From: a virus
Virus record (IMG/VR): IMGVR_UViG_3300045988_141072
Span: 32,001 to 96,000 of that record
Direction: 5' to 3' (one strand)
DNA length: 64,000 nucleotides
Notes under the pieces: generated by a model
The model's input: the letters and a program-made list of their open reading frames with translations, nothing else
Databases searched by the model: none
What the model was told of the DNA's origin: nothing
Made by a program: the position numbers and the translations under genes
Shown: piece after piece, positions 1-64,000 of the stretch
How the letters are laid out: each line of letters begins with the position of its first letter
How positions within the stretch are numbered: position 1 is the stretch's first letter

Positions 1-333
1 TTTGAAGATATTATTTGTCAAGGAATTGATGAACCTATGCTTGCAATAGAGAATATATCATTGACAAGAGATTGTTTTGAAGTATTTGGCAAGAACGAAG
101 ATACTATCAGTTTTATGATGAATGATATTAAATACATTCAGTTCAAATGTAAAGAAGGTAATCAGCTATATGATTTTCTTCAAAACGCATGGGATGATAA
201 CGATAGTATTACATTTAATATTGTCGGAAAACCTTCAATAAACGAATATAACGGCATTAGAACACCACAGATTATTATCGAAGATGTAGCTGTTATCAGT
301 ACAAATAGTAACGATGAGGACGATGATTGGTAG
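1..333 (+). CDS. 3' part of a gene entering from upstream of the window; function unknown; acidic C-terminal tail (NDEDDDW)
   Basis: Frame 1 is open from nt 1 (FEDIICQGIDEP precedes the first Met at 37). Stop at 331-333. No family motif recognised. Confidence 0.4.
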   Translation, partial: FEDIICQGIDEPMLAIENISLTRDCFEVFGKNEDTISFMMNDIKYIQFKCKEGNQLYDFLQNAWDDNDSITFNIVGKPSINEYNGIRTPQIIIEDVAVISTNSNDEDDDW

Positions 334-343
334 GAGGTGAATT

Positions 344-3300
344 ATGTATAGTTCATTACATAACCATACATATTATTCATTACTTGATGGATATGGTAGT
401 CCAAAAGAAATGTTGGACAGGGCAAAAGAAATAGGATTAAAGGCATTTGCCATAACAGAACACGGAAATGTATATTCCCATATTTATTTTGATCTTATTA
501 AAAAAGACTATCCAGATATTAAAATGATATATGGATGTGAGTTATATGAATGTGAAGATATTACTGTTAAGGATAAAGACAATAAATATTTTCATTTGAT
601 TTGTTTGATAAGAAATGAGCAGGGCAGAAAAGACTTAAACAAGGTCATTACAAAAAGTAACTTTGAAGGGTTTTATTTTAAGCCACGATGCACAGTGGAA
701 GATATTAAACCCTATGCTGAGAATTTTGTTATTTCTTCTGCTTGTTTAGCAAGTAAGTTAGCAAGAGAATCAGATTTTGAGAAGTGCATTGAATATATCA
801 ATGAATATAAAGAAGCCTTTCCGCATTTCTTTCTTGAGATGCAGTCACATTCTCATCAGGATCAGTGCTTATATAACCAGAAAATCTTAGAGCTTTCAAA
901 AAGAACAAATACCCCATTTATCATTACAACAGATAGTCATGCACCTAAAAAAGAAGATTTGTATTACCAGGATAAGCTTATTCAGATTGGTAGAAAAAGT
1001 AGCAATAACGACAAAAATGCTATCGAAAATAGCGAGGTATATGAAGGTTGTTATATGCAATCTGAAGATGAAATCCATGAAATTATGGATAGTCAGATTG
1101 GATATGAAAATGTATGTCTTGGATTGGAGAATACTAATAAGGTAGCAGATTTAATTGAAAATGTGGATATGCCATTTCAGAAACCACAGTTACCTACGTT
1201 TCCATTACCTGATGGGTACAGAGACAACAATGAGTTCTTATGGCATTTAGTTAGACAAGGTTGGAAAGATAGAGGATATGACAATCTAAGTGAAGACGAA
1301 CAGCAAGTAAGAAGAACTAGATTGAACTACGAGATGGGTATTATTCATTCAATGGGATTTGATGGTTATTTCTTATTTGTATGGGACTTTATCAAAGCTG
1401 CTGAGACACTTGGAATAGAGGTTGGCAAGGGAAGAGGAAGTGCAGCAGGTTCTTTAGTTTGTTATTGTTGTCATATTACAGATATTGATCCAATTAAGTA
1501 TGGACTCATTTTTGAGAGATTCTTAAACCCTGAACGAGTAGGACTTCCTGATATTGATACAGATGTTGGTAACAGAGATGCAATCATTGATTACCTTGTA
1601 GACAAATATGGAGAAGAAAGAGTATGCCAGATTATTAACTACTCTTATATCACTCCAACAGTCGCAATTACTGATGTTGGTAAGATACTTGGATTCCCAT
1701 ATAATCAGATGCAAAAACTTTCACAGAAATTTACATTCGATAAATGGGATGACTGTATGAAAGCAAATCCAAATTTACTTGCAGACAATCCACAATATGC
1801 TGATTTGTTCGATATTGCAAAGCATTTAAGTGGTCGTGTTAAAACAGTTTCTATTCATGCTGGTGGTGTTGGAATCGTTGATACAACAATTAATGATTAC
1901 ATGCCAATGAAGATAGGAACTAAGGGTGAGCATGTAATTCAAGTTGATAAACATTATGTAGAAGATATTGGAATTGTAAAGTTTGACCTTCTTGGAGTAG
2001 CAACACTGAATCTTGTAAAGGAAATTAAGGACGATTTACATTTAGATCCTTGGGATTATGATATCAATAATCCAGAGTTTGAGAATGATAGACCTACATA
2101 TGAATTATTAGCAAGTGGTAAGACTAATGGTGTATTCCAGGTTGAATCAGCAGGAATGAAAGATTTGCTAATTCGATTAAAACCAAAGCTTGAGCAGTTA
2201 GACTTTGAGGTTATATCTGTCATTTTGGCATTATATAGACCTGATAGTATGGGAGCACTTGACGAGTATGTTGAAATGGCAACAGGTGGAAGTAGACCAC
2301 CATCAATTCATCCAGATATGGACGAAATCTTAAAAGATACAAATTACTGTATGATTTATCAGGAACAGCTTCTTGATATTGTTAAGAAGTTTGGTGGAAG
2401 AACATATGGAGGTGCTGACTTATTCCGTAAAGCGATTGGAAAAAAGATAGTTGAATTAGTGCAGAAAGAGTCAGAAATTCTTCGTGGTGAAATTGTAGCA
2501 AATGGGTATCCTAAAGAGATTGCTGATAAAATTGCGAATGAATTATCGCAAAAAGGCGGTTATCTATTCAATAAGTCGCATTCATATAGTTACGCAGTTC
2601 TTTGTTTCGAGACAGCTTGGTTCAAAGCTCATTATCCAACTTATTTTTTCAAAGCATTATTTAATCAGAATAAAGATAAAGCAGGTGCAATTAATAAATA
2701 TATTCTTGATGCAAGGTATTTTAATGTGGATATTATGCCACCGAATATCAATCATTCTGGAATGAATTTCACAGTCGATAAGGATAAGGTGCTTTTTGGA
2801 TTATCTGCTATTGGTGGAATTGGTGAATCACTTTCTAAGCAAATTATCGAAGAAAGGGAGAATAATGGTATATACAAATCATTTGATGATTTGATTCAGA
2901 GACTTTCTTTAGGTAAGGCATCTGTTATTGCACTGATAAAATCTGGTGCAATTCCTTGTAAAAATAAGCGTGAAAAACTTATATCATATCTTAAATCAGA
3001 GTATCAGCCATTAAAATTCTCAGAAGTTCAATCATTGCCTACCTATAAGAAGCTCGAAGAAGATTGGAACATTGACTTAAAGAAGTACGTGATTCCTTCA
3101 TCTGGAAAACGAATTGTATATGACAAAGAAGCATTACTTACTGAATATAACAGATTAAAAAAGATACAGTTTGAAGAAAATCAGAAGGTAAGATTCCAAA
3201 AGTACATAGATGATAACAAAAAATATCTTGAAGATGAACAGTTTTGGGAATTCCAAACATTACAGGTATTTATCAATGATAATCCATTTGATGCAGCTTA

Positions 3301-3613
3301 TACATTTTTAACACCATTTGAGGATGTACCCGATGGTGAGAAGTGTACTTTAGTTGGAATTATAGCAAAGGTTCAAAAGAAGAAAGATAAGAATGGTAAG
3401 CAATTCGCATATATAAACATCTATTCAAGTTTTGGACTTGTTGAAGGAATTGTATGGCATAGTCAATTAAAGGAATATGAAGATTTAGTTAAAAAAGGAC
3501 AGCAAGTAGCAATTCTTTGTAAGAAAGATAGCGAAGAAAAAGTAATTGTAGAAAAATTAAAGCCATATAGCAAATGGCTTGAATATGTGAGAAAGAAAGG
3601 AGTATCAGTCTAA
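344..3613 (+). CDS. dnaE: DNA polymerase III alpha subunit (DnaE-type replicase with N-terminal PHP domain)
   Basis: AGGAGG at 332-337. PHP start motif LHNHTYYSLLDG. Palm motifs GRGSAAGSLV and LPDIDTD. FQVESAGM fingers motif. C-terminal OB-fold-like region. 1089 aa. Confidence 0.9.
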   Translation: MYSSLHNHTYYSLLDGYGSPKEMLDRAKEIGLKAFAITEHGNVYSHIYFDLIKKDYPDIKMIYGCELYECEDITVKDKDNKYFHLICLIRNEQGRKDLNKVITKSNFEGFYFKPRCTVEDIKPYAENFVISSACLASKLARESDFEKCIEYINEYKEAFPHFFLEMQSHSHQDQCLYNQKILELSKRTNTPFIITTDSHAPKKEDLYYQDKLIQIGRKSSNNDKNAIENSEVYEGCYMQSEDEIHEIMDSQIGYENVCLGLENTNKVADLIENVDMPFQKPQLPTFPLPDGYRDNNEFLWHLVRQGWKDRGYDNLSEDEQQVRRTRLNYEMGIIHSMGFDGYFLFVWDFIKAAETLGIEVGKGRGSAAGSLVCYCCHITDIDPIKYGLIFERFLNPERVGLPDIDTDVGNRDAIIDYLVDKYGEERVCQIINYSYITPTVAITDVGKILGFPYNQMQKLSQKFTFDKWDDCMKANPNLLADNPQYADLFDIAKHLSGRVKTVSIHAGGVGIVDTTINDYMPMKIGTKGEHVIQVDKHYVEDIGIVKFDLLGVATLNLVKEIKDDLHLDPWDYDINNPEFENDRPTYELLASGKTNGVFQVESAGMKDLLIRLKPKLEQLDFEVISVILALYRPDSMGALDEYVEMATGGSRPPSIHPDMDEILKDTNYCMIYQEQLLDIVKKFGGRTYGGADLFRKAIGKKIVELVQKESEILRGEIVANGYPKEIADKIANELSQKGGYLFNKSHSYSYAVLCFETAWFKAHYPTYFFKALFNQNKDKAGAINKYILDARYFNVDIMPPNINHSGMNFTVDKDKVLFGLSAIGGIGESLSKQIIEERENNGIYKSFDDLIQRLSLGKASVIALIKSGAIPCKNKREKLISYLKSEYQPLKFSEVQSLPTYKKLEEDWNIDLKKYVIPSSGKRIVYDKEALLTEYNRLKKIQFEENQKVRFQKYIDDNKKYLEDEQFWEFQTLQVFINDNPFDAAYTFLTPFEDVPDGEKCTLVGIIAKVQKKKDKNGKQFAYINIYSSFGLVEGIVWHSQLKEYEDLVKKGQQVAILCKKDSEEKVIVEKLKPYSKWLEYVRKKGVSV

Positions 3614-3614
3614 A

Positions 3615-5897
3615 TTGGATGAAGATGAGATTTATAAATTCACAGCGATAATTACATATGAGCAATACTACTCGGATGATACAACGTGGGGAGTGTTTGG
3701 ATTTTCAACAAAAGATGATATTCCATTCTTTACAAAACCTACAAAAACATTCGATCCGTTTGGTGATAATAATTCTGCAAATGATACTGAAGATCAAAAG
3801 ATGAGTAAGTTGGCAGGAAAGATGCAACATTTAGTTGTGGGTGGAGAATATGTAGTTAAGGCGAAATACAAAAAAGATAAAAAATATGGCGATCAATATA
3901 CACCGATTGTCATATACGCCATTATTCCACAAAGCAGAGAAACACAACTATTATTTTTGAAATCAATGATTCCTGAATGGATGGCTGATAATTTAATAAA
4001 TGCATATCCAAATGTAGTAAATGATGTAGCGAATGGTACATTAAAAACTATTGATTACAGTCTTGTAAAAGGTGTTAGAGAGATTACTTGGAATAAAATT
4101 AAGGAAAAAATCATTAATAACTATCTTATTTCTGACATTATCTCGATGCTAAAACCAATCGGTGTCACTTATGCAATGATTAAAAAATTGCTTTCAGAAG
4201 AACCAAATCCAGTTTTATTAAAGCAAGAGTTAGAGAAAAATCCATATATCATGACAAAAATTGATGGGATTGGGTTTCGTAAATGCGATGACCTTGCATT
4301 AAAATTGAAGCCAGAACTGATTGACTCTACGCAAAGACTTGTAGCTTTTATCCAATATTATTTTAAAGAATTGGGAGAAAGTAAAGGTCATACATGGTGT
4401 TCTGAAAAAATTTTAAGAGCAGCCATAAGTAATAATGTTTATGAGTGCTGTAATAAGGTCGATTGGCTATTAGAAAATAATGACTTTCTTCATATTAATA
4501 ATGGTCGAATTGGTCTGAAATATTATTACGATATTGAGATGCAGATTTATCATTTGATTCTGAATAAATCTAAAATTGAAACAACAATCAATATTTCTAA
4601 GGAAGCGATTGATAAAGCAATTAAACATGCAGAAGAAGAACAAGGATTTGATTATGTAGTAGAACAGTTAGACACGATTAATAAAAGCTTACATAGAACT
4701 GTTAGTCTGATAACTGGAAAAGCAGGAACTGGTAAAACGTCAATAATGCGAGCAATTGTTAAGGCTTATATGGAGAATAATTATATGATGACAGCTTCAG
4801 CATTATCGGCAATGGCAGCTCAAAGAATTACAGAAGCAACAGAATTTCCTGCAATGACTATTCATCGAACACTTGGATGCCAGGGGTTAAATGATTTTAC
4901 ATATAACAAGGACAATCATTTAATTACAGATGTTGCATTTCTCGATGAAGGAAGTATGGTTAATGCCAGTTTGTTTTTACATTGGCTTGAAGCAATCGGA
5001 GATAATACAAGAATTATTATTTCAGGAGATCATAAGCAGTTACCGCCTATCGGATTTGGTAATGTGTTCTCAGATTTGATTGAAATGTTTGATGATTCAG
5101 TTGTGAGCAAGTTAGTAAAACCTATGAGACAGGCAGAAAAATCAGGTATTCTTGTTGATGCTAATAAGATTCGTGAGAATATAAATCCTATATCTGAGAA
5201 GTTACAACCACGAATTATTCATGGTGAGTTACAAGACATGTATTATATGTTCCGTACAAATCGACAGTCATTATTTAATATTGCTGTTAAGACATTCATT
5301 AAATCTGTTGAGTCAGATGGAATTGACAATGTGGTTATTGCAGTACCTCGTAGAAAAGATTGTTTGAATAGTACCAATGAGATTAATAAGGTTATTCAAA
5401 ATGAGTTACTTGGTGATGTTTTAGAGAGCATTGAAGGTTTTGATACAACTTTCAAACTTGGTGCAAAAGTCATGCAAACAGTTAATGATTATGACAAAAA
5501 TGTATTTAATGGCGAGATTGGTTATGTGACAAAAATCAGTGAAAGATATGATGGTAAGAAAAAAGAAGAGTATTGTGAAGTAACTTACACTGATATTTTT
5601 GGAAAAGACAAAATTATTGAATACACAAAGAAAGAGTTAGCTGCTTTGGATCTTGCTTATGCTATGACAGTACATAAATTACAGGGTGCTGGTCGAAAGA
5701 CAGTAATTGGTATTATTGATAATACACATCATCAGCTTCTTGATAACTGTATGCTTTACACATTATTGACCAGAGCAAAGAAGAGATGTTTGTTATTAGC
5801 TGAACCAGAGGCATTTTTACAGTGTATTAGAACAAGTCATAATAATAGAAACACTTGGATGATGTTAGAAACAGAGAATAATACAGTAGAAGAGTAA
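3615..5897 (+). CDS. recD: RecD-like (RecD2/SF1B) ATP-dependent DNA helicase
   Basis: Walker A GKAGTGKTS, FLDEGSM (Walker B), SGDHKQLPPIG, YAMTVHKLQGAG and TRAKKRC helicase motifs. TTG start directly after the dnaE stop. Confidence 0.85.
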   Translation: MDEDEIYKFTAIITYEQYYSDDTTWGVFGFSTKDDIPFFTKPTKTFDPFGDNNSANDTEDQKMSKLAGKMQHLVVGGEYVVKAKYKKDKKYGDQYTPIVIYAIIPQSRETQLLFLKSMIPEWMADNLINAYPNVVNDVANGTLKTIDYSLVKGVREITWNKIKEKIINNYLISDIISMLKPIGVTYAMIKKLLSEEPNPVLLKQELEKNPYIMTKIDGIGFRKCDDLALKLKPELIDSTQRLVAFIQYYFKELGESKGHTWCSEKILRAAISNNVYECCNKVDWLLENNDFLHINNGRIGLKYYYDIEMQIYHLILNKSKIETTINISKEAIDKAIKHAEEEQGFDYVVEQLDTINKSLHRTVSLITGKAGTGKTSIMRAIVKAYMENNYMMTASALSAMAAQRITEATEFPAMTIHRTLGCQGLNDFTYNKDNHLITDVAFLDEGSMVNASLFLHWLEAIGDNTRIIISGDHKQLPPIGFGNVFSDLIEMFDDSVVSKLVKPMRQAEKSGILVDANKIRENINPISEKLQPRIIHGELQDMYYMFRTNRQSLFNIAVKTFIKSVESDGIDNVVIAVPRRKDCLNSTNEINKVIQNELLGDVLESIEGFDTTFKLGAKVMQTVNDYDKNVFNGEIGYVTKISERYDGKKKEEYCEVTYTDIFGKDKIIEYTKKELAALDLAYAMTVHKLQGAGRKTVIGIIDNTHHQLLDNCMLYTLLTRAKKRCLLLAEPEAFLQCIRTSHNNRNTWMMLETENNTVEE

Positions 5898-6007
5898 TTT
5901 GGATTTCTGGAATGCCCATAAATAGGGCGTTTCAGAGACTCAAAAAGCCAATGAAAGACGGATTTCTTATTAGTCATTCATTGGAAAAGAAAGGAGAGAA
6001 TAAGTAA

Positions 6008-6625
6008 ATGAAAATGCTTGTGTTTTATCGGTCAAGAGAATATACAAATGCAATTATATCTTCAACAAGGTATAAATTGCAAAATATGGATATTGCAAAA
6101 GGTCTTGACGTTGATTTTATTAATTTAGATAAAAGAAACTACATTAAGGTATTGGCTCAAATGGAGGAATTGCCACGCTTTGTATATATTTGGTATGACA
6201 AAGAAAAGGTTACAGATTATATCAATGAGACATACCCATCAATAGAAGTCTTACATTTTGATGTGGAAAATTCAGTCGAAACACACAATAGTGGTTTTTA
6301 TGGATATACAACAAAAGAATATAAGTTAGCAGATTTAATGCTTCAGAAATTTAAGGATAGTCTTGTAAAGAAAACAATGTATCAGGTTGATTCTTTATAT
6401 AAAATTTCAAAAATGGACATGGATGATATGGATATAGCTTGTTCAAAATATCATTCATTTGAGACAAGGGAGGAAGCAAAGCAATATTGTATTGACTGTC
6501 TTAAAAAGGAAATTGATACATTAGAAAATAGAATTGATATGTACCAAAGCAATATTAAGTCTTGCAAAGCTGATTTGAAAAAGAAAAACACACTATTAAA
6601 GAAATACGATATTAAAGCAAATTAA
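6008..6625 (+). CDS. hypothetical protein, coiled-coil C-terminus
   Basis: ORF preceded by AAAGGAGAG. No recognisable motif. Confidence 0.5.
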   Translation: MKMLVFYRSREYTNAIISSTRYKLQNMDIAKGLDVDFINLDKRNYIKVLAQMEELPRFVYIWYDKEKVTDYINETYPSIEVLHFDVENSVETHNSGFYGYTTKEYKLADLMLQKFKDSLVKKTMYQVDSLYKISKMDMDDMDIACSKYHSFETREEAKQYCIDCLKKEIDTLENRIDMYQSNIKSCKADLKKKNTLLKKYDIKAN

Positions 6626-6659
6626 ACGACAGTTTCTTTGGAATATTTGGAGGTAAAAT

Positions 6660-6953
6660 ATGATAGATGAATTTCTTAATGAAATAAAAGAACTGCAAAG
6701 ATATAAAGAAAAATATCTATACGCAAAAGAAGACAAGCAGCGTATGTCAGATTTGTTATATGAATACATGATAAAAGAATATGATAATATGTCGAAGCAA
6801 GAGAGAATATCAAAATATGAAGAAGAATGTTGCAGGCATTGTAGATATAGAGGTTATTGTGAATTCGATTTTCCTGAAAATATTTATGAGCCAGTTAGGA
6901 GCGATAAAGCATGGATTCCGGGTAGAAAGACCTGTGGTAGATTTGAGTGGTAG
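6660..6953 (+). CDS. hypothetical protein (Cys-containing: CCRHCRYRGYC)
   Basis: ORF with GGAGG RBS at 6649-6653. Confidence 0.5.
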   Translation: MIDEFLNEIKELQRYKEKYLYAKEDKQRMSDLLYEYMIKEYDNMSKQERISKYEEECCRHCRYRGYCEFDFPENIYEPVRSDKAWIPGRKTCGRFEW

Positions 6954-6994
6954 ATTTGAGGTGTCTTAAACATATTAGAAATTTGGAGGAATAA

Positions 6995-7426
6995 ATGGAA
7001 ATTTTAGGAAACAATTTATATAAATTTTTCAGCAGGATAGATCCTACAGGTAAATATGCAGATATTACTTACGCAAGCACAAACTATGAAGTGTGGAAAG
7101 TATCAGAAGAATTATTTAAAAATATGTGCGATATGCCAGAAGAAAACTTTGTTAGATTAGCCGGCGAGGATGCATGGTGGAGACAATGTGATGGTAGTGT
7201 ACTTGGTGTCCCTGATACAAAATTTAAAGTAAATGGTAAATATATAATTGGATGGGATACACCAATTTATGCAAGTAAAATAGGTTACAAGTATGAAAAT
7301 TTAACTGATTATCTTTGTAACTGTTTAGGTGTTTCTTCTGCTAAGAATATATGTGCTTGTTGTGTGGATCTTGCTAAATATAACAACATGACTATGGCAG
7401 AACTGTTTGAAAAGTATGGAGAATAA
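6995..7426 (+). CDS. hypothetical protein
   Basis: ORF with GGAGGA RBS upstream. Confidence 0.5.
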   Translation: MEILGNNLYKFFSRIDPTGKYADITYASTNYEVWKVSEELFKNMCDMPEENFVRLAGEDAWWRQCDGSVLGVPDTKFKVNGKYIIGWDTPIYASKIGYKYENLTDYLCNCLGVSSAKNICACCVDLAKYNNMTMAELFEKYGE

Positions 7427-7440
7427 ATAATCAGCAGGAG

Positions 7441-7758
7441 GTGATTATTATAGAATGGTACGTTTATTATCATGATTCAAACAAACAAAAAATTATTAAA
7501 TGGAATATATTCAATCATGGAAGTTTTAAAAAAGAAGTTGATGTGCTTTTAAAAGAGAAAATAGATAAGGATGATTTCTCTGAAAAATTAAAAAGAGAAA
7601 TGATGTATTATTTTTGGTCTAAGTGTGAATATGAAATAATTTTATCACCTTGGACTGGACGAGCAGATGACATTAAGATTGATGTTTATGACCAAATAAT
7701 GATGAATTTTGACAGGTTTGTTGATTATTGTTGGTTATTCAAGTCAGAAAAACTTTGA
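7441..7758 (+). CDS. hypothetical protein
   Basis: GTG start 2 nt after AGGAGG. Coding-like composition. Confidence 0.45.
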   Translation: MIIIEWYVYYHDSNKQKIIKWNIFNHGSFKKEVDVLLKEKIDKDDFSEKLKREMMYYFWSKCEYEIILSPWTGRADDIKIDVYDQIMMNFDRFVDYCWLFKSEKL

Positions 7759-7849
7759 AAATAAGGCGAAATTTGAGATGAAATTTCCAAGGAAATTGGA
7801 CTTTCATTGGGAGAATATTAATGTAAAGAAAGGATAAAAGTGAACAAAA

Positions 7850-8233
7850 ATGAAGAAAATTATAAGTTTAGTTTTAATAAGTGGTTTAGTGTGTACATTA
7901 TTAGCAGGTTGTAGCGAAGCAGAAAGAGTTAATTACAATATATCAAAGCAAGCAACATATTTTGAGTGCGAAAGAAAAATAACTGTATACAATGCAAGAA
8001 CGGATAAAGTTATATTAGAAGCTGAAGGTTATATGGATATATCAAATAACGAAAATAAAGAACTTGTGTGTACAGTAAAAATAGGTAAAAATCAGTATAA
8101 GAAAAACTACATATACTTAAACGATTACACCATGTACGTTGTTGAAGATATTACCGGAACACATACAGATCCATATCATTATAAGATTTACTTCCATACA
8201 GAACAGCCAATTGATATTGAGACAAGACCATAA
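7850..8233 (+). CDS. putative lipoprotein
   Basis: N-terminal signal peptide with lipobox (LVLISGLVCTLLAGC). Confidence 0.6.
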   Translation: MKKIISLVLISGLVCTLLAGCSEAERVNYNISKQATYFECERKITVYNARTDKVILEAEGYMDISNNENKELVCTVKIGKNQYKKNYIYLNDYTMYVVEDITGTHTDPYHYKIYFHTEQPIDIETRP

Positions 8234-8252
8234 GATGAGGAGAGTTTGAAAT

Positions 8253-9011
8253 ATGAAATTTGAAAATACAGAAGTGTTTAATTTCGAAGGTGCTTTTAGA
8301 GGTTTAAGAAATCCCAAGAATAGTTGGAATAGAAGTGATAGTAAATTTAGTGACTATTACGATTTATCAAGAGGAGATGTATCAGAGAAAGAACTAAAGA
8401 AAGTTTTCCAATTGGCTTATATTCATCATAGAACACCAGATGGATATTTTGTGGATATTATTGGTGAAAACGATATGAAACTTGCGCAGACTCTCATTAA
8501 AGCAGGAAATGAGCATAGAAAGTTCATGCGACAGATTTTCGTATCAGTAGATATCACAGCACCTCTTTATTTGTGGAAAGAATTTGATACATATAAGGTA
8601 GGGACGGTTGCGAACTCAACGAGTACCATGCACAAAATTACAAGTCAACCTATTACATTAGATTGTTTTGAAATTAAAGATTATGATAATTCGTTAGTAA
8701 CAACATTGGAAGATGGGAATTGCAAGTTTACATTTTCTTCTTCGGATGAACCACTTGCAATCATTGATTGGCTTGAATCACTTAGACAAAAATATATTAA
8801 AACAAAAGATAAAAGATATTGGAAAGAACTAATTCGATGGCTTCCTGAGAGCTGGTTACAGAAGCGTACAATTACAATGAATTATGAGAATGTTCGTAAT
8901 ATCTATTTTCAGCGTAGAAACCATAAGCTTACAGAGTGGTCAGAGTCGTTTATCAAGTGGGTAGAGTCACTTCCATATGCGAAAGAGTTGATTATGTATG
9001 ATGGTAAATAA
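8253..9011 (+). CDS. divergent ThyX-like (flavin-dependent thymidylate synthase family) protein
   Basis: Overall ThyX-like layout (GLRNPKNSWNRSDS ... EHRKFMRQIFVSVDITAPLYLWKEFDTYKVGTVANSTSTMHK ... RRNHKLTEW). The canonical RHRxxSxxxxSxR signature is not seen. Assignment is from memory of the family only. Confidence 0.5.
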   Translation: MKFENTEVFNFEGAFRGLRNPKNSWNRSDSKFSDYYDLSRGDVSEKELKKVFQLAYIHHRTPDGYFVDIIGENDMKLAQTLIKAGNEHRKFMRQIFVSVDITAPLYLWKEFDTYKVGTVANSTSTMHKITSQPITLDCFEIKDYDNSLVTTLEDGNCKFTFSSSDEPLAIIDWLESLRQKYIKTKDKRYWKELIRWLPESWLQKRTITMNYENVRNIYFQRRNHKLTEWSESFIKWVESLPYAKELIMYDGK

Positions 9012-9029
9012 ATGTTCATTTCATAGGAG

Positions 9030-9254
9030 GTGATTAATATTAGAGATCCAAATAGATTATATAATTTTTATAACGAAGTAACCCGATTACACATGACATA
9101 CATGCCTGATTGGAGAGTTGGTCAGTTTTGGATGAACTTTTTAGGCTGGGTTCAAAATGTAAAGAAACGAGATCCGTTCTTCCCAGAAGAATCAGAAATG
9201 CTTACATATTTAAGAGAATTTTGTGGAGAGGAGAATAAAGAATACGGCAAATAA
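9030..9254 (+). CDS. hypothetical protein
   Basis: GTG start after GGAGG. 74 aa. Confidence 0.4.
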   Translation: MINIRDPNRLYNFYNEVTRLHMTYMPDWRVGQFWMNFLGWVQNVKKRDPFFPEESEMLTYLREFCGEENKEYGK

Positions 9255-10413
9255 ATTAATTGATTTAACAGGACAGAAGTTTGGAAAATTGACAGTTATT
9301 GGAAGATCAGAAGACAAAGTATTACCATCAGGGAGAAAAGTTGTTAATTGGAAATGTATATGTGATTGCCAAAGTGGACAAGAATCACCTAAATATACAT
9401 TTAAAACATGGGATTCATTAAAACGTAATCCGTCACCTTCATGTGGATGCGATACAAATGAAAAACATAGAAAATCAAGAATAAAAAATTTAAAAGGGAT
9501 GAAATTTGGTAAATTAACTGTTTTAGAACAAGCAGAAGATCAAATAAATGAAAATGGAAGACATTATATTATATGGAAATGTATATGCGATTGTCAATTA
9601 AATAATGAAAATCCCCAATATACATATGTTAGAGGTACGCATTTAACAAGTGGTGATGTTAAATCTTGTGGGTGTCTTGCAAAAGAACTTTCTTCAAAAA
9701 GGGAATGCATAGACATAATAGGAAACAAATATGGCATGTTAACGGTTGTTTCAAGAGGCGAAAATACAAAAACAGGTCAAACTCAATGGTGGTGTCAATG
9801 TGATTGTGGAAGCGATTTAAAATTAATTACAAAATCTAATTTAATTAGCGGTAATACATTTTCATGTGGTTGTTATAATCAAAGGAAAAGAAAAGATAAA
9901 AATAACACATATGATTTATCGGGTGAGTATGGTATTGGTTATACATCCAAAGGAGAAGAGTTCTATTTTGACTTAGAAGATTATGACAAAATAAAAGAAC
10001 GATATTGGTTTAAAACTAATAATGGTTATTTTGCAACAAAAAGTTATGGAATTCCTATTATGCTACATAGATTTATTTTAAATTTACCTTCTTTCCAATA
10101 TGATAATCCAGTAGATCACATCAATCATAATACATTTGATAATCGAAAAGTTAATTTGAGGATTACAAATAACTCTCAAAATAATATGAATAAAGGATTG
10201 GCATCTAATAATACAAGTGGTGTAAAAGGTGTTAATTTTGATAAAAATAAAAATCTTTGGATTGCACGTATTTCTGCATATAAAGTCAGGTATCATTTAG
10301 GTGGATTCGTTAATAAACAAGATGCAATTAGGGCAAGAAAAGAAGCGGAAGAAATTCTACACGGAGAATATTCATATGATAATTCAATCAAAAAAGGAGA
10401 ACTCAATGGATAA
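9223..10413 (+). CDS. free-standing HNH homing endonuclease with AP2 DNA-binding domain and three N-terminal repeat modules
   Basis: HNH motif VDHINHNTFDNRKVNLRITNNSQNNMNK. AP2-like GVKGVNFDKNKNLWIARISAYKVRYHLGGF. Three copies of G-x-K(F/Y)G-x-LTV...W-x-C-x-CDC. Start codon uncertain. Confidence 0.8.
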   Translation: MERRIKNTANKLIDLTGQKFGKLTVIGRSEDKVLPSGRKVVNWKCICDCQSGQESPKYTFKTWDSLKRNPSPSCGCDTNEKHRKSRIKNLKGMKFGKLTVLEQAEDQINENGRHYIIWKCICDCQLNNENPQYTYVRGTHLTSGDVKSCGCLAKELSSKRECIDIIGNKYGMLTVVSRGENTKTGQTQWWCQCDCGSDLKLITKSNLISGNTFSCGCYNQRKRKDKNNTYDLSGEYGIGYTSKGEEFYFDLEDYDKIKERYWFKTNNGYFATKSYGIPIMLHRFILNLPSFQYDNPVDHINHNTFDNRKVNLRITNNSQNNMNKGLASNNTSGVKGVNFDKNKNLWIARISAYKVRYHLGGFVNKQDAIRARKEAEEILHGEYSYDNSIKKGELNG

Positions 10414-12346
10414 AGTAATAAAAATAAAGCAGCTTGTAAGACAGCTTAATCATTATAGAGATTTATATTATAATGATTCTATATCAATGATTTCAGATAA
10501 ACAATATGATGATATGTACGATAGATTAAAAAGAATGGAAGAAGAGACGGGTGTTGTAATGTCAAACTCTCCAACAACAACCGTTGGTTATGTTGTAAAA
10601 TCAAGTCTTGAAAAGACAACGCATTCTCACCCAATGTTATCGCTAGATAAAACTAAATCAATGGATGATTTAATAAAATTCTCTAGTGGCAAGGACTGCG
10701 TTATATCTCTTAAAATGGATGGTCTTACTGTACTTAACAGTTATGATAATGGCGTATTACAAAAGAGTGAAACTAGGGGCAATGGTGAAATTGGAGAAGT
10801 TATTACTCATAATGCAAAAGTGTTTGATAATTTTCCAATAAATATTCCATTTGATAGAAAATTTGAAATTGAGGGTGAAGCAATTATCACTAAGGACGAT
10901 TTTGAACGAATAAATATTAATGGAGAATATAAAACTTGTAGGAATTTAGCATCTGGCTCAGTTAGACAGCTTGATAATAGAATAGCGAAAGATAGACACG
11001 TACATTTTATCGCTTGGAAAGTTCCATTTGGTTTTACAACATACACAGATGGATTCAGAATTGCAAAAGATTATGGTTTTGAAGTAGTTCCGTATGTTAC
11101 GTACAATAGTAATATAGATGATATAAATAAAAAAATTGAACAATTAAAAGCTGTGGCGAAAGAAAAATCATATCCCATAGATGGCTTGGTTATTTCTTAT
11201 AATGATGTAGAATATGGTAAATCACTTGGAATGACTGGGCATCACCCTAAACATTCGCTTGCGTTCAAATTTTATGATGAAGAAGCAGTAACAATATTAC
11301 AAGATATTAAATGGGGAATGGGTAAAACAGGTCAACTTACACCAATAGGCATTTTCAACGAAGTCCAACTCGACAATACAACTGTGAATAAAGCCTCATT
11401 ACATAATGTATCTATTTTAAAAGAATTACAGCTAGGTATTGGTGATGAAATTACTGTGTATAAAGCGAATCAGATAATTCCTCAAATTCGTGAGAATCTT
11501 ACAAAATCAAATATATTTAATATTCCAGACAAATGCCCTATATGTGGTCAGCCTACTAAAATAGTAAAAGATAATGATTCAGAGGTGCTTTATTGCACAA
11601 ATGATAATTGCAATGGCAAGCTGCTTGGTAAGCTCACACATGCGGTGTCGAGAGATGCACTCAACATTGACGGATTATCAGAATCTACAATAGAAAAATT
11701 CATCAATCTTGGTTGGTTGAATTTCATTAAGGATATTTATTACTTATCAGACCACGAACATGAAATGAAAGCTTTGGAAGGTTTTGGTAAAAAGTCAGTT
11801 GGAAAACTTCTTAATTCTATAGAAAAAAGTCGTAATACAAATCTTCAACGTTTTCTTTATAGCTTATCTATCCCACTTTTAGGAAAGTCGGCAAGTAAGG
11901 ATATAGCCGAATTTTGTGGAAATAATTTTAATTCATTTGTTGGTGCATTAACAGAGGGTGGAAAAGATGCTTTTACTTCAATTAATGGTATTGGTGAAGC
12001 GTTAGGAAAATTCATTATTAATTATTGGAACAAACATAATGAAGAAATTATGGATTTAGCACAAGAGTTTACATTTTCAAAAGATGAAAAAATTGAAAAA
12101 GTTGAAAATGATAAAATTAACGGAAAAGTATTTGTAGTTACTGGTTCTATTAATCATTATAAAAATCGTAATGAATTAAAAGCAGATATTGAGAAAAACG
12201 GTGGTAAAGTTACAGGCTCAGTAACATCTAAAACAGACTATCTTATCAACAATGATATTAATTCTAACAGTTCTAAAAATAAAAAAGCAAAGGAACTTAA
12301 TGTTCCAATCATTTCAGAAGAGCAATTCATATCTATGCTCAAATAA
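10406..12346 (+). CDS. ligA: NAD-dependent DNA ligase
   Basis: AAAGGAGA RBS before the ATG at 10406 (the ORF-track start at 10301 is an upstream extension). Adenylation motif KMDGL. Zn finger CPICGQ...CTNDNC. HhH region. C-terminal BRCT (GKVFVVTGS...). Confidence 0.9.
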   Translation: MDKVIKIKQLVRQLNHYRDLYYNDSISMISDKQYDDMYDRLKRMEEETGVVMSNSPTTTVGYVVKSSLEKTTHSHPMLSLDKTKSMDDLIKFSSGKDCVISLKMDGLTVLNSYDNGVLQKSETRGNGEIGEVITHNAKVFDNFPINIPFDRKFEIEGEAIITKDDFERININGEYKTCRNLASGSVRQLDNRIAKDRHVHFIAWKVPFGFTTYTDGFRIAKDYGFEVVPYVTYNSNIDDINKKIEQLKAVAKEKSYPIDGLVISYNDVEYGKSLGMTGHHPKHSLAFKFYDEEAVTILQDIKWGMGKTGQLTPIGIFNEVQLDNTTVNKASLHNVSILKELQLGIGDEITVYKANQIIPQIRENLTKSNIFNIPDKCPICGQPTKIVKDNDSEVLYCTNDNCNGKLLGKLTHAVSRDALNIDGLSESTIEKFINLGWLNFIKDIYYLSDHEHEMKALEGFGKKSVGKLLNSIEKSRNTNLQRFLYSLSIPLLGKSASKDIAEFCGNNFNSFVGALTEGGKDAFTSINGIGEALGKFIINYWNKHNEEIMDLAQEFTFSKDEKIEKVENDKINGKVFVVTGSINHYKNRNELKADIEKNGGKVTGSVTSKTDYLINNDINSNSSKNKKAKELNVPIISEEQFISMLK

Positions 12347-12447
12347 TCAAAAAGTTAAAAATTAAATAGAGAATATAATAAAGGAGATGAATAACAATTC
12401 AGCAGTATAAACGAATAATCTATGCAAAAGACTTAGCAAAAGAACTT

Positions 12448-12609
12448 ATGAAACATCCTGATGCTTATGTATGTGTTGGTAAACTTGGTGATGATTATGG
12501 AAGATATGACCAAAGAGTACTTAATACATTTTTGCGAGATGGTGAAGTTTTGGTCTTAAACATAGAAAATTATAAAGAAAACAACTTCGTAAAATTTTTT
12601 GAAGGGTGA
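12448..12609 (+). CDS. possible small protein (53 aa from the first ATG; the frame is open further upstream)
   Basis: Coding-like frame ...MKHPDAYVCVGKLGDDYGRYDQRVLNTFLRDGEVLVLNIENYKENNFVKFFEG. Below the ORF-track size cutoff. Start unclear. Confidence 0.25.
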   Translation: MKHPDAYVCVGKLGDDYGRYDQRVLNTFLRDGEVLVLNIENYKENNFVKFFEG

Positions 12610-12613
12610 AAAT

Positions 12614-13426
12614 ATGAATTTAAAATACAAAATAATATCTATATTGTTGGCAACCATAATAGTTTTTACGGTAAAAAACAACGTCAATAATACAAATTAT
12701 ATAGACAATGACAATGTTTCTAATAAGGCAACTGAAACAATAGAGAATATTATAGAGCCAGAAATTGAAACAACAGAACGAATAATTACGCAGAAAGCAA
12801 CAAAGAAAAATAAATATAAAAAAGGTTATATAAAAGCCAATAACGTTAATGTTCGTGCAAAGAAGCGATTTACGGCTAAAATTAAGGGTCATTTGTTTTA
12901 TGGAGAAAAAATTAATTATATAAGAGTAAATAAAAAATGGGTTAAGATTAATAACAAAAAAATTAAGGGTTATGTGCTTGCAAAATATGTTACAAGAAAG
13001 AAGAAAAAACATAAACTACATACCAATGTTCCTAATTATACTTTATTTTCCTACATGGATTACACATGTATCACAAATACTTCCAGTCAACAATATAAAC
13101 TACAACGAAGAGCGTATACAGGAACATATGGTATACGTCAGGTCGATGGAAGGTATTGTATCGCATTAGGTAGTTATTATACAACTCGCATTGGTACATA
13201 TATTGATTTAATTCTTAACAATGGACAAGTTATCCATTGTATATTAGCCGATTGTAAGGCAGATCAACATACAGATGCTATGAATCAAAAAACAAGCGAT
13301 GGTTCACTAGTTGAATTTGTTGTGGATACTCCGGCATTGCGCTCAAAAGCAAAACGAATGGGTGATATTGCTTACAGCAACCCTAAATGGCAAAGCAGGA
13401 TTAAATATATAAAAATATATGTTTAG
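12614..13426 (+). CDS. secreted/membrane-anchored SH3b-domain protein with C-terminal putative cell-wall-active (3D/DPBB-like) domain
   Basis: N-terminal hydrophobic anchor (IISILLATIIVF). SH3b-like GYIKANNVNVRAKK...KGYVLAKYV. C-terminal IGTYIDLILNNGQVIHCILADCKADQHTD. Confidence 0.4.
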   Translation: MNLKYKIISILLATIIVFTVKNNVNNTNYIDNDNVSNKATETIENIIEPEIETTERIITQKATKKNKYKKGYIKANNVNVRAKKRFTAKIKGHLFYGEKINYIRVNKKWVKINNKKIKGYVLAKYVTRKKKKHKLHTNVPNYTLFSYMDYTCITNTSSQQYKLQRRAYTGTYGIRQVDGRYCIALGSYYTTRIGTYIDLILNNGQVIHCILADCKADQHTDAMNQKTSDGSLVEFVVDTPALRSKAKRMGDIAYSNPKWQSRIKYIKIYV

Positions 13427-13438
13427 TGGAGAATATAT

Positions 13439-13624
13439 ATGAGTAGAACAAAAAAGAAAATTGAATTAGGTACAAAAGAATATCCTTATTGTTCTAATCG
13501 TGAATGTATGGATTTTGAGTGTTTAAGACACAGGAATTATATTCCTTGGAATATCTTATTATGGCAAGAGAAATACATTCCAAATAATAAGGGTGTTTGT
13601 AAAGATAAAATTAAAGAAATATAG
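13439..13624 (+). CDS. hypothetical Cys-rich small protein
   Basis: ORF with GGAGAA upstream. Confidence 0.4.
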   Translation: MSRTKKKIELGTKEYPYCSNRECMDFECLRHRNYIPWNILLWQEKYIPNNKGVCKDKIKEI

Positions 13625-13635
13625 TGGAGGTGCTT

Positions 13636-13740
13636 ATGGGAATAGCAACAGGAATAGGTTTATTCTTTTTAGGAATGATAATTGGTGTTTTAATGGTGTG
13701 TTTGTGTGTAGCTGCATCATCAAACGATGAAAGGGATTAG
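13636..13740 (+). CDS. 34-aa single-TM membrane peptide
   Basis: GGAGG at 13626-13630 then ATG. MGIATGIGLFFLGMIIGVLMVCLCVAASSNDERD. Confidence 0.35.
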   Translation: MGIATGIGLFFLGMIIGVLMVCLCVAASSNDERD

Positions 13741-13747
13741 GTGAAAC

Positions 13748-14356
13748 ATGATTATAATTGTGGGTAAATCAGGAAGTGGTAAGGATTCTGTTGTAAAAAA
13801 ATTAACCAATTTTTATGACTATAAAAAAATTGTAACTTGGACAACCAGACCAATGAGACCGAAGGAAATGCAGGATGTTACATATCATTTTACAGATGAA
13901 GAAACTTTTGAAGAAAAAATTGAGGAAGGTTTCTTTGCTGAATGGAAGAAATATGAATCAATTGAAGGAACTTGGTATTATGGTACAGCATTATTAGACC
14001 TTACCACATTTAATGAGGATAAGATAATAATTCTAACACCTGATGGTTATCGAGATATTAAGGATATCATAGGTAAAGATACATTAACCGTTTATTTAAA
14101 ATCCAAAAACAGAATCCTAAAATCCAGATTAAAAAAACGTGGCGACAATCCTAAAGAAATTAAAAGAAGATTAGGACATGACAAAAAAGATTTTAAGAGT
14201 ATTGAAAAAGAGGTTGATGTAGTCATAGAAAATAACAAACGTGATTTATGGGATATTGCAAAAATGATTGAAGAGATGGATGCAATTAGAAAGGAGAATG
14301 TGGTAAATGAAAGAATTTACGATATATCTAGCTGGTGCGATGGAAGGATTGAGTGA
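13748..14356 (+). CDS. guanylate kinase-like nucleoside monophosphate kinase
   Basis: P-loop GKSGSGKDS and TTRPMRPKE...VTYHF, typical of the guanylate kinase fold. Confidence 0.7.
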   Translation: MIIIVGKSGSGKDSVVKKLTNFYDYKKIVTWTTRPMRPKEMQDVTYHFTDEETFEEKIEEGFFAEWKKYESIEGTWYYGTALLDLTTFNEDKIIILTPDGYRDIKDIIGKDTLTVYLKSKNRILKSRLKKRGDNPKEIKRRLGHDKKDFKSIEKEVDVVIENNKRDLWDIAKMIEEMDAIRKENVVNERIYDISSWCDGRIE

Positions 14357-14729
14357 TGAAGAAATCAACGGTTGGAGAAGAACGCTGAACAAAATGTTTA
14401 AACATACATATTCAAATATGAAAGTTAATTGTATTAATCCTAATGATTACTACAATTTTAACGAAGTTGGTTATGACAGCCAGCGTGAAGTTATGGATTT
14501 TGATTTATATAAAGTCCGTCATAGCGATATGGTAATTGTTAATTTTTCGCATTGCTTTTCTAAAGGAACATTAGTCGAACAGGCAATTGCATTTGAAAAT
14601 AATATTCCGGTTATTGGATTGAATGAAAATCACAATAAACTTCATCCGTGGCAGATAGAACTAAGCAATAAAATATTTGATGATAAATTAAAACTTGTTT
14701 CCTATGTAACTAATTTTTATCTAAATTAA
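14307..14729 (+). CDS. nucleoside 2-deoxyribosyltransferase-like protein
   Basis: N-terminal IYLAGAM motif and size typical of the family. AAAGGAGAA RBS. Overlaps the preceding ORF by 50 nt. Confidence 0.45.
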   Translation: MKEFTIYLAGAMEGLSDEEINGWRRTLNKMFKHTYSNMKVNCINPNDYYNFNEVGYDSQREVMDFDLYKVRHSDMVIVNFSHCFSKGTLVEQAIAFENNIPVIGLNENHNKLHPWQIELSNKIFDDKLKLVSYVTNFYLN

Positions 14730-14741
14730 GCGAGGTGGATT

Positions 14742-14909
14742 ATGTCAGATATAACAGCGTGCAGTAGTATTAATTGTCCCGAAAGAGATAATTGTTATAG
14801 AGCAACTGCAAAATCGTCTAAATGGCAGAGTTGGTCAAATTTTGAGTACACATGCAACGAAAATAATGGATTTGAAAATTTTATACCAAATTTAAAACAA
14901 ATACAATAA
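14742..14909 (+). CDS. small Cys-rich protein (55 aa)
   Basis: GAGGTGG RBS then ATG at 14742. MSDITACSSINCPERDNCYRA... Confidence 0.4.
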   Translation: MSDITACSSINCPERDNCYRATAKSSKWQSWSNFEYTCNENNGFENFIPNLKQIQ

Positions 14910-14935
14910 AATAAGTCAAGAAAATAACTCTAAAA

Positions 14936-14988
14936 TTGATTTATTTTAATCAAAAAATCAAATGAAAGGTTGATTTCTTATGAAATCA
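14936..14988 (+). promoter_or_regulatory. two palindromes upstream of the nrd operon (TTGATTT-N4-AATCAA; TGATTTC-TTAT-GAAATCA)
   Basis: Inverted repeats at 14936-14953 and 14971-14988 sharing TGATTT/AAATCA half-sites. Function unknown. Confidence 0.25.
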
Positions 14989-15002
14989 GAAAAGGAGATA
15001 AA

Positions 15003-15140
15003 ATGAAATTCAATTTTATAGATTGTATAGAATTTGAGATTGATTGGAAAGCTGTAGCAGCGATTGCAGCATGTGTACTTGGTTATGCAATCATAACAGT
15101 AATTCAGAAAGGAGATATACATATTGACAAAAGTAATTAA
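15003..15140 (+). CDS. 45-aa single-TM peptide overlapping the nrdD start
   Basis: AAAGGAGA RBS. MKFNFIDCIEFEIDWKAVAAIAACVLGYAIITVIQKGDIHIDKSN. Confidence 0.3.
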   Translation: MKFNFIDCIEFEIDWKAVAAIAACVLGYAIITVIQKGDIHIDKSN

Positions 15141-18100
15141 AAGAGACTGTTCCGAAGTTGATTTTGACAAATCAAAAATCTCAACTGCAATTCTTAAAGC
15201 TATGAAGAATGGTTCAGGCATTGTAAAACCAAAGATTGCGGATGACATTGCAAATGAGATTGAAGAAGAGTGTAAGGATAAAGAAGAAGTAAGTATTTCC
15301 GACATTGAATCAATGGTTTATGATAAATTGATTACAAAAAAACAGAGACTTACGGCAAAGGCTTATGAGGGATATAGAAGTATTAGAGAATTTCAGAGAG
15401 AAAACGAAAATACAACAGATGAACAAATTTCAGAATTATTAGATGGTACTAGTGATTATTGGAATAATGAAAATTCCAATAAAAATGCTCGTTTATTAAC
15501 AACTCAACGTGATTACATGGCAGGCATTATTAGTACAGATATTACAAGGAGATTCCTTTTGCCACTGGAAGTAGTACAAGCACATGATGATGGATTACTT
15601 CATTTTCATGATGCGGATTATTTCGGACAAAATGCAATAACGAATTGTAGCTTAATTAATTTGGAGGATATGTTACAAAATGGCACATGTATTAATAAAG
15701 TAAAAATTGATAAACCACATAGATTTATCACGGCTATGACCATTGCAACTCAAATAATTACAGCAGTTACGAGTAGCCAATATGGGGGAGCGAGCATAAC
15801 TTTAACACATTTAGCTCCATTTGTTAGGGATAGTTACAATTCTTATTATAAAAAATATATTAAGTGGGGATTTTCTGATGAAAGTTCTAAAAAATACGCA
15901 AGTATTGATACCAAAAAAGAAATTATTGATGGAGTACAGACATTTAATTATCAGTGCAATAGTATGACAACAACTAATGGACAGTCTCCATTTTTAAGTG
16001 TCTTTATGTATCTTGGAGAAACAGAAGAATATAAGAATGAACTTGCTATGATCATTGAAGAATTCCTCAACCAAAGAATTTTAGGAATGAAAAATGAAGT
16101 TGGCGTATATGTAACTCAGGCATTTCCAAAATTGCTTTATATTCTTGAAGAAGATAATATTACACCTAATTCAAAATATTGGTATTTGACAGAACTTGCA
16201 GCCAAATGTACTGCTAAACGTATGGTTCCTGATTATATATCTGAAAAGAAAATGAAAGAATTTAAAGAAAATAATTGTTTTCCTTGTATGGGATGTGTTG
16301 ACGGAAAAGAACTCGTTACATATAAGATTAAGAATAATTTATATGTAGAATCATTTGAAAGAATGTGGAGGAGGTTGTCTGATTCATTTGAAATCAAACA
16401 TCAGTATTCCGAAACTAATCCTAATTTATATATGGATTTATCAGAAGTAACGATTTATGATACAGAAAAAGGATTTGTTGATACAAAAAGAATTATTCGT
16501 AATGTATCAAGCGAATGGTTAGATGTTGATTTTTCAAATGGTAGAAGGTTGTTATGTACAACAGATCACCCATTAACATTAAGAAATGGTAGAAATGTAC
16601 ATGCATCAGAGTTAAAACTTGGAGATAAAATTTTAATCAATTCAAATCAGTATAACGAAGAATCAATTCTATTCAATATTGATAAAGCATGGCTACTTGG
16701 ATTTATGCTATGTGATGGATGTTATCAAAATAATCATGTATTCGCTTCTATTGCTGCAACAGGAGAAGATGAAATTGAAGAAAAATTTAGTAACACATTT
16801 ACTAAGTATTTCGGTCTGAATGTTAAAACAATTCTACAAGAACGTGGTAAAAAAGGAACATACAAAGATTTATGTGCAATTTCAGATAATAACGGTGGAA
16901 TTCAATATGTGGCAAATTATTTTACATCAAAATTTGGAGGTATCAATAAAGTAAATAGACAAATTCCAAATGAAGTATTCTCATGGAATTATGAAGCAAA
17001 GCTTGCCTTTTTTGCAGGAATGATTGATGCAGACGGATATATCAATTCACATCAAAACGAAAAGAACTTTTCTACTGTTCAAATCGGCTCTACTAATAAA
17101 GAATTAGCACTTCAGCAAATGGCGTTAGCACAATCTATTGGAATCCCAGCTAAAATTTATCATAATCATTACACAAAGAAAAATCCGGAATTGATTAGAT
17201 ATAGGGTTGAATTTTACCCAACTGATGAATTGATTAATTACATTGTATGCAAAAAGAAATGTGATAACTATATTGAATCAAATGTATCAGGATATGCTAT
17301 TGAATCAGAAGTTATCAAGATTAATCCAATTCATAAAGAAATGTATAGTTATGATGTGACAACATCTAGTGAGCATTTTGAAGTTAGTGGTATTTATAGC
17401 CACAATTGTCGTAGTTTCCTTTCACCATATAAGGATGAAAATGGTAATTATAAATTTTATGGACGCTTCAATCAGGGCGTAGTAACTATTAATCTTGTAG
17501 ATGTGGCTTTATCATCAGAAGGTGATTTTGATAAGTTTTGGCAATTAATGGAGCAAAGAACAGAACTTTGCCACAAAGCACTAAAATGTAGACATGAGAG
17601 ACTTGAAGGAACTTTATCAGATGTTGCACCTATTTTATGGCAGGACGGAGCATTTGCTAGACTTAAAAAGGGTGAGAAAATTGATAAATTACTTCATGGT
17701 GGATATTCGAGCATTTCACTTGGATATGCTGGACTTTACGAATGTGTAAAGTATATGACAGGAAAATCTCATACAGATCATTCTATTGGACATGATTTTG
17801 GGATTAAAGTAATGGAGTTCTTAAATAATAAATGCGAACAGTGGAAGAGTGAAGAAAATATTGGATATAGTACATATGGATCCCCGATAGAAAGCACAAC
17901 GTATAAATTCGCCAACTGTTTAAAGAAAAGATTTGGAATTATTGAAGGTATAACCGACAGAGATTATATTACAAATTCATATCATATTTTTGTTAAAGAA
18001 CCAATCAATGCATTTGATAAACTCTATATCGAATCCGAATTTCAGTCATTATCTCTTGGGGGATCGATTTCTTATGTTGAAACTTCTGATATGACACAAA

Positions 18101-18393
18101 ATATTCCTGCAATTCTCGAAGTTATTAAATACATTTACGATAATATCATGTACGCAGAACTCAATACAAAGAGTGATTATTGTCAGGTTTGTGGTTATGA
18201 TGGTGAAATAAAAATTGTAGATGAAAATAATGAACTTATATGGGAATGCCCTAATTGTAAAAACAGAGATAAAACAAAAATGAATGTAGCAAGAAGAACA
18301 TGTGGATATATTGGGACAAATTTTTGGAATCAAGGACGTACCGAGGAAATTAATGAAAGATATGTTCACTTAACGGATATTGCGGAGGATTAA
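15124..18393 (+). CDS. nrdD: anaerobic (class III) ribonucleoside-triphosphate reductase, interrupted by an intein
   Basis: N-terminal ATP-cone-like VIKRDCSEVDFDKSKI. C-terminal Zn ribbon CQVCGY...CPNCKN. Glycyl-radical motif RRTCGYIG. Conserved ...PCMG|CRSFLSP split by 371 aa. Confidence 0.9.
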   Translation: MTKVIKRDCSEVDFDKSKISTAILKAMKNGSGIVKPKIADDIANEIEEECKDKEEVSISDIESMVYDKLITKKQRLTAKAYEGYRSIREFQRENENTTDEQISELLDGTSDYWNNENSNKNARLLTTQRDYMAGIISTDITRRFLLPLEVVQAHDDGLLHFHDADYFGQNAITNCSLINLEDMLQNGTCINKVKIDKPHRFITAMTIATQIITAVTSSQYGGASITLTHLAPFVRDSYNSYYKKYIKWGFSDESSKKYASIDTKKEIIDGVQTFNYQCNSMTTTNGQSPFLSVFMYLGETEEYKNELAMIIEEFLNQRILGMKNEVGVYVTQAFPKLLYILEEDNITPNSKYWYLTELAAKCTAKRMVPDYISEKKMKEFKENNCFPCMGCVDGKELVTYKIKNNLYVESFERMWRRLSDSFEIKHQYSETNPNLYMDLSEVTIYDTEKGFVDTKRIIRNVSSEWLDVDFSNGRRLLCTTDHPLTLRNGRNVHASELKLGDKILINSNQYNEESILFNIDKAWLLGFMLCDGCYQNNHVFASIAATGEDEIEEKFSNTFTKYFGLNVKTILQERGKKGTYKDLCAISDNNGGIQYVANYFTSKFGGINKVNRQIPNEVFSWNYEAKLAFFAGMIDADGYINSHQNEKNFSTVQIGSTNKELALQQMALAQSIGIPAKIYHNHYTKKNPELIRYRVEFYPTDELINYIVCKKKCDNYIESNVSGYAIESEVIKINPIHKEMYSYDVTTSSEHFEVSGIYSHNCRSFLSPYKDENGNYKFYGRFNQGVVTINLVDVALSSEGDFDKFWQLMEQRTELCHKALKCRHERLEGTLSDVAPILWQDGAFARLKKGEKIDKLLHGGYSSISLGYAGLYECVKYMTGKSHTDHSIGHDFGIKVMEFLNNKCEQWKSEENIGYSTYGSPIESTTYKFANCLKKRFGIIEGITDRDYITNSYHIFVKEPINAFDKLYIESEFQSLSLGGSISYVETSDMTQNIPAILEVIKYIYDNIMYAELNTKSDYCQVCGYDGEIKIVDENNELIWECPNCKNRDKTKMNVARRTCGYIGTNFWNQGRTEEINERYVHLTDIAED
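16294..17406 (+). mobile_element. intein (371 aa) with LAGLIDADG homing-endonuclease domain inside NrdD
   Basis: Cys1 (CVDGKELV). Block B TTDHPL. LAGLIDADG motifs LLGFMLCDGC and FFAGMIDADGY. C-terminal SGIYSHN followed by Cys+1 (CRSFL). Removing it restores the NrdD motif MGCRSFL. Confidence 0.85.
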
Positions 18394-18395
18394 AT

Positions 18396-18935
18396 ATGAG
18401 ATTTGCACAGATTAGATCTATGGACATTTCAAATGGGGAGGGAGTAGGGGTCTCCCTCTTCGTCCAAGGGTGTCCCTTTCACTGTTTTGGCTGTTTCAAC
18501 TCTGAGACATGGAATTTTGATGCTGGTAAAAAATGGACAGAAGAAACAGAAGATAAATTTATGAAATTAATTGATAGACCATATATCAAACGCATTTCTT
18601 TTCTTGGTGGTGAACCGTTGGCTGAACAGAATCTTGATGATGTCTTATCTCTTATCAAAGAAATCCGTATTTTCTTCCCTGAGAAAACTATTTGGTTGTA
18701 TACAGGATATTCTTATTCAGAAATCTTTCGAGGACAATCATCATGTTTATCTCAAGAAGGATTAAATAATTTTAAACGCAGAGAGATAATAAAACAATGT
18801 GATGTACTTGTTGATGGAGAATATATAGATGAGCAGAGAGATTTATCATTAAAATTCAGAGGTTCAAAGAATCAAAAAGTAATTGATGTAAAAGAAACGC
18901 TTAAACAAGGAAAGGTGGTTCTATATTGTGACTAA
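18396..18935 (+). CDS. nrdG: anaerobic RNR activating enzyme (radical SAM)
   Basis: CPFHCFGCFN CxxxCxxC cluster motif. Size and position directly after nrdD. Confidence 0.9.
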   Translation: MRFAQIRSMDISNGEGVGVSLFVQGCPFHCFGCFNSETWNFDAGKKWTEETEDKFMKLIDRPYIKRISFLGGEPLAEQNLDDVLSLIKEIRIFFPEKTIWLYTGYSYSEIFRGQSSCLSQEGLNNFKRREIIKQCDVLVDGEYIDEQRDLSLKFRGSKNQKVIDVKETLKQGKVVLYCD

Positions 18936-19173
18936 ACTTAATAAAAATGACACTGTTTATTTTATTAAAATTTCATTCAATCTTGAACTTACAGACATAT
19001 ATGATTTACATATTAGAACCGTAGCAGATGATTATTATGTAGGATTGGATAGTACAACAGCTAAACATGCTTATATTTTTTCAGATAGAGATATTGGCGA
19101 AACAATATTTCTTAATAAAGCAGACGCATTAGAAAAACTAATGGAGATAAAAGGAGGATACGATGGAAATTAA
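18928..19173 (+). CDS. hypothetical protein
   Basis: GTG start overlapping the nrdG stop. 81 aa. Confidence 0.4.
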   Translation: MTKLNKNDTVYFIKISFNLELTDIYDLHIRTVADDYYVGLDSTTAKHAYIFSDRDIGETIFLNKADALEKLMEIKGGYDGN

Positions 19174-19600
19174 GATTAAAAAATTAAACGAAAATGCAAT
19201 TATTCCGACTAGAGGAAGCGAACAAGCCGCTGGTTATGATTTATATGCTTGTATACCAGAAAGAATTCTAATCAATCCCCATAAAACGGTTAAAATCGGC
19301 ACAGGATTGTCAATGGAAATTCCCGAAGGTTACTTTGGAGCAATATTTGCCCGCAGTGGATTAGCAACAAAAAGAGGAATCAGACCATCTAATTGCGTTG
19401 GGGTTTGTGATAGTGATTACCGTGGAGAATATATAGTTGCTTTACATAATGACACAGATGGAATAAAAATGGTTGAACCAAACGAAAGAATTGCTCAATT
19501 AATAGTAATGCCATACTTATCTGTTGACTTTAAAGAAGTAAATGAATTATCTGATACTAACAGAGGTGTAGGTGGATTTGGTTCAACTGGAAAGGCGTGA
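19163..19600 (+). CDS. dut: dUTP diphosphatase
   Basis: dUTPase motifs AAGYDLYA, RSGLA, GVCDSDYRGE, RGVGGFGSTG. Confidence 0.9.
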   Translation: MEIKIKKLNENAIIPTRGSEQAAGYDLYACIPERILINPHKTVKIGTGLSMEIPEGYFGAIFARSGLATKRGIRPSNCVGVCDSDYRGEYIVALHNDTDGIKMVEPNERIAQLIVMPYLSVDFKEVNELSDTNRGVGGFGSTGKA

Positions 19601-19602
19601 TT

Positions 19603-19824
19603 ATGAATAGAGAAGATAAAATGCTGTATACAGTAAAAGAAGCATCGGCTACATTAGGAGTAAGTATTCATCTTGTATATGATCTTATTAATAAAGGATT
19701 GCTCCCTGCACTTAAATTAGGTAGCCTTAAAATAAGAAAAGAGACTCTTGATGAGTTCACAAAGAAGTATGAAGGAATGGATTTATCTGACCTCGACCAT
19801 ATAAAAGAATTAAATATTGCATAA
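19603..19824 (+). CDS. excisionase-family / MerR-like HTH DNA-binding protein
   Basis: YTVKEASATLGVSIHLVYDLINKGLLPALKLGSLKIRKETLDEF matches the Xis-type HTH_17 pattern. Lies next to the attP-like region and integrase. Confidence 0.6.
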   Translation: MNREDKMLYTVKEASATLGVSIHLVYDLINKGLLPALKLGSLKIRKETLDEFTKKYEGMDLSDLDHIKELNIA

Positions 19825-19894
19825 TAATAGGTAGGAATGGTATTATAATAAATATATCATTCCTATTTTATTGCAGGCGTTTCTAACACGCTTT

Positions 19895-20303
19895 CTCGTC
19901 CACATCTCGTCCACATTCAAGATAATCACACATAAAAATAATAAAACACAAAACAACACAAATCATCATAGACCATTTCGTGTAAAGCCTATGTTTATTA
20001 GCATTATACGACATATTAAATCATAATATAACATAGAAAAACAAATGGCTTTAGAATGGGTAACAACCCAATGGTTGGTGCTACAGTTGCTGTTGCTGTT
20101 TCCGTTGAAGAAGCTGCAAAGGCTGGTAAGTTCTAAATAAAAAGCTTGATTTTATAGGCTTTTGGAGAGTCTTTGGAGAAATCCGAAGACTCTCTTATTT
20201 TTTATAAAAGTGCATGTGGACGAAAATAATATTGAAATGTCCACATCTCGTCCACATAAATTTAAAATGTGGACGAGAAAACAATATTGAAAATGTGGAC
20301 GAG
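19895..20303 (+). promoter_or_regulatory. attP-like region: 7 copies of an 11-bp arm-type site (CTCGTCCACAT / ATGTGGACGAG) flanking a core that resembles the 3' end of a host gene
   Basis: Direct copies at 19895-19905, 19906-19916, 20239-20246 (partial) and 20247-20257. Inverted copies at 20214-20223, 20267-20277 and 20293-20303. The core at 20056-20136 reads MGNNPMVGATVAVAVSVEEAAKAGKF-stop with atypical codon use. Confidence 0.5.
20165..20203 (+). terminator. rho-independent terminator inside the attP-like core
   Basis: GAGAGTCTT (20165-20173) pairs with AAGACTCTC (20186-20194), followed by TTATTTTTT. Confidence 0.6.
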
Positions 20304-20355
20304 GTATGTTATACTCCTAATAAAAGGAACATCCGTTCTTGAAAGGAGTATAACT

Positions 20356-21666
20356 ATGGGTGATGTGTTAATTAAAGCAAGAACTCGTAACAGTGGTAAA
20401 GTAGTATATGAATATCGGTTTGAAGTTGCTTCTATAGATGGCAAACGTCAATGGAAGACTAAATCAGGCTTTGCTACAAAAAGAGAAGCTAGAGAAGCTG
20501 GTAAGATAGCACAGCAAGCATATGAACATGTGGGACAAGCTGTTGAACCTTCAGATATGTCATATGCTGATTTCCTAGATATGTGGTTAGAGAAAGACTG
20601 TAAACTCACTTGCAAATCTTCTACGCTTGTAGGATATGAGAAAAAGATTAGATTATATATCAAACCTGAAATCGGCTCATATAAGCTAAAAACTATTACA
20701 AAAGATACATTACAAGATTTCATTACCAAAATGTATGATGAAGGCTACTCAATCAATACAGTGAACTCAGTTAAAGGATTATTAACAAAATCATTTACTT
20801 ATGCTTTAGACAGACATTATATCATATCAACACCTGCAATAAATTTAGTAGTTCCGACAAAGAAACAACCAAAGAAAACTACGAGAAGTAAGAAACACGT
20901 TTATATTCCTCAAGATATTATGCAAAAAATATTTAAAAGATTCCCCGAGGGCTCGTCAGCTTATATCCCTATTATGATTGGTTATCATACAGGATTACGC
21001 TTGGGAGAGATATATGGACTTGTATGGGAAGATATTGATTTTAAGAATAAAACACTCTCAGTTAATAGACAAGTTCAATGGGAAGCAGGCGAAGCAAGAT
21101 CCGAAGAAGAAAAGAAAAAAACTAATGGTACATCTAAATCTAATGGGTATTGGTACTTCTCTAAGCCTAAATATAATTCTTTTAGAGCAATAAATCTTGA
21201 CGATGTAATATTAGAAGCTCTGAAAAAAGAACACGACAAACAGCTAAAAGCAAGAGAATATTTTGATAAATATTACAATCGATATTATAGTGAAAATGAA
21301 ATGACATATGCTAAAACTGATGATATATTACCAATGAATAAAGTATCTCAAGAAAAGTCACCTTATGAAGTTGATTTTATTTGTAGACGAGAAGATGGCT
21401 CATATATCAGTGCAAGAACAACACAACATACGTCCTCTATAATTCATAAACAGTTACATTTTCCTCAGTACGATACACATAGTTTAAGACACACTCATGG
21501 AACAATATTGTACGAAAATGGAGCTAGTTTTATGTATATTAAGGAGAGGTTAGGACATAAAAATCTACAGACAACAATTGAGATATACACAAATCATTAT
21601 ACAGATACAATAAATAAAAATGGCAATATTGTTTTAAATAATGCTTTTAGTAAGGAGAATGTATGA
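20356..21666 (+). CDS. int: tyrosine recombinase / phage integrase
   Basis: GAAAGGAG RBS then ATG at 20356. N-terminal arm-binding-like domain. Catalytic region GLRLGE...HSLRHTHGT...LGHKNLQTTIEIYTNH (R-H-R-Y). Confidence 0.9.
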   Translation: MGDVLIKARTRNSGKVVYEYRFEVASIDGKRQWKTKSGFATKREAREAGKIAQQAYEHVGQAVEPSDMSYADFLDMWLEKDCKLTCKSSTLVGYEKKIRLYIKPEIGSYKLKTITKDTLQDFITKMYDEGYSINTVNSVKGLLTKSFTYALDRHYIISTPAINLVVPTKKQPKKTTRSKKHVYIPQDIMQKIFKRFPEGSSAYIPIMIGYHTGLRLGEIYGLVWEDIDFKNKTLSVNRQVQWEAGEARSEEEKKKTNGTSKSNGYWYFSKPKYNSFRAINLDDVILEALKKEHDKQLKAREYFDKYYNRYYSENEMTYAKTDDILPMNKVSQEKSPYEVDFICRREDGSYISARTTQHTSSIIHKQLHFPQYDTHSLRHTHGTILYENGASFMYIKERLGHKNLQTTIEIYTNHYTDTINKNGNIVLNNAFSKENV

Positions 21667-21821
21667 TATATTTGATTAATAATATTCGACAACATGAAAG
21701 ACATTTTTGGAATTGTTTATATGGTATCGCTACACAAGAACAAATTAAAAGAATTTTAGATGGACATAAAGTTACAATATCTGATACCATATATCAAATT
21801 GTAGAACCAGAAAAATCGTAA
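21663..21821 (+). CDS. small hypothetical protein (52 aa), ATGA-overlapped with the int stop
   Basis: MIYLINNIRQHERHFWNCLYG... Below the ORF-track cutoff. Confidence 0.3.
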   Translation: MIYLINNIRQHERHFWNCLYGIATQEQIKRILDGHKVTISDTIYQIVEPEKS

Positions 21822-21826
21822 AAAAT

Positions 21827-21864
21827 AGGGACACCAGAAATTAATCTAGTGTCCCTTGTTTTAT
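21827..21864. terminator. bidirectional terminator between the convergent early (+) and late (-) blocks
   Basis: AGGGACAC (21827-21834) pairs with GTGTCCCT (21849-21856). A/T runs on both sides. Confidence 0.6.
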
Positions 21865-21867
21865 ATC

Positions 21868-22602
21868 CTATTTAACTTTAATAAGTTTTCCCTTTTTAAG
21901 TAATTTGAATAATTTAGTATTCTGCTTTACAGTTCCTAAATATAACCTATTAATACCATTAGCTTTAGCGATTTTAGCTCTATAACGAAAACTATTATTA
22001 ATACCCAAACTATTTAAGGCTTCTGTTAAACTAACTGATTTACCCGTATACTTTTTATAATACTCAACCTTAGTGTTCGTCTTTGATGTTGTAGGTTTAG
22101 CAGTAGAAGAACTAGTAATCTTATTATATACTAAATCACAACTCCATAATATATATTCCCATTTCTGCCATGATACAGGGCGTTTCTGACAACCATAAGC
22201 TGAACCATCTTCAGCAATATAGTAACTGTCTGAACCATCTGATTTCTTACCAACTGAAATTAACACACCAATGTGTCCCTGTTTCCATAACAAACAGCCC
22301 GGCTGTGCTTTTGTAATATCCTTAATGGGTAACGTTTTTGTTGCGGTAGACTTATACTCACTTGAACCCCTGATGATACCCGTAAAGGCTGAAATAAGCC
22401 CAGAACAATCACAAGGATATTTACCAACACATTTTATGTCTGAATTCCAAACCATTGAACCATAGGCGTTTTTAAGCCTATCATAATCAGCATTTGTGCA
22501 TTTCTTATTCCAATTGTAATTCTGCTTGAATCCATATAAATAAGGATTTCCGATTTTAGTTTTTACATACTTTACTAAATCTTTTGCATTTTTCTTAGCC
22601 AT
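21868..22602 (-). CDS. endolysin: N-terminal NlpC/P60-type cysteine peptidase plus C-terminal cell-wall-binding module
   Basis: Catalytic Cys context PCDCSGLISAF and His GHIGVLI. C-terminal SLTEALNSLGINNSFRYRAKIAKANGI...GTVKQNTKLFKLLKKGKL. AAGGAGGAAAA RBS. Confidence 0.75.
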   Translation of the reverse strand: MAKKNAKDLVKYVKTKIGNPYLYGFKQNYNWNKKCTNADYDRLKNAYGSMVWNSDIKCVGKYPCDCSGLISAFTGIIRGSSEYKSTATKTLPIKDITKAQPGCLLWKQGHIGVLISVGKKSDGSDSYYIAEDGSAYGCQKRPVSWQKWEYILWSCDLVYNKITSSSTAKPTTSKTNTKVEYYKKYTGKSVSLTEALNSLGINNSFRYRAKIAKANGINRLYLGTVKQNTKLFKLLKKGKLIKVK

Positions 22603-22681
22603 TAATTTTTCCTCCTTTTTACACTTACAAAATAAAAGAGAGCAGTATATGACTGCTCTCTAAGTTAGTTAATATTTAATT

Positions 22682-24133
22682 TTAAATGCTTCTTATCCCT
22701 TGAATAGCACTTGCTATAATACCTCCTAAAATATTATGTCCTTCTTGTAACGGATGGGTTTTATAATTATCAAAATAACTTGATTGGCTTTGGATGTGCG
22801 GATTGAGTCCGCTGATGCTGTATAAATCAATTATTGGTATTGAATAATAATCACAAACTTCTTTAATTATATTTCCATAATCTTTAAGGGTTAAACCATG
22901 GTTATTTTTACTTTCTATTGATGTATAAGGACTTTGACAACGTTTTATAGGAGTACAAAATATTATTTGTTTTCCTTTATATTTTTCTAACAAAGCTAAA
23001 CATGTATTATGTAATGCACCATAAAATGTATTATTCGTTCTATCGATCATTGTTCCTATTTCAGTCCAATTATATTGAAAATCATTTGTTCCACCTGCGT
23101 AAATAATTAAATCTCCATCTGACATAAGTTTAATTCTTTCACTTAGAGGTGTTCTGGAATCTCCAATTTTAGCAGCTATCCATTTATTATTTTCACTATC
23201 ATATTTATATGTATTATAAGATTGACCAATTATAATATCATAAATTTTTGAAGTGTCTTTAGTGGCATTATTAAATTCAGTTCCATTAGCAAAACATCCA
23301 CCATAATCTTCTTTACATGCGAACGTACTTCCACCAATGGAATAATTAATTAATTTCATTCCTAATTTTTCTGCAACAATATTTGGATAAGGCTTATCAA
23401 CATTACCCTGCATTGTTTGTCCATGTGGGATGCTATCACCTGTAAATATAAGTGTTTTATCCTTCCAATAACTACTAACATCCATATTATCAATTTCTTC
23501 TTTATTATACATTAATTTCTTATTAACAATTACTTTTTCATCAGTTTTAATATTTTTAACAATTGAAATTAATTCAGTGGCTTTATTAACGTTAATTGTA
23601 TTTGACCATACTCTTATATATTTTATTGTATCACTTGATTCTATAGTTACAGAATCTGTTTGATATTTAGATGTTTGACCACCTGAAAGTTCTTTATTTG
23701 AATTATAAAGACAATATGCAAATCCAACTGATGATGTTAGTGCAGAAATTGTAATAGGATTATCATCAATTTCAATATAGTCTCTAGTTCTTATTCTGGT
23801 ACTTGTATCGTTATTTTCTCCCTTTTCATTTAAAGCTCCAAATTCCCAAGTGGGATTTAGTGTAATATCTCCATTAACAAGTTCTTTCATACTAAGTGAA
23901 CCAGTTTTAAAAAAATTTAAAAGAATATTATTAGCAACAGCGTTTGTGCTATCCTCATCAAATACGCTTTCAATAGAAATATTGCTATTATTTAGTTTTT
24001 CTTCAATTATTTCTTCTGTTTTATTAGATGAATATACATTTTTATCTGATTTAGCAGTATCATTAATGATAGGGAAAGTATATTTACATGTACTCCACAA
24101 TTGAGAAATAATTTTTTTTAATTCCAAATTCAT
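22682..24133 (-). CDS. tail-fibre-associated protein with C-terminal SGNH/GDSL hydrolase (esterase) domain
   Basis: SGNH blocks FTGDSIPHG, GGTNDF and HPLQEGH. Start moved to the ATG at 24133 (GGTGGTG RBS). Confidence 0.65.
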   Translation of the reverse strand: MNLELKKIISQLWSTCKYTFPIINDTAKSDKNVYSSNKTEEIIEEKLNNSNISIESVFDEDSTNAVANNILLNFFKTGSLSMKELVNGDITLNPTWEFGALNEKGENNDTSTRIRTRDYIEIDDNPITISALTSSVGFAYCLYNSNKELSGGQTSKYQTDSVTIESSDTIKYIRVWSNTINVNKATELISIVKNIKTDEKVIVNKKLMYNKEEIDNMDVSSYWKDKTLIFTGDSIPHGQTMQGNVDKPYPNIVAEKLGMKLINYSIGGSTFACKEDYGGCFANGTEFNNATKDTSKIYDIIIGQSYNTYKYDSENNKWIAAKIGDSRTPLSERIKLMSDGDLIIYAGGTNDFQYNWTEIGTMIDRTNNTFYGALHNTCLALLEKYKGKQIIFCTPIKRCQSPYTSIESKNNHGLTLKDYGNIIKEVCDYYSIPIIDLYSISGLNPHIQSQSSYFDNYKTHPLQEGHNILGGIIASAIQGIRSI

Positions 24134-24151
24134 AATTAACACCACCTATTA

Positions 24152-24340
24152 CTAAACATCTTCAATATCTTCACCAATTACTATATCTGTTTCTTCATAA
24201 ATTCTCTCTTCAGAAAATTCTATAGGGTCGTACGCTTCGTCATATAGAACATTTTCACGTTTGATTTTCATTCCTTTATCGGAATATGTGTGAATAAATT
24301 CTTTTCCGTTGGTTATTTTGTTTTCAACAATTATCATCAT
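24152..24340 (-). CDS. hypothetical small protein
   Basis: ORF translationally coupled to the upstream gene (overlap at 24337-24340). Confidence 0.4.
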   Translation of the reverse strand: MMIIVENKITNGKEFIHTYSDKGMKIKRENVLYDEAYDPIEFSEERIYEETDIVIGEDIEDV

Positions 24341-25242
24341 TCCACCTCCGTTGTTATTGTAGTGCTTATATAATCGTGTAATAATTTATCATCTGCTAAT
24401 TCTATTCCATCTGAATATAAATGTTCTATCTGATAAGTATTCTTATATTGAAGAACGGTAGTATCTTTTGGAATTTCAAATTCTATAGAATCAACCAATA
24501 TAAACATCATATCTTTATTGCACCAATACATATCCTCATATATTGTTCCTTCTAATTTGATTATTCGGTCAGCAATCGTTACCCAATTGGTTGCTTTTTT
24601 ATATGATTCAAGTAAAGACTCTGGTACATAAAGATAGCCGTATTTTGGGAAAATACTTGGGAGTAATGATATAGAGCTTATTGAATTTACTCCAGAGGTT
24701 CTTCGATATATTAATGTCTTTAAATTATTGCAACCAGAAAAAGGTTGAAAACTTAATGTTATTGTATTAATATCTATTAACTCTAATTTTCCACAGTTTT
24801 GAAACGTTGATGAAGCACTGCTGGAGACAAACAAGGGTAATATGACCTTTTTCAACATAGTACAATTATAAAAAGTACTTGTTCCATTCATCGACCCTGA
24901 TTTCAATATTTCTATTTTTTCAAGGTTTAAGTCTGAACTAAAACACTGAGTTGCAATATTTGTACAGTTAGGAATATCAATTTTAGTCAATTTACTACAA
25001 CTGCAAAATGCATAACTTCTTAATTCTGTTAAACTTTCGCTTTTAAATTCAGTAAGATTGCCAGTTAATAATCCTTCTAACTCCACATTATCTCTAACAT
25101 CATTAACTTTATCTACCAAGGTAGATAAATTATCATCATCAGATACGTCAACCTTTCTGCTGATTAGAATATTTTTTAACTTATTTCTTAGATTTACTAA
25201 GGATTCTATTTCCCATATACTAGTCATTGTCTCCACCTCCAT
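24337..25242 (-). CDS. BspA-type leucine-rich repeat (LRR_5-like) protein
   Basis: Repeated F-x-x-C-x-x-L-x-x-I-x-(I/L)P units (AFCSCSKLTKIDIP, FYNCTMLKKVILP, FQNCGKLELIDI, FSGCNNLKTLIY). Confidence 0.6.
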   Translation of the reverse strand: MEVETMTSIWEIESLVNLRNKLKNILISRKVDVSDDDNLSTLVDKVNDVRDNVELEGLLTGNLTEFKSESLTELRSYAFCSCSKLTKIDIPNCTNIATQCFSSDLNLEKIEILKSGSMNGTSTFYNCTMLKKVILPLFVSSSASSTFQNCGKLELIDINTITLSFQPFSGCNNLKTLIYRRTSGVNSISSISLLPSIFPKYGYLYVPESLLESYKKATNWVTIADRIIKLEGTIYEDMYWCNKDMMFILVDSIEFEIPKDTTVLQYKNTYQIEHLYSDGIELADDKLLHDYISTTITTEVE

Positions 25243-26320
25243 TCACATAATTGTCAACCAAGCTATTAACAAGTTCGTCTTGGGTCATAATAGGAGAAGT
25301 AGAATTTAATATTTCATTTAATTCATCTTGTGTAACAAACATAAACTCTAATTCATTTTTGATTTTATTAATTGAGTAAGTTTTGTTTGTCGATGATTCT
25401 AGAGTATCGTCAATTGTTAAAAAAGAAATATCCTCCTTATCTTGCTCAGTTAAAACATAATCCTTTCCATCAGAACCCTTTTCTCCTTGTTTTCCCGGCT
25501 CACCTTTAAGTGATTCAAGCCATTCAATATATGTACCTGTAAACTCAGGATAAGCTTGTTGATATAATTCAAATGCCGATTTACCATCAGCACCAGTATC
25601 ACCTTTTTCTCCATCAAAGTAGTCAACATTTTTTACAGGAGTATAACCATCCTTGCCAATTTTTCCATTAAAGACATCAAAAGATTTTTCTCCTTCTTTA
25701 TCTTGAATTACAACCTTGTGTCCATTTTCAATATCAGTTATTGAAACAGTGGGAGAATAACCATCTTCACCATTTTCCCCTTTTTCACCTTGAATACCCT
25801 GTTCGCCTTGTTTTCCGTCAAAATCACCGTTGTTTGCACGTTCTTCAATAGATTTAGCTGTATCTAAAGCTTCTTTACTTCTTAATAGTATCTCAGCAAT
25901 TAAATCTTTTTGTTCTTCTGTAGTGTTGTGGTTACCAGATGGATGTTCGTTTATATGAATAATAGCGGTAGAGGTTTTTAAAACAACATCGTTGTCATCG
26001 TTAGAATTGTTAGTGAATGTAAGATATAATATAATTTCGCCAGAAACAGAAGTGAAACGTTCATCTATATTAATTTGATACACTAATAATTCTTTATATA
26101 AATAATCTTGTAAACAATCGTTAATTAAAAGATTATTTTCATTTCCATCAGGCATAATATATGTCAACGCACAATCACATTCACTTAAGTTAATTCCACC
26201 ATAGGTCTGTGGAATCAATATCTCTAAATAGTCAACATTCTTTTCGCCCTTAAAAACTCTAACATGATTGCAAGCACCAAGGACTTTAGAATTTGCTCTA
26301 AAAATTAATTGTTCGTTCAT
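25220..26320 (-). CDS. collagen-like triple-helix-repeat tail fibre protein
   Basis: G-X-Y runs (GKQGEQGIQGEKGENGEDG; GEKGDTGADGKS; GEPGKQGEKGSDGKD). Start set at the ATG at 26320, 7 nt after AAGGAG. Confidence 0.65.
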   Translation of the reverse strand: MNEQLIFRANSKVLGACNHVRVFKGEKNVDYLEILIPQTYGGINLSECDCALTYIMPDGNENNLLINDCLQDYLYKELLVYQINIDERFTSVSGEIILYLTFTNNSNDDNDVVLKTSTAIIHINEHPSGNHNTTEEQKDLIAEILLRSKEALDTAKSIEERANNGDFDGKQGEQGIQGEKGENGEDGYSPTVSITDIENGHKVVIQDKEGEKSFDVFNGKIGKDGYTPVKNVDYFDGEKGDTGADGKSAFELYQQAYPEFTGTYIEWLESLKGEPGKQGEKGSDGKDYVLTEQDKEDISFLTIDDTLESSTNKTYSINKIKNELEFMFVTQDELNEILNSTSPIMTQDELVNSLVDNYVNGGGDND

Positions 26321-26370
26321 TTTCATTCTCCTTAAAATAAAAGGAGTGAGACTAGCCCACTCCCTCAAAA

Positions 26371-29355
26371 TTATTCAGTTACAGTAAGCGTCATAGCATC
26401 TGACAACGCCCAACTACCATTACCGTCTGTTACAAGGCATCTATACTGCCTTCCATTGTAATTTGTGCCAGGAATAGCAAAGCTAAGAGCAGAAGTATTA
26501 TATCCAGTAACAGTTGTATTGCTCCATGTTGTTCCTGTGCTAGATACCTGCCATTGATATGTTAATTTGTTACTCTTACTTGATTTTGCTACAACCGAGA
26601 TATTTATTGTGTCACCAACCTTAGCTGAAACATCCTGTGGTTGAGAGGTAATCGTAACATCAGGAACACCATTAAGTGTAAGTGTCGCTGAATTTGATGC
26701 TAAAGTATTTCCACTTACATCAGTAATTACACATCTGAACATTCTTCCATTATAATCTGCATTTGGAATAGCAAAATTAATGAATTTACTTGTATTTCCA
26801 TTTACAGAAGTATTTCCCCAAGTCATGCCACCATCTTTACTTAATTGCCACTGATACGTTAAAGTATCACCCTCTGCTATAACACTAAATGAAACAGAGT
26901 TTCCAACTGCTGAGTCTACATCTATTGGCTGAGTTGTGATTTTAATTGGACTTGTATTAATTACAGTGAGTTTTGCTGCGTTTGAAATAACTGTATCTCC
27001 AAATAATGTGTCTGTAACAACACATCTGTACAATCTTCCATTAAGCACCGTTCCAACAGGTGAAACAGTTAATATCGGTGTTTTGTTTCCATCTAAGCCA
27101 GTATCACCCCAATTTGCACCATTAGATGAACTTACTTGCCATTGATATGAAAGATTATTTCCTTCGGCAACAACCGTAAATATAGCAGAATCGCCAATTG
27201 CGACAGAAACGTCTGTTGGTTGTTTTGTAATCTTTAATGTGGTAGTGCTTAATTCACTTAACCACAAAGGAATATCTTTTAATTTACTCCATACAAACTC
27301 ACCAAGATTTTTACCAGCAAGAGCAGTATGATGTATATTATCAATATTATACTTATCGGACGCAATCATTCTTGCATATCCAAGTCCTGCCTCTTCACCC
27401 ATGGCTATGTATGGAACACTATTAATAGCACATACCTCTTTAATAGCTTTCCATTGGTCATATTTTGTATGATTATCACTAGCAAAAGTTTTTTCAGGTG
27501 TAAACTCAACTGTTTTATCACCAGATTTATAACGACTATTTGTTGAAGAAATAACAACTATTTGTGCGTTTGTATTCTTCTGAAGATATCTAATGCATTG
27601 ATTCAACGCACCACAAAATGTATTATCGCCTGTATCATAAATAGTTCCAAGAATAGCAGAAGTGTCGTTTGCACCGACTTCCAATGTGATTAAGTCAGCA
27701 GAAGTCTTTCCATCTGTGGTGTTCATCACAGCATCTTTAATTAATGTGTTAGCGCATATACCACCACCAGATTTACCTTTGTTTGTTAATGTTAATCCAC
27801 TCAAATCTCTAACTGTTTTACAATACTGCCCAACATTGTCAATATCTGTTAAACTTGTACCATAAGCATACCATTTTTTATTTTTCCAATGATTATTATC
27901 TATATTATTAGAATTTCCGGCAATTTCAATCCATTCATCATTAAGATAATACATTAAACATTTTAAATCTGTATCATAATATGTTTGTCCCTGATTAGCT
28001 GCATAACTTTCTCTTAATTTAGTTGTTCCTGATAATGCATGAATTGAGTTTCTTACCTTAAAATTCTTTCCATTTCCTTTTTCAAAAAATGGAATATTTA
28101 CTACATTAGTAGCCGAATCATCCATAACAGTAAATGAAATATCGCCACTAAACATTCCATTTTTAGATTCTTTTGCAAGATTACCTAGCACCCCACCAGG
28201 AGTGGCAGAAGCATATCTTTCAATACAAAAATCAATTAAATTAATTCGCTGTGTTCCAGTATTTGAATGAAAATACGGGAGATTCACGTCTCTTTCATCA
28301 CAACAGTTAATTAATGTAATAGCATGATTAAATGCTCTCTGATATGTGTAATTGCCGAAAGTATAACCATATACATTTTTTATTGCCGAACAGTTATTCA
28401 TAACAACGTGTTCGCCGCCAACCTGAAAAGCTTCATAGAATCCAGAACAACCACAAGAATTAAAGTTATTTTCCTGTCCGTTATTACTTCCATTAAGCAT
28501 TCTAATACCGATACAGCCTTTAACTGCTTTAGTTAAACTAGCATTTGTGTTTGTATATGCAATACACTTAATTCTATCCAATCTGGCTCTTCCAAAGTTA
28601 AATAAATCAATACACACAACAGGTTTTTGATTAGTAGCAAGCCTAACTTCAAATTCTGTTAAATGAATTACATTATTTGGACTATTGGTAGAAGGAAGAG
28701 CAGAAATTACTTCATACTGTTTTAATGTATCAATACTATTTAACACATCCTGTGAAACAAAAAGTCTTGTACCATATATAGAAGAACTATCTTTTTCGCC
28801 CGTCATCTGACTCTGACCAACGATGTCAATTGTATATCTCTTATCACCTGATGGTAGAGTTATTGCTCTATATATTCCATCTGATGATAATGTAAAACTT
28901 CCAATATTGAATATACCAGAAGATAACTTAACTGTTCCACCACCCAATGCGTATAATTCATCAATAGCTTTCTGTATGATTTTTTCATCGTTTGTTCCGG
29001 TACAAACGTAATCAGCATACCGCTTTTCGTATATGTTAGAATTAGAAGCTGCAATGTAAAGAGTATTATCTTTATATTTTGTTAATATGTTTTTGACACA
29101 AGATAAAGATAATTCATTACCTAAATAGTCTTCAAATTTATAACTATATCCTTCGGTATCTTTATATCTAACAAAATAAACCCTATCTTTAATTCGGTTT
29201 TTTATAGGTTCATTCCCATCTATGACTATAATTCCTTTTGGGATTTTTTTTATTAAATTGGCAAAATCCTTCAAATAATATTTTTCGGATTCGCCTAATT
29301 GTTCACGGATGGAATTAGCAGAATCAGTTAAAAAATTTAAAACATCTTCGTTCAT
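26371..29355 (-). CDS. large multidomain tail fibre/spike: pectate-lyase-like beta-helix, then SGNH esterase, then 3 tandem Ig-like domains
   Basis: N-terminal GTNDEKIIQKAIDELYALGGGTVKLSSGIFNI. SGNH-like WYAYGTSLTD, LEVGANDT and DNIHHT. Three ~90-aa repeats (ITxQPxDV...YQWQ...YRCxVTD...LTV). Confidence 0.7.
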   Translation of the reverse strand: MNEDVLNFLTDSANSIREQLGESEKYYLKDFANLIKKIPKGIIVIDGNEPIKNRIKDRVYFVRYKDTEGYSYKFEDYLGNELSLSCVKNILTKYKDNTLYIAASNSNIYEKRYADYVCTGTNDEKIIQKAIDELYALGGGTVKLSSGIFNIGSFTLSSDGIYRAITLPSGDKRYTIDIVGQSQMTGEKDSSSIYGTRLFVSQDVLNSIDTLKQYEVISALPSTNSPNNVIHLTEFEVRLATNQKPVVCIDLFNFGRARLDRIKCIAYTNTNASLTKAVKGCIGIRMLNGSNNGQENNFNSCGCSGFYEAFQVGGEHVVMNNCSAIKNVYGYTFGNYTYQRAFNHAITLINCCDERDVNLPYFHSNTGTQRINLIDFCIERYASATPGGVLGNLAKESKNGMFSGDISFTVMDDSATNVVNIPFFEKGNGKNFKVRNSIHALSGTTKLRESYAANQGQTYYDTDLKCLMYYLNDEWIEIAGNSNNIDNNHWKNKKWYAYGTSLTDIDNVGQYCKTVRDLSGLTLTNKGKSGGGICANTLIKDAVMNTTDGKTSADLITLEVGANDTSAILGTIYDTGDNTFCGALNQCIRYLQKNTNAQIVVISSTNSRYKSGDKTVEFTPEKTFASDNHTKYDQWKAIKEVCAINSVPYIAMGEEAGLGYARMIASDKYNIDNIHHTALAGKNLGEFVWSKLKDIPLWLSELSTTTLKITKQPTDVSVAIGDSAIFTVVAEGNNLSYQWQVSSSNGANWGDTGLDGNKTPILTVSPVGTVLNGRLYRCVVTDTLFGDTVISNAAKLTVINTSPIKITTQPIDVDSAVGNSVSFSVIAEGDTLTYQWQLSKDGGMTWGNTSVNGNTSKFINFAIPNADYNGRMFRCVITDVSGNTLASNSATLTLNGVPDVTITSQPQDVSAKVGDTINISVVAKSSKSNKLTYQWQVSSTGTTWSNTTVTGYNTSALSFAIPGTNYNGRQYRCLVTDGNGSWALSDAMTLTVTE

Positions 29356-29367
29356 TTGTTCCTCCTT

Positions 29368-30792
29368 TTAAACATCCAAAGGTATCTGTAAGTCTATTGG
29401 AAAGTTATATACTTGTCCACCAGATAAGTTATCTTGTCTACGACCAAGATATACACCACCGTCTGTAGTAACATATACAACATAACAAGATCTACCTGTT
29501 CCCATGCAAACAGTAGGAGTATTTTTACTTGGTCTATAATCAACTGGTAAATCAAATAATTTTAGCCACGTACTAAAAGACCCACTACTTGTAACCGCTC
29601 TATTAATAGATTGGCACAAAGGAGATTGAACTGATACATTTTTTAAGTTAATATTGATTTGACCACGAATACACAGCCAATTGTTTTTCTTTTTATACTG
29701 AATTGGAAAATCAGGATTTTCAGTTAGAATATTGTTATATCCTATTAAACTAGCAGAATTCCATGTTGTATATTTTGAACCAACTTTAAATAGAATATCC
29801 CCCAAAATCTCATGCAATGTATCTTCTACAGTTTTACTCATTAAATAAACCTGATCATCACCAACACCTGTATTTACAATATTTTTATAAGCATAAACAA
29901 CATCTTTTGCAGAAGATGAAATATTTTGAAAGCCGTTGGGCAGGACGCTTAATTCTGTTCCATCACTATCATATACGATATAACCTGCATCTCCATAGGT
30001 TGCAGATAATGACAAAGCCTTAGAATCATATACATATATATATGTTTTGTATGATGTAACTGCTGAAGTTATATAATTTACATCGTTGTGATTTGTTGCA
30101 AAAAACCGATCTCCAATTTTGAAAAAATCAATATTTTTATCTCCGGTGTTTAATGTTTTAATTATGAACACATCGCCATCTTTTAATTCATCCACAGTAT
30201 TTATATCATTAAACTCATAGTAATATGAATTAGCACCGAACGTGATTTTAGTACGAATTACAATACCTACTGTACCGCCCGTACCATATACATAATAATC
30301 AAACTTATTACTTTCACCAATTTCAGCTATGTCATTATCTGAAATCTCATAGTAGTATACATTATTTTTCGTAGATATATTGGTAAAAATAGTTAAATAA
30401 CTACCATTTTCCTGTTTAACATCTATTTTCTGAATTTCTGTCGGTTCTGTATTTTTTAAATATACAACAACATCGTTTGTTCTTAATATAGCATCTATTT
30501 TTTTAAAATCTTCTGTTGATATATTAGAATCACAAAACATTATCTGATTCTTGGTTGTAACTGTATAATTTTTTAAATCCAATACATAATTTGTAATTTC
30601 TCTTTTCCAATTAGCATCGGTAACAACTTTAAAAATTACATCTCCATTTTGCTTTACATAATCAGAAACCTCACTAAAATCTCCGGTTGTCATAGCAGAT
30701 GTTAATTTATCTTCATAGGTCTTAATTATCTGGTAATTATCAGCGTTAATGTCTTGAAAATCTGTTCTTAAATTACTTATAGGATAACCCAT
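29368..30792 (-). CDS. tail fibre/baseplate-associated structural protein (positional)
   Basis: 474-aa ORF within the tightly packed tail-tip operon. No motif recognised. Confidence 0.45.
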   Translation of the reverse strand: MGYPISNLRTDFQDINADNYQIIKTYEDKLTSAMTTGDFSEVSDYVKQNGDVIFKVVTDANWKREITNYVLDLKNYTVTTKNQIMFCDSNISTEDFKKIDAILRTNDVVVYLKNTEPTEIQKIDVKQENGSYLTIFTNISTKNNVYYYEISDNDIAEIGESNKFDYYVYGTGGTVGIVIRTKITFGANSYYYEFNDINTVDELKDGDVFIIKTLNTGDKNIDFFKIGDRFFATNHNDVNYITSAVTSYKTYIYVYDSKALSLSATYGDAGYIVYDSDGTELSVLPNGFQNISSSAKDVVYAYKNIVNTGVGDDQVYLMSKTVEDTLHEILGDILFKVGSKYTTWNSASLIGYNNILTENPDFPIQYKKKNNWLCIRGQININLKNVSVQSPLCQSINRAVTSSGSFSTWLKLFDLPVDYRPSKNTPTVCMGTGRSCYVVYVTTDGGVYLGRRQDNLSGGQVYNFPIDLQIPLDV

Positions 30793-30806
30793 TTTTTATT
30801 TCCTCC

Positions 30807-32888
30807 TTATTTATTTTTTACGATTGTTGGGTATGCAGAGTAGAATTTGTGCATTTGAATAGAAGTAGTATATGAATCAAATGAATGACTTACTTTGTCT
30901 ATTATATATTCAGCGGTTTCACCTGTTCTTATTGATTTGTATTGAACCTTAATATTTTCATATAAGAAAGGTATTAATACTGTGTTAATTGTTATAGAAT
31001 CGGTCAGCCTAGCACTTTTCCATACTTCATATTCTGCACGTTGTCGAGCTAAATCAGTTGTATATATAGCTTCATATTCTTCATCTGACAATACCTTAAT
31101 TAATTCTCCAACTTCATTAACAGAATAAGGAGAAGATTGTTCTATGTATTTTTCATACTGTTCACCTTCGTTAGTATAAAAGATTCTGTTTCCACTAGAA
31201 TATATATAACTAATTTGGTTACAGTTATAATGTTTTTTATAATTTTCCTTTTCTTTATCAGTAGGCTCTTTGTCTACAATCATAGCAATTGCATGAACCT
31301 GAAATTCCCCATTGAAAATTGCGTAACAAGTATCAAGAGTATATTTTGGCGTAAAACAATAACCAACACCATTAATAATCTCGTCTATTGTTGTTCTGTT
31401 TTTATTTGTTGCATCTGCAATAAGTAAAATCTCATCTAAATTTTCATCAGAAGTTTTATTGTAATTAACCCTTACATATATAGGAATATTATAAGTTTTA
31501 ATTAATCTACGATCATCATCTGAAATATTGGGACAAGTAAAACCAATTAATTCATTTGTATATACATATGGAGAATTATGCTTGCCCGTTGAATCACAAG
31601 CATACAAGGATAGTGATAAGTCAAGAATACATTTATTATTCAACAGGTCAAGAGTATAAGTAGGAGTATCATCGTATCTATCGGTTTCCTGATTTTTACC
31701 CCAAACTTCAACCACATTTTTGATTGAATTCAATTCATATGTATCCTTTTCTGAAATTACTATGCTGTCAAATACATCTGCTGTAAGTAAACATTCATTA
31801 TCCTCACAGGTCGGAATTTTAGAACAAATAAAATTACCATAAACATCAAAAAATGCTTCCCAACCTGAATATAAATCTCTCAATTTTGAAATAACTTCCC
31901 AATTTGTTACGCCTGTAGAAAATGTCAAATCATATGGAATATATGTAGCATTGCTTCCGTCAACGTTAGTAACATCGGCACCAATGTTATCAATCATATA
32001 GTTGAATGGACTAAACTGTGTAATGACATTAGTCATCGCACCAGAGATGGTATTGGGCTTTCCAAGTAAAATGAAGGCATATGAAGAAGAATTATTTCCA
32101 TAGAAATTAGTCGTATAATCTTGTCCTAATGTTAAATCAGTAAATTTAACTTTTTGATGTGTTTTATAATCTGTTAAAAAGTAGGATTGGGAATTATTAA
32201 TTGATACTGTTACGTCCCAATCATCATAATATGACTGAATATATTTCATTTTTTCTTTTGGTATATTAAACCCAACTTCCAAATCAAAGTATGGAGCAGT
32301 GTCGCTATCTGTCAATGGAGTATAATCTTTATTAATAATGTTGATATTAATAATTTTATGCGAATCGTTTTCTGTAATTGATACATCATTGATAATCGGG
32401 ACATAGTTAATTTCCATATCTTGAACTCCGGGGATTATTCCAGACCTGTCACCATTTAACATCGTAACCAAATCATCACAATTGAACGATACTGTATTTT
32501 CAGTGGCAGAGTAACTATAACTCGCATCCTGAATTATATATACGCCTAATGGATAGAATTTCATATTCTCAACATAGTGGTTTAAAACCCCAATGTAAGC
32601 AATTACAAACTTATTTAGCCACATATTTTTATTGCTGGCAATTTGAAAATTGTCATTTTGTGCATAAAAGGTTGTACTAAAAGTTCTCCGAATATCAGAG
32701 GTAGAATCAGATGAATACGAGCCATTTAATAATTCTCCACTGATATCAGCAATTGGTTTGAAAGAAGAGTTAAAGACTTTCTTACCGTTTTCATAATTAT
32801 AAATATTAGCAATTTCAAATTTAATCCAAACAGTAGAAACACGAGCCTTCAACATATCAATATCAATCTGTTGTATTTCGTAATTCAT
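30807..32888 (-). CDS. baseplate / tail-associated structural protein (positional)
   Basis: 693-aa ORF downstream of the tape measure gene in the tail-tip module. Confidence 0.45.
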   Translation of the reverse strand: MNYEIQQIDIDMLKARVSTVWIKFEIANIYNYENGKKVFNSSFKPIADISGELLNGSYSSDSTSDIRRTFSTTFYAQNDNFQIASNKNMWLNKFVIAYIGVLNHYVENMKFYPLGVYIIQDASYSYSATENTVSFNCDDLVTMLNGDRSGIIPGVQDMEINYVPIINDVSITENDSHKIININIINKDYTPLTDSDTAPYFDLEVGFNIPKEKMKYIQSYYDDWDVTVSINNSQSYFLTDYKTHQKVKFTDLTLGQDYTTNFYGNNSSSYAFILLGKPNTISGAMTNVITQFSPFNYMIDNIGADVTNVDGSNATYIPYDLTFSTGVTNWEVISKLRDLYSGWEAFFDVYGNFICSKIPTCEDNECLLTADVFDSIVISEKDTYELNSIKNVVEVWGKNQETDRYDDTPTYTLDLLNNKCILDLSLSLYACDSTGKHNSPYVYTNELIGFTCPNISDDDRRLIKTYNIPIYVRVNYNKTSDENLDEILLIADATNKNRTTIDEIINGVGYCFTPKYTLDTCYAIFNGEFQVHAIAMIVDKEPTDKEKENYKKHYNCNQISYIYSSGNRIFYTNEGEQYEKYIEQSSPYSVNEVGELIKVLSDEEYEAIYTTDLARQRAEYEVWKSARLTDSITINTVLIPFLYENIKVQYKSIRTGETAEYIIDKVSHSFDSYTTSIQMHKFYSAYPTIVKNK

Positions 32889-32903
32889 CTCAATCTCCTT
32901 TCA

Positions 32904-33914
32904 CTAATATTTACGTCTAAGAATTTCATCGTACACATTATTAATACTATCATTAATATAATTTTGTAATATGGTTTTATTAATAACGAGCGTATCTGAC
33001 TGATTAGCCTTATCATCAGAAGAATAATAATTAATAAATCCGTTTTCGTATAAATCATTTGTTGATTCTAATGAGCCAATCTCAGACCAATTGAATGTTA
33101 CTATATTCTTAGAAATGTGCTCAGAATCATCTTCTTGAACTTCGCCATTAACTGTTACAATAAAGTTACGTCCGTCATAATATTTAAGAATTTTAGGTTT
33201 TCCATTACACAACCATTCTCGTAAGTATTTTCTATATCTCCATGTTGTATTGTTTGATGTACTATAATCGTAGTCACATATATCTCCCGGCACAAACATA
33301 CCTGTTGCCGTGCCGCTAACATAGTTTTTCTCTCCACCTTTAAAAGCATAAGCATATTTACTGTTAAATGGATTAACAACAGTAGTACCACTATTCTGAG
33401 TAATACCACTTAATTTCGCTTCTAGTATCGTATAAAAAGATATATCTTGATCTTCAATAACTAATCCGTCTAAAGTACATTTAACACTATATTCCGTTGT
33501 TGAGCCAGTTGTTTCAATCCCATACAGCATAGGAACAACCATATATTCATATTCTTCATTAGGAATAGTTGTTTTGTCCGTATAATTAATCTTAACAAAA
33601 TTTTTATCTCGAATAATTTCATTCCCCGGTACATACCCAACGCAATCCCATGCAATATCCGATACTAGTCGTCTTTTTATTAAGAAGGCTGCATCTTGTG
33701 GAGAATCACCTTCTTTAAAGTCAATACCTCCTCCAATGATAGTACCATTAAAAGTAGAATGTAGCTGAATATCATCAGTCCATTCATCAGGATATTCGTC
33801 AAAATAATCAATATCCGAATCACTTGAAAGCACGATTTCATCAAAAATAGCATTTGATAATTTTATACTATCAATGTCTTCTCCAAAAGGAGATTCAATA
33901 AATTCAATTGCCAT
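32904..33914 (-). CDS. baseplate/tail-tip structural protein (positional)
   Basis: 336-aa ORF with AAGGAGA RBS. Confidence 0.45.
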   Translation of the reverse strand: MAIEFIESPFGEDIDSIKLSNAIFDEIVLSSDSDIDYFDEYPDEWTDDIQLHSTFNGTIIGGGIDFKEGDSPQDAAFLIKRRLVSDIAWDCVGYVPGNEIIRDKNFVKINYTDKTTIPNEEYEYMVVPMLYGIETTGSTTEYSVKCTLDGLVIEDQDISFYTILEAKLSGITQNSGTTVVNPFNSKYAYAFKGGEKNYVSGTATGMFVPGDICDYDYSTSNNTTWRYRKYLREWLCNGKPKILKYYDGRNFIVTVNGEVQEDDSEHISKNIVTFNWSEIGSLESTNDLYENGFINYYSSDDKANQSDTLVINKTILQNYINDSINNVYDEILRRKY

Positions 33915-33927
33915 AAAAATCTCCTTT

Positions 33928-35385
33928 CTAAATTTCTTTAATTCTTAATGAATAGTTTGAATCTTTTCTTTTTATATTTATCTTAAATTTCTTATTTTCA
34001 TCTATTTTAAATTTTTTGGTCGTAAAATCATAATTCAACGGATACGTTTGGTCAGAAATACACGTATAATGATTATTCTTATCGTGTAAAACAAATCGAA
34101 GAGAAGCAGAATCAACAGCATTGATATACACAGAATCCCCTCTGGTAAATGAATTTGGCTCTATATTAGTCTTTTCGCCATAATTAAATGAAATTACTAT
34201 CTTTTCATTTAAATCTGAACCTGCCTTATTTTTTGGGAAACCAAAACGAATAAAAGAATACTTAGATGTATCATATTCTGTATTAATTTCACTTATAATC
34301 AATGTATTAATCTTGTTATATTCACTATCATAACAATATACCAAAAAGTCCCCATCGTATTTACGAGAAACAGCTATTTTAGGTGGTGCTATACAATAAT
34401 TGGTATCAACATAATATGTACCAGAACTACTTTCCACACATTCAGAAGTACCAGTTACCCACTGAAAATTCTTTAAAATCAATGGATAGTCAATATATTC
34501 TTTAACCATTTCTGTAGACAAGACAATATCATTACCAATCGTCAGAATATCGGTAAACATGTTTTCGAAACATTGAACATTTCTTAATGTAGTAACAACA
34601 TTAAAGTCATCTAACTTGTTATAAAAGGAATACTTAATATATTTATTATTAAGGAGACTAACTTCTTCATTATTAATAAATTCCAGATTATCAGATGATT
34701 TAGTATGCAATCTTAAACACGTTGTATTGATTGTAATATTTCCATCCTTTGTTGGAAAGGCTGATACTGTATTTTTTACTGGTGCGGTATTAGTCCGAAC
34801 AGATACTTTATATATAACTCTTAATTCCATACCATACACAGTTTCACCGATTGCTTCAATATAATAATCAGTGCTATCATTAAGATTTCTAAAAGTATAA
34901 GAAGAATTATCATTGTTATAATAGAAGACTTTACTGCTTTCAATCACCGTAAGTCCAGAAGAATCATATAAATTGAATTTATAGGTTGACAAATCCATTC
35001 CATTTCCTGAATAATCTATTGCAACCGTACAACTCGATGAATTTAGAATAATTCCATCATATAAGTTATTAATCCTAAATAAAGGAGTAGCATAACATTT
35101 CAATATGAATTGTTGACTGGTTTCACTTACTGCAATTCCGTCATAATTAATCATTGTAATTGTTGCGTGATAAGTTGTTCCATTTTTTAGACCGAGTTCT
35201 TTAGCAACTTCGGGAGTGATGATATGATAAGTTGTAGATATTCCAGTTGTATCATGGTATAGCCCGGTTTCAACAATTGTCAACCTATTACCTGCAACTA
35301 AGCCACCATTCCAACTAAAATTAATCGTACAGGTTGATATACCAACATCCCAAGCGGTCAGAGTACCACTAATTATAGGTTTCAA
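33928..35385 (-). CDS. distal tail / baseplate structural protein (positional)
   Basis: 485-aa ORF, second gene downstream of the tape measure gene. Confidence 0.45.
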   Translation of the reverse strand: MKPIISGTLTAWDVGISTCTINFSWNGGLVAGNRLTIVETGLYHDTTGISTTYHIITPEVAKELGLKNGTTYHATITMINYDGIAVSETSQQFILKCYATPLFRINNLYDGIILNSSSCTVAIDYSGNGMDLSTYKFNLYDSSGLTVIESSKVFYYNNDNSSYTFRNLNDSTDYYIEAIGETVYGMELRVIYKVSVRTNTAPVKNTVSAFPTKDGNITINTTCLRLHTKSSDNLEFINNEEVSLLNNKYIKYSFYNKLDDFNVVTTLRNVQCFENMFTDILTIGNDIVLSTEMVKEYIDYPLILKNFQWVTGTSECVESSSGTYYVDTNYCIAPPKIAVSRKYDGDFLVYCYDSEYNKINTLIISEINTEYDTSKYSFIRFGFPKNKAGSDLNEKIVISFNYGEKTNIEPNSFTRGDSVYINAVDSASLRFVLHDKNNHYTCISDQTYPLNYDFTTKKFKIDENKKFKINIKRKDSNYSLRIKEI

Positions 35386-35402
35386 TAATAATCACCGCCT
35401 TT

Positions 35403-35675
35403 CTATGCTCTACTTTCGATATATATTTGATTCCAATTGTTGCGTGGGATTCTAACTCTCACTTTGTTACCAATTGAATAATTTTCTGTAGAAATTATGT
35501 TATATCTGTCTTTTTCAATTATGACAGTATATTTATAGGAAGTGGAAGAAGTTTGTGTTTTGTTAATTATCCTCGTCAAGTATGTTCTATCATAGGGAAG
35601 TTTATTAAGTTTTTCGTTACTTATTATGGTATTAATGGCTTTAATAAGTTCATTCTGTAAATCTTTTGAATCCAC
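35403..35675 (-). CDS. hypothetical small structural-module protein
   Basis: 90-aa ORF with AAGGAGGG RBS. Confidence 0.4.
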   Translation of the reverse strand: MDSKDLQNELIKAINTIISNEKLNKLPYDRTYLTRIINKTQTSSTSYKYTVIIEKDRYNIISTENYSIGNKVRVRIPRNNWNQIYIESRA

Positions 35676-35733
35676 TAAAAACCCTCCTTTTTAATAAGGC
35701 TGTGCCACATTTCTGCAACACAGCCTATGTTAA

Positions 35734-38700
35734 TTATCTTTTATTTGCTTGTTGATGAGCATATGAACTAAGACCAGCCAACGCATTAAATACATCATTA
35801 GCTTTTGATAAGTCGTTGATATTTGGCAAAGTAACTGTTCCAATAGAAACATTATTATTAACCATTTTATCACCAGTATTTTTAACCAAGTTGCTCATAT
35901 CAGGTATTTGAATATTGTCTAATATCATTTTTGTTGGATTAACACCAAATTTCCACAAGTTATCTGTAATATCATGTGGTAATATCTGGTCACCAGAATT
36001 AAGTAATCTTAACTCAGCACCTCCATCACCAACTATAGACATTCCACCCTTAGCATATTTTGTACCGGTTGCATATTTAGGAACACTGGCTGTAATCTTA
36101 CCATTCTTATCAATAGAAAAAGTAAGACTGTTAAACATTTTCTTGACACTATCTGACATTCCCTCAGTCATTCCCTTAGTTACAGCTCTAACTGCTTCAT
36201 CCACGGTCTTATACAGAGGTTTGCCATTTTCGTCAAAGAAGTTTACATCATCTTTGTGGTCATTTAGCCAATCTAAAATCTTGTTTAACGTATCGAGTTG
36301 TTCCTGATTATAATAGTCGTCAAGATTGTCTTGTGCTTCCTTAACTGCACTATTATCAGCCTCATAATTAAAACCATAATCCTCGTGATAGATTAAATTC
36401 TTTTTATTTTGTTTAGCACTCTGTAATGCCTGTTGAAGTTTTTCAAGTTCAATGGCTTTAGACTGAGCATCATTAAGGTCATTAATTTTGTCAATTAAAT
36501 CCTGAATTGAATTAATCCAAGGTGTCAACAAATCGTCATAGTTGTTCTCAATTTCTGCCTGTTTGTCAAGAATATCTCCGTCAAGACCATCAACTTCTTG
36601 AAGTTTATCCCGAAGTCCATCCCATGAATCAAAAGTCTTTTTAGAGATACCAAGTTTGCTGATACTCTTATAAAATTGGTCAACAGTAATAGTACCTTCA
36701 CGCATTCCTTCATACAAAGCCTTAAACTGCTTCTTCTGAGAAGAATTCAATCCTTTGTCTGATAACGTTTTGTTAATTTGACTCCATTTTTCATCACGTT
36801 CTTTTTTAAGCTGAGATAACCCATTAAGACCGATGGAAATCTGTTTTGTGATTTGCGATTCGTTTTTAGTATGTCCCTGTGACTCCCAGAATGAGATTAT
36901 CTTTTCATAGCGACTAGAAATAGCGTCAAGAACATTTTTAAACTTCTCGAGATTTTGATACGGTAATTCAGATATTGACTTATTCCATTCTAACTGGTTT
37001 TTCTCAGCATCGGATATATTTTTATCAATATCCCGAATTTTCTGCTTAATATCCTGATATTCATCTGAAGTCTTTGCGATATTATTGTTTTTGAGATATG
37101 CCTGATATGCCTTTTTCTCCTGATTCCATTTGTTAATCTGTTTCTTAGAATTAGAGATTTCTTCCTTATAATCACTCTTGGTTGCAGCAAAACCTTTTGT
37201 CTCATTTTTGTCAATTCGACTCTGTGTTTTATCTGCTTCATATTGTAACAAATCTAAATCGTCTTCTAAGTCAGAAATATCATCTTCCAATTGTTTTTTG
37301 ATAAGTTCACGTTTATTTTGTTTTGTTTCTGTAATGTTGTCTCTAGCACTAGTATACTTATCCCAATATTCCTGATAACTGTCGATTGCATCCAATACAG
37401 ATTTTTGTGACTTTTTACTTTTTCCCTTTTTAGCAGACTCTTTAATTGTTTGGATCGAATAATCACCGCTCTGAATCTTCTTTTTTAAATCAGAAGAAAG
37501 ATTAATGCTGTCGAGTTTTTTCTTGTATTTCTTTGCAGCTATTTCATATCCGTGTAATAAATCATCATACTGTTTTTTCGCCTGTTTAAATAAACCGTTT
37601 TTAGTTTTCTTAGAAGCGTAATCGTTTATCTTGTCAACAGTCTTCTTAACTTTATCTTCTAATCGTTTTAAACGAACCTCAATCCAATCAAACACTTTGT
37701 TAGAGGAAGAAGAATCAGAACCAGAACCAGAGCCAGTTACTTTGGGAAGAGAAAGGTCAATATCAATTTTTGTTTTAGTCTTTTTGCCCTTTTTATTTAA
37801 TTTGTTGCCAACTTGATCCTTTGCCATCTTTTTAGAATATTCGTCAACGGTCATTCCATTAGCTCTTGCAGCTGCTTCTAAACTCGAACCCTGATATTTA
37901 GAAGGATTGTTGTTTACATCTTGTAACAAACTAATATTATTAGCAGCAATTCCAGCAGCTTTAGCAATGTTATTTAACTGTTCTATGGTTTGGGTAGCGT
38001 CTAAATCTGACCAATTGGTTGTTTGATAAGCAAGTTTCGCAAGTTCAATTCTTGCCTTTTTAGAACCATTAGCTTCGCCAAGTAACATAGCAATATCAGT
38101 ACCCGACATTTCTGCCAACTCTTCGCCACTTTTAACAGTTTTCTTTTGTTCTTTGCTAAGAGCAGAATATGCAAGATTTAAACTTTTTGCTTTATTTTCA
38201 AGTTGAGTAGTAACAACTTCCTGTGCATTCTTTATACCTAAATCTTTTAACTGACTTGTATAATAATCCTTGTTTTCTTCTGTAAGCTGAGATAAGAAGT
38301 TGTTAGAATTAACGTATTCACTTGCAAGTTTATTCTGTGCTTCCTGACAGTCTGTAAGAGCAGAAGTAGTAGAACCAAGTGTGTTTTTAAATTCATTCCA
38401 AGACTTAAGTTTACCAAATTCAGGTTCCATACCGCTAAGAGTATCTGCACCGGCAACACCATTATCACGCTTATCGGCATATGCATCCTGAATTGATTTA
38501 ATGCTTGATTTAAGGGAATTTAACTGTTTGGAGCTATCAACCAAATCATTGATTTTCTTAATTGCAACATCAGCATCAATTCCTATTTGTGATAACCAAG
38601 TTTTTGCACCTTCTGTTGCTTCAAAGGTTTTCCTTGTAAGTTTACCTGATTCAGCAAGAGTAGTAAGGTCTTTCTTGGTATTTTTCATACCGGAATCATC

Positions 38701-41038
38701 GTCTGCGTTATCAAGGTCTGACCATGCATTCGCAAATTGCCTTTTTGCATCTATCTGTGATTGTTTAACAAATCTTTCTCTTAAATTTTTAAGTAATGTA
38801 TCACTTATATCTTTTTTAGCAATTTGAATAGCTCCGTCTTCACCAGAGAAGTGCATAAGACGACCAACAACTTCTGCCCAATTTCCATTGTTATCATAAT
38901 CTTGACTTGCACTAATAGCTGCATAAATACCATGTACAAAAGTATCACCAATTTTCATACCTTGAGCATCAAGTTTCTTTAATTCGTCATCTGAAACTTT
39001 ACCATCATCAGCGTATGCTTTTTGTAAAATAGTGTTAATATACTTTTCAACAGTGTCTTTTGATAAGAAAGTTCCATCGGGAAGAATAGGAGTAAATGCA
39101 ACCTCCCAACCATTACCATCTAAGTTTTCTCCAAAACGATCAGAACCACCAAATACAGTATCAATAGAGCCTACTTCTGGATTATAATCCCAACTTGCTA
39201 ATGCATCAGCATAAGTTTGTTTAAGCTCATCTGACCAATGGATAATTGTACGCTTATCCATATCAACGTTACCAAATTGCGATAATTTGTTTTTCTTAAT
39301 TGCATCTGCATAATCATCAAGTCCCCAATCAGAAATTTTCTGATATTCATCTTCGAGATTTTGTTGTGCTTCCTCAAATTTTTTTATTTGCTTTTGGGTA
39401 GCATTATTCTTAAAATCATTAATTATATTCTCGTCTATATTAGAAAAATCGGTTATGCTTTCTATTTCTTCATATTTTTTTAAAAGTTTCTGATAGTGCT
39501 TAGATTTTGTTGAAGCATATTCATTAACAGTGTCATCCAAACTATCTTGTGATTTTTTAGAACCTTCATCTATTCCGGAAAATAAATCATCAAAAACAGC
39601 CTTTCCACCGGATACAGTTTTGTTAATATCCTTAACCTTGTTTTTTACTGCGTTAAGATTTTTCTTTGCCGATTCGACACCTTTTCCTGAAGCTAATGCT
39701 TTATTATATTTTTCAACAGCATTTGTAGCTTCGTTATACATTTCTCTGGTGTCATCTCTTGACAAGATTTCTGCTTCGGCATATTTTTTTACATTATTTT
39801 TTGCCTTATTAATCTTGTCTTGATCAAAATCTGAGTCATTCTTTAAATCAGTAATCGTAGATTTATAAGAAGCTTTATATTTTAAATCAGAATTAGAAAT
39901 ATCATCAAAAAGGTTAGTCAATTGTTCTAAAATTTGTTCACGAGTTCCATTTGTATCAAGTCCGTAAAATCCATTTTCCGCACGATAAAATCCTAGATTT
40001 TTATACTTACTTACAATTTTTTCAAGCTTTGATATTTCAGAATCGTCAATCTTTCTTGTAACTCCCAAAACTGTGGATCTAATTAGTTCTTCATTTAAAT
40101 ACTTTTTATCTTCTTTGATATTATTATAGTTAGTAGAAACATAATCACTAGCTTTTTTCTTTGAAATTTTCTCTAGTTTACCTAGTTGCTCATCATATTT
40201 TCCATTAACTAAATCAAGTTTTTCAGCTTCATCACCATATTTTTCATTTAACTCATCTTGTATTTGAGTTAACTGTTCTTTGGTTGTTTTTATTTCTTCA
40301 TTAGAAAGAGAAGAATCTGCTAATTTGGTTTTTAATTCCTTATATTTAGATATAGATTCATCAAGTGAAGAATTTTCTTCATTCCAAGATTCGGTGAGCT
40401 CATTAGATTTTTCACGAGCTTTTTCCGATGCATGAACTAGATTATCTATTCCGGTTACAACTAGACTAATAACTTCTCCGATAGCCCATGCAGCAATCAT
40501 GTTTCCTGCCATGGATAATGCTTTCATACCAACGGACGCAGCTTTGGCACCAATAGTCATTTGTTTTAATCCGTTATTATAAGCAATAGCCGATTGTTTT
40601 GCTGCATTCTGAGCATTTTTTACATCATCAAGAGATACTTTTGTTAAGTTATTTTCTTGAACAAATCTTGATTGCCATTTTTCGCCTTCTTTTAATCCAT
40701 TAAAATAATCTTGCCAACTGCTTTGATTTGCATCTACTAATTTTTTCTGTGTCAAAAGTCCATTTAAAATGTCATCTGGATTTTGTTCGTATACAGATAA
40801 ATCTTTTAATTTATCTTGTATATCAGATTTAGTAATAATAAATTTATCACTTAGGTCTTTTTTAATAGAAGAATTTTTCCACGCATTTGCAATATTAGAA
40901 ATTGTATAATCATTTGTTGCGATTAATTCTTCTGAGACTTTTTTAAACCTATTGCCAATATCTTCAAACGATTTTCCAAATATACCAAACTGAGATGAAA
41001 ATGTATCTTTATCACTGTCAAATGTTTTGAATATCGTA
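35734..41038 (-). CDS. tail tape measure protein, downstream piece (putative exon 2)
   Basis: The ORF track starts at a TTG (40755). The same frame stays open 96 more codons, up to the TAA at 41044-41046, with no start codon or RBS. N-terminal hydrophobic segments (GAKAASVGMKALSMAGNMIAAWAIGEVISLVVTG) followed by >1500 aa of coiled-coil-rich sequence. Confidence 0.7.
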
Positions 41039-41063
41039 CTATATTAATACAAGCTGTTTGAAG

Positions 41064-41095
41064 ACTTGTTGAATTTAATTATATGTGATACAATT
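41064..41095 (+). promoter_or_regulatory. candidate promoter for the + strand cargo genes (extended -10 TGATACAAT)
   Basis: TTGTTG ... 17 nt ... TACAAT with TG at -15/-14. Located 25 nt upstream of the 41120 ATG and its GGAGG RBS. Confidence 0.4.
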
Positions 41096-41119
41096 TTCAT
41101 AAATTGGAGGTGTGCAATC

Positions 41120-41602
41120 ATGTTAATGTATTGTAAAAAATGTGGAAGAGTATGGATAAAATTTGGTACTGAAAAAGACAATTGTGATATATGTGATTCA
41201 ATTTGTTATCCTGTGCCAGATAAGTATTTATTGGTCTGGAATGGAGAAATTTATAAAAATAATTTGAATGAAAGCAAAAAAGATCAATTCATAGAAGAAT
41301 GCGTAAAATCTTCGCCAGAATTTGATGAATATCTCTTTAATAATCGAGACAGAACCAAAGCACAAAAATCTGCTGAATATGAACGAGATTTGGCTATCGG
41401 TGATGCAATACGTCAAGGTGCAGATGTTAAAACAGCTTTTCGTAATGGTGGACAAAATATTCCTAAATGTCCTACCTGTGGTTCGACAAATATTCAAAAA
41501 ATCTCCACCACAAGGAGATTGGTAACTACAGGTTTATTTGGATTAGCAAGCAGTAATGTTGGTAAAACTATGCTTTGTAAAAATTGTGGTTACAAGTGGT
41601 AA
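41120..41602 (+). CDS. double zinc-ribbon protein
   Basis: GGAGG at 41106-41110. N-terminal CKKCG...CDIC and C-terminal CPTCGSTNIQKI...GLFGLASSNVGKTMLCKNCGYKW. Confidence 0.6.
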   Translation: MLMYCKKCGRVWIKFGTEKDNCDICDSICYPVPDKYLLVWNGEIYKNNLNESKKDQFIEECVKSSPEFDEYLFNNRDRTKAQKSAEYERDLAIGDAIRQGADVKTAFRNGGQNIPKCPTCGSTNIQKISTTRRLVTTGLFGLASSNVGKTMLCKNCGYKW

Positions 41603-41693
41603 ACAATATCGAATGCATGTTCAGGCTATCCTCATTTGGTAATTAGTGGTAAAATATTCCTATAAAAATAATGTACAGAGGAGGAAGTTTACT

Positions 41694-41999
41694 ATGACAA
41701 CTAATGAACAATGTATGAAAGATATTCTTACTTTCATTGACGAAAACACAAGCGTAAAAGTTAGGACATCTAGCAATAATGATATTGAATTGCGAGCACC
41801 TGGAATTTCATCAATATTAACAGCTTTGAGCAAAGATAATAAATATTCTATTGAAGAAGTTGCTTTTAATCTTGTAAAATGTGATAAATTACATCTTATA
41901 GATGCAAACTTATATACTCAAGGGAATACTATTAAATCTGCTCAAAGTGATATTTATGGTATTACATGTTACGGAGAACAATTTATCAAAGAAAAATAA
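41694..41999 (+). CDS. hypothetical protein (possibly winged-helix, DUF2513/YjcQ-like)
   Basis: AGAGGAGG RBS. MTTNEQCMKDILTFIDEN... The N-terminus resembles the 43244 ORF type. Confidence 0.45.
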   Translation: MTTNEQCMKDILTFIDENTSVKVRTSSNNDIELRAPGISSILTALSKDNKYSIEEVAFNLVKCDKLHLIDANLYTQGNTIKSAQSDIYGITCYGEQFIKEK

Positions 42000-42025
42000 T
42001 CTACTTTTATGTTTTTATCGGTGTT

Positions 42026-42208
42026 TTAAATTTCTGATTCATCATCAGGAAATCTTAAATATCCTGTACATTTTAAGCGATCAAGTGAATTATTTAAAAA
42101 GACTACGGCTTGGAAATAATCCAAGTCGTTTTCTTTGAATAACAATAATAATCCACTATATAATTGTTCTATTTTTTCATGAGTACCAATACTTAATTTA
42201 TTGTTCAT
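42026..42208 (-). CDS. hypothetical 60-aa protein
   Basis: GAGGTG RBS 6 nt before the ATG at 42208. The ORF-track start at 42331 is an unsupported extension. Confidence 0.4.
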   Translation of the reverse strand: MNNKLSIGTHEKIEQLYSGLLLLFKENDLDYFQAVVFLNNSLDRLKCTGYLRFPDDESEI

Positions 42209-42272
42209 AATTATCACCTCATAATAAATTGCTAAAGAGTATACAAAGTCGAAATAGAATAGGAGAACTAAT

Positions 42273-42710
42273 ATGTTATCAGATGAACAATTACAAAGAT
42301 TATCTGAAATCATAAGTTCAGCAGAATACAAAAATTATACAGCCAGCCAGATAAAGGAACAGACATATAAAAATCTAAAACAAAATAATATTCCAGATTT
42401 TGAAAATCCAATAGTAACAGAATTAAAAACTGCTAACAGTAAGATTGATGAATTATCAGAACAGTTGGATTATTCATATACACAACTTAAACAAGCAAAT
42501 GATAAAATTTCTTCTCAGAATTTATATATAAAAGAGTTGAAATCTGATTTAAAAGAAGAAACTGAGAAAAGAGTAATTGCCGAAAATAAGTTGGGTAGTA
42601 AAGATTGGAAAACTGCACTGATTTCGTTTGGGTTTGCTTTACTTGTTTTGATAATAGAACATTGGAAAGACATTTTAACTTTTATACTATCCCTAATACA
42701 CGCAAGATAG
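42273..42710 (+). CDS. coiled-coil protein with C-terminal membrane anchor
   Basis: AGGAGAA RBS. Heptad-rich middle region. C-terminal WKTALISFGFALLVLIIEHW. Confidence 0.5.
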   Translation: MLSDEQLQRLSEIISSAEYKNYTASQIKEQTYKNLKQNNIPDFENPIVTELKTANSKIDELSEQLDYSYTQLKQANDKISSQNLYIKELKSDLKEETEKRVIAENKLGSKDWKTALISFGFALLVLIIEHWKDILTFILSLIHAR

Positions 42711-42783
42711 TAATCCCAACACAATACCCTAAAATAGTTCCTATACCTTGGAAAAATATTTGTCGTTTTATTTCTTTAGACAT
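42682..42783 (-). CDS. 33-aa hydrophobic peptide, convergent with and overlapping the 3' end of 42273..42710
   Basis: AAAGGAG RBS. MSKEIKRQIFFQGIGTILGYCVGITILRVLGIV. Confidence 0.35.
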   Translation of the reverse strand: MSKEIKRQIFFQGIGTILGYCVGITILRVLGIV

Positions 42784-42819
42784 ATTGACTCCTTTCTTTG
42801 AAATAAATACTGTCATTCA

Positions 42820-42936
42820 ATGAACACTTCTAAAATTGGCACAGTAAGTCGTATGATTTCGACCACTATGTTCGGATTAGCAAGTAAGAAAATGGGTAAA
42901 CAATGGCACTGTAATAGCTGTAAGAGTGATTTTTAA
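42820..42936 (+). pseudogene. orphan copy of the C-terminal half zinc-ribbon module of 41120..41602
   Basis: MNTSKIGTVSRMISTTMFGLASKKMGKQWHCNSCKSDF parallels ...IQKISTTRRLVTTGLFGLASSNVGKTMLCKNCGYKW. It lacks the first CxxC and has no RBS. Confidence 0.4.
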
Positions 42937-42969
42937 AAATAGAATAATTCACTTAAACATATGTTCCGA

Positions 42970-43266
42970 CTAACAAAATCCATCAACATGATTTAATGCC
43001 ATTACAACATCGTTATCAACATGGTTCGTTTTATGACCACTAAAATAATCATCATATATTGCATATTCTAATTCATTACGTTGTTCCTTAAACTTATCAG
43101 TGAGAAGCGTAAGAATTTCTTCGACTTCAGAATATGTACATTTGTGATTTTTTAGCATTTGAGAAATTTCAACTGAGAGATACATTGTTTTTGAGATATA
43201 TTTATTATCCAATTTATCACATCCTTTCAATGGAGGTATACTAATGAAGCTTAATCCTGATTGCAT
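42970..43266 (-). CDS. hypothetical protein (start uncertain)
   Basis: ORF divergent from 43244..43684. Internal candidate starts exist. No motif recognised. Confidence 0.35.
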   Translation of the reverse strand: MQSGLSFISIPPLKGCDKLDNKYISKTMYLSVEISQMLKNHKCTYSEVEEILTLLTDKFKEQRNELEYAIYDDYFSGHKTNHVDNDVVMALNHVDGFC

Positions 43267-43684
43267 GAGAATTATACTTAAATACTGTGTAGAACATATT
43301 GATTATAAAGACATTGGTCTTAATCAGTGGCATGAAAATTCTGTTACACTTGCTATGCTATATAATAGTGATGAACTCAAAGAGTTTGAGAAGAAAGAAA
43401 TTATGTATTCTGTAATGAAACTTTATGAGTATAGGTTTATTACCGTATCTAAAATTCAGCCAACAAACGGACAACAATATTTTGACAGTTGTGAAATAAC
43501 AGACGTAACGGTTTATGGTCACGACTTTTATAATTCTATTCAAGAAGATACCATCTGGAATAAAACTAAAAATGTTGTTGGTCAAGTTGGAAATCACACA
43601 TTGAAGTTCATCGAAGATGCTGCTCAAAAAATTGCAATTGAGTCTGCGAAACAAGCTGTAACTATTACGATGATGCAAAAATAA
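43244..43684 (+). CDS. DUF2513/YjcQ-like protein
   Basis: GGAGG RBS. The N-terminus MKLNPDCMRIILKYCVEH is typical of DUF2513-type proteins as I recall them. Confidence 0.5.
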   Translation: MKLNPDCMRIILKYCVEHIDYKDIGLNQWHENSVTLAMLYNSDELKEFEKKEIMYSVMKLYEYRFITVSKIQPTNGQQYFDSCEITDVTVYGHDFYNSIQEDTIWNKTKNVVGQVGNHTLKFIEDAAQKIAIESAKQAVTITMMQK

Positions 43685-43706
43685 TATTTAGATCAAATAG
43701 AATAGA

Positions 43707-43735
43707 AGAGTAGTGAGAAATTACTACTCTTTTTT
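43707..43735 (+). terminator. rho-independent terminator after 43244..43684
   Basis: AGAGTAGT (43707-43714) pairs with ACTACTCT (43723-43730), followed by TTTTT. Confidence 0.6.
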
Positions 43736-43739
43736 AGAC

Positions 43740-43777
43740 AAAAAAGAGCAACTATAAACATATAGTTGCTCATAAAA
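43740..43777. terminator. strong bidirectional terminator (perfect 11-bp stem)
   Basis: GAGCAACTATA (43746-43756), loop AACA, TATAGTTGCTC (43761-43771). A-run upstream and A/T-rich downstream. Confidence 0.6.
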
Positions 43778-44021
43778 GAAATATCTTTTTATATAATTCA
43801 CTGGCTCAATGCCAAATAGCGTTAGGAAAATGGTAATCCTAACATATCAATTCACTGTCCTTATTGACTATTTAACTATGACACATTTATTCTTTTTCGT
43901 CAACAATGTTCTTTTTCAATTGTATTATATGCGATATGAGCCAAGTGTAATAGTTGTGGGCATACTTGATAGAAGAAGAACAATAGAAGAGGAGTAGACT
44001 ATATCGCCGCTCTTTGCTTTT

Positions 44022-44061
44022 ATGTAAAATAAAATGAGAGCAGGTCACACCTACTCTCATT
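44022..44061 (-). terminator. rho-independent terminator downstream of the second repeat pair
   Basis: On the - strand: AAUGAGAG, loop, CUCUCAUU, then UUAUUUUAC. Confidence 0.55.
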
Positions 44062-44089
44062 CTTTCTACTGATGATATTTATCTCCCTG

Positions 44090-44161
44090 CTTCGTGGTCA
44101 CACCTCTATCAGTTCGACTACCGTACCTCGTGGTCACACCTCTATTACGGTATTAATATCA
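44090..44161 (-). repeat. two tandem 36-nt repeats related to the ToxI-like array (orphan antitoxin-like RNA?)
   Basis: Units 44090-44125 and 44126-44161 share C(T/C)TCGTGGTCACACCTCTAT. A third partial GGTCACACCT lies at 44043 in the terminator loop. They share a CTTCGT...TCTATTA core with the 45627-45734 repeats. Confidence 0.45.
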
Positions 44162-44192
44162 TAATAAATATATTCTATGATGTCAATGTTTA

Positions 44193-44918
44193 TCATAAAA
44201 TATTTTTTATTCCCAATATCTCCTTATATTCTGTATCTACATTATAAATTTTAGCTCCTAGTATTTTTGCTAATTTATGAAAATCTTTTTTAACATTCGC
44301 ATTATATCTAAGCATTTGTGATGGAACTATATCTGCTATTTGCAAACCAATGCAATTATCACCTTTCACAGTAAAACCAATAGAAGATAAGTAGTTACTA
44401 ACTTCTTTTTCATCAAAATAAATAGAGCCATTTTGTAAATATCTATAAAAGACATCTAAGACATTTTTATTTTCATTAAAGCAACGTGACTCAACACAAA
44501 TTTGACCATAACCACCTTTATCTCTTAGATAATATGTAAACATATCTAATAAATGATAAAATCCAATATTATAATTATTACCGGCTTTCCCATATCGCAA
44601 TTTAGACATTTTATTATTATCAAAGTAAATACATAAAATATCAAGTTTTGCCTCTGATAGAAGTTTTGCGTAATCATCCCAAAACGGTTTTCTTATCTTT
44701 TCATCTTGTAGACAAGCAAAATCTTTTTTATTCTTTCGCATATCGGTATAGTGAAAAACAATATCGGTACGACCAAAATGTTTTTGCTTTAATTGGTTTA
44801 CAAGTTTTGTTAATTCCTTTTCGTAATATTCTCTCTCAACGACAATTCCAGCAAAACAAAAGTTTGAATAATGTTTATCTGGTTTAGTTTCGTCAACAAA
44901 GAGCAAATAATCAGCCAT
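44193..44918 (-). CDS. DUF3800-family protein
   Basis: GGAGAA RBS then ATG at 44918. The N-terminal LLFVDET acidic motif is typical of DUF3800. Confidence 0.6.
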   Translation of the reverse strand: MADYLLFVDETKPDKHYSNFCFAGIVVEREYYEKELTKLVNQLKQKHFGRTDIVFHYTDMRKNKKDFACLQDEKIRKPFWDDYAKLLSEAKLDILCIYFDNNKMSKLRYGKAGNNYNIGFYHLLDMFTYYLRDKGGYGQICVESRCFNENKNVLDVFYRYLQNGSIYFDEKEVSNYLSSIGFTVKGDNCIGLQIADIVPSQMLRYNANVKKDFHKLAKILGAKIYNVDTEYKEILGIKNIL

Positions 44919-45034
44919 AATATATTCTCCAATCATTAGTATTATAATTCCCCATTATATACCAATAATCGACAGAATACTATTCAGAACGTTTGTTTAT
45001 AGGTGAATAGAATAGAAGAGTAATGAGAAATTGT

Positions 45035-45067
45035 TGCATAATAAAAGACACCTTAGTTGGTGTCTTT
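45035..45067 (-). terminator. hairpin/terminator overlapping the toxN stop codon
   Basis: AAAGACACC (45044-45052) pairs with GGTGTCTTT (45059-45067). The stop codon lies in the loop. The downstream tract on the - strand is U-rich. Confidence 0.45.
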
Positions 45068-45589
45068 ATTGTTTTGGTACATCTTTGCTAATTGCTCCAT
45101 ACCTTTGAAATCAATGCAACGCTTGGAAATAGTATTTTCTGGTTTATCATATTTTAGACTATAAAGCTCCAAAGCCTTAGTACCTAAGTCTAATTTGTTG
45201 ATTGCCTTCAGCTCTGAATCTAACAGATTAATATATCTGCTTTTAGCTTCTTCTGACTCAAAAGACCTGTATGTATCTATTTTCTTTTTCTCAAATTTTT
45301 GTGTACATTCTTTTGGAATTGGAAACATATAATTCAAATTTACGACAGCAATTAGTCTTTTTGGATTTTTGAGATCAAACAGTTTATAGAAATCTTTCTG
45401 TTGTCCCATTTTTTGATGTCGCTTTTGTGGATGAGATACTTGTGTTATATAATATAAACCGTCTTTTTCAAAAAGAACTCCGAAGAATGGCTTATATTTG
45501 TCTGTCCCATAATCTGTTTTTGGTATTCTTTTTTCTACATTTCTCAAATAATCTAAATAATTTTCATTTACATGAATCCATTTCATCAT
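45053..45589 (-). CDS. toxN: type III toxin-antitoxin toxin, ToxN/AbiQ-family endoribonuclease
   Basis: MKWIHVNENYLDYLR..., PFFGVLFE, YYITQVSHPQKRH, VVNLNYMFPIP and C-terminal KRCIDFKGMEQL all parallel conserved ToxN/AbiQ blocks. AGGAGA RBS at 45598-45593. Start at 45589 or 45586. Confidence 0.85.
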   Translation of the reverse strand: MMKWIHVNENYLDYLRNVEKRIPKTDYGTDKYKPFFGVLFEKDGLYYITQVSHPQKRHQKMGQQKDFYKLFDLKNPKRLIAVVNLNYMFPIPKECTQKFEKKKIDTYRSFESEEAKSRYINLLDSELKAINKLDLGTKALELYSLKYDKPENTISKRCIDFKGMEQLAKMYQNNKDTN

Positions 45590-45600
45590 ATGTCTCCTAA

Positions 45601-45625
45601 ATAAAAGGAGCTGTAACACAGCCCC
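45601..45625 (-). terminator. attenuating terminator between antitoxin repeats and toxin
   Basis: On the - strand: GGGGCUGU, loop GUU, ACAGCUCC, then UUUUAU. This is the same position as in ToxIN/AbiQ loci. Confidence 0.65.
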
Positions 45626-45626
45626 T

Positions 45627-45734
45627 TATTAATACGATTTTTTACATGCTTCGTAACATCTATTAATACAGTATTTTTACATGCTCTGTAACATCTATTA
45701 ATACGATTTTACGGCTTCGTAACCGCTATTATAG
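45627..45734 (-). ncRNA. toxI: ToxI/antiQ-like antitoxin RNA: about 3 tandem repeats of 31-35 nt
   Basis: Repeats at 45627-45660, 45661-45695 and 45696-45726, plus a partial 4th. Each contains a hairpin with compensatory changes (AUGUU-ACGA-AGCAU versus CGGUU-ACGA-AGCCG) and an A-rich tract. Confidence 0.8.
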
Positions 45735-45770
45735 AAATCATTTCTGATTTCTTACTTATATTATACACAA
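45733..45770 (-). promoter_or_regulatory. candidate toxI-toxN promoter (-10 TATAAT at 45765-45760) and 5' leader hairpin
   Basis: GTGTATAAT on the - strand. 8-bp hairpin AGAAATCA/TGATTTCT at 45733-45752. Confidence 0.35.
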
Positions 45771-45889
45771 TTATGAGAAAAAATCTATGCTTTTTTTGAA
45801 AAACTTTTAAATTTTTTAAGTCAATAAAAGTCGAAAAAATACGATGAAAAATTGTATCGCATTTTTGCAAAGTATTATATAATTATTTA

Positions 45890-46509
45890 GGGGGGGAGAA
45901 CAAAAGTCCATAGATTTAATTCTGTGGGCTTTGTTTTTATGTGTGTTTCTTTCAAACTTACGGTACACACGAACCCTACTGTTGTCCTATTAACAATGTG
46001 CTATTTAATAAGGTGAGAGCAGTAACACTCTTTTACGCTTTTATATCTCAGTCACGAGAGTAGTACGATAACTACGTATGGAGTCCCTTTTACAAGCTAT
46101 CTTATGATAACTCAAAATCGTTTAGACTCTCTGAACACCTCCATTATAATATTCTCTATTATAATAGAATCCGTTGCTGATTGCCGATTTAGTTCATATA
46201 GAACCGATACTTAGGGTTGCCCCATATATCCGAATAACCTCCATTTCTAGATTTGACTTTTCTTGTTGTCACCAACATCCTTTCGGAATACATTCACGCT
46301 CGCCATTTCTAGCCACGTTGTAGTGTGTTATTTTATATATACGGTATATTTTATTTCTTCCCAGCACTGTGAGATAGCAACTCACAATTACGATTTATTT
46401 TAAAACATCTATAGGCTGACTAGACCTAATCTTCCCAACTCTTGATTGTTATCTTGAGTTAGGTGGGCATATTCAAAACAATAACAACGATTTGAAAAAT
46501 TACGCACTC
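45890..46509 (-). ncRNA. ~620-nt ORF-free structured RNA; putative group I-like ribozyme core at the 5' end of the intervening sequence
   Basis: No ORF on either strand. Many hairpins. P1-like hairpin at 46515-46500. GUUCAGAGAGUCUAAAC (46136-46120) resembles the group I R element. Candidate P3, P7 and P8 pairings (see findings). Confidence 0.5.
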
Positions 46510-49500
46510 ACGTAACATTTACCGATGTTTTTAAAACTAAGACCTGCTGCAATAGCAGCAAAAATATTTGGAATCAAACGCCCATCTTTTATTACAGTAT
46601 CAAGAGCGCTAATTAATTTTCCAGCATTATCAATAGCACCCTTTAAAAAGTCTGATGATAACGCATCATTTGCTAATTCTTCTAGTTTAGCTTTTGTAAC
46701 ATCAATAGAATACTGAATTGATTTCTGATAATTTTCTTGTTCTTTTTGTGCAGAACCGGCAGAGTTTTCGGCTGTTTTATATACATTTTCTAATTGATCA
46801 ATATTCTGCATAACAGAATATAAAACATTGGCATTTCGTTTTCCAGCCAAAGCCTCTCCAAGAGAAGACTGTTCTAAGTCTGTAAGATTATTCCACTCTT
46901 TTCCTATTCCAAGTAAAATATCGTATATTGACTTAAAAGTATTTTCATCTTCCATAATATCAAATCCAGTAAGGGATTTGATCAAATCTCGTAATTTTGA
47001 AGTTGTTTTGGTATATTCATCTGTTTCTTCGCCAAGATTTTGCAATTCTGTTTCTGCACCACGAATACGTGCAGAAAGTGTCTTAAATGTTGTACCGATA
47101 CTGTCTGGATCTTGCACTACAGCATTTGCAGTAGTAACTAAAGCTATACTTTCAGATAAACTCGTGTTTGCAGCATTAAACGAAGCAGCAGAACGTTTCA
47201 AAGCTTCGCCAATACCTTGTGTGTCTATTGCATAGTGGTTCGCAACCTCATTAAATTTGTCAATTATGCTTTCGGCTTTACTTGCATCTAACTGAAAACC
47301 TTGAAGTGTTGAAATAAGATTTTCACTTGCAGTTTCTGTAGACATATTGTCGCCGACATTAACATAAAGCTGTGTCGTTTTCGCTAATTTCTCTGCGTCT
47401 GGAATAGAATAACCAAGTCTAGCCCAATCTGCTTGCAATGATACAATGTTACTAATTGAAGAACCTAAATCTTTTGCATCGACTGTCGCCTGTTCAAGAG
47501 CATTATTTAAGTCCGACTCTGTTCCGTCAGACACCTTTCTTAATTCAGTGACACTTTTATTAATTTCATTAACTAAATTAAATCCTTGCTGTAGATATCT
47601 TATCCAATCTTGCCAACTCAAAAACTGAGCAACAAACTTGCTGTTCATATCAGTAAGACGACTACCAATTTGACTAAAGAAGTTTTTGCCCATATTACCA
47701 GTTGAAGCAACATCTGCCTTTAATCCAGAAAAAGATATTTTAATCTTTTCAATTTCTTGTGCAGTTACTTTACCAGCGTTTTTAAGTTCTTCTGCATAAT
47801 CAATAATACTATCTAAATTCTGCTTCTGAGATGAAGACATATTGGTGTTTTGCGATCTAAAAATCTTCATCTGTGATATAATATCAGCAATCTTAGAATC
47901 TTGTTTAACAAGTTTATTCTCTAACAATTTTGAATCGTCAACTATTTTTTGAACTTCACTATCAATCGCCTTTAAGCGGGCAACGTCTTCTGGTTTTGTG
48001 ATATTAAGCCGCTCAATTTCTTTCATTTTTGAGCTAACTCGCTCAATAAATTCAGGAGTATATTTAGAAGCATTAGTGTATGTAGATAATTTTTGTACTT
48101 CATCATTTTGAATTTTTAAAAGACTATTATCGACTTTTTGTGCATTTTTTTGCTGAATCTCCGAAATAGTTTTATCTATTTTATCCAACTTATCCTGTGC
48201 ATTAGATAATTGTTTAGACGATAATATGGTGGCAGAACCATCTGCTTTTCCCATAATTTCATTTATTGTTTTCAATAATTCTTGGGAATCTTTTTTATCG
48301 TTATTAAATGCCTTGTCATTTGCCATTCGTTTTCTTATAGAAGCATATTCATCTATGGCAATATTTAACTCTTTGAATTTTTGAATTTGCTTGTCCGTTT
48401 TAGGTATTTTTATTTCATCTTTTCCAAAGTTTGTCAACTCATTATCAAGATTATTAATCCCCTTAGTAATAGTTCGAAATCTTTGAGAAAACATATTTCC
48501 ATCTGCGTCAATTCTTGCAGAAAATGTTTTCCAAGTTCCATCAGCGTCTTTTATTTTTGCACTTACCTTTACAAGACCATCAACAAGTTCAGTGTTTACT
48601 GTTTCTCCAAGAATTGTATATCCAGAATTTAATAACTTCTCATTAACTCTATTAGGAGAGTAATTTAAGAAATCTTCTTCTGATATTTTTTTTCTTTTTG
48701 TATATCTATCCTTTTTAGGTGGAGTAGGTGGAGTTGTATTTCCCGATGAAATATTCGATTCTTCTGATGGAAGAGTAGTATCATCTTTTGGTATTTTTAA
48801 TTTAGGAATATTTTCTATCTTTTCTACCAATGGATTTAAAGCATCAATAATTTTCTGAATAGATTTGACTTCAGCCCTTGCAGCTAATTCCATCGTATTA
48901 GCTTCTATCTTAATTGCTTCAGTTTTTATATTAATAGTAGAAGTTAAAGTATTAACAGAATCTTCTACTTTATTAAACCCTTTTGCTTCATTCGTGACAG
49001 AAGTTCCATCTTTTTTTGAATTCATCTGTTCATAGACTTTGTTCATTTTTTTAATGGTTTCTGTGTTGTCTGTTAAATCAAAAGGTGTTTTCATACCGCC
49101 AGCGTTTACATACTTTTGGTACATTTCAACTAATTCTTGAATATCTTTCTTCTGCTTAGATAAATTGATTTTACCAGATTCATCAGCAATGGATTTGAAT
49201 TTAGATTCAATAGAAGACCACTGTTTATCTACATCGCTAATAGAAGCGTCTTTGAACATTTTCCAAAATGTATTACCAATATCTCTTGTCAAATTTATCA
49301 TACGGTCAAGTCGAGAAATAACATCATCAAGAGTAGAAGATACTGATTCCAATTCATTGTCTGCTTTGTCTACAGAAGATGTATCTACTTTCTGGGAATT
49401 TAACTCTTTAACTTTTAAAAGAATAGTATCTATGATATTCTTGCTATCTTCAAGTTTCCCAACCCTTCCAATAGAAGACAACTCATTAGTGCCGCCCATA

Positions 49501-51293
49501 TTGAGATATTTATTATATTCTGAAGCAAGCTTATCCACATTTGCATTTTTTCTAAAAGTACCATCTAATTTGATAGAATTTTCAATTAACTTAGATACAT
49601 TCTTCCACTGCGTTTCGATGTCGGTGACACTACTTACACCCGATGCTCTTGCAAGAGTAGATTCTATATTCTGTAATGTCTTTAACATTGACTGCAATTC
49701 GGTTAATTGACCAAGACTTTTTGAAATTTCTTCTGCAAATTTATCAAATCCTTTAAAACTAAAATTCTTTGAATCTGCTGAATTTAATAATTCATTAACC
49801 TCTACAAGTTTGTCAGCAAGTTCATTAACCTCTTTTTTTGATTCTGCTATTTGACCTGTAATATCAATCTTTTTACCAGAATCGGAAGAAAGAAGTGCGT
49901 CTGATATTTTTTTGAATTCTTTTTCATTAAAATCAAAACATAATTTAATAGGAGAAATTTCAAATATATTTTGAATTTTACCAATTGTTTTCTTAGAATA
50001 AGAAACAGCCTCATCCATTATAGAAGTAAATGTCTTCTTATAAACACCTTCTAAATCAATAACTGCATCTTCACCAGTTTTTGCTAATTCTCTTTGATAT
50101 TTTTTTGAATAAGACTTGCTTACAGTTCCGACTTCACCTTTTTTCTCAGAAGATACTGCATTTGGTGCTACTACAAGTTTTACAGGAGCAACAACAGGAT
50201 TATTATTAAGATCATTCTGCAAATTATCAAGAATAGGAGAGAGCTTCTTCCATAATTCAGACGAAGTGGTTTCAATTGTTACACCAGTTACTAATTCTGC
50301 TGAATTTGGATTGAGTTTATCTGATATTTTTGCGGAAGCTGTTTTAGACGAAGTAGGTTTTATCATTTTTTCTAATTCTTCACGAGTTTTGATAGCCGAT
50401 TCACGAATTTCATCTAAAGTACCCTTTACGATTTTTCCATATTCAGATACTTTTTTGTCAACATTGTCATCAGAAATAAGTATTGAATCGCCAAATGTAT
50501 ATTCCCCTGTTTTATCAGGAATATCCATTAACTGTTGAATAGAATCATGTAAATCGGCAGCTTTTAATTTTAATATATTAATTTGGTTAATTGTTTTTTC
50601 AAAACCAATACTGTTTTTATCAAAGTTTGAAAGTTCCGATTCAGATTTTTCGATTAATTCAAGAGTGTTTTTTAAATCCCTGGCAAGAACATCTAATTCT
50701 GCTTGAGCTTGATCTGTATCAAATAATTCATATTTTGAACCTTTTGCATCACTGAATTCATCTGTACTTTTAAGTAGTTTATTAATTTCTTTTATCTGAG
50801 ATTTTGCTTGATTTACTGCGTTATCATCAAATGACATTAATGAAATGCCTTGATCATTAAGCTTCTTAATCATTGTATCAATAGCATTATTTGTATTCTG
50901 TACATAGTCTTGGAAATCTTTAAATTGACTACTTATTTTACTTATATCAATACCATTTCCAAGTATTTTTATTTGTGAATTTATAGTTGAAACAGCTAAA
51001 TCTAATCTATCAATTTCTGCACGAACAGATTCAAAATTCTTATTAACAGTTTGCTTAAAAGCCTTAAAACTGTTTTTATCCACTTTTCCGATACTTAAAT
51101 CAGAAAAAGATTTTTCCATATCTGCCTTAAAACGTTTTAATTCAGCAATAGTGTTATCAAATTGTGCCTTCATTCCTTTTGATAACTTATCACTTGAAGC
51201 CATCTCGGTTAAAGCAGATTCGTAATCACGAATCATCTGATTAAGCTCATTCTTATAATCAATAGCAATACTTACTACACCATCTTTTGCCAT
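46510..51293 (-). CDS. tail tape measure protein, upstream piece (putative exon 1; as an unspliced ORF it ends at 46500)
   Basis: TP901-type TMP core near the C-terminus (LGSSISNIVSLQADWARLGY...AIDTQGIGEALKRSAASF...SIGTTFKTLSARIRG). About 1200 aa of coiled-coil-rich N-terminal extension. AAGGAGGAA RBS. Confidence 0.8.
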
Positions 51294-51308
51294 TTTAATT
51301 CCTCCTTA

Positions 51309-51785
51309 TTAAATTTTGCATCTATTCTGCATGTCTTTTATTAATTCATTTTTATATTTTTCCATTTCGTTATAAATATTAAAACTTGCAGCAACTCCAT
51401 ATCCACCATGCCAATCACCACCATGCCAAGTACCAGATGGATTATAGATATATGTACTCAATAAATATTGTCCTGATATGGAATCATTTCTAATTACTGG
51501 ATAATCTTTCATAGTAGTACCATCAATACGAACACCACCATAAAATCTATCAGTTCCATTTTTGTAATATTTATGCGCTGATCTATATAAATTGAAGGTA
51601 CGACTATAGTATGGTTCATCGTATTTATTCAATTTTGGTTGATAATCGGCATAATACCAATCGAGTAAGGTAATATAATGGTTTGTTAATTTTTCAGAAG
51701 CCTCATGTGCTAATTTTTTTGCTTTTTCTTGGCATTGTTTTTCTATCTTACTTATAAAATTCTGATCTAGTCTAAATGAACCCAT
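51309..51785 (-). CDS. hypothetical protein immediately upstream of the tape measure gene
   Basis: GGAGGTG RBS. 158 aa. No motif recognised. Confidence 0.5.
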   Translation of the reverse strand: MGSFRLDQNFISKIEKQCQEKAKKLAHEASEKLTNHYITLLDWYYADYQPKLNKYDEPYYSRTFNLYRSAHKYYKNGTDRFYGGVRIDGTTMKDYPVIRNDSISGQYLLSTYIYNPSGTWHGGDWHGGYGVAASFNIYNEMEKYKNELIKDMQNRCKI

Positions 51786-51890
51786 TTATCATCACCTCCA
51801 AAATTTCACTATTTTTACACTAAAATAGGAGAGTAGTAATACTGCTCTCCATAAGAAAAGCTCTATATGCTTTGATACGTATAGAGCCTG

Positions 51891-51919
51891 TTTATTTTAT
51901 TTATTATATATGATATAAT
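51891..51919 (+). promoter_or_regulatory. candidate + strand promoter (TTTATT, 17 nt, TGATATAAT extended -10)
   Basis: Seen at 51891-51896 and 51911-51919, upstream of the 28-codon ORF. Confidence 0.4.
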
Positions 51920-51962
51920 TATTGCACCTGTGGTAAATATAGGTAGATAAGGAATTGCTGTA

Positions 51963-52049
51963 ATGGAAATCGCTTGTTCAGTCGTTTCTGCCTGTGTTGC
52001 AGTCTTAGGGCTTGTATATACAGTATACAGAGACAATAAAAAGAAATAA
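51963..52049 (+). CDS. 28-aa hydrophobic peptide with basic tail (type I toxin-like)
   Basis: MEIACSVVSACVAVLGLVYTVYRDNKKK. AAGGA 9 nt upstream. Opposite strand to the surrounding late operon. Confidence 0.4.
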   Translation: MEIACSVVSACVAVLGLVYTVYRDNKKK

Positions 52050-52216
52050 TATAACCTATTATTTTAAGTACCACAGATGCGAGTATCTACTTGATAAGGT
52101 TGACGTGATAGAGCGGTAGAAGACCAGTCACCTTCTGCTACACAAAACTATAATAACAAAACCTATATTTACATAGTTCTTGAGGGACAACCTAACCAAG
52201 TAGAGAAAGTATTTGC

Positions 52217-52244
52217 TTGACAATACGATTATAAATGTTATAAT
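52217..52244 (+). promoter_or_regulatory. near-consensus sigma-70-type promoter (TTGACA, 16 nt, TGtTATAAT)
   Basis: TTGACA at 52217-52222. TG at 52236-52237. TATAAT at 52239-52244. Confidence 0.6.
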
Positions 52245-52250
52245 CAACAA

Positions 52251-52407
52251 TAGAACAAGCAAAATAATAAAATCCATTATATGTACTAATCCATATCTTC
52301 ATTGCAATCTGACTAATTGTAGCCGAAGACTTAAAGAAAAGAAGTACATCAGGAGGCAGGAGATAGCATCATATTATTCGTAATGTGGTGCTATCTCTCG
52401 TTTTAAT
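52251..52407 (+). ncRNA. candidate ~155-nt small RNA between the consensus promoter and a terminator
   Basis: No ORF longer than 7 codons. 11-bp terminator stem GAGATAGCATC (52360-52370) pairs with GGTGCTATCTC (52387-52397), followed by TCGTTTTAAT. Confidence 0.45.
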
Positions 52408-52423
52408 AAGAAATTTGAATTTC

Positions 52424-52699
52424 TTATACATTTATATATGTATTTGTTTCTTCATCTAATTTTAAAAATGCATGAGCCAACGTAGCTTTTCTATCATCCT
52501 TAGAAACAAGAGTAATATATAAGTCTTCTGATCCATCATCCTTTTTCAAAAGTTCGCTCTCCGACCCAATTTTATTTTTATTTTCCTGTTCTAATCTATA
52601 TTTTGCTAAAAGCATTAGAGCCTCACCACAAGTTCCGTTGAAATCATCTGGAAGATTAAACCAACATTCTTCTATATAAAATAGCTTGTTTGATACCAT
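52424..52699 (-). CDS. hypothetical protein (tail-assembly region, positional)
   Basis: 91-aa ORF directly after 52703..53329. Confidence 0.4.
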   Translation of the reverse strand: MVSNKLFYIEECWFNLPDDFNGTCGEALMLLAKYRLEQENKNKIGSESELLKKDDGSEDLYITLVSKDDRKATLAHAFLKLDEETNTYINV

Positions 52700-52702
52700 A
52701 TT

Positions 52703-53329
52703 CTATACCTCTTTAAAATTTGCGGTACTGCTAAGTTTATAATCATCAAGAATCTTTCTCAACTCATCATTGGATAAACTATCAAGTTTCTTATTCACAA
52801 CATCAACAAGTGGTGTGAGAGTAGCTTCGCCAAGAGTTTTGAATCTATCTACCTGTCTTTCGATAAAAGCCTGTGGATCAGAATAATTTTTTAATGTATC
52901 TGAGACTTTCATATCTAGTACAGTCCTAAATTCGCCTAATTCACTTATAGGAATAAGTGGATCAGCTTTATCAGAACCAACCATTAAAATATCGAGTAAG
53001 CCAGATGATTTAAGTGCATCATATTCTTTAATAAAACTTCCGTCTTCAATCTCAAGATTAGTATATAATTCAATCACTGCACGGCAGAACTGTACATACT
53101 GCGCAACTGAATTTAGATTAATTTTGTCTGTTTTACGATACTTTGTTTTACCATTGTCATCATAAGATTCCTGCTTAAACATTGTTTTATCTACAATTAA
53201 CTGTGCATAAGTATCTTTTTTTATTATTGATACATATGGACTTATCTTAATTTTTTCTTCGATGAATCTATCTTTTGACTGTTGTGTAGCTATATCGTTA
53301 TATCTTTTTACAAATTCTAAAATTTTCAT
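52703..53329 (-). CDS. hypothetical protein, possible tail assembly chaperone (positional only)
   Basis: 208-aa acidic ORF between the tail tube and tape measure genes. Confidence 0.35.
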   Translation of the reverse strand: MKILEFVKRYNDIATQQSKDRFIEEKIKISPYVSIIKKDTYAQLIVDKTMFKQESYDDNGKTKYRKTDKINLNSVAQYVQFCRAVIELYTNLEIEDGSFIKEYDALKSSGLLDILMVGSDKADPLIPISELGEFRTVLDMKVSDTLKNYSDPQAFIERQVDRFKTLGEATLTPLVDVVNKKLDSLSNDELRKILDDYKLSSTANFKEV

Positions 53330-53353
53330 ATATTATTCCTTTCTTTCCAATAC

Positions 53354-53383
53354 AAAAAAGAGACTGGTCACAAAACCAGTCTC
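53354..53383 (-). terminator. rho-independent terminator closing the accessory island
   Basis: GAGACTGGT (53360-53368) pairs with ACCAGTCTC (53375-53383). On the - strand it is followed by UUUUUUG. Confidence 0.6.
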
Positions 53384-53402
53384 CCTTAGATAATTTTATT
53401 AT

Positions 53403-53594
53403 TTAGTTTTTTGTTTTTAATGCGACTTCGCAAGGTAGTAATAGCCACTTTGCATTTTTGTGTTTATGTATATTTTGTTCAACAAAGATGTGAACTTCAT
53501 CTAAAGTTGCCTTATTTACATCTTCCAAAACCTTATACTCAAACACGTCATTTTCATCAACACATACAAGTTTAAAGAATGTCGAGTTTCCCAT
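53403..53594 (-). CDS. hypothetical 63-aa protein downstream of the XRE regulator
   Basis: AAAGGGGTG RBS before the ATG at 53594. The ORF-track start at 53633 is an upstream extension. Confidence 0.4.
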   Translation of the reverse strand: MGNSTFFKLVCVDENDVFEYKVLEDVNKATLDEVHIFVEQNIHKHKNAKWLLLPCEVALKTKN

Positions 53595-53610
53595 ACTGTC
53601 ACCCCTTTCT

Positions 53611-53805
53611 TCATTTGATACAAAACAATTCATAAAGATCTACGTGTAAAATTTTGGAAAGAGTAATGGCATTCCTCAACATAATATCATTCGTATATCC
53701 ATTCTCGATACGGTTTAATTCTGCAACAGAGATTCCACTTAATCGAGATAGCTCTTGTAATGTTATATTATTTTTATTTCTATAATACCATAATTTATTT
53801 TCCAT
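53611..53805 (-). CDS. XRE/Cro-type helix-turn-helix regulator
   Basis: ITLQELSRLSGISVAELNRIENG HTH. 64 aa. Confidence 0.7.
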   Translation of the reverse strand: MENKLWYYRNKNNITLQELSRLSGISVAELNRIENGYTNDIMLRNAITLSKILHVDLYELFCIK

Positions 53806-53861
53806 AATTTTAATGTGTTCAATATGCTTATTGTTTATACATGAATTATATAATGGAAAAA

Positions 53862-53877
53862 TTTACATTCGTGTAAA
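53862..53877. promoter_or_regulatory. palindromic operator-like site TTTACA-TTCG-TGTAAA in the XRE promoter region
   Basis: Perfect 6-bp inverted repeat overlapping a TTTACA -35-like box on the - strand, upstream of a TATATAAT box. Confidence 0.35.
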
Positions 53878-53908
53878 ATTAGTTATAGTATAATATTATT
53901 TTGTGTGA

Positions 53909-54409
53909 TTAGATATGCGTTTCTTTTATAAGCAAATCAACATCATATTTATATCTAGTTCTTTTTTTATTATTTTGAATTCGAGTTGCGTTATAATCTT
54001 CTAAATCCTTTATGTTAAAAGACTTCTTATTTATATTTTTCATCATATCCATAAAATCACTAATCTCAATGAAGAATGTATCGTTATTGTTATTACGAAA
54101 ATTACAAATAAAGCCTGCGACAAGATTGTGTTTACTTGCTTCTTGTAAAGATTTTATTTGATTGTCTCGAATCATTGAAAGTGAAATACTCGTATTTGAA
54201 GTCGATTTTAATTCCCACAAAAACAATGTTTGAGTTAAATCATCAAAACATATATAATCACATATGTTACTACTTGCGAATCTGGTGTTATTACCATTTC
54301 CAAATGAAGCAGCGTTATCTCTTAATCTATATATCCAACAAGTGTCAGGAGCAGACACTTTAAAATCCGATTCAAAAAGTTTTCCTGGATTTTTAGTTAT
54401 GTTAATCAC
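53909..54409 (-). CDS. RecU-like Holliday junction resolvase / PD-(D/E)xK nuclease
   Basis: DYICFDD...LFLWELKST...IRDNQIKSLQE...VAGFICNF follows the RecU pattern DY-x-G...FE-x-K...hQ. Confidence 0.55.
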   Translation of the reverse strand: MINITKNPGKLFESDFKVSAPDTCWIYRLRDNAASFGNGNNTRFASSNICDYICFDDLTQTLFLWELKSTSNTSISLSMIRDNQIKSLQEASKHNLVAGFICNFRNNNNDTFFIEISDFMDMMKNINKKSFNIKDLEDYNATRIQNNKKRTRYKYDVDLLIKETHI

Positions 54410-54551
54410 CTCTTGATTATTATTTAAGGGTAGGAGAGTAGTCTAGCCACATACTCTCCAAAAACAAAATGCCCTTACCACATGGCTAGATAGTGGTAAA
54501 GACACTTTACAGAATAGAAGAGCGATTCCCAAAGAAACCGCTCTTTCAAAC

Positions 54552-55064
54552 TTAAAAATTACCATTTTTCATTTTTTCTTGATAAGCCTCATTAATGATT
54601 TTCATCGAATTTTCAACTTCACCATTTTTTAAACCATGTTCAGTTAATATTCTTTCATATGATTCATAAGTTTTAAAACAATGCTTAAAACAATCTTTAT
54701 TACATGGTTTATTTTCAGATATTTTTGTCGCAAAATTATTAATTTCCCAGCGATAATCGTTAATTTCTTTTTCAACAAACATCGTTGTTAATTTTGCTAA
54801 ATCATCTTTTATTGCCTTATCATGTTTTATAGCACGTTCCGTATCTTTTGCCTCTTTATCTTTTAATTCATTGAGTGCTTCCGAAGTTTTGATAAGCAAT
54901 TCATGTTCTTCACGTTTTAGTCGCATAGACCTCGTTTCCAAACCCAACAATTTAATGAACCAATCAAACAACGTCCACATAAATTTAAATGCTAACAAAA
55001 TAGTACAAATGGAAATAATTAAAGTACCATAATTAATCTGTGTAAGTTCCTTTATTGCATCCAT
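54552..55064 (-). CDS. membrane-anchored coiled-coil protein
   Basis: N-terminal TM segment (GTLIISICTILLAFKFMWTLF), then a charged helical region. Confidence 0.45.
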   Translation of the reverse strand: MDAIKELTQINYGTLIISICTILLAFKFMWTLFDWFIKLLGLETRSMRLKREEHELLIKTSEALNELKDKEAKDTERAIKHDKAIKDDLAKLTTMFVEKEINDYRWEINNFATKISENKPCNKDCFKHCFKTYESYERILTEHGLKNGEVENSMKIINEAYQEKMKNGNF

Positions 55065-55072
55065 TCATACTA

Positions 55073-55381
55073 TTACCTGCTTTCTTTAATCTTTTTTAAT
55101 ATTTCTTCAATATCTTCAGCAACCAATTCACCATTCTTAATTGAATCGGTGATATTCTGGGCAATCTGAGAAGCAGGTGTTACATTGAAGTTTTTATATG
55201 TATTATACAATGTCATTATAATTAAAAATACAATTGACACGATTTCTGATGCTTCATCATTTGTAACAGGAATTGTATTAATTCCGAATATCTGTAATAC
55301 TGCATTGATTAATGCTATAAGTAAAACAACTATTCTTGTAATCGCTTCGGGAGTAATTCCCTTTAAATTTATTTTCTTCAT
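55073..55381 (-). CDS. holin, SPP1/XhlB-type family
   Basis: AAGGAGG RBS. GITPEAITRIVVLLIALINAVLQIFGINTIPVTNDE...TLYNTYKNFNVT matches the family pattern (TxxRxxxLxxALxNqxLxxxG ... KNNxxT). Confidence 0.65.
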   Translation of the reverse strand: MKKINLKGITPEAITRIVVLLIALINAVLQIFGINTIPVTNDEASEIVSIVFLIIMTLYNTYKNFNVTPASQIAQNITDSIKNGELVAEDIEEILKKIKESR

Positions 55382-55559
55382 TATTTTCCTCCTTGTTTTT
55401 ATTTAACCAAGACCAATCTTGAATTTGTCCACAAGAACAAACTTTTTGCCGAGGCGATATTTCTTCACCACAACGTACACAAACCGCATACCCACCATCA
55501 AGCTCTATGTATGGTTCTAATGGTGTCTTTTTTGAAATATTATCTATACTCATATACAC
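55278..55559 (-). CDS. zinc-ribbon small protein; 3' end overlaps the holin start by 104 nt
   Basis: CVRCGEEISPRQKVCSCGQ. The C-terminal ~35 codons are low-complexity and overlap the holin RBS and start, so the true end is uncertain. Confidence 0.35.
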   Translation of the reverse strand: MYMSIDNISKKTPLEPYIELDGGYAVCVRCGEEISPRQKVCSCGQIQDWSWLNKNKEENNEENKFKGNYSRSDYKNSCFTYSINQCSITDIRN

Positions 55560-56653
55560 GACCTCAAAATTTCAATATTTTTTTTCAAATTTTTACAGAA
55601 GCACTCTAATTCTTTTTTTGTTTCATTTCCATTAAAAGTAATACGAATACAATTGTTAATATCATTTTTATCTATATTTATTGCAGTAAGGGTAGAGGAG
55701 GGTGATAAATCACCACTTGCACAAGCACTACCAGTGCTAACCTGATAATCATTCATATCTAGTAAAATCATCAACGATTCACCGGGGACGTTTTTAAAAC
55801 ATATATATAAATTATGTGGAAGCCTATGTTGTAATTTTGAACCGATTAAATAACAATCTGATATATTATTAATAATATAATTATAGACATAATCTCGACT
55901 ACACGATGTAATAGAAGAATAATCATAGTTTTTAATTGCTTTACCTAACGCCCCAATACCAAACACGTTTTCTGTACCACCAAACAATCCTTGTTCCTGC
56001 GAACCATATATAAGGGGTTCGAGTTCGATTGATGATTTTTTATATAAAACACCTGTCCCCTTCAATGCTCCAAGTTTATGAGCAGAAAAACCCAGACCAT
56101 CAACATCTAGTGCTTTGACATCAACAGGAATTTGACTGATTGATCCTGTACAATCAACATAGATGATTGCATTATAAAAGTGAGATATCTCAATAATCTG
56201 TTTTACATCCTGAATTGTTCCTATCTCAGAGTTGGCATATTCTATAACTACAAGCTTCTTCATTGTATCCATAGATAAACATTCTTTAAGATCCTGAATA
56301 TCTATCTTACCTGTATAGTCGACTTTGAGTGGACTCTTGTATTTAAGTGATTCTACACATTTTAATACCGACTTATGAGAAGTAGGGGAGTATAATACTT
56401 TACATTCATTTTTCTGAGTATAACCTTTAATAAACAGTGTATTATTGGCTGAACCACCGGATGTAAAGATAATGTTTTGAGAATCTGCGTTGATAAATTT
56501 CACTACATTATGTCGTGCGTCATTAATTATTTGTTTAGTTGCAACACCAGACTGATATAGCGATGAGGGATTTTGATATATATCCAACAAATAAACAATA
56601 AAATCTTTAACTTCTTGTTTTAGTGGGGTAGTAGCAGCATTATCTAAATACAT
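55550..56653 (-). CDS. cysteine desulfurase (class V aminotransferase, NifS/IscS-like)
   Basis: N-terminal YLDNAATTP. PLP lysine context SAHKLGALKGTGVLY. GGTENV. Active-site Cys loop STGSACASG. Confidence 0.85.
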   Translation of the reverse strand: MYLDNAATTPLKQEVKDFIVYLLDIYQNPSSLYQSGVATKQIINDARHNVVKFINADSQNIIFTSGGSANNTLFIKGYTQKNECKVLYSPTSHKSVLKCVESLKYKSPLKVDYTGKIDIQDLKECLSMDTMKKLVVIEYANSEIGTIQDVKQIIEISHFYNAIIYVDCTGSISQIPVDVKALDVDGLGFSAHKLGALKGTGVLYKKSSIELEPLIYGSQEQGLFGGTENVFGIGALGKAIKNYDYSSITSCSRDYVYNYIINNISDCYLIGSKLQHRLPHNLYICFKNVPGESLMILLDMNDYQVSTGSACASGDLSPSSTLTAINIDKNDINNCIRITFNGNETKKELECFCKNLKKNIEILRSCI

Positions 56654-56667
56654 AAAACAATCACCAC

Positions 56668-56889
56668 CTAATCTAATTCATAATTACACCACTTTTTATA
56701 AACATCAGTAGTATCTTCTTTTAAAAATACCATAGCAAGAATGGCATTGTTTTTATCATCAATACTCGTATAAATATCAATAGGGAACACATTGTTTTTT
56801 ATATAGAGTAACATTTGCTTAGGGTTAATTATTCTGATAACCTCGTGTGGCAAATAATTTCTTGCTTTTTTTAAATTTGTTTCAATCAT
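56668..56889 (-). CDS. small hypothetical protein (DUF5659-like)
   Basis: 73-aa ORF. Pattern ...MLLYIKNNVFPIDIY...NAILAMVFLKED resembles small Firmicute phage proteins. Confidence 0.35.
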   Translation of the reverse strand: MIETNLKKARNYLPHEVIRIINPKQMLLYIKNNVFPIDIYTSIDDKNNAILAMVFLKEDTTDVYKKWCNYELD

Positions 56890-57009
56890 TTTAGTTATTT
56901 TTCCTTTTATTCCTTTTTTATTTGAAAATCCTATTCATTTTCGTAAAAAATAGGGAATATAAAACTAATTGAATAGTAATTATATCCCCTATCAGAATTT
57001 TTTAAATCA

Positions 57010-57393
57010 CTATTCAACATTACGAAATCCTTTCTTTTTTACAGGATTTTTAAATACCTTATCTGAATTTTCAATCATTTCAGTTTTTTCATTTTTAACA
57101 ATTTTAGAAGTTTCTGTTGAATTCATTTTTTTGACTTCAACAGAAATTTTCTTTAAAGTGTTTTTATAACTTTCACCAAAATTATCTTTTTTAGATAAAT
57201 CTAGTTTTGATAATTTTTCATTTGCCGTTTTTGCATCAATCTGACCATTTTCATATGAAGATGTTATTTTATAAATATCTTTACAATTTTCACAACAATA
57301 TGAAAACATCCATGTTGGAAGTTCTTTGTGACATATATTGCAATATTCATACTGATTATGACAAACACAGCAAGTTCTTAAATTTTTAGACAT
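57010..57393 (-). CDS. Cys-rich zinc-finger protein with Lys-rich C-terminus
   Basis: AAAGGAG RBS before the ATG at 57393. CCVCHNQYEYCNICH...YCCENCKDIY. Confidence 0.45.
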   Translation of the reverse strand: MSKNLRTCCVCHNQYEYCNICHKELPTWMFSYCCENCKDIYKITSSYENGQIDAKTANEKLSKLDLSKKDNFGESYKNTLKKISVEVKKMNSTETSKIVKNEKTEMIENSDKVFKNPVKKKGFRNVE

Positions 57394-57468
57394 TAAATAC
57401 TCCTTTAAATACAAATAGAAGAGTAGAATATATCCACCCCTCTATTTGTGTATTATTTAATTACAAAA

Positions 57469-58260
57469 TTAATCAGCATCTTCTTCTTCATCTACAAAAT
57501 AGATTTCTACCATATCCTGTGATGCAGAACATGCGTCTGTAAGAATAGCACCTTTATAATCCATATTCTGTGAATCTCCACCTTCAAGAGCAATAGATAC
57601 CTCTGGACTTGGAATAAATGATGGAATATGAATAATTACTGCACGGAAACTACCTACATTACACTTATCAACAGCGAGTGCCTTAAAGTATAATTCGTGA
57701 GCCTTTGGATACTTATCACCAGAAATTGTAATCTTTGCACCACTCTTAACATTTTTCTTAAATTTAACAAGATACTGTGTTTCATTTGTATCTGTAGGCG
57801 GTGTAAAAGTATGTCCTGCTGTATCTACTTTAAATTCTGTTTCAGATGCATCAGTTCCCTTTGTATATTCTTTACCAAGTGAACCATTTATAGAAAGTGC
57901 ATTAACAATAAATGTGTCTTCAACTGCATCAGTAATATCAAGTGTTTCACCAGCTTTAATAATCTTAAAGATAGGCATAACAATAGCCTTTCCTGCATCA
58001 GCAATTTCAGCACTAGTTGCAGAAATAGCTTCAATAACTGCAAGATTTAAGAATGCGTTTGTAGCAGTAATTTCTCCACTTTTACCAGAGTATTTTCTGT
58101 ATACTAAATTACCATCCTTATCTTTAATATCTGTAGAATCAGCAGTAATGTCGATTGTTGCGTTTGATAACTGTGTAAGAGCATATAAAGCTTTTGTTTT
58201 TGTAGCACCATAACCAAACTGTAAACGGTCAATAATTACGTCACCTAATTTAAATGCCAT
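57469..58260 (-). CDS. putative major tail (tube) protein
   Basis: 263 aa with an acidic C-terminus. AAGGAGGA RBS. Position after the connector genes, with a strong hairpin after the gene. Confidence 0.45.
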   Translation of the reverse strand: MAFKLGDVIIDRLQFGYGATKTKALYALTQLSNATIDITADSTDIKDKDGNLVYRKYSGKSGEITATNAFLNLAVIEAISATSAEIADAGKAIVMPIFKIIKAGETLDITDAVEDTFIVNALSINGSLGKEYTKGTDASETEFKVDTAGHTFTPPTDTNETQYLVKFKKNVKSGAKITISGDKYPKAHELYFKALAVDKCNVGSFRAVIIHIPSFIPSPEVSIALEGGDSQNMDYKGAILTDACSASQDMVEIYFVDEEEDAD

Positions 58261-58325
58261 AATTTTAATCCTCCTTATATTTTAATTTTTTGTATTAAAA
58301 AAGAGCGACATCAAATCGCTCAAAG

Positions 58326-59165
58326 TCACACATTATTTATTTCTCTCATAAAATTAAACTGTTCTTTAGGTACTTTAGATGTATCGCAGAATCCACTATA
58401 ACTTCCACCCATAAGTGCATGGGTAGATTCATATATTTGTAACCTCTGCACGGAGTCCATAAATTCGTAAATTCCAACGTCTCTAAGTTCCTGTAGTTTA
58501 TATTTAAATCCTGGATGATTAATACAAGCTGATATGAGTGGCAAAAGAGTAGAAGTATTTTTATCTTCTTTTTGCGTAGCCATATTCATTCTATCTTCAT
58601 CTATCATCCATTGTTTTGTAGTTTTGCCTTTAGCTTTTTCTATTTTTGGGTGTATATTTAATAGAGTCCTAATATATTCAGCTATTTCCATGTATTCAGA
58701 TTCTTTTAATAAGAAATCATTTTTTTCATCATACAAACATAACTCTGAATTTTCTGAATTAGGATATTTTATTGATACCAATTCCATATTTTCAACTTGA
58801 TAATCGGGGAACAATAATCGAATAACAGGGCGATCAATACCTGTATTTTTTAACATAGCGAACACTTCTATATCACTAACCTTGCACCAATCTATTCGTT
58901 GTGGCAAATCCCATAACATTACACGAATAGAAGTAGAATTATATAGAAAAGGCGAAAGACCAGAATAAAATTTTGACTCACCTATATCGAGAATATTACC
59001 TATCGTTGGTTGTATAATACGAATACCTTTAACAAAGTAATCTTCTCTAAAATACATTTTAAGTGGATCAAATTTATATTCTTGTGTATTCTCTTTTTTC
59101 TTTTTCGCTTCAGCTATAACGGCAGCTTGAAGTCCATCCAACATATCAGTATTTTGCTGCGCCAT
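58326..59165 (-). CDS. structural-module protein (unknown)
   Basis: 279-aa ORF in the head-tail joining region. Confidence 0.4.
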   Translation of the reverse strand: MAQQNTDMLDGLQAAVIAEAKKKKENTQEYKFDPLKMYFREDYFVKGIRIIQPTIGNILDIGESKFYSGLSPFLYNSTSIRVMLWDLPQRIDWCKVSDIEVFAMLKNTGIDRPVIRLLFPDYQVENMELVSIKYPNSENSELCLYDEKNDFLLKESEYMEIAEYIRTLLNIHPKIEKAKGKTTKQWMIDEDRMNMATQKEDKNTSTLLPLISACINHPGFKYKLQELRDVGIYEFMDSVQRLQIYESTHALMGGSYSGFCDTSKVPKEQFNFMREINNV

Positions 59166-59169
59166 AACA

Positions 59170-59820
59170 TCACCGCCTTAACTGATAGTTATTTACACTC
59201 GTTATACCATCTGTTGTTTTATGAATTCCATTAGTATCGACAACTTGGAATACAAGAGTGCGAACAAGATAATTATTATCTGTCGTAGATTCCTTTGATG
59301 AGATAAGATGTGTTTGCATTCCAAATATATTAGACCAATTAAATCGCTCTCTTATAATAGAAGCAATAAGATCATGTCTTGGAATTCCTGTTAATTTGTC
59401 ATTCCTATCATTACCATGAATAAAAATAGTAAATGTAACATTTGTGTATTTTAATGTATCCTGATAGCGAGGCATTTCATCAAAAGATACTTGATAACAG
59501 ATATAATGTTTTACCTCAGTCTGAGTATCTGGGATAAATAAATAAGGACGGATATTTGAATTTCCACCAAAATATCTATCCCATTCTCCAAGAGGTTCGT
59601 ATTCCTTTGTTTTTTCGTTCCATTCCCAATTAATATTACCATCACCATCGAAAAGTTCTGATTCTAATGATTTCTCATTGAGTGCATATAAAAGACATGG
59701 ATTAAGCATAAGTGCTTTCTCAATCTTTTTCTTATACTGAATATTTTCATCATCAGGAGTAGTCTTATATGCACGAAGTTTGTTTAACAAATCATTCTTT
59801 GTAACTAATTTTTCTGCCAT
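59170..59820 (-). CDS. structural-module protein (unknown)
   Basis: 216-aa ORF with GGAGGTG RBS. Confidence 0.4.
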   Translation of the reverse strand: MAEKLVTKNDLLNKLRAYKTTPDDENIQYKKKIEKALMLNPCLLYALNEKSLESELFDGDGNINWEWNEKTKEYEPLGEWDRYFGGNSNIRPYLFIPDTQTEVKHYICYQVSFDEMPRYQDTLKYTNVTFTIFIHGNDRNDKLTGIPRHDLIASIIRERFNWSNIFGMQTHLISSKESTTDNNYLVRTLVFQVVDTNGIHKTTDGITSVNNYQLRR

Positions 59821-59830
59821 AAAACACCTC

Positions 59831-61096
59831 CTATTCGATTAATTCTAGTGACAAAATTTCAGATTCAATCGGCAAATTATCTTTAACAATTTCACACTTA
59901 ACAGATAATATTTTGCCAATAACAGAAGTATCACTAGGAAACTTTACTTTCTTTTGGTTGTACTCTGTGCCAGCTCGCCATGTTACTTTATCAGTCCAAT
60001 CTTCATCGTCAATAGAGCAAGTCCATGTAAAAGTTGCATCAGCATATCCGGTTGTAATATCTTCATTGGAATCATTAAATAGATTTACTGTGAGAGTTTT
60101 ATAGCTGCCACCAACTTTAATAGTTGAAGTGGATGCTGAAATTCTTGCTGCAATAGAAGATGGGGGAGTGGTTGAAGTAGACGGATCTGTTGGGGCAGTA
60201 CCACCAAAATAGTTAGCCCAAAGACCTGTGATAATACCGTTTTTATCTTTCTCAATGTAATCAGTATTGCTATTGAATGGTTTCTGATATAGAGTAAGTT
60301 TTGTCCTTCCTCGGACATTTACTCGTTCCACCTTACTCACCACCCATGTATTAGGTGTCCAATTCTCAATCGAATAGTTTGGAATGTCTACAATGAGCCG
60401 TTGATTATTATTGTTGTCTTCAGAAACGTAATAGATTGTATCAGATATTTCATTTGTTGGAATGAACAAAAGTTCCTGATTCTGTTGACTTGATGTAACT
60501 CGATCAGTCCAAATTCCGCTATTGTATGATGACTGTGATTTTAAAACGCACCACATACTTCTCTTATATCTTTTATCTGCTTTGGTCTGAATCCACTGCA
60601 AGAGATAATCGCAAGGTAAAATGAAATACTTCTGGAAATCCTGTTCTACGTCTTTCATACAAATTAAATGTTTATGATAAAGTCCGTCTTTATCTGGTAT
60701 ATCAAGATACATACCCACAAAAATATCGACTAATTGATACTTCTTTCTATATTCTTCCATGTAGAATAATTCATCGTCTTCCGTGAAATATTCTTTCTGT
60801 TTTGGTCTGAATTGACATTGTAGAGTAGGAGAGTCCTTATCAATAGAACCATACTTACTTACAAGTATCTTCGCATCAATCGGTGTCTTTGTGGTATTCT
60901 CATATGTCATACCAACATTTATATCTGGCGAATCGTCATGTTTCCAATCATAGATATAGCATTTTTTACTCTGCTTATCATTGTCCCAAGTCCAATTCAT
61001 CATGTCGTCAGACTGTTCCTTATAAATCTGACCAATCGTTTTAGCACCGTTGTTCTTGGCGTTTGCGACACGCCTAGCTGTTTGTAGACTCGGCAT
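59831..61096 (-). CDS. structural protein with C-terminal Ig-like/beta-sandwich domain
   Basis: GAGGAGGTGGG RBS before the ATG at 61096. The C-terminus KVGGSYKTLTVNL...TFTWTCS...KILSVKCEIV is Ig-like. Confidence 0.45.
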   Translation of the reverse strand: MPSLQTARRVANAKNNGAKTIGQIYKEQSDDMMNWTWDNDKQSKKCYIYDWKHDDSPDINVGMTYENTTKTPIDAKILVSKYGSIDKDSPTLQCQFRPKQKEYFTEDDELFYMEEYRKKYQLVDIFVGMYLDIPDKDGLYHKHLICMKDVEQDFQKYFILPCDYLLQWIQTKADKRYKRSMWCVLKSQSSYNSGIWTDRVTSSQQNQELLFIPTNEISDTIYYVSEDNNNNQRLIVDIPNYSIENWTPNTWVVSKVERVNVRGRTKLTLYQKPFNSNTDYIEKDKNGIITGLWANYFGGTAPTDPSTSTTPPSSIAARISASTSTIKVGGSYKTLTVNLFNDSNEDITTGYADATFTWTCSIDDEDWTDKVTWRAGTEYNQKKVKFPSDTSVIGKILSVKCEIVKDNLPIESEILSLELIE

Positions 61097-61439
61097 CGCA
61101 ACCCACCTCCTCAAACATCTGCTTAATATATCCGTGAGAATCTAAGATTGCCCTACGGAATTTTTTGTAACTAAAATGGTCGCTCTTGAAATTATCCATA
61201 GCACCTTGTAAAGTTGCCATAAGAGTTACCATAAGTCCGTTATCATTAAATAAGGTTTTTGTGCCACCTAATTTAAACATAACGTTTTCAAAGAAGACGA
61301 GAAATGCTTCATCATCTTCAAATATTTTCTCTTCAATTGTTTTGTCTTTATAGAGCAGTAGTTTGTGAATGTCACCATGCATTGCACGAACTGCTTCATT
61401 GATTTGCTTGTCTGTGAAGTCACCATATATGTATTGCAT
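61074..61439 (-). CDS. head-tail connector region protein (unknown)
   Basis: Start moved to the ATG at 61439 (GGAG upstream), abutting the stop of the previous gene at 61441. Confidence 0.4.
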   Translation of the reverse strand: MQYIYGDFTDKQINEAVRAMHGDIHKLLLYKDKTIEEKIFEDDEAFLVFFENVMFKLGGTKTLFNDNGLMVTLMATLQGAMDNFKSDHFSYKKFRRAILDSHGYIKQMFEEVGCDAESTNS

Positions 61440-61440
61440 A

Positions 61441-61896
61441 TTAGGACTCCGTTGACGAATATGGTTTAAAAGCAAAACCATAATCACGAATAAGTTTCTG
61501 CTGTTCAATTTTCATTTCTTTCAGCAATGCCTTATTCAATGAATAATCGTCTTTCAATTTTTTCTCTTCTTTCCCACCAAAAAATCTTACAGTATTTTCC
61601 AACGATGTAACTTTTGGTTCAAGCCATTTTATAGCCATACCTTTGCTAAACAGTTCAATAACAAATTCTTCATCAGAATACTCGTCAACAGAAGTTGTTA
61701 ATTCAAATTCAAGTTGCTGAGTTTCGTCATCAAGTTTTAATGTGGAAAATAATCTACGAATAAATGGACTAGAGATAGCGGAGTGTAATCGCCCTGCTAA
61801 TATTTCATACAAATCAGACTCTTCTAAAGACAATTCTTTGACATCATCAATTAATCCAAAATATCTGTCAAATACTTTTTCATAGGAGATATTCAT
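61441..61896 (-). CDS. head-tail connector region protein (unknown)
   Basis: 151-aa ORF with GGAGGTG RBS. Confidence 0.4.
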   Translation of the reverse strand: MNISYEKVFDRYFGLIDDVKELSLEESDLYEILAGRLHSAISSPFIRRLFSTLKLDDETQQLEFELTTSVDEYSDEEFVIELFSKGMAIKWLEPKVTSLENTVRFFGGKEEKKLKDDYSLNKALLKEMKIEQQKLIRDYGFAFKPYSSTES

Positions 61897-61913
61897 ATAA
61901 CACCTCCAATATA

Positions 61914-62483
61914 TTACTCAGCAAGTAACTTCAAATCAGTACCGCATTCCTCATCAATAATCTTGATTTTATTCATACTGTCAAAAGTTCCTTCTGAAAT
62001 CATTTCAGAAACCATTGTTGCGATTGTACTCTTGAAACCAGATGGAAGTTTTCTAAACTCTTCACTAAAATGCATAGTTGGAAGATTGATGAGAGTTATT
62101 AAATCCTCTCTATCATATAAACCATCATATACTTTCTTTACTTCCTGCCAATGTACGTTTTCAAGCAACTCTTCATCCTCAATAATGATATAAGGTGCAA
62201 ATAAAGACTTCTTACGGACAAGTAAAGCTGAGAGTAAGTCCTGATACTCAATATATCTGAAATCACCCATGTTACTAAACTCATATGTAATTTTTGTCTT
62301 ATCACCAGTAAATAGAAGAGTACCTGCGTACATAGAACGACATGGAATTAAATCATCTGGTTCATACTTCTTAGGTTTCTTAACCTCTGCAACTGTTTCC
62401 TTTACTGTATCTTTTTCAACCTTTGTATCTTCTGTCTTTGTTTTTGCGGCAGAAGTAGTTGTAGCTTTCTTCTGATAAGCCAT
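61914..62483 (-). CDS. capsid-module protein with Lys/Thr/Glu-rich N-terminus
   Basis: 189-aa ORF immediately after the putative major capsid gene. Confidence 0.4.
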   Translation of the reverse strand: MAYQKKATTTSAAKTKTEDTKVEKDTVKETVAEVKKPKKYEPDDLIPCRSMYAGTLLFTGDKTKITYEFSNMGDFRYIEYQDLLSALLVRKKSLFAPYIIIEDEELLENVHWQEVKKVYDGLYDREDLITLINLPTMHFSEEFRKLPSGFKSTIATMVSEMISEGTFDSMNKIKIIDEECGTDLKLLAE

Positions 62484-62558
62484 TTATATTTTCTCCTTTC
62501 ACTCAATTCAAAAAGGACTGCATATCATTTAGATATACAGTCCAAATATTTCTATGGA

Positions 62559-63659
62559 TTACGCACCGATTGTCCAAGTACCAAATCTTGTGTTAGTCAT
62601 AGTCTTGATACCAAAACGAGACTTGAACTCGTACTCTTTTGTATCATCGGCATTATCACCAGACTCAGATACTTCCTTAGTCTCATCCATTCCCTCATAG
62701 TACATCTTAACAAACTTGTCGATGTTAGATGGGAGAATAAGAAGCTTTGTATCGTCTTCAAGGTAATGCTCTACGTCATTCTCCTTAAATGCCTGTGGAA
62801 GCTCGATAATCTGAGTACCCTCAAATGTACCAATTCTACCAGTGTTATAAACATCGTTCTTTGCAGCTTCAGAAACCCACTGAATATCTCCAAGATTCTT
62901 TAATCCTGCGAGAGCAACCTTTGTACCAACTATAGTAGCAACACCACCTGTAGCAAGCTGAACATCAGAAATAAGCTTTACAAACTTATCATGGTTAGCT
63001 GCATTTAACTCACCACGGATATTCCACTTAGCAGGAACAGGAAGAGAAGTACCAGCACTCATAACAGCTTCATGAAGAAGAGTATTGATTAATCTTGTGA
63101 AAGCTTCCGCAATCTTATTGATTAACTCACTCCAATCCTCAACGCCCTGAAGGAATCTTGACATTTCCATGTAAACCTTTGCACCATAAGACTTAACGCT
63201 TACACCAAAATCCTTACCAGCACCAAGTCTCTGTCTCTCAATACTGTGATGACCATCAGCAATCTCAGCAACAGTGATAATGCAAGGATCTTTTGTATAA
63301 AACTTGTTTGTCTGTCCAAGAGCGAGAGTCTTAACTTCTACATACTTCTGGAATACAGGTGAACTTGTCCAACCAGATACAAGAGTATCCTCAACGGTCT
63401 CTTCAATAACCTCGAATACGGCTTCTCTTACAGACTGTTTCTTAAATGCCTTTCTTACCTCATTAGGAGTAGGAGACTCAGAAAGACCTGCCATCTCGAT
63501 AATTGTCTTACGAATCTTATCATTTGCTTCTTCGATAGAATACTGTTTTACAGTACCTTTTGCTGTGTCAACGCACAGACGAGAGAAGTTCTTATATTTT
63601 GTTTCATCAAACTTTTCAACGATTACATCGCTCATTTCATTAAATCTTAATCTCTGCAT
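62559..63659 (-). CDS. putative major capsid protein
   Basis: 366 aa with AAGGAGGA RBS. Codon usage differs from neighbours (more C/G at third positions), typical of a highly expressed gene. Position in the head module. Confidence 0.55.
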   Translation of the reverse strand: MQRLRFNEMSDVIVEKFDETKYKNFSRLCVDTAKGTVKQYSIEEANDKIRKTIIEMAGLSESPTPNEVRKAFKKQSVREAVFEVIEETVEDTLVSGWTSSPVFQKYVEVKTLALGQTNKFYTKDPCIITVAEIADGHHSIERQRLGAGKDFGVSVKSYGAKVYMEMSRFLQGVEDWSELINKIAEAFTRLINTLLHEAVMSAGTSLPVPAKWNIRGELNAANHDKFVKLISDVQLATGGVATIVGTKVALAGLKNLGDIQWVSEAAKNDVYNTGRIGTFEGTQIIELPQAFKENDVEHYLEDDTKLLILPSNIDKFVKMYYEGMDETKEVSESGDNADDTKEYEFKSRFGIKTMTNTRFGTWTIGA

Positions 63660-63686
63660 AGTATATTAATCCTCCTTTCTACCGAA

Positions 63687-63965
63687 TTAAGCATATACCT
63701 GGGCATTCTTATCTACCCAAATACGATAATTTCCATTTGCAGCAATCTCGTAGATATGTCCTACAAAACCATATTCAGTCATACTTGGCTTCTCACCAGT
63801 AGTAAGCTTAAAGTCTGTACCATCTACGAATACATATTTTCCAACCTCTAATACAGCATCTGATGCAAAAGCTTCAGTAGAGAGTGTGAATCTATCAGTA
63901 TCCTGAATCTCGTAAGCTCTCATAACTTCACCCTTACCGTTATAGAAGTTAGATTCCTCCTGCAT
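63687..63965 (-). CDS. small head-module protein (unknown)
   Basis: 92-aa ORF directly upstream of the capsid gene. Confidence 0.4.
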   Translation of the reverse strand: MQEESNFYNGKGEVMRAYEIQDTDRFTLSTEAFASDAVLEVGKYVFVDGTDFKLTTGEKPSMTEYGFVGHIYEIAANGNYRIWVDKNAQVYA

Positions 63966-64000
63966 CTTTGTTGTATATTCCTCATAAATCTTTGGAGCAG

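Follow-up and report, generated by a model that had tools for sequence, protein, structure and literature searches.

A probable group I intron with a multigene, defence-rich cargo interrupts the tape measure of a large temperate SPbeta-like phage

The window analysed here, a stretch of 64,000 nt from the IMG/VR virus record IMGVR_UViG_3300045988_141072, carries on its minus strand two long ORFs separated by a region with genes on both strands. Sequence comparison indicates that together they make up a single tape-measure gene, from which the multigene insert must be removed. The locus is laid out as follows, in the order of transcription of the tape measure.

46521..51293 (-), tape-measure exon 1: 1,591 codons with a TP901-type core, ending ..AAC ATC GGT
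41035..46520 (-), intervening sequence: 5,486 nt, with a ribozyme core at the 5' end, cargo in both orientations, and a hairpin and final G at the 3' end
35734..41034 (-), tape-measure exon 2: 1,766 codons plus stop, an open frame starting ATA TTC..

The first ORF (46500..51293, minus strand; 1597 aa) overruns exon 1 by six codons (KCYVSA, then a stop) into the intron, and a Pfam search placed PF10145 (PhageMin_Tail) at residues 1272-1484 (E=2.8e-22). This confirms an earlier sequence-only reading of the window, which had recognized a TP901-type core followed by a stop; the stop lies six codons after ..FKNIG. The same reading correctly described the frame of the second ORF (35734..40755, minus strand) as open up to the TAA at 41044-41046, over 96 codons without ATG, GTG or TTG. 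Its further argument, that such an absence of start codons is very unlikely by chance, does not hold (P ~0.09), since start-type codons make up just 2.4% of exon-2 codons and start-free runs reach 166 codons. The weight rests on the openness of the frame upstream of 40755 and not on the missing start codons. Under the splice model, 93 of these 96 codons belong to exon 2.

Joined together, exons 1 and 2 form an open frame of 3,357 codons that reads ..SFKNIG/IFKTFDS.. at the junction (marked here by a slash), with ..AAAAACATCGGT/ATATTCAAAACA.. as the predicted nucleotide junction and ..FKNIG/IFKTF.. as the peptide. An uninterrupted homologue, L017, continues through the predicted junction as ..GFKNVG/IFNNG.. 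(alignment E=8e-33), and a second collinear match spans the hydrophobic segment of exon 2. Exon 2 holds hydrophobic segments and the C-terminal end of the tape measure. The TP901-type arrangement within a single polypeptide, in which the PF10145 core precedes hydrophobic segments and then a long C-terminal portion, appears only once the insert is removed. The hydrophobic segments had been described as divided between the two pieces, and they are located as claimed, with the piece-2 segment collinear with the uninterrupted homologue. That this is one split gene, as first proposed, is thus confirmed by the open frame and by alignment to uninterrupted homologues, which are continuous at the same codon. 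The dimensions proposed at that time need revision: the spliced frame has 3,357 and not about 3,362 codons, the insert measures 5,486 nt (46520..41035) instead of 5,471 nt, and the junction ..TTACGT/TACGAT.. deviated by 10 nt on its 5' side and by 5 nt on its 3' side. Because the junction was misplaced, the predicted peptide NIGKCYVTIFK is wrong and is replaced by NIGIFK.

All of the 120 best homologues of the junction region break right after FKN[IV]G and continue with unrelated short tails. Among 164 related loci, 114 are interrupted at the FKN[IV]G codon and 40 are uninterrupted. The interruptions belong to three ribozyme families with differing cargo, and the inserts range from 1.1 to 9.1 kb; the core found in the window carries inserts of 3,999 to 9,071 nt in different loci. 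Type-A relatives have 3.4-8.5 kb of cargo beyond a core of ~590 nt, with up to ~10 genes in both orientations and terminators belonging to the cargo itself. One locus, L028, is the sole relative with a TnpB gene, which directly follows the core. Gene callers annotate two genes at interrupted tape-measure loci.

The boundaries of the intervening sequence were set from P1/P10 pairing and from the uninterrupted homologues. The elements on which the splicing model draws are listed below.

45932..46520 (-), ribozyme core: ~590 nt, ORF-free, GC above that of the surroundings
46466..46479 (-), internal guide sequence: P10 strand, then P1 strand
46081..46129 (-), catalytic-core segment P7(5')-P3'-P8-J8/7-P7(3'): compensatory changes in P3, P7 and P8
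45941..45970 (-), P9.2 hairpin GUGUGU/ACACAC: covarying stem
41049..41069 (-), 3'-terminal hairpin ACAAGU-CUUCAAACA-GCUUGU: followed 13 nt downstream by the 3' splice site
41035..41035 (-), omega-G, the base that closes the intron: 3' splice site

Within the guide, GUUUUGAAUAU (46479-46469) pairs with nucleotides 1-11 of exon 2 to form P10 (11/11 matched), and this 11-mer is restricted within the 64 kb to the guide and the exon-2 start. P10 measures 8-11 bp in the relatives and shows compensatory changes, including G-C to U-A. The adjoining GCC (46468-46466) pairs with the exon-1 end GGU as P1, which gives the 5' splice site a U.G pair; this pair is present in 11/11 aligned sequences and is replaced once among the variants by the isosteric C.A. 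Covariation between the P1 strand and the end of exon 1 extends over more than 10 variants, with pairs such as GCCGAC with GUCGGU, GCCAAC with GUUGGU, GCCGAU with AUCGGU, GCCGUU with AACGGU, GCCUAC with GUAGGU, GCCCUCG with CGAGGGU, GCUCAG with CUGGGU and GUUCAG with CUGAAU. The ribozyme subtype of the window has a P1 of just 3 bp (GGU/GCC), the weakest among the variants; over 25 loci share this subtype and have intact exons, and their contigs reach ~200 kb. At the other end, every relative with a defined 3' end has the terminal G (UACG, UAUG, AUAG, UUUG..), with differing neighbouring bases. The 3'-terminal hairpin has a conserved YUCAAACA loop and a stem that covaries among the relatives, with U.G pairs on the sense strand only.

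The core is conserved in 36 loci, always at the same tape-measure site (nhmmer; window match 46520-45940, E=1e-197), and occurs as a single copy in the window. Its structure, drawn by hand with 25 helices in the order P3-P4-P5-P6-P7-P3'-P8-P7'-P9 and a P3/P7 pseudoknot, includes the P1 loop, P2, P2.1, P3, P3.1, P4, P5, P6, P7, P8, P9, P9.1 and P9.2, and five GNRA-loop hairpins are borne by the P5 extension. Over 11 sequences, 97.8% of cells in this model are paired. Compensatory changes were found in 45 of 143 pairs; shuffling gave 16.9±2.9 (0/500) and sliding the partners gave 3-6, with the restriction that the covariation is drawn from ~4 independent lineages, so that cell counts overstate the number of events. 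The catalytic-core segment reads GAGUC UA AACGAUUU UG AGUUAUC-AUAA-GAUAGCU UGUAAAAGG GACUC, the 5' strand of P3 (AAAUCGU) lies at 46390-46396, and compensatory pairs number three in P3, two in P7 and two in P8. Helix order is the same as in the T4-type td intron and the junction sequence is similar; the extra hairpin that separates P3 from P4 is non-canonical, and so is the long J6/7. The GUUUGAA within the P9.2 loop is complementary to the loop of the 3'-terminal hairpin (UUCAAAC), with a matching double change in relative L112, and we infer that the two loops pair.

No match to the Rfam group I family (Intron_gpI) was obtained in the window at E<=1-10 or in the relatives. This weighs little, because the T4-type td intron, a proven case, likewise escapes that search. 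A group II intron was rejected, as the intron starts with AAAUG and not GUGYG, domain V or any other group II Rfam match is lacking, and there is no reverse transcriptase ORF; an intein was rejected on account of the stop six codons into the insert and the genes on both strands. Searches of the insert with Pfam, PHROGs and PADLOC found no homing endonuclease of the LAGLIDADG, GIY-YIG, HNH, His-Cys, PD-(D/E)xK or EDxHD types.

The cargo region spans 45931-41070 (~4.9 kb) and contains small ORFs besides the following.

45627..45731 (-), 35-nt tandem unit x3.2: directly upstream of toxN (Tandem Repeats Finder; direct repeats D2/D4)
45053..45619 (-), ToxN/AbiQ-family toxin gene: PF13958 E=2.9e-42, score 145 (cut-off 25 bits); PADLOC AbiQ E=5.5e-21
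44193..44936 (-), DUF3800 gene: PF12686 E=5.8e-11
43244..43684 (+), DUF2513 gene, antisense to the tape measure: PF10711 E=4.3e-15; phrog_585
42273..42710 (+), gene for a 145-aa coiled-coil protein with a hydrophobic C-terminus: weak, sub-threshold coiled-coil-type matches
41646..41999 (+), another gene, weakly DUF2513-like: PF10711 E=8.7e-4 (short of the Pfam cut-off); phrog_585 E=2.6e-4
41120..41602 (+), conserved double zinc-ribbon gene, 160 aa, antisense

The 35-nt repeats, for which no Rfam family was matched, are a candidate RNA antitoxin resembling antiQ/ToxI, and a terminator-like hairpin (45627-45605) separates them from the toxin gene. The true start of toxN is likely ATG 45586, which gives 177 aa and agrees with the 177-aa gene call. 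The toxin gene and the repeat array probably constitute a type III toxin-antitoxin system acting by abortive infection. DUF3800 genes recur within the inserts of relatives.

The zinc-ribbon gene is the sole ORF common to most introns at this site: it is present in 23 of 39 introns, in all three ribozyme families and always beside the 3' splice site. In the window its 5' end lies 85 nt from that site, or 31 nt when a longer, TTG-initiated ORF from 41066 is considered. The protein has 1,154 homologues, lacks histidine and gave an AF2 model with a pLDDT of 85; no Pfam domain was detected and no fold match to the model was found. The window's version is found unchanged on 6 contigs that derive from several samples.

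Terminator-like sites are enriched in the insert (11 vs 1.6 expected) and promoter-like sites are not (35 vs 36.6 expected). The sequence-only reading had counted at least nine ORFs with their own promoters and terminators; ~8 genes were called here. Terminator-like hairpins on the sense strand lie at 45627-45605, 44063-44031, 43771-43746 and 43731-43706.

The U.G pair at P1, P10, the omega-G and the covarying P3/P7 core together form the pattern of a group I intron. We therefore regard 46520..41035 (-) as most probably a self-splicing intron of group I type in the tape-measure gene of a large (~150 kb) temperate SPbeta-like phage. Removal of the insert at the RNA or at the DNA level had previously been left open; the guide that pairs with both exon ends and the covariation-supported core point to RNA. 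Alongside the boundaries, pairings, covariation, conservation and gene content observed, we infer that splicing occurs, and in cis, and propose a timing for cargo expression. In a lysogen, the late operon would be silent, and the cargo, expressed from signals that it carries itself, would shield the host. Upon induction, the late transcript would extend through the intron, the guide (46466-46479) would pair with the exon-1 end GGU and the first 11 nt of exon 2, and the 3' hairpin would probably dock on the core loop. Two transesterifications would then join ..AAC AUC GGU to AUA UUC.., giving one tape-measure protein of 3,357 aa. The 3-bp P1, the non-canonical core features, the lack of a recognisable homing endonuclease, and the sense-strand terminator-like hairpins and antisense genes within the insert speak against this reading, and the missing Rfam match does so slightly.

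Beyond the window, there is in our judgement an even chance that the introns at this tape-measure codon are exchangeable carriers of anti-phage defence islands, with a cargo bay of up to ~8.5 kb between the core and a 3' module made up of the zinc-ribbon gene and the hairpin. Unusually long RNA-RNA contacts (the 11-bp P10 and the loop pairing) would reach a 3' splice site up to ~9 kb away or on a separate transcript, so that the island would be free of cost to the phage during lytic growth and the lysogen would be protected. The conserved core and 3' module could serve as homology arms for cargo exchange, which would account for identical ribozymes with different cargo in different phages.

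With terminator-like hairpins on the sense strand and three antisense genes within the intron, host RNA polymerase would often miss exon 2. This would suit splicing in trans, in which an RNA of exon 1 and the core ends at an internal terminator and is joined, by P10 and the loop-loop contact, to a separate RNA carrying the 3' hairpin and exon 2. Trans-splicing of split group I introns occurs in vitro and in certain organelles, and the unusual length of P10 (11 bp) and the complementary core and 3' hairpin loops with their double change in L112 fit such an arrangement. We nevertheless consider it improbable: there is no minus-strand promoter-like site just upstream of the 3' splice site, and short relatives (1.1-2 kb) have a P10 just as long. 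In addition, the SPbeta late genes form one operon transcribed by a processive phage polymerase (PMC5467207), which makes read-through of the intron plausible.

It is very unlikely that the intron no longer splices here and that the tape measure is broken, in a defective prophage retained by its host for the defence cargo. The 3-bp P1 and the lack of a homing endonuclease would agree with such decay, but both exons (1,591 and 1,766 codons), every helix and the complete P10 are intact, and the wide occurrence of the 3-bp-P1 subtype with intact exons and the identical zinc-ribbon protein on several contigs argue against it. Still less credible are two separately translated proteins flanking an intergenic hot spot for accessory genes, with an internal or unusual start for the second. 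TTG 40755 could start a protein of 1,673 aa and gene callers do annotate two genes, but homology and a conserved DNA motif, AGUAYG/AYAUUC, begin ~93 codons upstream of this TTG, where there is no start codon or ribosome-binding site; the uninterrupted homologues are continuous at exactly the break codon, and a guide complementary to both exon ends would be left unexplained. The least probable alternative is removal from DNA before late expression, by IS200/605-like single-strand transposition via terminal hairpins or by a site-specific recombinase: hairpins at both insert ends, the TnpB gene of L028 and the combination of both mechanisms in IStrons (PMC4227781) lend it some appeal, but Pfam and PADLOC found no TnpA, TnpB, integrase or recombinase in the window's insert, there are no frame-restoring direct repeats (the TACG repeat would shift the frame), G.U pairing in the hairpin stems is confined to the sense strand, and the P1/P10 logic is specific to RNA.

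If splicing of the group I-type intron is confirmed, bacterial group I introns would extend from carriers of one endonuclease gene or insertion sequence to multigene islands of up to ~9 kb, and defence proteins (AbiQ/ToxN, NsnA/GmrSD-like and MazF-like) would be housed in the intron of an essential late gene, as an island that is harmless to the phage and travels with it. How a ribozyme finds its 3' splice site when terminators and antisense genes lie in between would then be a concrete mechanistic problem. For annotation, more than 100 gut phage contigs in the public collections searched are affected, with tape measures called as two genes and ribozymes missed by Rfam.

Group I introns in tape-measure genes are already known, and a multigene defence cargo inside one appears to be new; no precedent was found in the literature searched. 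A statement that no interrupted essential virion gene is known would be too broad; the narrower one, on interruption by a defence-gene-carrying element, stands within that literature. Published excerpts describe group I introns (TMP-IVS1-3) in the tape measures of Bacillus cereus group prophages (PMC2504315) and demonstrated splicing of tail-gene introns in Cluster J mycobacteriophages, with a 265-bp intron in BAKA (PMC3706429). According to these excerpts, different introns share one site across phages and some lack a homing endonuclease, as here; unlike here, multigene or defence cargo is not mentioned in them (PMC2504315, PMC3706429). The IStrons CdISt1 and BcISt1 likewise combine a 5' group I ribozyme with foreign DNA before a remote 3' splice site and hairpins near the ends (PMC4227781). 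They carry an element of the IS200/605 or IS607 kind, with tnpA and/or tnpB, whereas the window's insert has a variable, defence-rich cargo without tnpA or tnpB. IStrons also occur in many copies beside a short target motif, in contrast to the one homing-type site in one gene at every locus examined here.

In the T4 nrdD (sunY) intron, the whole catalytic core precedes the ORF on its 5' side, and 3'-terminal pairings return the distant 3' splice site. That intron holds one endonuclease gene of less than 1 kb in the sense orientation; the core-first layout is alike, with ~8 genes over 4.9 kb in both orientations here. AbiQ/antiQ and ToxIN resemble the window's system, in which a ToxN/AbiQ-family toxin follows ~3 tandem repeats of 35 nt and then a terminator-like hairpin. 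To our knowledge, the known systems are located on plasmids or chromosomes, while the copy in the window sits inside the intron of a phage structural gene. In the P2/P4-type hot spots and the morons of satellites and prophages, a fixed position between conserved flanks is occupied by interchangeable defence genes that bring along signals for their expression. Here, by comparison, the flanks would be the two ends of a ribozyme within a coding sequence, and the island must therefore be spliced from an essential mRNA.

Two minus-strand ORFs, 46500..51293 (1597 aa) and 35734..40755 (1673 aa), lie where the sequence-only reading had placed them, and the tape-measure core that it recognized in the first corresponds to PF10145 (PhageMin_Tail, aa 1272-1484). 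As it had also reported, the frame of the second ORF stays open for 96 codons further upstream, to the TAA at 41044-41046, without ATG, GTG or TTG. The absence of start codons, which it considered improbable, is unexceptional: start-type codons make up 2.4% of exon-2 codons (P ~0.09), and longer start-free runs occur in the same gene. It is the openness of this frame, rather than the missing starts, that is remarkable, since 96 open codons are expected by chance at an order of 10^-3 to 10^-4 (our own arithmetic, with stops at ~7-8% of random triplets at ~30% G+C).

A chimeric query of the piece-1 end and the piece-2 start was searched against 5.8 billion proteins. The best 120 matches were all restricted to the piece-1 half, and the C-termini of these homologues all end shortly past a conserved FKN[IV]G, and the short tails beyond it are unrelated (e.g. 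KCYVSA-stop, ILELY-stop, RDKMYSL.., LDKNVLNS..). The contigs encoding them carry SPbeta-type tail modules (YomW, YomU and YonB families) with the same layout as the window, namely a tape-measure core, an ORF-free stretch of 0.6-1.4 kb, variable genes in both orientations and a second piece of >1,900 aa. The gene is interrupted at this codon in 114 of 164 related loci, drawn from viral and metagenome collections, and uninterrupted in 40; human gut metagenomes were the source of most relatives. A scan of genome contigs produced 2 loci only, and the piece-2 N-terminus had no tblastn match among GenBank phages. Comparison with an uninterrupted relative bears out the proposal of a single gene: locus L017, which reads ..GFKNVG/IFNNGF.. 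at the junction codon, matches the joined exons straight across FKNIG/IF (E=8e-33), and a second, collinear match spans the exon-2 hydrophobic segment. The intron-less form of the site has the sequence ..AACATCGGTATATTCAAAAC...

On the 3' side, all interrupted loci have a common DNA motif, AGUAYG/AYAUUCAAAAC (slash, boundary), beyond which the proteins diverge. The boundaries in the window therefore follow from the uninterrupted homologues and this shared motif:

46521..51293 (-), exon 1 of the tape-measure gene
46520..41035 (-), insert of 5,486 nt
35734..41034 (-), exon 2 of the tape-measure gene

The joined exons form an open frame of 3,357 codons. The spliced junction is predicted to read ..GGTCTTAGTTTTAAAAACATCGGT/ATATTCAAAACATTTGACAGTG.., and the junction proposed earlier was 10 nt off at the 5' boundary and 5 nt off at the 3' boundary. 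A TACG direct repeat as recombination site was ruled out because collapsing the repeat shifts the frame.

The first nucleotides of the insert form a hairpin, and ~45 nt on lies the guide, GUUUUGAAUAU-GCC. Its GCC forms pairs with GGU, the three nucleotides at the end of exon 1, giving a U.G wobble at the splice site, and the 11 nt preceding GCC are the exact reverse complement of exon-2 nt 1-11; in the 64-kb window this 11-mer is confined to these two positions. Group I introns have this P1/P10 arrangement. Across other variants the P1 strand tracks the exon (guide/exon: GCCGAC/GUCGGU, GCCAAC/GUUGGU, GCCGAU/AUCGGU, GCCGUU/AACGGU, GCCUAC/GUAGGU; further, GCCCUCG/CGAGGGU, GCUCAG/CUGGGU, GUUCAG/CUGAAU, GCUCAA/UUGGGU). 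In one lineage (L043, L084, L114, L150) C.A replaces U.G (ACCGAC/GUCGGC), the exon-1 end being C and the guide base A, so that both sides have changed; C.A at the 5' splice site is a functional substitute for U.G. P10 measures 8-11 bp in relatives, with compensatory change, and the terminal intron base is G in every case. The first automated P1/P10 scans were noisy, as the guide was misplaced in the subtype with a 3-bp P1 and AT-rich chance matches were picked; only cases agreeing with the conserved 3' motif and a long downstream frame were kept.

The ORF-free 5' domain of the insert is conserved over ~590 nt in 36 loci. Its structure was drawn by hand on an alignment of the window, close variants and the more distant L028, L112 and L034/L127 lineages, with counts on 11 sequences. 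The helices drawn are P2, P2.1, P3, hairpin P3.1, P4, P5, P6, P7, P8, P9, three P9.1 hairpins and P9.2; P5 carries a large extension with five GNRA-loop hairpins. The order P7(5')-P3'-P8-J8/7-P7(3')-P9 and the P3/P7 pseudoknot are as in group I introns, and GAGUC-UAAACGAUUUUG-[P8]-UGUAAAAGG-GACUC of the window resembles GACUC-GAAACGAUAGAC-[P8]-GGAGAUAU-AGUC of the T4-type td intron. In the 11 sequences, 97.8% of cells pair as modelled. Both-sided changes, from about four lineages, occur in 45 of 143 pairs, against 16.9±2.9 in column shuffles (0/500) and 3-6 with slid partners; P3, P7 and P8 have 2-3 compensatory pairs each. A first P3 placed by eye (UCAAAUCGUU near the 5' end) was dropped for AAAUCGU (46390-46396) after covariation in L034.

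Rfam returned no match for the region, the core alone, the relatives or a compact relative. Because a proven T4-type td group I intron used as control (L170) was also missed by Rfam release 15, even at E<=1 with permissive filters, these negatives are uninformative on group I membership; this search can overlook phage group I introns that contain ORFs. Comparison of the core with GenBank phages by blastn gave only ~35-nt chance matches. A group II intron, prompted by GTGAG/GTGCG past the stop codon, was rejected, as the true boundary lies 9 nt upstream and neither domain V nor a reverse transcriptase (RT) is present.

A second ribozyme family at this site, 1b (39 loci; e.g. L004, L019, L029, L043, L045, L055, L069), occupies the first ~450 nt of the inserts. 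It has the guide sequence and 5' helices in common with the window type and a different 3' half, which did not fit the window-type P7/P8 scheme. Two of its hairpin loops form pseudoknots with downstream strands, one as ACUUAUC with GAUAAG and the last with the next 5-6 nt; this second pairing shows clear covariation.

The intron's 3' end is also structured. At 13-40 nt upstream of the 3' splice site is a hairpin with the conserved loop YUCAAACA. Covariation is seen in its stems (ACAAGU/GCUUGU, GAUGUU/AACAUC, UAUACU/AGUAUA, UCUC/GAGA), and its U.G pairs are sensible on the intron strand only. The P9.2 loop of the core contains GUUUGAA, the complement of this hairpin loop, and in L112 the core loop is GAUGGAA and UUCCAU is present in the 3' region, two matching changes. 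This L112 match overlaps the antisense start codon, and the probability of its accidental origin is estimated at ~2%. From these complementarities, a long-range pairing between the P9.2 loop and the 3' hairpin loop appears likely.

The sequence-only reading had described an insert with many ORFs and their own promoters and terminators. About eight genes were called, on both strands, and terminator-like hairpins are indeed enriched (11 vs 1.6 expected), whereas promoter-like sites are not (35 vs 36.6 expected). The cargo of the window comprises:

Insert, ToxN/AbiQ toxin gene (PF13958, E=2.9e-42; PADLOC AbiQ)
Upstream of the toxin gene, a 35-nt repeat in 3.2 copies, with a terminator-like hairpin
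Insert, a DUF3800 gene, two DUF2513 genes and a coiled-coil ORF
41120-41602 (+), antisense double zinc-ribbon gene (160 aa), its 5' end adjoining the 3' splice site

Toxin, repeats and hairpin are arranged as in type III toxin-antitoxin systems. Two further direct repeats (44085-44145; 25 nt each, 88% identical, 36 nt apart) closely follow the DUF3800 gene on the minus strand and immediately precede a strong terminator-like hairpin (44063-44031); they may represent another small repeat RNA.

Among 39 relatives whose ends are well defined, the insert ORFs of 80 aa or more group into 78 clusters, two of which recur, and near-identical ribozyme cores accompany inserts from 3,999 to 9,071 nt. The zinc-ribbon gene is present in 23 of these 39 introns, spanning all three ribozyme families; it nearly always runs antisense, the 3' splice site lying 19-80 nt from its 5' end where ends are reliable, and no other ORF of at least 80 aa was found in the compact L013 intron (1,082 nt). 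The other recurrent cluster, a GmrSD_N/NsnA-like gene, occurs in 20 of 39, and further clusters include three MazF/PemK-like ones, TnpB (L028), an antirepressor and a LytTR regulator. Homologues of the zinc-ribbon protein number 1,154. It lacks histidine and has a confident AF2 model (pLDDT 85); it had no match in Pfam, PADLOC or PDB sequences and none by Foldseek, and we cannot classify it as a homing endonuclease. Several unrelated cargo proteins also end in its C-terminal module (CPxCGSxN..FG..S...KT..CxxCG..W).

Boundaries, pairings, covariation and gene content are observed; the working of the intron is proposed. In the lytic cycle, a late transcript would cross the intron and the ribozyme would remove all 5,486 nt, whereas in the lysogen the cargo genes would be expressed on their own. 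The main difficulty would be for transcription to reach exon 2, as three antisense genes and, on the sense strand, at least four terminator-like hairpins stand in between. In SPbeta, all late genes form one operon transcribed by the processive phage polymerase YonO, which is without the flap domain on which multi-subunit RNA polymerases depend for pausing and termination at hairpins (PMC5467207). By analogy, a YonO-like enzyme in this phage would overcome the terminator problem; none was found within the 64-kb window. Splicing in trans, an alternative that would benefit from the 11-bp P10 and from the loop-loop contact, seems improbable.

The window comes from a contig of about 151-154 kb that belongs to a large temperate phage encoding DNA polymerase III alpha, a RecD-like helicase, an NAD-dependent ligase and a tyrosine integrase. 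It also contains a second selfish element, an intein:

15124-18393 (+), NrdD (anaerobic ribonucleotide reductase) ORF, 1,089 aa; within it, an intein bearing a LAGLIDADG homing endonuclease (domains Intein_splicing, LAGLIDADG_3 and Hom_end, ~aa 430-761)

In some relatives the tape-measure core is broken at additional conserved codons, after ..LAG (L046, L048), NYQK (L078) and ARLRG (L079), and in others further downstream near the main site (L074, L080); homology resumes 2-3 kb downstream in L074, L078 and L080. These breaks look like additional introns at other sites.

By four structural criteria, the element belongs to the group I introns. Such introns in prophage tape-measure genes have been published (PMC2504315), and splicing in tail genes has been demonstrated (PMC3706429). 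Our full-text literature search found no bacterial or phage intron with multigene, defence-type cargo. IS200/605-like excision of the insert was rejected, there being no TnpA, TnpB, integrase or recombinase inside it. In IStrons, foreign DNA separates a 5' ribozyme from a remote 3' splice site (PMC4227781); the present element does not qualify as an IStron, since it lacks a transposase, occupies the same single site in every locus examined and occurs in one copy in the window. In the L028 insert, which has the ribozyme family of the window, TnpB (IS605 OrfB, Cas12f-like; insert positions 612-1730) directly follows the core. This layout is the IStron arrangement, and L028 is a possible evolutionary link between IStrons and cargo introns.

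Follow-up and report, generated by a model that had tools for sequence, protein, structure and literature searches.

The stretch of DNA analysed here, hereafter the window, comprises 64,000 nucleotides of a viral record (IMG/VR IMGVR_UViG_3300045988_141072, positions 32,001 to 96,000), in which a tape-measure gene is split by an interruption of 5.5 kb. Within this interruption lies a short cassette made up, in order, of a -10 box, a 5' stem-loop, three tandem repeats, a terminator, a ribosome-binding site, a toxin gene and a second terminator (Table 1). We read it as a predicted functional toxin-antitoxin cassette of type III and of the ToxIN kind, with a probability of roughly 0.85. Type III systems have the layout promoter, repeats, Rho-independent terminator and toxin, and their ToxI antitoxin is an H-type pseudoknot (PMC5086642, PMC3401426); the layout of the cassette agrees with this published definition.

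Table 1. Features of the cassette and of the interrupted tape-measure gene, in window coordinates
Feature	Position	Strand	Remarks
Tape-measure gene, 5' part (exon 1)	46521..51293	minus	conservation stops at ...KNIG, GGT at 46523-46521
Structured non-coding RNA, probable group I intron catalytic core	45900..46520	minus	directly after tape-measure exon 1
Whole tape-measure interruption (probable intron plus cargo)	41035..46520	minus	5.5 kb
ToxIN cassette, mobile module	45782..45006	minus	order as given in the text
-10 box	45765..45760	minus	TATAAT, read directly
5' stem-loop	45752..45733	minus	AGAAAUCA-GAAA-UGAUUUCU; at or near transcript start
ToxI-like repeat unit 1 (R1)	45730..45700	minus	31 nt; helix 1 CGG/CCG, helix 2 UACGA/UCGUA
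ToxI-like repeat unit 2 (R2)	45699..45665	minus	35 nt; helix 1 AUG/CAU, helix 2 UACAG/CUGUA (compensated variant)
ToxI-like repeat unit 3 (R3)	45664..45631	minus	34 nt; helix 1 AUG/CAU, helix 2 UACGA/UCGUA
Intrinsic terminator between repeats and toxN	45627..45601	minus	stem-loop 45627..45605, stem GGGGCUG/CAGCUCC with flanking A-U pairs, then U-run
Shine-Dalgarno sequence of toxN	45598..45593	minus	AGGAGA, read directly
toxN	45053..45589	minus	ToxN/AbiQ-family endoribonuclease toxin, 178 aa, starts MMKWIHVNENYLDYLR
Bidirectional terminator hairpin across toxN stop codon	45036..45067	minus	plus-strand scan lists 45044..45067; minus-strand stem followed by UUUUAUUAU
Cargo: DUF3800	44193-44936
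Cargo: DUF2513	43244-43684 and 41646-41999
Cargo: Zn-ribbon orf178	41120-41602
Tape-measure gene, 3' part (exon 2)	35734..41034	minus	conservation begins at IFKTFDSD, ATA at 41034-41032; preceding codon ACG, no start codon

An earlier note on this DNA had singled out the toxin ORF for its ToxN/AbiQ sequence blocks, all of which are indeed present, and had proposed a search with the profiles of these families. That search bears the assignment out: the product matches Pfam PF13958 (ToxN_toxin) with E=2.4e-42 and 145 bits (cut-off 25) across positions 1-159 of the 159 in the profile, this being its only Pfam match, and PADLOC returns AbiQ (4.5e-21). A phmmer search of the PDB gave ToxN at 6.3e-8 as well as AbiQ-family matches. 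The second ATG, at 45586, is the likelier start because of its spacing from AGGAGA, so that the protein probably has 177 residues; a Shine-Dalgarno-like motif occurs in 59 of 69 distinct regions upstream of ToxN homologues. The AF2 model of the product (pLDDT 91.5, pTM 0.86) has ToxN(Pa), ToxN(Ec), ToxN(Bt) and AbiQ (2xd0/7d8o/4ato/4glk) as its top four Foldseek matches, with TM 0.73-0.80, and is thereby predicted to have the ToxN fold, a twisted beta core with surrounding helices that is related to Kid/MazF. CptN (4rmo; TM 0.55, E=1e-3) comes well behind the ToxN/AbiQ structures, and MazF reaches a TM of about 0.3. Membership of the cptIN or tenpIN families was rejected on the low TM for CptN and on the Pfam result, which gives ToxN_toxin alone. 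Ser51 aligns with Thr52 of ToxN(Pa) in 2xd0 and is invariant in 33 homologues, whose alignment contains 62 invariant columns, the nucleophile position included; this position is that of the nucleophile in AbiQ (Ser51) and ToxN (Thr52) (PMC5086642).

Upstream of toxN, Tandem Repeats Finder detects an array at 45627..45731 with a period of 35, 3.2 copies and 81% matches. The "about 3" tandem repeats of the earlier note are thus real as an array, and the count can be sharpened to three full units, whose borders were read by hand and after the last of which a trailing AAUA leads into the terminator. The same note had likened the succession of repeats, terminator and toxin to that of ToxIN and AbiQ, and this layout recurs well outside the window: tandem repeats of 31-35 nt, in 2-4 copies and with the array ending 35-73 nt before the ATG, were found in 101 of 113 regions upstream of ToxN homologues, and a layout like that of the cassette at 109 other loci. 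It lies far beyond chance. The homologous loci in viral contigs were recovered by an alignment-based scan; a pattern scan of the same kind of contigs with a single protein found nothing.

Covariation over 86 distinct units predicts that each repeat folds as an H-type pseudoknot, with a helix 1 of 3 bp and a helix 2 of 5 bp, in which the loop sequence UACGA pairs with UCGUA 3' of the A-tract; loop 1 is short, the junction is of 2 nt, and an A-rich loop 3 crosses helix 1. Under this model 94% of cells are paired, and both-side changes are found in six of the eight pairs (77 compensatory cells). Covariation scored 0.377, whereas shuffles gave 0.18 and none of 500 reached the observed value. This statistic overstates significance in that the units of related loci are not independent; this kinship bias is mitigated by slid controls, in which 21-49% were paired, and by the many distinct pair types. 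The 5-bp hairpin with compensatory changes that had been proposed before is in part upheld: the exchange of AUG/CAU (R2, R3) for CGG/CCG (R1) is real, but only the outer 3 bp belong to helix 1, and the "UU...AG" pairs compete with helix 2, so that the hairpin is half of a pseudoknot. The partner of helix 2 is the strand within the same DNA unit in six of six informative cases of a register test. A pseudoknot spanning DNA-unit boundaries, with the cut in the A-tract, was rejected, since in arrays whose units differ the loop pairs 4/4 with its own unit against a mean of 1.7/4 with the preceding one, and since that topology would leave a loop 3 of only 2 nt.

No Rfam antitoxin RNA family, ToxI included, matched at E <= 1 over 44000-47000 or at the gathering score in the whole window, so that it is architecture and covariation, and not homology to a curated ToxI, on which the assignment of the repeat RNA rests. 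By analogy it is a ToxI-like antitoxin that stands outside the curated RNA families. The repeats are a clean example, backed by covariation, of a ToxI pseudoknot family with units of 33 nt that occurs widely in Lachnospiraceae and in their phages.

The remaining control elements are likewise recurrent. Among 69 distinct homologous upstream regions, 52 have a TATAAT no more than 60 nt ahead of unit 1. The -10 box of the cassette is missing from the list returned by a sigma-70 scan because there is no good -35, none being recognisable at this promoter. In 41 of the 52 regions with a -10 box there is also a hairpin with dG <= -3, the stem sequences differing from one region to another; a segment in L005 that is nearly identical to the 5' stem-loop of the window has an RNAfold energy of -8.0 kcal/mol. 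This stem-loop may stabilise the 5' end of the transcript. Neither it nor the -10 box had been described in the earlier note. The terminator with its U-tract, followed by the ribosome-binding site, had been, and is found as described; a terminator scan over 2.6 kb returned six terminator-like sites where 0.7 were expected, and under strict criteria 36 of the 69 distinct homologous regions have a hairpin with a T-run at this position.

The cassette also travels as a unit. By blastn, 98% identity is confined to 45006/45043..45782 in two other loci, one with other neighbours (L003) and one in a distant phage with unrelated flanks (L004), and a ToxN protein identical to that of the window is encoded in three other contigs amid different neighbours; judged by these alignments, the cassette is modular and mobile. 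Recent transfer could also account for repeats kept in a decaying or silenced passenger with an inactive toxin, and a promoter that has no -35 would suit such a passenger. We regard this as very improbable, given a toxin that spans the full Pfam profile, the invariant columns with the nucleophile position among them, an identical protein in four genomes, two RNA helices maintained by compensatory changes over all distinct units, and the retention of its own terminators and RBS.

With the anatomy of the cassette, its family membership, its covarying RNA fold and its modular mobility established, we infer the processing of the repeats, the neutralisation of the toxin, its trigger and its biological role along the following lines. 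A single promoter would give rise to a transcript running from the protective 5' stem-loop through the three ToxI-like units of 31-35 nt, and the intrinsic terminator would stop most transcripts, leaving a minority to read through into toxN. Because most would end at the terminator and few would reach toxN, antitoxin RNA would be made in excess. Each unit would fold into its pseudoknot (helix 1 AUG/CAU or CGG/CCG, helix 2 UACGA/UCGUA), and the precursor would be cut between units by ToxN, by analogy with the solved ToxIN complexes. We place the cut in the UAUU/AAUAG linker and not in the A-tract, and the place is uncertain because the known ToxN/AbiQ cleavage motifs (AA/AU, A/AAAA, A/AAA) suit the A-tract better than the UUAAUAG linker at the unit boundary. 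The processed pseudoknots would keep ToxN inactive. Were transcription of the cassette to stop, for example when an invading phage shuts off the host or when the element is lost, the labile RNA would decay, and the freed ToxN would cleave A-rich RNA and bring about cell arrest.

One plausible purpose of such an arrest would be to exclude competing phages. ToxIN(Pa) and AbiQ, the relatives that have been characterised, first came to light as phage-resistance systems, and a GmrSD_N-like protein among the cargo of sister introns and a TIR-domain gene near the C-part fragment of the tape-measure gene in L113 resemble a defence island. As a role, addiction or maintenance is just as viable. The phage is temperate, with a tyrosine integrase at 20269-21666, and the region that holds the cassette gains and loses modules; in some cases a type III system is bifunctional, acting also to stabilise a plasmid (PMC5086642), and the only earlier phage case of the toxIN family is a plasmid prophage (PMC3401426). 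That a genuine ToxIN should act by addiction or stabilisation rather than by abortive infection, killing after segregation those cells that have lost the prophage, the cargo island or the intron, strikes us as less likely than not in view of the phage-resistance relatives and the defence-like neighbours. Abortive infection and addiction are not mutually exclusive.

The interruption that houses the cassette divides a gene whose two halves match successive parts of one family, the N-half ORF covering positions 121-945 of phrog_4211 and the C-half 957-1392. The cassette had been placed before within an insertion in the tape-measure gene, and this location holds, but the insertion is not a recent one-off. 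On sequence comparison the split is conserved over a broad clade of large Lachnospiraceae-type phages, and no uninterrupted homologue across the junction was found among the 120 best matches. The interruption is a conserved, variable cargo region common to many phages, and is probably intronic. Among the genes that it carries in different genomes are those for ToxIN, a GmrSD_N-like protein, DUF3800, DUF2513, Bro-N/ANT and Zn-ribbon proteins; ToxIN, one interchangeable module among several, always lies in the sense orientation, that of the tape-measure gene. Searches by megablast and blastn of the island and its 600-nt non-coding RNA against 50,697 GenBank phages gave no match. An origin of the island at a tRNA or attachment site was rejected, the window containing no tRNA and the integrase lying 20 kb away.

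A structured RNA begins directly behind exon 1 (fold z of 45900..46520, -2.67). Its 18 homologues are 77-95% identical in nucleotides, behind tape-measure genes that are only 26-58% identical in amino acids, so that this 5' core is far more conserved than its host gene, and in an RNAalifold analysis 50 of 157 pairs show at least two canonical pair types. The end of exon 1, GGU|A, can pair with UGCC, placing a U.G pair at the splice site in 18 of 18 cores, and GAUGUUU is complementary to exon positions -10 to -4, of which position -5 shows a compensatory change. Clade B has the exon-guide pairing GUCGGU/GCCGAC in six of six cases, and clade D a C.A in place of U.G. The base before the first conserved codon of exon 2 is a G in all variants examined (AUG, ACG, AAG or UUG), and a candidate P10 covaries, reading GAAUAU/AUAUUC in three clades (A, B and D) but AGUGA/UCAUU in the fourth (C). 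Candidates for P3 (46396-46390/46121-46115), P7 (46129-46125/46085-46081), P4, P6, P8 and P9 were picked by eye; those for P8 and P9 covary, and P3, P6 and P7 are invariant in the sequence set. The R/S elements of the core presumably resemble the group I consensus. A first P3 candidate in the 46490s was discarded as falling within the P1 loop. Another 5' splice site, after GUGAGU (46506), was discarded because "KCYVSA*" goes with the 95%-conserved intron and not with the host gene. A group II intron was rejected, the start being AAAUG/UUUGAG and not GUGYG, with no domain V match and no reverse transcriptase. The interruption thus bears hallmarks of a group I intron, and is probably one, putatively self-splicing.

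The competing view is that there is no intron and that the two ORFs encode tape-measure-like proteins of their own on either side of an ordinary moron or defence island, the structured RNA being something else. Curated models lend it some weight: Rfam Intron_gpI reaches at best 10.5 bits on the window, against a gathering score of 50, and has no match in L004. Rfam searches of the whole window (gathering score), of 40400-47000 (E <= 1-5), of five related loci and of small sub-regions (E <= 10) gave no match to ToxI, group I or group II above noise. By shuffling, the guide-sequence match is significant only for L008 (12/5000) and L026 (107/5000); in the window's own clade a match of 10/12 was reached by 1197/5000 shuffles and is not significant, which again favours separate proteins. 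So do island genes on both strands with several strong terminators in the path of cis-splicing transcripts, and the ATG codon that directly precedes the putative exon 2 in about a third of the variants. In most variants, however, the C-part has no canonical start (ACG in the window, L004, L008, L026 and L124; AAG in L024), and no variant has a Shine-Dalgarno sequence before it, yet conservation starts exactly at the next codon, just as that of the N-part stops exactly at ...KNxG. Two independent proteins would also leave unaccounted for the G that always precedes exon 2, the U at the end of exon 1 paired with G in 18 of 18 cores, the covariation of exon-intron pairs, an RNA core 95% identical behind such divergent host genes, and the GAAUAU, complementary to the AUAUUC at the start of exon 2, that adjoins the exon-1-binding bases and is replaced by AGUGA where exon 2 starts with UCAUU. 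We consider this view a weaker contender, though one to be taken seriously.

Returning to the group I intron, a larger reading can be offered tentatively, at somewhat short of even odds. The ToxIN cassette may be carried by a mobile group I intron of giant size (4-6 kb) that interrupts the tape-measure gene across a clade of large temperate gut phages, in which the core and a distant 3' splice site bracket hypervariable genes of defence-island type, the intron serving as safe harbour and vehicle in an essential late gene. Read-through of the late tape-measure pre-mRNA in the sense direction could maintain the supply of ToxI RNA while the phage goes through its own lytic cycle, and so confer self-immunity; the phage could in this way be spared by its toxin, and lysogens would remain armed against other phages. 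The site of the cassette thus raises an idea of how a phage escapes its own abortive-infection toxin, and the intron, if real, would explain how an essential structural gene can harbour accessory genes at no cost. A group I intron of this sort, if it functions, would hold multi-gene, interchangeable, defence-type cargo instead of a homing endonuclease, for which no precedent was found in the literature.

Among known introns, td, nrdB and nrdD(sunY) of T4 offer context only. They too have an exon 1 that ends in a U paired to G, a terminal G, a guide that pairs with both exons, as predicted here, and a conservation that exceeds that of the host gene; in sunY, as probably in the window, coding cargo separates the 5' catalytic core from a far-off 3' splice site. 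The putative introns of this phage clade differ in that their cargo spans 4-6 kb and consists of several genes, encoded on both strands, with their own promoters and terminators and no recognisable homing endonuclease among them, and in that P2/P2.1 precedes part of the exon-1-binding sequence, the Rfam model does not recognise the core, and splicing is putative.

The cassette itself is a new toxIN-family locus of the textbook kind, and mechanistically it adds little. With ToxIN of Pectobacterium atrosepticum, E. coli and Bacillus thuringiensis (PDB 2xd0/2xdd, 7d8o, 4ato) it shares toxin fold and family, the operon order of promoter (a predicted one in the window), tandem repeats, intrinsic terminator and toxin, the Ser/Thr nucleophile position, and an H-type pseudoknot antitoxin in which loop 1 is short, the junction spans 2 nt and the A-rich loop 3 is longer. 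The toxins are only 19-20% identical over structural alignments, and the array has three units of 31-35 nt where ToxIN(Pa) has 5.5 x 36 nt; that of ToxIN(Bt) we take to be 2.9 x 34 nt. The repeat sequence is unrelated to that of ToxIN and has no Rfam family, and its units, unlike those of ToxIN, differ within the array, the middle one having the compensated helix 2. Further differences are the extra 5' stem-loop and the location in a phage, within a tail gene that is split. With its loops and junction as described, the pseudoknot fits the "Group I" ToxI (<=7 nt) of PMC3401426. AbiQ/antiQ of Lactococcus lactis (PDB 4glk) also pairs a Firmicute ToxN-family toxin, with a Ser51 nucleophile that is likewise Ser in the window, with about three repeats of about 35 nt; the comparison covers the toxin (Foldseek TM 0.74-0.79, 16% identity over the structural alignment), and AbiQ is borne by a plasmid in the host, whereas the toxin of the window is borne by a phage. 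According to one study, type III systems other than its own tenpN matches had not been reported in phages (PMC12283969). A tblastn search with the toxin against the 50,697 GenBank phage records gave two matches only, one of them in Clostridium phage D-1873 (27.6% identity). This plasmid prophage is the one phage-borne toxIN case found in the literature, a toxIN-family locus in a temperate phage of a clostridial host (PMC3401426). The locus of D-1873 lies in neither a tail gene nor an intron, whereas a whole clade of large gut phages has such cassettes at the same place, within the interrupted tape-measure gene.

The arrangement that the earlier note read, of tandem repeats followed by a terminator and a toxin gene, is present in full on the minus strand at 45782..45006, and every peptide block it quoted occurs in the toxN translation, for which a start at 45586 is better spaced than the ATG at 45589. 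The repeats reported there upstream of the toxin are recovered by Tandem Repeats Finder (45627-45731, period 35, 3.2 copies, 81% matches) and read as three units, R1 to R3. The intervening terminator was found in a terminator scan that returned six terminator-like sites, against 0.7 expected, with both cassette hairpins among them.

Features of the ToxIN cassette, its co-cargo, the guide-like motifs and elements elsewhere in the window
Feature	Position	Strand	Remark
ToxIN cassette	45782..45006	minus	parts below in order as RNA
TATAAT box	45765-45760	minus	read from sequence
Stem-loop AGAAAUCA-GAAA-UGAUUUCU	45752-45733	minus	read from sequence
R1	45730-45700	minus	tandem unit, 31 nt
R2	45699-45665	minus	tandem unit, 35 nt
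R3	45664-45631	minus	tandem unit, 34 nt
G+C-rich hairpin and U-run	45627-45601	minus	also in terminator scan
AGGAGA	45598-45593	minus	read from sequence
toxN ORF	45589 (ATG) or 45586 to 45053	minus	178 or 177 aa
Second hairpin terminator	across toxN stop codon	minus	also in terminator scan
DUF3800	44193-44936	minus	co-cargo
DUF2513 paralogues (phrog_585)	43244-43684 and 41646-41999	plus	co-cargo
orf178, Zn-ribbon protein	41120-41602	plus	co-cargo
Guide motif GAAUAU-GCCCAC	46474-46463	minus	window
Guide motif GAAUA(U)-GCCGAC			clade B of interruptions
Guide motif GAAUAU-ACCCAC			clade D
Guide motif CAGUGA-GCCUAC			clade C
NrdD (anaerobic ribonucleotide reductase)	15124-18393	plus	split by intein with LAGLIDADG homing-endonuclease domain
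Tyrosine integrase	20269-21666	plus	Arm-binding and SAM-like domains; between replication and tail modules

The HMM search proposed in the earlier note places the toxin in the ToxN/AbiQ family: Pfam ToxN_toxin (PF13958) is covered over its whole profile (E=2.4e-42, 145 bits, cut-off 25), the PADLOC AbiQ model is matched at 4.5e-21, and phmmer finds the solved ToxN proteins of P. atrosepticum (2xd0), E. coli (7d8o) and B. thuringiensis (4ato). For an AlphaFold2 model built on 33 homologues (mean pLDDT 91.5), the best four Foldseek matches in the PDB are these three and AbiQ 4glk (TM 0.73-0.80), with weaker matches to CptN (0.55) and MazF (about 0.3). Ser51, invariant among homologues, aligns with Thr52 of ToxN(Pa); the presumed nucleophile is Ser51 in AbiQ and Thr in ToxN (PMC5086642). 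The 418 homologues at E<1e-5, many of them 65-81% identical, come from Lachnospiraceae/Butyrivibrio MAGs and human-gut metagenomes, where they are named 'type III toxin-antitoxin system ToxN/AbiQ family toxin'; the PHROGs match, phrog_9764 (1.8e-18), is a family without annotation.

The antitoxin was compared across 112 fetched loci encoding ToxN homologues. Of 113 upstream regions, 101 have 31-35-nt tandem repeats that end 35-73 nt ahead of the ATG; 109 regions were parsed into units, with three copies in 86, two in 22 and four in one. Alignment of 86 distinct units (family consensus AAUAGAGGUUACGAAGCCUACCAAAAUCGUAUU) reveals two crossing helices. Helix 1 is AGG/CCU in the family and AUG/CAU and CGG/CCG in the window, and helix 2 pairs the 'loop' UACGA with UCGUA past the A-tract. 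From 5' to 3', the unit comprises the helix 1 5' strand, 1 nt, the helix 2 5' strand, 2 nt, the helix 1 3' strand, a 4-9-nt A-rich loop and the helix 2 3' strand, and is predicted from the alignment to be a classical H-type pseudoknot. Standard pairs fill 94% of cells, compared with 84% in shuffles (observed value reached by 0 of 500); both-side changes occur at 6 of 8 pairs (77 compensatory cells), the covariation score of the pseudoknot is 0.377 versus 0.18, and sliding the partner by 1-3 columns lowers pairing to 21-49%. In the hairpin originally proposed, the outer three pairs and their compensatory change hold, but the inner 'UU/AG' pairs give way to helix 2. With the fold so corrected, the interpretation of the cassette as a toxin-antitoxin system is supported; the mechanism suggested for it is drawn by analogy and supported by covariation. 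The unit agrees with ToxI as described in PMC5086642 and with the 'Group I' ToxI pattern in PMC3401426; the cassette repeats match no Rfam family.

R2, like the middle units at many of the compared loci (L001, L021, L022, L049, L105 and L109 among them), has a doubly compensated helix 2 (ACAG/CUGU, as in the window, AUAG/CUAU or AUGA/UCAU), and the outer units retain ACGA/UCGU. Such a middle unit could stop mis-pairing of adjacent units in the precursor, and it makes a test of register possible: the helix 2 3' strand pairs 4/4 with the loop belonging to the same DNA unit in all six informative cases, versus a mean of 1.7 of 4 pairs with that of the neighbouring unit. The A-tract would therefore be loop 3 of the pseudoknot, with the unit boundary in UAUU/AAUAG. 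Given the published cleavage motifs AA/AU, A/AAAA and A/AAA (PMC5086642), the A-tract would be the expected processing site; the UUAA after the last unit, kept in otherwise different loci, favours putative processing in the UAUU/AAUAG linker instead. Among 69 distinct upstream regions, TATAAT is found in 52, a 5' hairpin between it and unit 1 in 41 (with differing stems), a strict hairpin and T-run before the ATG in 36, and a Shine-Dalgarno sequence in 59.

The split in the tape-measure gene, also described previously, is borne out by two ORFs, of 1597 aa (46500-51293) and 1673 aa (35734-40755), that match positions 121-945 and 957-1392 of phrog_4211; the gene is split by about 5.5 kb. The insertion is real and recurs elsewhere: of 26 viral contigs encoding a ToxN homologue, 13 have the end of a tape-measure N-part (21-41% identical) 2-5 kb upstream on the same strand, and then an orf178-like Zn-ribbon gene on the opposite strand; L008 and L019, among these 13, have flanks that extend to the C-part. 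None of the best 120 tape-measure homologues spans the junction. Conservation of the N-part ends exactly at ...KN[IVL]G, beyond which sequences differ or stop, and that of the C-part begins exactly at IFKTFDSD. The preceding codon is ACG in the window (41035-41037, minus strand), L004, L008, L026 and L124, AAG in L024, TTG in another clade, and ATG in some genomes, where relatives' gene calls start. None of these C-parts has a Shine-Dalgarno sequence. The C-part thus usually lacks a start codon, and as an independent gene it would be without one in the window. The base before the C-part is always G, and the last base of exon 1 is U.

Two further observations concern this gene. In L004 (6165-8170) a stretch holding a 486-aa ORF splits the N-part again, at about position 1412 of the window protein, and L014, L023, L137 and L140 have a gap there too; more than one insertion site may exist in the gene. 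In L113 (4980-11323) and L115 (9455-10957), truncated C-part fragments starting MIFKTFDSD, with a small opposite-strand ORF directly upstream, adjoin bacterial housekeeping genes (ftsH, pth, mfd, NAD synthase), and may be prophage remnants or an integration boundary; L113 has a TIR-domain gene about 4 kb further upstream.

We put the probability that the interruption (46520..41035) is a group I intron or a derivative of one at roughly 0.65, with actual splicing across 5.5 kb somewhat less probable; the intron context of the cassette is a strong lead. The hallmarks seen in 41035-46520 are a 5' splice site with a U.G pair, a G as last base, a guide complementary to both exon ends, and a structured 5' core (45900-46520) with covariation, conserved to 95%. 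The guide-like motif is conserved and lies 16-46 nt into the interruption. Complementarity links its 3' half with the end of exon 1 (GUCGGU/GCCGAC, 6/6 pairs; UAGGU/GCCUA also pairs) and its 5' half with the first bases of exon 2 (AUAUUC in clades A, B and D). For clade C, where a complement of CAGUGA was predicted, G|UCAUUU was found in frame at the homologous position (5/6 pairs). Shuffle tests of the 12-mer are significant in L008 (12/5000) and L026 (107/5000) and not significant for the window's clade.

With a 16-mer from the R-like element, this 600-nt RNA was found at another 18 viral loci (77-95% identical), in every one directly behind a tape-measure N-part; the N-part proteins are 26-58% identical. 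An RNA core so much more alike than its host genes is the signature of a mobile element. MAFFT and RNAalifold give 157 pairs for the core sequences, 50 with two or more canonical pair types, and compensatory changes fall in the P1-extension hairpin, P2, P2.1, P8 and P9. The splice-site U.G pair is present in 18/18 core sequences, exon positions -10..-4 pair with GAUGUUU (46409-46403) with covariation at -5 (AU 16, GC 1, UA 1), and 20-30 nt ahead of the terminal G there is a hairpin whose stems covary and whose loop resembles UUCAAAC. Candidates for P3 (46396-46390/46121-46115), P7 (46129-46125/46085-46081), P4, P6, P8 and P9 were placed by eye, as were elements that resemble the P, Q, R and S sequences of classical introns of this group; within this set P3, P6 and P7 do not vary, in part owing to the way it was selected. 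Rfam Intron_gpI scores only 10.5 bits in the window and has no match in L004, and the antisense genes and strong terminators in the cargo count against the intron reading. A bidirectional terminator-like hairpin at 45903-45932 separates the structured RNA core from the ToxIN promoter; should it act efficiently on the minus strand, tape-measure transcripts would end before the cargo, which would argue for antitermination or trans-splicing.

The cassette itself is a mobile module. Three further contigs encode a ToxN identical to that of the window, and by blastn 45006/45043..45782 forms a discrete block, 98% identical in L003, where the neighbours are HTH-type, and in the distant phage L004, whose flanks are unrelated; L005 is 99% identical to the window over 44915-51011, but the genes downstream of its toxN differ. 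Putative sister introns that share the core and have long flanks (L120, L123, L124, L125, L134) lack ToxN and carry a GmrSD_N-like protein, Bro-N/ANT, GNAT and Zn-ribbon proteins and unknowns. Since cargo differs between sister introns, ToxIN is one interchangeable module of a variable island, always in sense orientation relative to the tape-measure gene. The DUF3800 and the two DUF2513 genes are not covered by any PADLOC model; DUF2513 adjoins ToxN homologues again in L004, L039, L051 and L074. The orf178 product shares the C-terminal motif CPxCG...GLFGLAS...CxxCGYKW with homologues in L004-L029, L120 and L124. Its gene almost always adjoins the 3' end of the interruption on the opposite strand, regardless of other cargo, and might serve the mobility or maintenance of the element itself.

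The window belongs to a large temperate phage or prophage, temperate because it encodes a tyrosine integrase. It also encodes a DnaE-type polymerase, a RecD-like helicase and an NAD ligase, with tail, virion and tape-measure proteins on the minus strand. With the NrdD intein, the phage has a second element of the self-splicing or homing kind. The close homologues of ToxN and of the tape-measure protein have Lachnospiraceae hosts, for example Eshraghiella crossota. The cassette might serve to exclude competitors, as the earlier note presumed, or act in addiction.

In the literature consulted here, loci of the toxIN type are reported in Lachnospiraceae, Roseburia, Ruminococcus and Eubacterium genomes, with a single phage case, Clostridium phage D-1873 (PMC3401426); according to a 2025 survey, type III systems had otherwise gone unreported in phages until its own tenpN hits (PMC12283969). 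A tblastn search with the toxin against 50,697 GenBank phage records gave only two weak matches, and our literature search found no precedent for toxIN loci recurring in the cargo region of a probable intron in a tail gene. As a toxin-antitoxin system, the cassette belongs to a known family; what is new is that it recurs within a phage tail gene, in a cargo region that is probably intronic.

What the first reader, a model, noticed from the sequence alone, without database searches (positions are those of the whole stretch)
45890..46509. ORF-free ~620-nt structured RNA with group I intron-like elements at the 5' edge of the insertion
Read on the - strand: a hairpin UUACGU|GAGU-GCGUAA (46515-46500) puts a U.G wobble exactly where the ORF leaves TMP-like sequence, as in a P1 helix. 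GUUCAGAGAGUCUAAAC (46136-46120) resembles the conserved group I R element (Tetrahymena GUUCACAGACUAAA). Candidate pairings are P3 AAAUCGU (46396-46390) with ACGAUUU (46121-46115), P8 GAGUUAUC-AUAA-GAUAGCUU (46113-46094) and P7 GAGUCU (46129-46124) with GGACUC (46086-46081), with a 7-nt J8/7. Cleavage after U46510 and ligation after G41039 gives GU+U = Val and joins the two TMP pieces in frame. G41039 is the only G in the correct phase just 3' of the in-frame stop. Caveat: I could not trace a convincing P4-P6 domain by eye, so the class assignment is tentative.
Basis: partly seen in the sequence, partly recalled or inferred. Interest (0 to 1): 0.85.

Follow-up and report, generated by a model that had tools for sequence, protein, structure and literature searches.

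The report
Cargo-carrying group I intron in phage gene
The ORF-free RNA is the ribozyme core of a self-splicing-type (group I) intron that interrupts a phage tail tape-measure gene and unusually carries about 4.9 kb of passenger genes, including an anti-phage toxin-antitoxin system, between its core and its 3' splice site.

Summary
Window 46520-45941 (- strand) folds as a group I ribozyme. In 19 distinct relatives, 95.3% of cells pair and 60 of 136 pairs carry double changes, against 24 in shuffles. P3 and P7 each have three compensatory pairs. Part of it matches an Epulopiscium intron that Rfam scores at 66.6 bits. The window itself scores only 10.5 bits.

The best-supported 5' splice site follows U46521 (U.G with G46466). 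The terminal intron G is G41035 and exon 2 starts at A41034. A 12-bp P10 helix (46480-46469 with 41034-41023) adjoins P1 and covaries in three lineages. Two filled/empty allele pairs agree with these sites.

The 5,486-nt intron joins the tape-measure halves in frame (KNIG|IFKTFD). Its payload holds ToxI/ToxN (AbiQ-type), DUF3800, two DUF2513 genes and a conserved antisense zinc-ribbon gene. More than 60 fetched loci from related gut-phage and Lachnospiraceae contigs are interrupted at this site. They show at least 12 intron lengths, some with a nested TnpB. Splicing itself is untested.

The parts
46521..51293 (-). Exon 1: N-terminal 1591 codons of the tail tape-measure gene (PhageMin_Tail), ending ...AAC AUC GGU (KNIG)
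   Evidence: ORF; Pfam family listed. The exon end is set by the U.G pair of P1, the adjoining P10 helix and intron-less alleles.
46466..46523 (-). P1: exon GGU (46523-46521) pairs with guide-sequence GCC (46468-46466). [quoted passage not shown]
   Evidence: All three pairs are invariant in 19 sequences (helix 1). Types O and L014 extend this helix to 6-7 bp (GUCGG/CCGAC).
46500..46515 (-). The N-ORF stop codon lies in it.
   Evidence: All 5 pairs change on both sides (helix 2). Absent from L036 and L043.
46469..46480 (-). P10 strand of the internal guide sequence, UGUUUUGAAUAU, directly 5' of the P1 strand
   Evidence: Perfect 12-nt complement of exon 2 at 41034-41023. Reached by 1 of 20,000 shuffles. 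Covaries in L101, L082 and L018.
46410..46463 (-). P2 (46463-56 with 46441-34) and P2.1 (46430-25 with 46415-10)
   Evidence: One search gives coordinates. helices 3 and 4: 5 and 6 pairs with double changes.
46115..46396 (-). P3: AAAUCGU (46396-90) with ACGAUUU (46121-15). This long-range helix forms the core pseudoknot with P7.
   Evidence: helix 5: 100% paired, 3 compensatory pairs (AAGCCAU/AUGGCUU in L036 and L043).
46368..46386 (-). Extra hairpin (PX) inserted in J3/4, UGUGAG-UUGCUAU-CUCACA. Not part of the standard group I scheme.
   Evidence: helix 6: 4 compensatory pairs. Absent from the Rfam-validated relative L081.
46135..46366 (-). P4-P6 domain. P4 is 46366-61 with 46180-75 (P and Q elements GUGCUGGGAAG and AAUCAGCAAC). 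P5 is 46345-42 with 46186-83. The P5 extension has GAAA, GUGA and GCAA loops and an 11-nt tetraloop receptor (UAUGG...CCUAAG, about 46226-46210). P6 is 46174-72 with 46137-35, plus P6a.
   Evidence: helices 7-19. P4 is invariant. The P5-extension motif and AAUCGGCAAUCAGCA are shared with L081, which Rfam scores as Intron_gpI at 66.6 bits.
46080..46131 (-). P7 with the predicted guanosine-binding site: G46131, bulged A46130, GAGUCU 46129-24 pairing with GGACUCC 46086-80. It encloses the P3 3' strand, P8 (46113-06 with 46101-094) and J8/7 (46093-87).
   Evidence: helices 20 and 21: P7 is 100% paired with 3 compensatory pairs, and P8 has 3. Further P7 variants in L076 and L080.
45941..46075 (-). 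P9 domain: P9 (46075-71 with 46064-60), P9a, P9.1, P9.2 and P9.3 (45970-65 with 45946-41). End of the ribozyme part.
   Evidence: helices 22-27. Similarity to relatives stops at about 45934.
45903..45932 (.). Stem-loop followed by a U-rich tract directly after the core. Relatives have a different hairpin plus U-run at this place.
   Evidence: the scan lists it on the + strand; for relatives. Its role (terminator or attenuator) is inferred.
45053..45731 (-). Cargo 1: a type III toxin-antitoxin module. ToxI-like repeats at 45731-45627 (35 nt x 3.2), a hairpin at 45627-45605, and the ToxN/AbiQ gene at 45619-45053.
   Evidence: TRF; Pfam ToxN_toxin 2.9e-42; PADLOC AbiQ 5.5e-21; hairpin.
44193..44936 (-). 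Cargo 2: DUF3800 protein (247 aa)
   Evidence: Pfam 5.8e-11. DUF3800 genes also sit in the intron cargo of L018 and L012.
41646..43997 (+). Cargo 3, antisense to the intron: a DUF2513-like gene (41646-41999), a 145-aa coiled-coil protein (42273-42710), a DUF2513 gene (43244-43684) and a 62-aa ORF. A 98-aa ORF lies on the - strand (42970-43266).
   Evidence: No function assigned.
41120..41602 (+). [quoted passage not shown]
   Evidence: Present in 51 fetched loci, including type O introns, and in the Roseburia contig L076. 658 homologues with no Pfam family. AF2 model pLDDT 85, no PDB fold match.
41035..41069 (-). 3' terminal segment: hairpin ACAAG...CUUGU (41069-41049), then UAUUAAUAUAGUACG ending in the terminal intron G, G41035. 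The 3' splice site lies between 41035 and 41034.
   Evidence: The hairpin covaries (UUAAG/CUUAA in L101). A G precedes AU(A/C)UU in every relative examined.
35734..41034 (-). Exon 2: C-terminal 1766 codons of the tape-measure gene, starting AUA UUC AAA ACA (IFKT). No start codon for 93 codons.
   Evidence: The joined exons are in frame with no stop within 300 codons on either side.

Best explanation
Window 46520-41035 (- strand, 5,486 nt) is a single group I intron inside the tail tape-measure gene of a temperate phage whose head and tail genes resemble SPbeta's. It is built like an IStron (a known chimera of a group I intron and an insertion sequence).

The whole ribozyme (P1-P9.3, about 580 nt, 46520-45941) lies at the 5' end. 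A 4.9-kb payload follows, and the 3' splice site lies at the far end.

Inferred mechanism, following the established group I pathway. When the late operon is transcribed through the element, the guide sequence at 46480-46466 pairs with the last three exon-1 bases (GGU, with the U46521.G46466 wobble). It also pairs with the first 12 exon-2 bases through an unusually long P10 helix. A free guanosine bound in P7 attacks after U46521. The terminal intron G, G41035, then takes its place, and the exons are ligated. The product reads ...AUCGGU|AUAUUC... and encodes one 3,357-aa tape measure (...SFKNIG|IFKTFDSD...).

The payload genes have promoter-like sequences of their own and lie on both strands. 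They are ToxI/ToxN (an abortive-infection system), DUF3800, DUF2513 genes and a conserved antisense zinc-ribbon gene. They could therefore be expressed in the lysogen while the late gene is silent. On this view the intron is a neutral docking site for exchangeable accessory and defence genes inside an essential gene.

Shown: the fold, the covariation, the guide-exon pairing, frame conservation, filled/empty alleles and cargo variability. Inferred: catalysis, transcription read-through, and when the cargo is expressed.
For: Fold. 27 helices were scored on 19 distinct sequences. 95.3% of cells pair. 60 of 136 pairs have double changes, against 24 +/- 3.5 in shuffles (0 of 500 reach it) and 5-14 in slid controls. 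P3 and P7 are each 100% paired with 3 compensatory pairs. The joining regions J6/7-P7 (GUGUUCAGAGA) and most of J8/7 are invariant.

Link to accepted group I introns. The P and Q elements, the P5-extension motif and AAUCGGCAAUCAGCA are shared with L081, which Rfam scores at 66.6 bits, E = 1e-14.

Splice sites. The 12-nt perfect P10 is reached by 1 of 20,000 shuffles. It adjoins P1, and it covaries in three lineages:
- L101: CCGAAUAU with AUAUUCGG.
- L082: UUGAAGAU with AUCUUUAA.
- L018: UUGUACUGC with GCAGUACAA.

Empty sites. L102 reads GTAGGT|ATATTTGG (KGVG|IFG), against filled L101. L019 is empty against filled L018.

Frame. The joined exons are open for 300 codons on each side in the window, L009, L024, L067 and L076. 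Exon 2 has no start codon for 93 codons.

Distribution. The same RNA (71-95% identical) sits at the same site in TMPs that are only 27-60% identical. It also occurs in Lachnospiraceae genomes, including the cultured Cuneatibacter caecimuris DSM 29486.

Cargo. Intron lengths run from 1,684 to 6,570 nt across more than 12 variants. ToxN is unique to this contig, while the zinc-ribbon gene is in 51 loci. Relatives carry NsnA-like/GmrSD_N proteins or a TnpB inserted at the GAGAAUAA motif after the core.
Against: - No splicing data exist.
- Rfam RF00028 gives only 10.5 bits.
- P1 in this RNA type is only GGU/GCC.
- An extra hairpin interrupts J3/4.
- The - strand of the intron holds six terminator-like hairpins, plus a stem-loop directly after the core that the scan lists on the + strand. 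Half of the payload is antisense genes with their own promoters, so a 5.5-kb read-through transcript is not assured.
- Published IStron work found that splicing falls steeply as cargo length grows (bioRxiv 10.1101/2023.11.20.567912, figure legend read).
- No uninterrupted close relative was found among 5.8 billion proteins. A two-piece tape measure in this lineage therefore cannot be excluded.
- G41039 combined with a 5' site after G46522 is also in frame.
Confidence: 0.8

Rival explanations
1. The tape measure of this phage lineage is made as two separate proteins. The region between them is an ordinary hotspot for accessory genes. The ribozyme-like RNA is a relic or has another role, such as 3' processing or stabilising the upstream mRNA, and no exon ligation occurs.
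For: All close relatives are interrupted and no junction-spanning protein was found. Terminator-like hairpins follow the core and recur through the payload. Cargo length is reported to depress IStron splicing.
Against: Exon 2 has no start codon or ribosome-binding site for 93 codons and is open from the junction. The guide sequence stays complementary to exon 2 through compensatory changes in three lineages, which only makes sense if exon 2 is a substrate. The catalytic core is under strong structural constraint. Frame is preserved across variable intron lengths. L018/L019 and L101/L102 show recent insertions into continuous ORFs.
Confidence: 0.1
2. The element is an IStron in the strict sense. 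That is an IS200/IS605- or IS607-type transposon fused to a group I intron, which moves by TnpA and is retained by TnpB and its guide RNA. Here it would have decayed.
For: The layout is the same: core at the 5' end, payload after a GAAUAA-type motif downstream of P9.x, and a distant 3' splice site (PMC4227781). Relatives L016 and L041 carry TnpB, with a RAGATH-18 RNA after it in L016.
Against: The window copy has no tnpA, tnpB or guide RNA. All 30+ copies of this ribozyme type sit at one homologous TMP site, not dispersed. P7.1 and P7.2, which are described for all surveyed IStrons, are absent. In L041 the TnpB module ends against intron-internal sequence, so the IS is nested in the intron rather than sharing its ends.
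Confidence: 0.05
3. One reading: P1 is the hairpin at 46515-46500, cleavage follows U46510 and ligation follows G41039 (Val codon GU+U).
For: It is in frame, and the hairpin can close with a U.G pair.
Against: The hairpin is missing in L036 and L043. The closing pair is C-G or U-A in other members. The same rule gives a stop codon in type O introns. Intron-less alleles end exon 1 at GGT. P10 places exon 2 at 41034.
Confidence: 0.03
4. The 5.5-kb insert is removed at the DNA level by site-specific recombination on prophage induction, as with intervening elements in sporulation genes.
For: The phage is temperate and encodes a tyrosine integrase at 20269-21666.
Against: There is no recombinase gene in the insert. 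There are no terminal direct or inverted repeats beyond a 2-nt microhomology. The insert is present in contigs classed as viral.
Confidence: 0.02

Closest known systems
IStrons (CdISt1, BcISt1, CboIStron; group I intron + IS605/IS607 chimeras)
   Same: The complete ribozyme is at the 5' end. A long non-homing-endonuclease payload sits between the P9 subdomains and the 3' splice site, beginning after a GAAUAA-type motif. They insert in protein-coding genes, and some relatives of the window element carry TnpB.
   Different: No transposase, TnpB or guide RNA here. There is one conserved insertion site rather than many. The core lacks P7.1/P7.2 and has an extra J3/4 hairpin. The payload is 4.9 kb, multi-gene, on both strands, variable between relatives and rich in defence-type genes. 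Where TnpB is present it is nested.
Homing-endonuclease group I introns of phages (T4 td, nrdB and sunY; SPbeta bnrdE/F; Bacillus cereus prophage and Cluster J mycobacteriophage structural-gene introns)
   Same: A group I intron in an essential phage gene at a conserved site. [quoted passage not shown] Flanking exon sequence is highly conserved, consistent with homing or co-conversion.
   Different: Those introns are 0.25-1.5 kb with at most one endonuclease ORF in a peripheral loop. This one is 5.5 kb, has no recognisable endonuclease and has a 12-bp P10.
Prophage accessory-gene and defence hotspots (variable defence cassettes at fixed positions of temperate phages and satellites)
   Same: Fixed genomic position, highly variable cargo, and known defence genes (AbiQ/ToxIN here; NsnA-like/GmrSD_N in relatives).
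   Different: The hotspot lies inside the reading frame of an essential structural gene and relies on an RNA-level repair, splicing.
ToxIN / AbiQ type III toxin-antitoxin systems
   Same: Promoter, a 35-36-nt tandem RNA repeat, a hairpin and then a ToxN-family endoribonuclease gene.
   Different: This is only a passenger here. It is unique to this contig among 107 loci.

Membership tests
Group I intron | Core fold: P3-P7 pseudoknot with P4-P6 and P3-P8/P7-P9 domains | tested here: met
   all core helices are 98-100% paired. P3, P7 and P8 each have 3 compensatory pairs. P4 is invariant. The whole-structure measures exceed all 500 shuffles and all slid controls.
Group I intron | Guanosine-binding site: a G-C pair in P7 next to a bulged A | tested here: met
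   G46131-C46080, bulged A46130, G46129-C46081. All are invariant in 19 sequences. Binding itself was not tested.
Group I intron | P1 with a U.G wobble at the 5' splice site, formed with an internal guide sequence | tested here: met
   U46521.G46466 plus two G-C pairs, invariant. The helix is only 3 bp in this RNA type. It is 6-7 bp in types L014 and O.
Group I intron | Terminal G and P10 pairing of the guide sequence with the 3' exon | tested here: met
   G41035 precedes exon 2. The 12-bp P10 is reached by 1 of 20,000 shuffles. Compensatory changes occur in L101, L082 and L018.
Group I intron | Score above the Rfam RF00028 gathering threshold | tested here: not met
   10.5 bits against 50. 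The model also missed L029, L030 and L077. It hit L081 at 66.6 bits, and L081 shares the P4-P5 region with the window RNA.
Group I intron | GTP-dependent self-splicing | not testable with these tools
   Needs in vitro transcription or RNA from an induced lysogen.
IStron | An IS200/IS605 or IS607 component (tnpA and/or tnpB with its guide RNA) within the intron | tested here: not met
   No such ORF or RNA in 46520-41035. Present in relatives L016 and L041.
IStron | IA2-type core with P7.1/P7.2, as described for all surveyed IStrons (PMC4227781) | tested here: not met
   P7 5' strand, then AA, then the P3 3' strand, then U, then P8. There is no room for P7.1/P7.2.
IStron | Multiple dispersed copies or varied target genes | tested here: not met
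   Every copy of this ribozyme type found lies at the same TMP site.
Group II intron | Domain V / D1-D4 models and GUGYG...AY ends | tested here: not met
   No group II hit at E <= 10 in 40500-47000. A GUGCG does occur at 46509-46505 but lies inside P1a.
Type III toxin-antitoxin ToxIN/AbiQ (cargo) | A ToxN-family toxin preceded by tandem antitoxin RNA repeats | tested here: met
   Pfam 2.9e-42, PADLOC AbiQ 5.5e-21, and 35-nt repeats x 3.2 directly upstream.

The most novel reading that the evidence does not exclude
Group I introns at this tape-measure site serve gut temperate phages as a exchangeable 'safe harbour' for defence and accessory gene cassettes. The cassettes would be expressed from their own promoters in the lysogen. 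A cargo-tolerant ribozyme, which finds its 3' splice site kilobases away through a 12-bp P10, would restore the essential gene during lytic growth. Recombination within the conserved intron ends would shuffle cassettes between distantly related phages.
Probability: 0.5. Interest if true: 0.85.

Novelty: new variant of a known kind. Interest (0 to 1): 0.75.

Why it matters
Group I introns in phage structural genes, and IStrons, are already known. I found no description of a bacterial or phage group I intron that carries a multi-gene, bidirectional, lineage-variable payload with anti-phage systems. Seven full-text literature searches returned none.

If it splices, three things follow:
- Phages have a way to place accessory genes inside an essential reading frame at no cost.
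- Defence cassettes would be linked to intron mobility and to recombination between the two halves of the tape-measure gene.
- It would be a natural ribozyme that tolerates about 5 kb between its core and its 3' splice site, where published IStron constructs lose activity with about 1 kb. That is of practical interest for engineered self-splicing and RNA-circularising systems.

It is directly testable, because a cultured strain (Cuneatibacter caecimuris DSM 29486) carries a relative.

Tried and rejected
- **Rfam.** Nothing at gathering score in the window. E-value mode on 6.5 kb and on 711 nt gave only noise plus a 10.5-bit RF00028 fragment. ROOL, GOLLD and group II models gave no hit.
- **Phage GenBank collection.** blastn with the RNA found no match. 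tblastn with the junction peptide found only distant TMPs.
- **Terminal repeats.** No terminal inverted or direct repeats that would indicate a transposon.
- **IS608-like TTAC/TTGAT target idea.** Dropped once P1 and P10 fixed the ends.
- **Group-B-IStron-like 5' site after GG, with G41039.** It is in frame, but intron-less alleles (GGT|ATATT) and P10 adjacency disfavour it.
- **Covariance model R1 (P6-P9).** It did not reach the Rfam-validated L081. It gave only E of about 0.05 on the type O RNA, so it neither links nor separates them.
- **Search for intron-less alleles by the predicted ligated junction AAYRTCGGYATATTCAAAACA.** No viral contigs matched. Eleven metagenome contigs matched, but none gave a tblastn hit to the TMP queries (empty output). 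The two inspected lie in unrelated ORFs, one a 645-aa protein containing NIGIFKT. These are chance matches.
- **Long-range 'IR stem' around the cargo.** Best duplex -16.5 kcal/mol against -10.7 +/- 2.9 in shuffles, reached by 13 of 300. It is weak and explained by a shared promoter-like motif.
- **Zinc-ribbon protein.** No Pfam, PADLOC or PDB-fold assignment.
Full report
**Context.** The window is part of a 151-kb metagenome contig (ENA ERZ501911 NODE_20). Its head and tail genes hit the SPbeta families YomW and YomU. It also encodes a tyrosine integrase, a PolIII alpha subunit, a RecD-like helicase, an NAD ligase and an NrdD that contains a LAGLIDADG intein. It is therefore a large temperate phage.

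On the - strand, a tape-measure (TMP) ORF runs from 51293 to 46500 (1597 aa, PhageMin_Tail) and stops. A second reading frame is open from 41043 to 35734. That frame has no start codon until 40755. About 5.5 kb lies between the two.

**What lies in the gap.** The first roughly 580 nt have no conserved ORF. After that come:
- three and a fraction 35-nt tandem repeats (45731-45627), followed by a ToxN/AbiQ gene (Pfam 2.9e-42, PADLOC 5.5e-21). Together these form a type III toxin-antitoxin abortive-infection module;
- a DUF3800 gene;
- a block of + strand genes: two DUF2513 genes, a coiled-coil protein and a 160-aa double zinc-ribbon protein.

There is no recombinase, transposase or homing endonuclease.

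Rfam gives nothing at gathering score. In E-value mode the only group I signal is a 10.5-bit, E = 7.7 partial match at 46128-46315. Group II, ROOL and GOLLD models do not hit. Folding the single sequence is uninformative, with z of about -2 on both strands. The question therefore had to be settled by comparison with relatives.

**Relatives.** A junction-spanning TMP peptide retrieved 19 viral contigs. Nearly all matched only its first or only its second half, so they are interrupted at the same place. Two of them carry the same RNA at 95% identity.

A motif from the RNA (CACTACAACGT...GCGTGAATGTA) then found 27 viral contigs and 7 bacterial genome contigs. Copies of the window's RNA type are 71-95% identical. 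Every one follows the end of a TMP N-terminal part that is only 27-60% identical in protein. The genome hits with this RNA type are from Clostridia, mostly Lachnospiraceae: Roseburia, Agathobacter, Jutongia, a Clostridium sp. contig and the cultured Cuneatibacter caecimuris DSM 29486.

The same motif also occurs in introns with the standard group I sequence elements elsewhere. One sits in a ribonucleotide-reductase gene (L029). One, from Epulopiscium (L081), is scored by Rfam as Intron_gpI at 66.6 bits, E = 1e-14. In that Rfam alignment the shared motif lies in the P5 insertion. L081's AAUUGCUGGAAA and AAUCGGCAAUCAGCA are the two strands of P4. The window RNA has GUGCUGGGAAG and the identical AAUCGGCAAUCAGCA.

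**Fold.** I aligned 19 distinct family members (A1), wrote a group I structure on the window sequence and counted pairs.
- 95.3% of 2,526 cells form standard pairs.
- 60 of 136 pairs show changes on both sides. Shuffles give 24 +/- 3.5 (0 of 500 reach the observed value), and partners slid by 1-3 columns give 5-14.
- Its P7 (46129-24 with 46086-81) also has three. I extend P7 by G46131-C46080 across a bulged A46130, which is the standard guanosine-site geometry.
- Its P8 (46113-094) has three as well.

It comprises:
- P4 (46366-61 with 46180-75);
- P5 (46345-42 with 46186-83);
- a 155-nt P5 extension made of short hairpins capped by GAAA, GUGA and GCAA loops, plus a standard 11-nt tetraloop receptor (UAUGG...CCUAAG);
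- P6 and a long P6a.

P2, P2.1, P9, P9a, P9.1, P9.2 and P9.3 are supported too. Two features depart from the textbook scheme. A covarying hairpin is inserted in J3/4 (46386-68). P7.1 and P7.2 are absent, so the core is not the IA2 type described for IStrons (PMC4227781).

**Splice sites.** However, it is missing from L036 and L043. Its closing pair is C-G or U-A in some members.

The sequence just downstream, UGUUUUGAAUAU-GCC (46480-46466), behaves as a standard internal guide:
- GCC pairs with the exon bases GGU (46523-21), giving an invariant U46521.G46466 wobble.
- The adjoining 12 nt are the perfect complement of AUAUUCAAAACA at 41034-41023. Only 1 of 20,000 shuffles reaches this, and no other 80-nt stretch of the window exceeds 10 nt.

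This P10 helix covaries in three other lineages. L101 has CCGAAUAU with exon AUAUUCGG. L082 has UUGAAGAU with AUCUUUAA. The unrelated ribozyme in L018 has UUGUACUGC-GCC with exon GCAGUACAA directly after a terminal G.

Two filled/empty comparisons fix the junction. L019 is empty against L018, where similarity breaks at CATGGT|G and resumes after ...ACAG|. L102 is empty (GTAGGT|ATATTTGG, KGVG|IFG) against L101, where DNA similarity ends exactly at GGT.

For the window this gives: exon 1 ends at U46521, the intron runs from A46520 to G41035, and exon 2 starts at A41034. The joined frame (...SFKNIG|IFKTFDSD...) is open for 300 codons on both sides in the window and in four relatives whose introns measure 1,684-6,570 nt. 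An alternative pairing (5' site after G46522 with G41039) is also in frame, but it fits neither the empty sites nor P10 adjacency.

**Architecture and relatives.** Homology among family members stops about 10 nt after P9.3. Most have the motif AGAGAAUAAUAAA(A/G)UAG there. This is the same kind of GAAUAA motif after which the IS component of IStrons begins.

Payloads differ from that point:
- NsnA-like/GmrSD_N proteins;
- DUF6173, a GNAT protein, DUF3800 and many unknowns;
- a TnpB in L016 and L041, followed by a RAGATH-18 RNA in L016.

In L041 the TnpB module is a clean insertion at the motif, and its right end abuts intron-internal sequence. The IS is therefore nested, not co-terminal with the intron.

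The last roughly 600 nt are conserved again. They hold the antisense zinc-ribbon gene, found in 51 fetched loci and in the 1,684-nt Roseburia intron, a small covarying hairpin, and the terminal ...UA(C/U)G. ToxN occurs only in this contig. At least 12 intron lengths were seen.

Other ribozyme-like RNAs occupy the same TMP site in other lineages (types O, L010, L014, L016 and L018). Type O shares only the first 47 nt, which are the guide region. This is as expected if that segment must pair with conserved exons.

**Weak points.** Nothing here shows catalysis.
- The P1 helix of this RNA type is only 3 bp.
- The - strand of the intron carries six terminator-like hairpins, plus a stem-loop directly after the core that the scan lists on the + strand. 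Half of the payload is transcribed the other way.
- Published IStron constructs lose most splicing with about 1.2 kb of cargo.
- No uninterrupted close relative exists among 5.8 billion proteins.
- My search for the predicted ligated junction in DNA returned only chance matches.

A lineage in which the tape measure works as two polypeptides is therefore not excluded. Against that reading, exon 2 lacks translation signals, the guide sequence keeps covarying with exon 2, and the frame is kept across all length variants.

**Verdict.** The class assignment is right and the splice sites are corrected. The element is best described as a group I intron with IStron-like layout that has no IS of its own and serves as a carrier of variable, defence-rich cargo inside an essential phage gene. 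I rate it a new variant of a known kind, with interest 0.75.

Noticed in passing
window 44031-44186 (- strand): This looks like a small-RNA gene directly downstream of the DUF3800 gene. It has the best sigma-70-like promoter match of the region (TTGACA-17-TATGAT, 44186-44158). Two 25-nt repeats spaced 36 nt apart follow (AUAGAGGUGUGACCACGA..., 44145-44085), with a third partial copy inside a strong terminator (44063-44031). The layout resembles a type III antitoxin array, but no toxin gene follows.
   Followed up: partly
window 41120-41602 (+ strand); also L002 7445-8008, L076, 51 loci in all: [quoted passage not shown] It is the only cargo gene conserved across ribozyme types and hosts. It has 658 homologues, no Pfam family and no PDB fold match (AF2 pLDDT 85). 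It may have a role in intron inheritance or regulation.
   Followed up: partly
window 45850-45866 (-) and 41090-41106 (+): The promoter regions of the ToxIN module and of the zinc-ribbon gene share the motif TG(C/T)GATACAATTTT(T)CAT in opposite orientation. In a read-through pre-mRNA these would form a helix of about 14 bp enclosing 4.8 kb of cargo. The duplex energy is only marginally better than in shuffles (13 of 300 reach it).
   Followed up: partly
window 15124-18393 (+ strand): The anaerobic ribonucleotide reductase NrdD carries an intein with a LAGLIDADG homing endonuclease (Pfam Intein_splicing, LAGLIDADG_3, Hom_end). This is a second selfish element in the same phage.
   Followed up: no
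L052 2536-4278; L014 about 5860-7646; L015 about 5565-7823; L018-L020 about 6493-7799; L002 12882-13035: Relatives have further insertions at other TMP positions. The one in L052 has a 398-aa ORF with a GDYWH motif, preceded by the same ACAGAGAAUAA motif. L002 has another group I-like core (Q and R elements; model R1 gives 19.6 bits) in the C-terminal TMP part. None is present in the window.
   Followed up: partly
L002-L008, L015, L048-L074 (e.g. L002 3865-5060): A second RNA (type O) that cannot be aligned by sequence occupies the same TMP site. It shares only the first 47 nt (the guide region) with the window type. It contains an 11-nt internal repeat of the exon/intron junction (GATACGTTAGT) and a C.A pair instead of U.G at the predicted splice site. 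Model R1 hits it only at E of about 0.05.
   Followed up: partly
L016 8888-10185; L041 8090-9310: TnpB genes lie inside introns of this family, followed by a RAGATH-18 RNA in L016 (71.9 bits). The module is inserted exactly at the GAGAAUAA motif. This suggests the TnpB guide targets TnpB-less introns rather than the host gene.
   Followed up: partly
loci L002-L074 compared with the window TMP: The two TMP halves have discordant histories. In type O loci the N-terminal part is about 35% identical to the window's, while the C-terminal part is 60-64% identical. About 20 nt of exon on each side of the intron are nearly identical at the DNA level. This is consistent with recombination or co-conversion centred on the intron.
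   Followed up: no
window 45903-45932; relatives e.g. L009 2025-2075: A stem-loop plus U-rich tract directly follows the ribozyme core in the window. Most relatives have one too, with a different sequence. It may be an attenuator that controls read-through into the cargo and exon 2.
   Followed up: no
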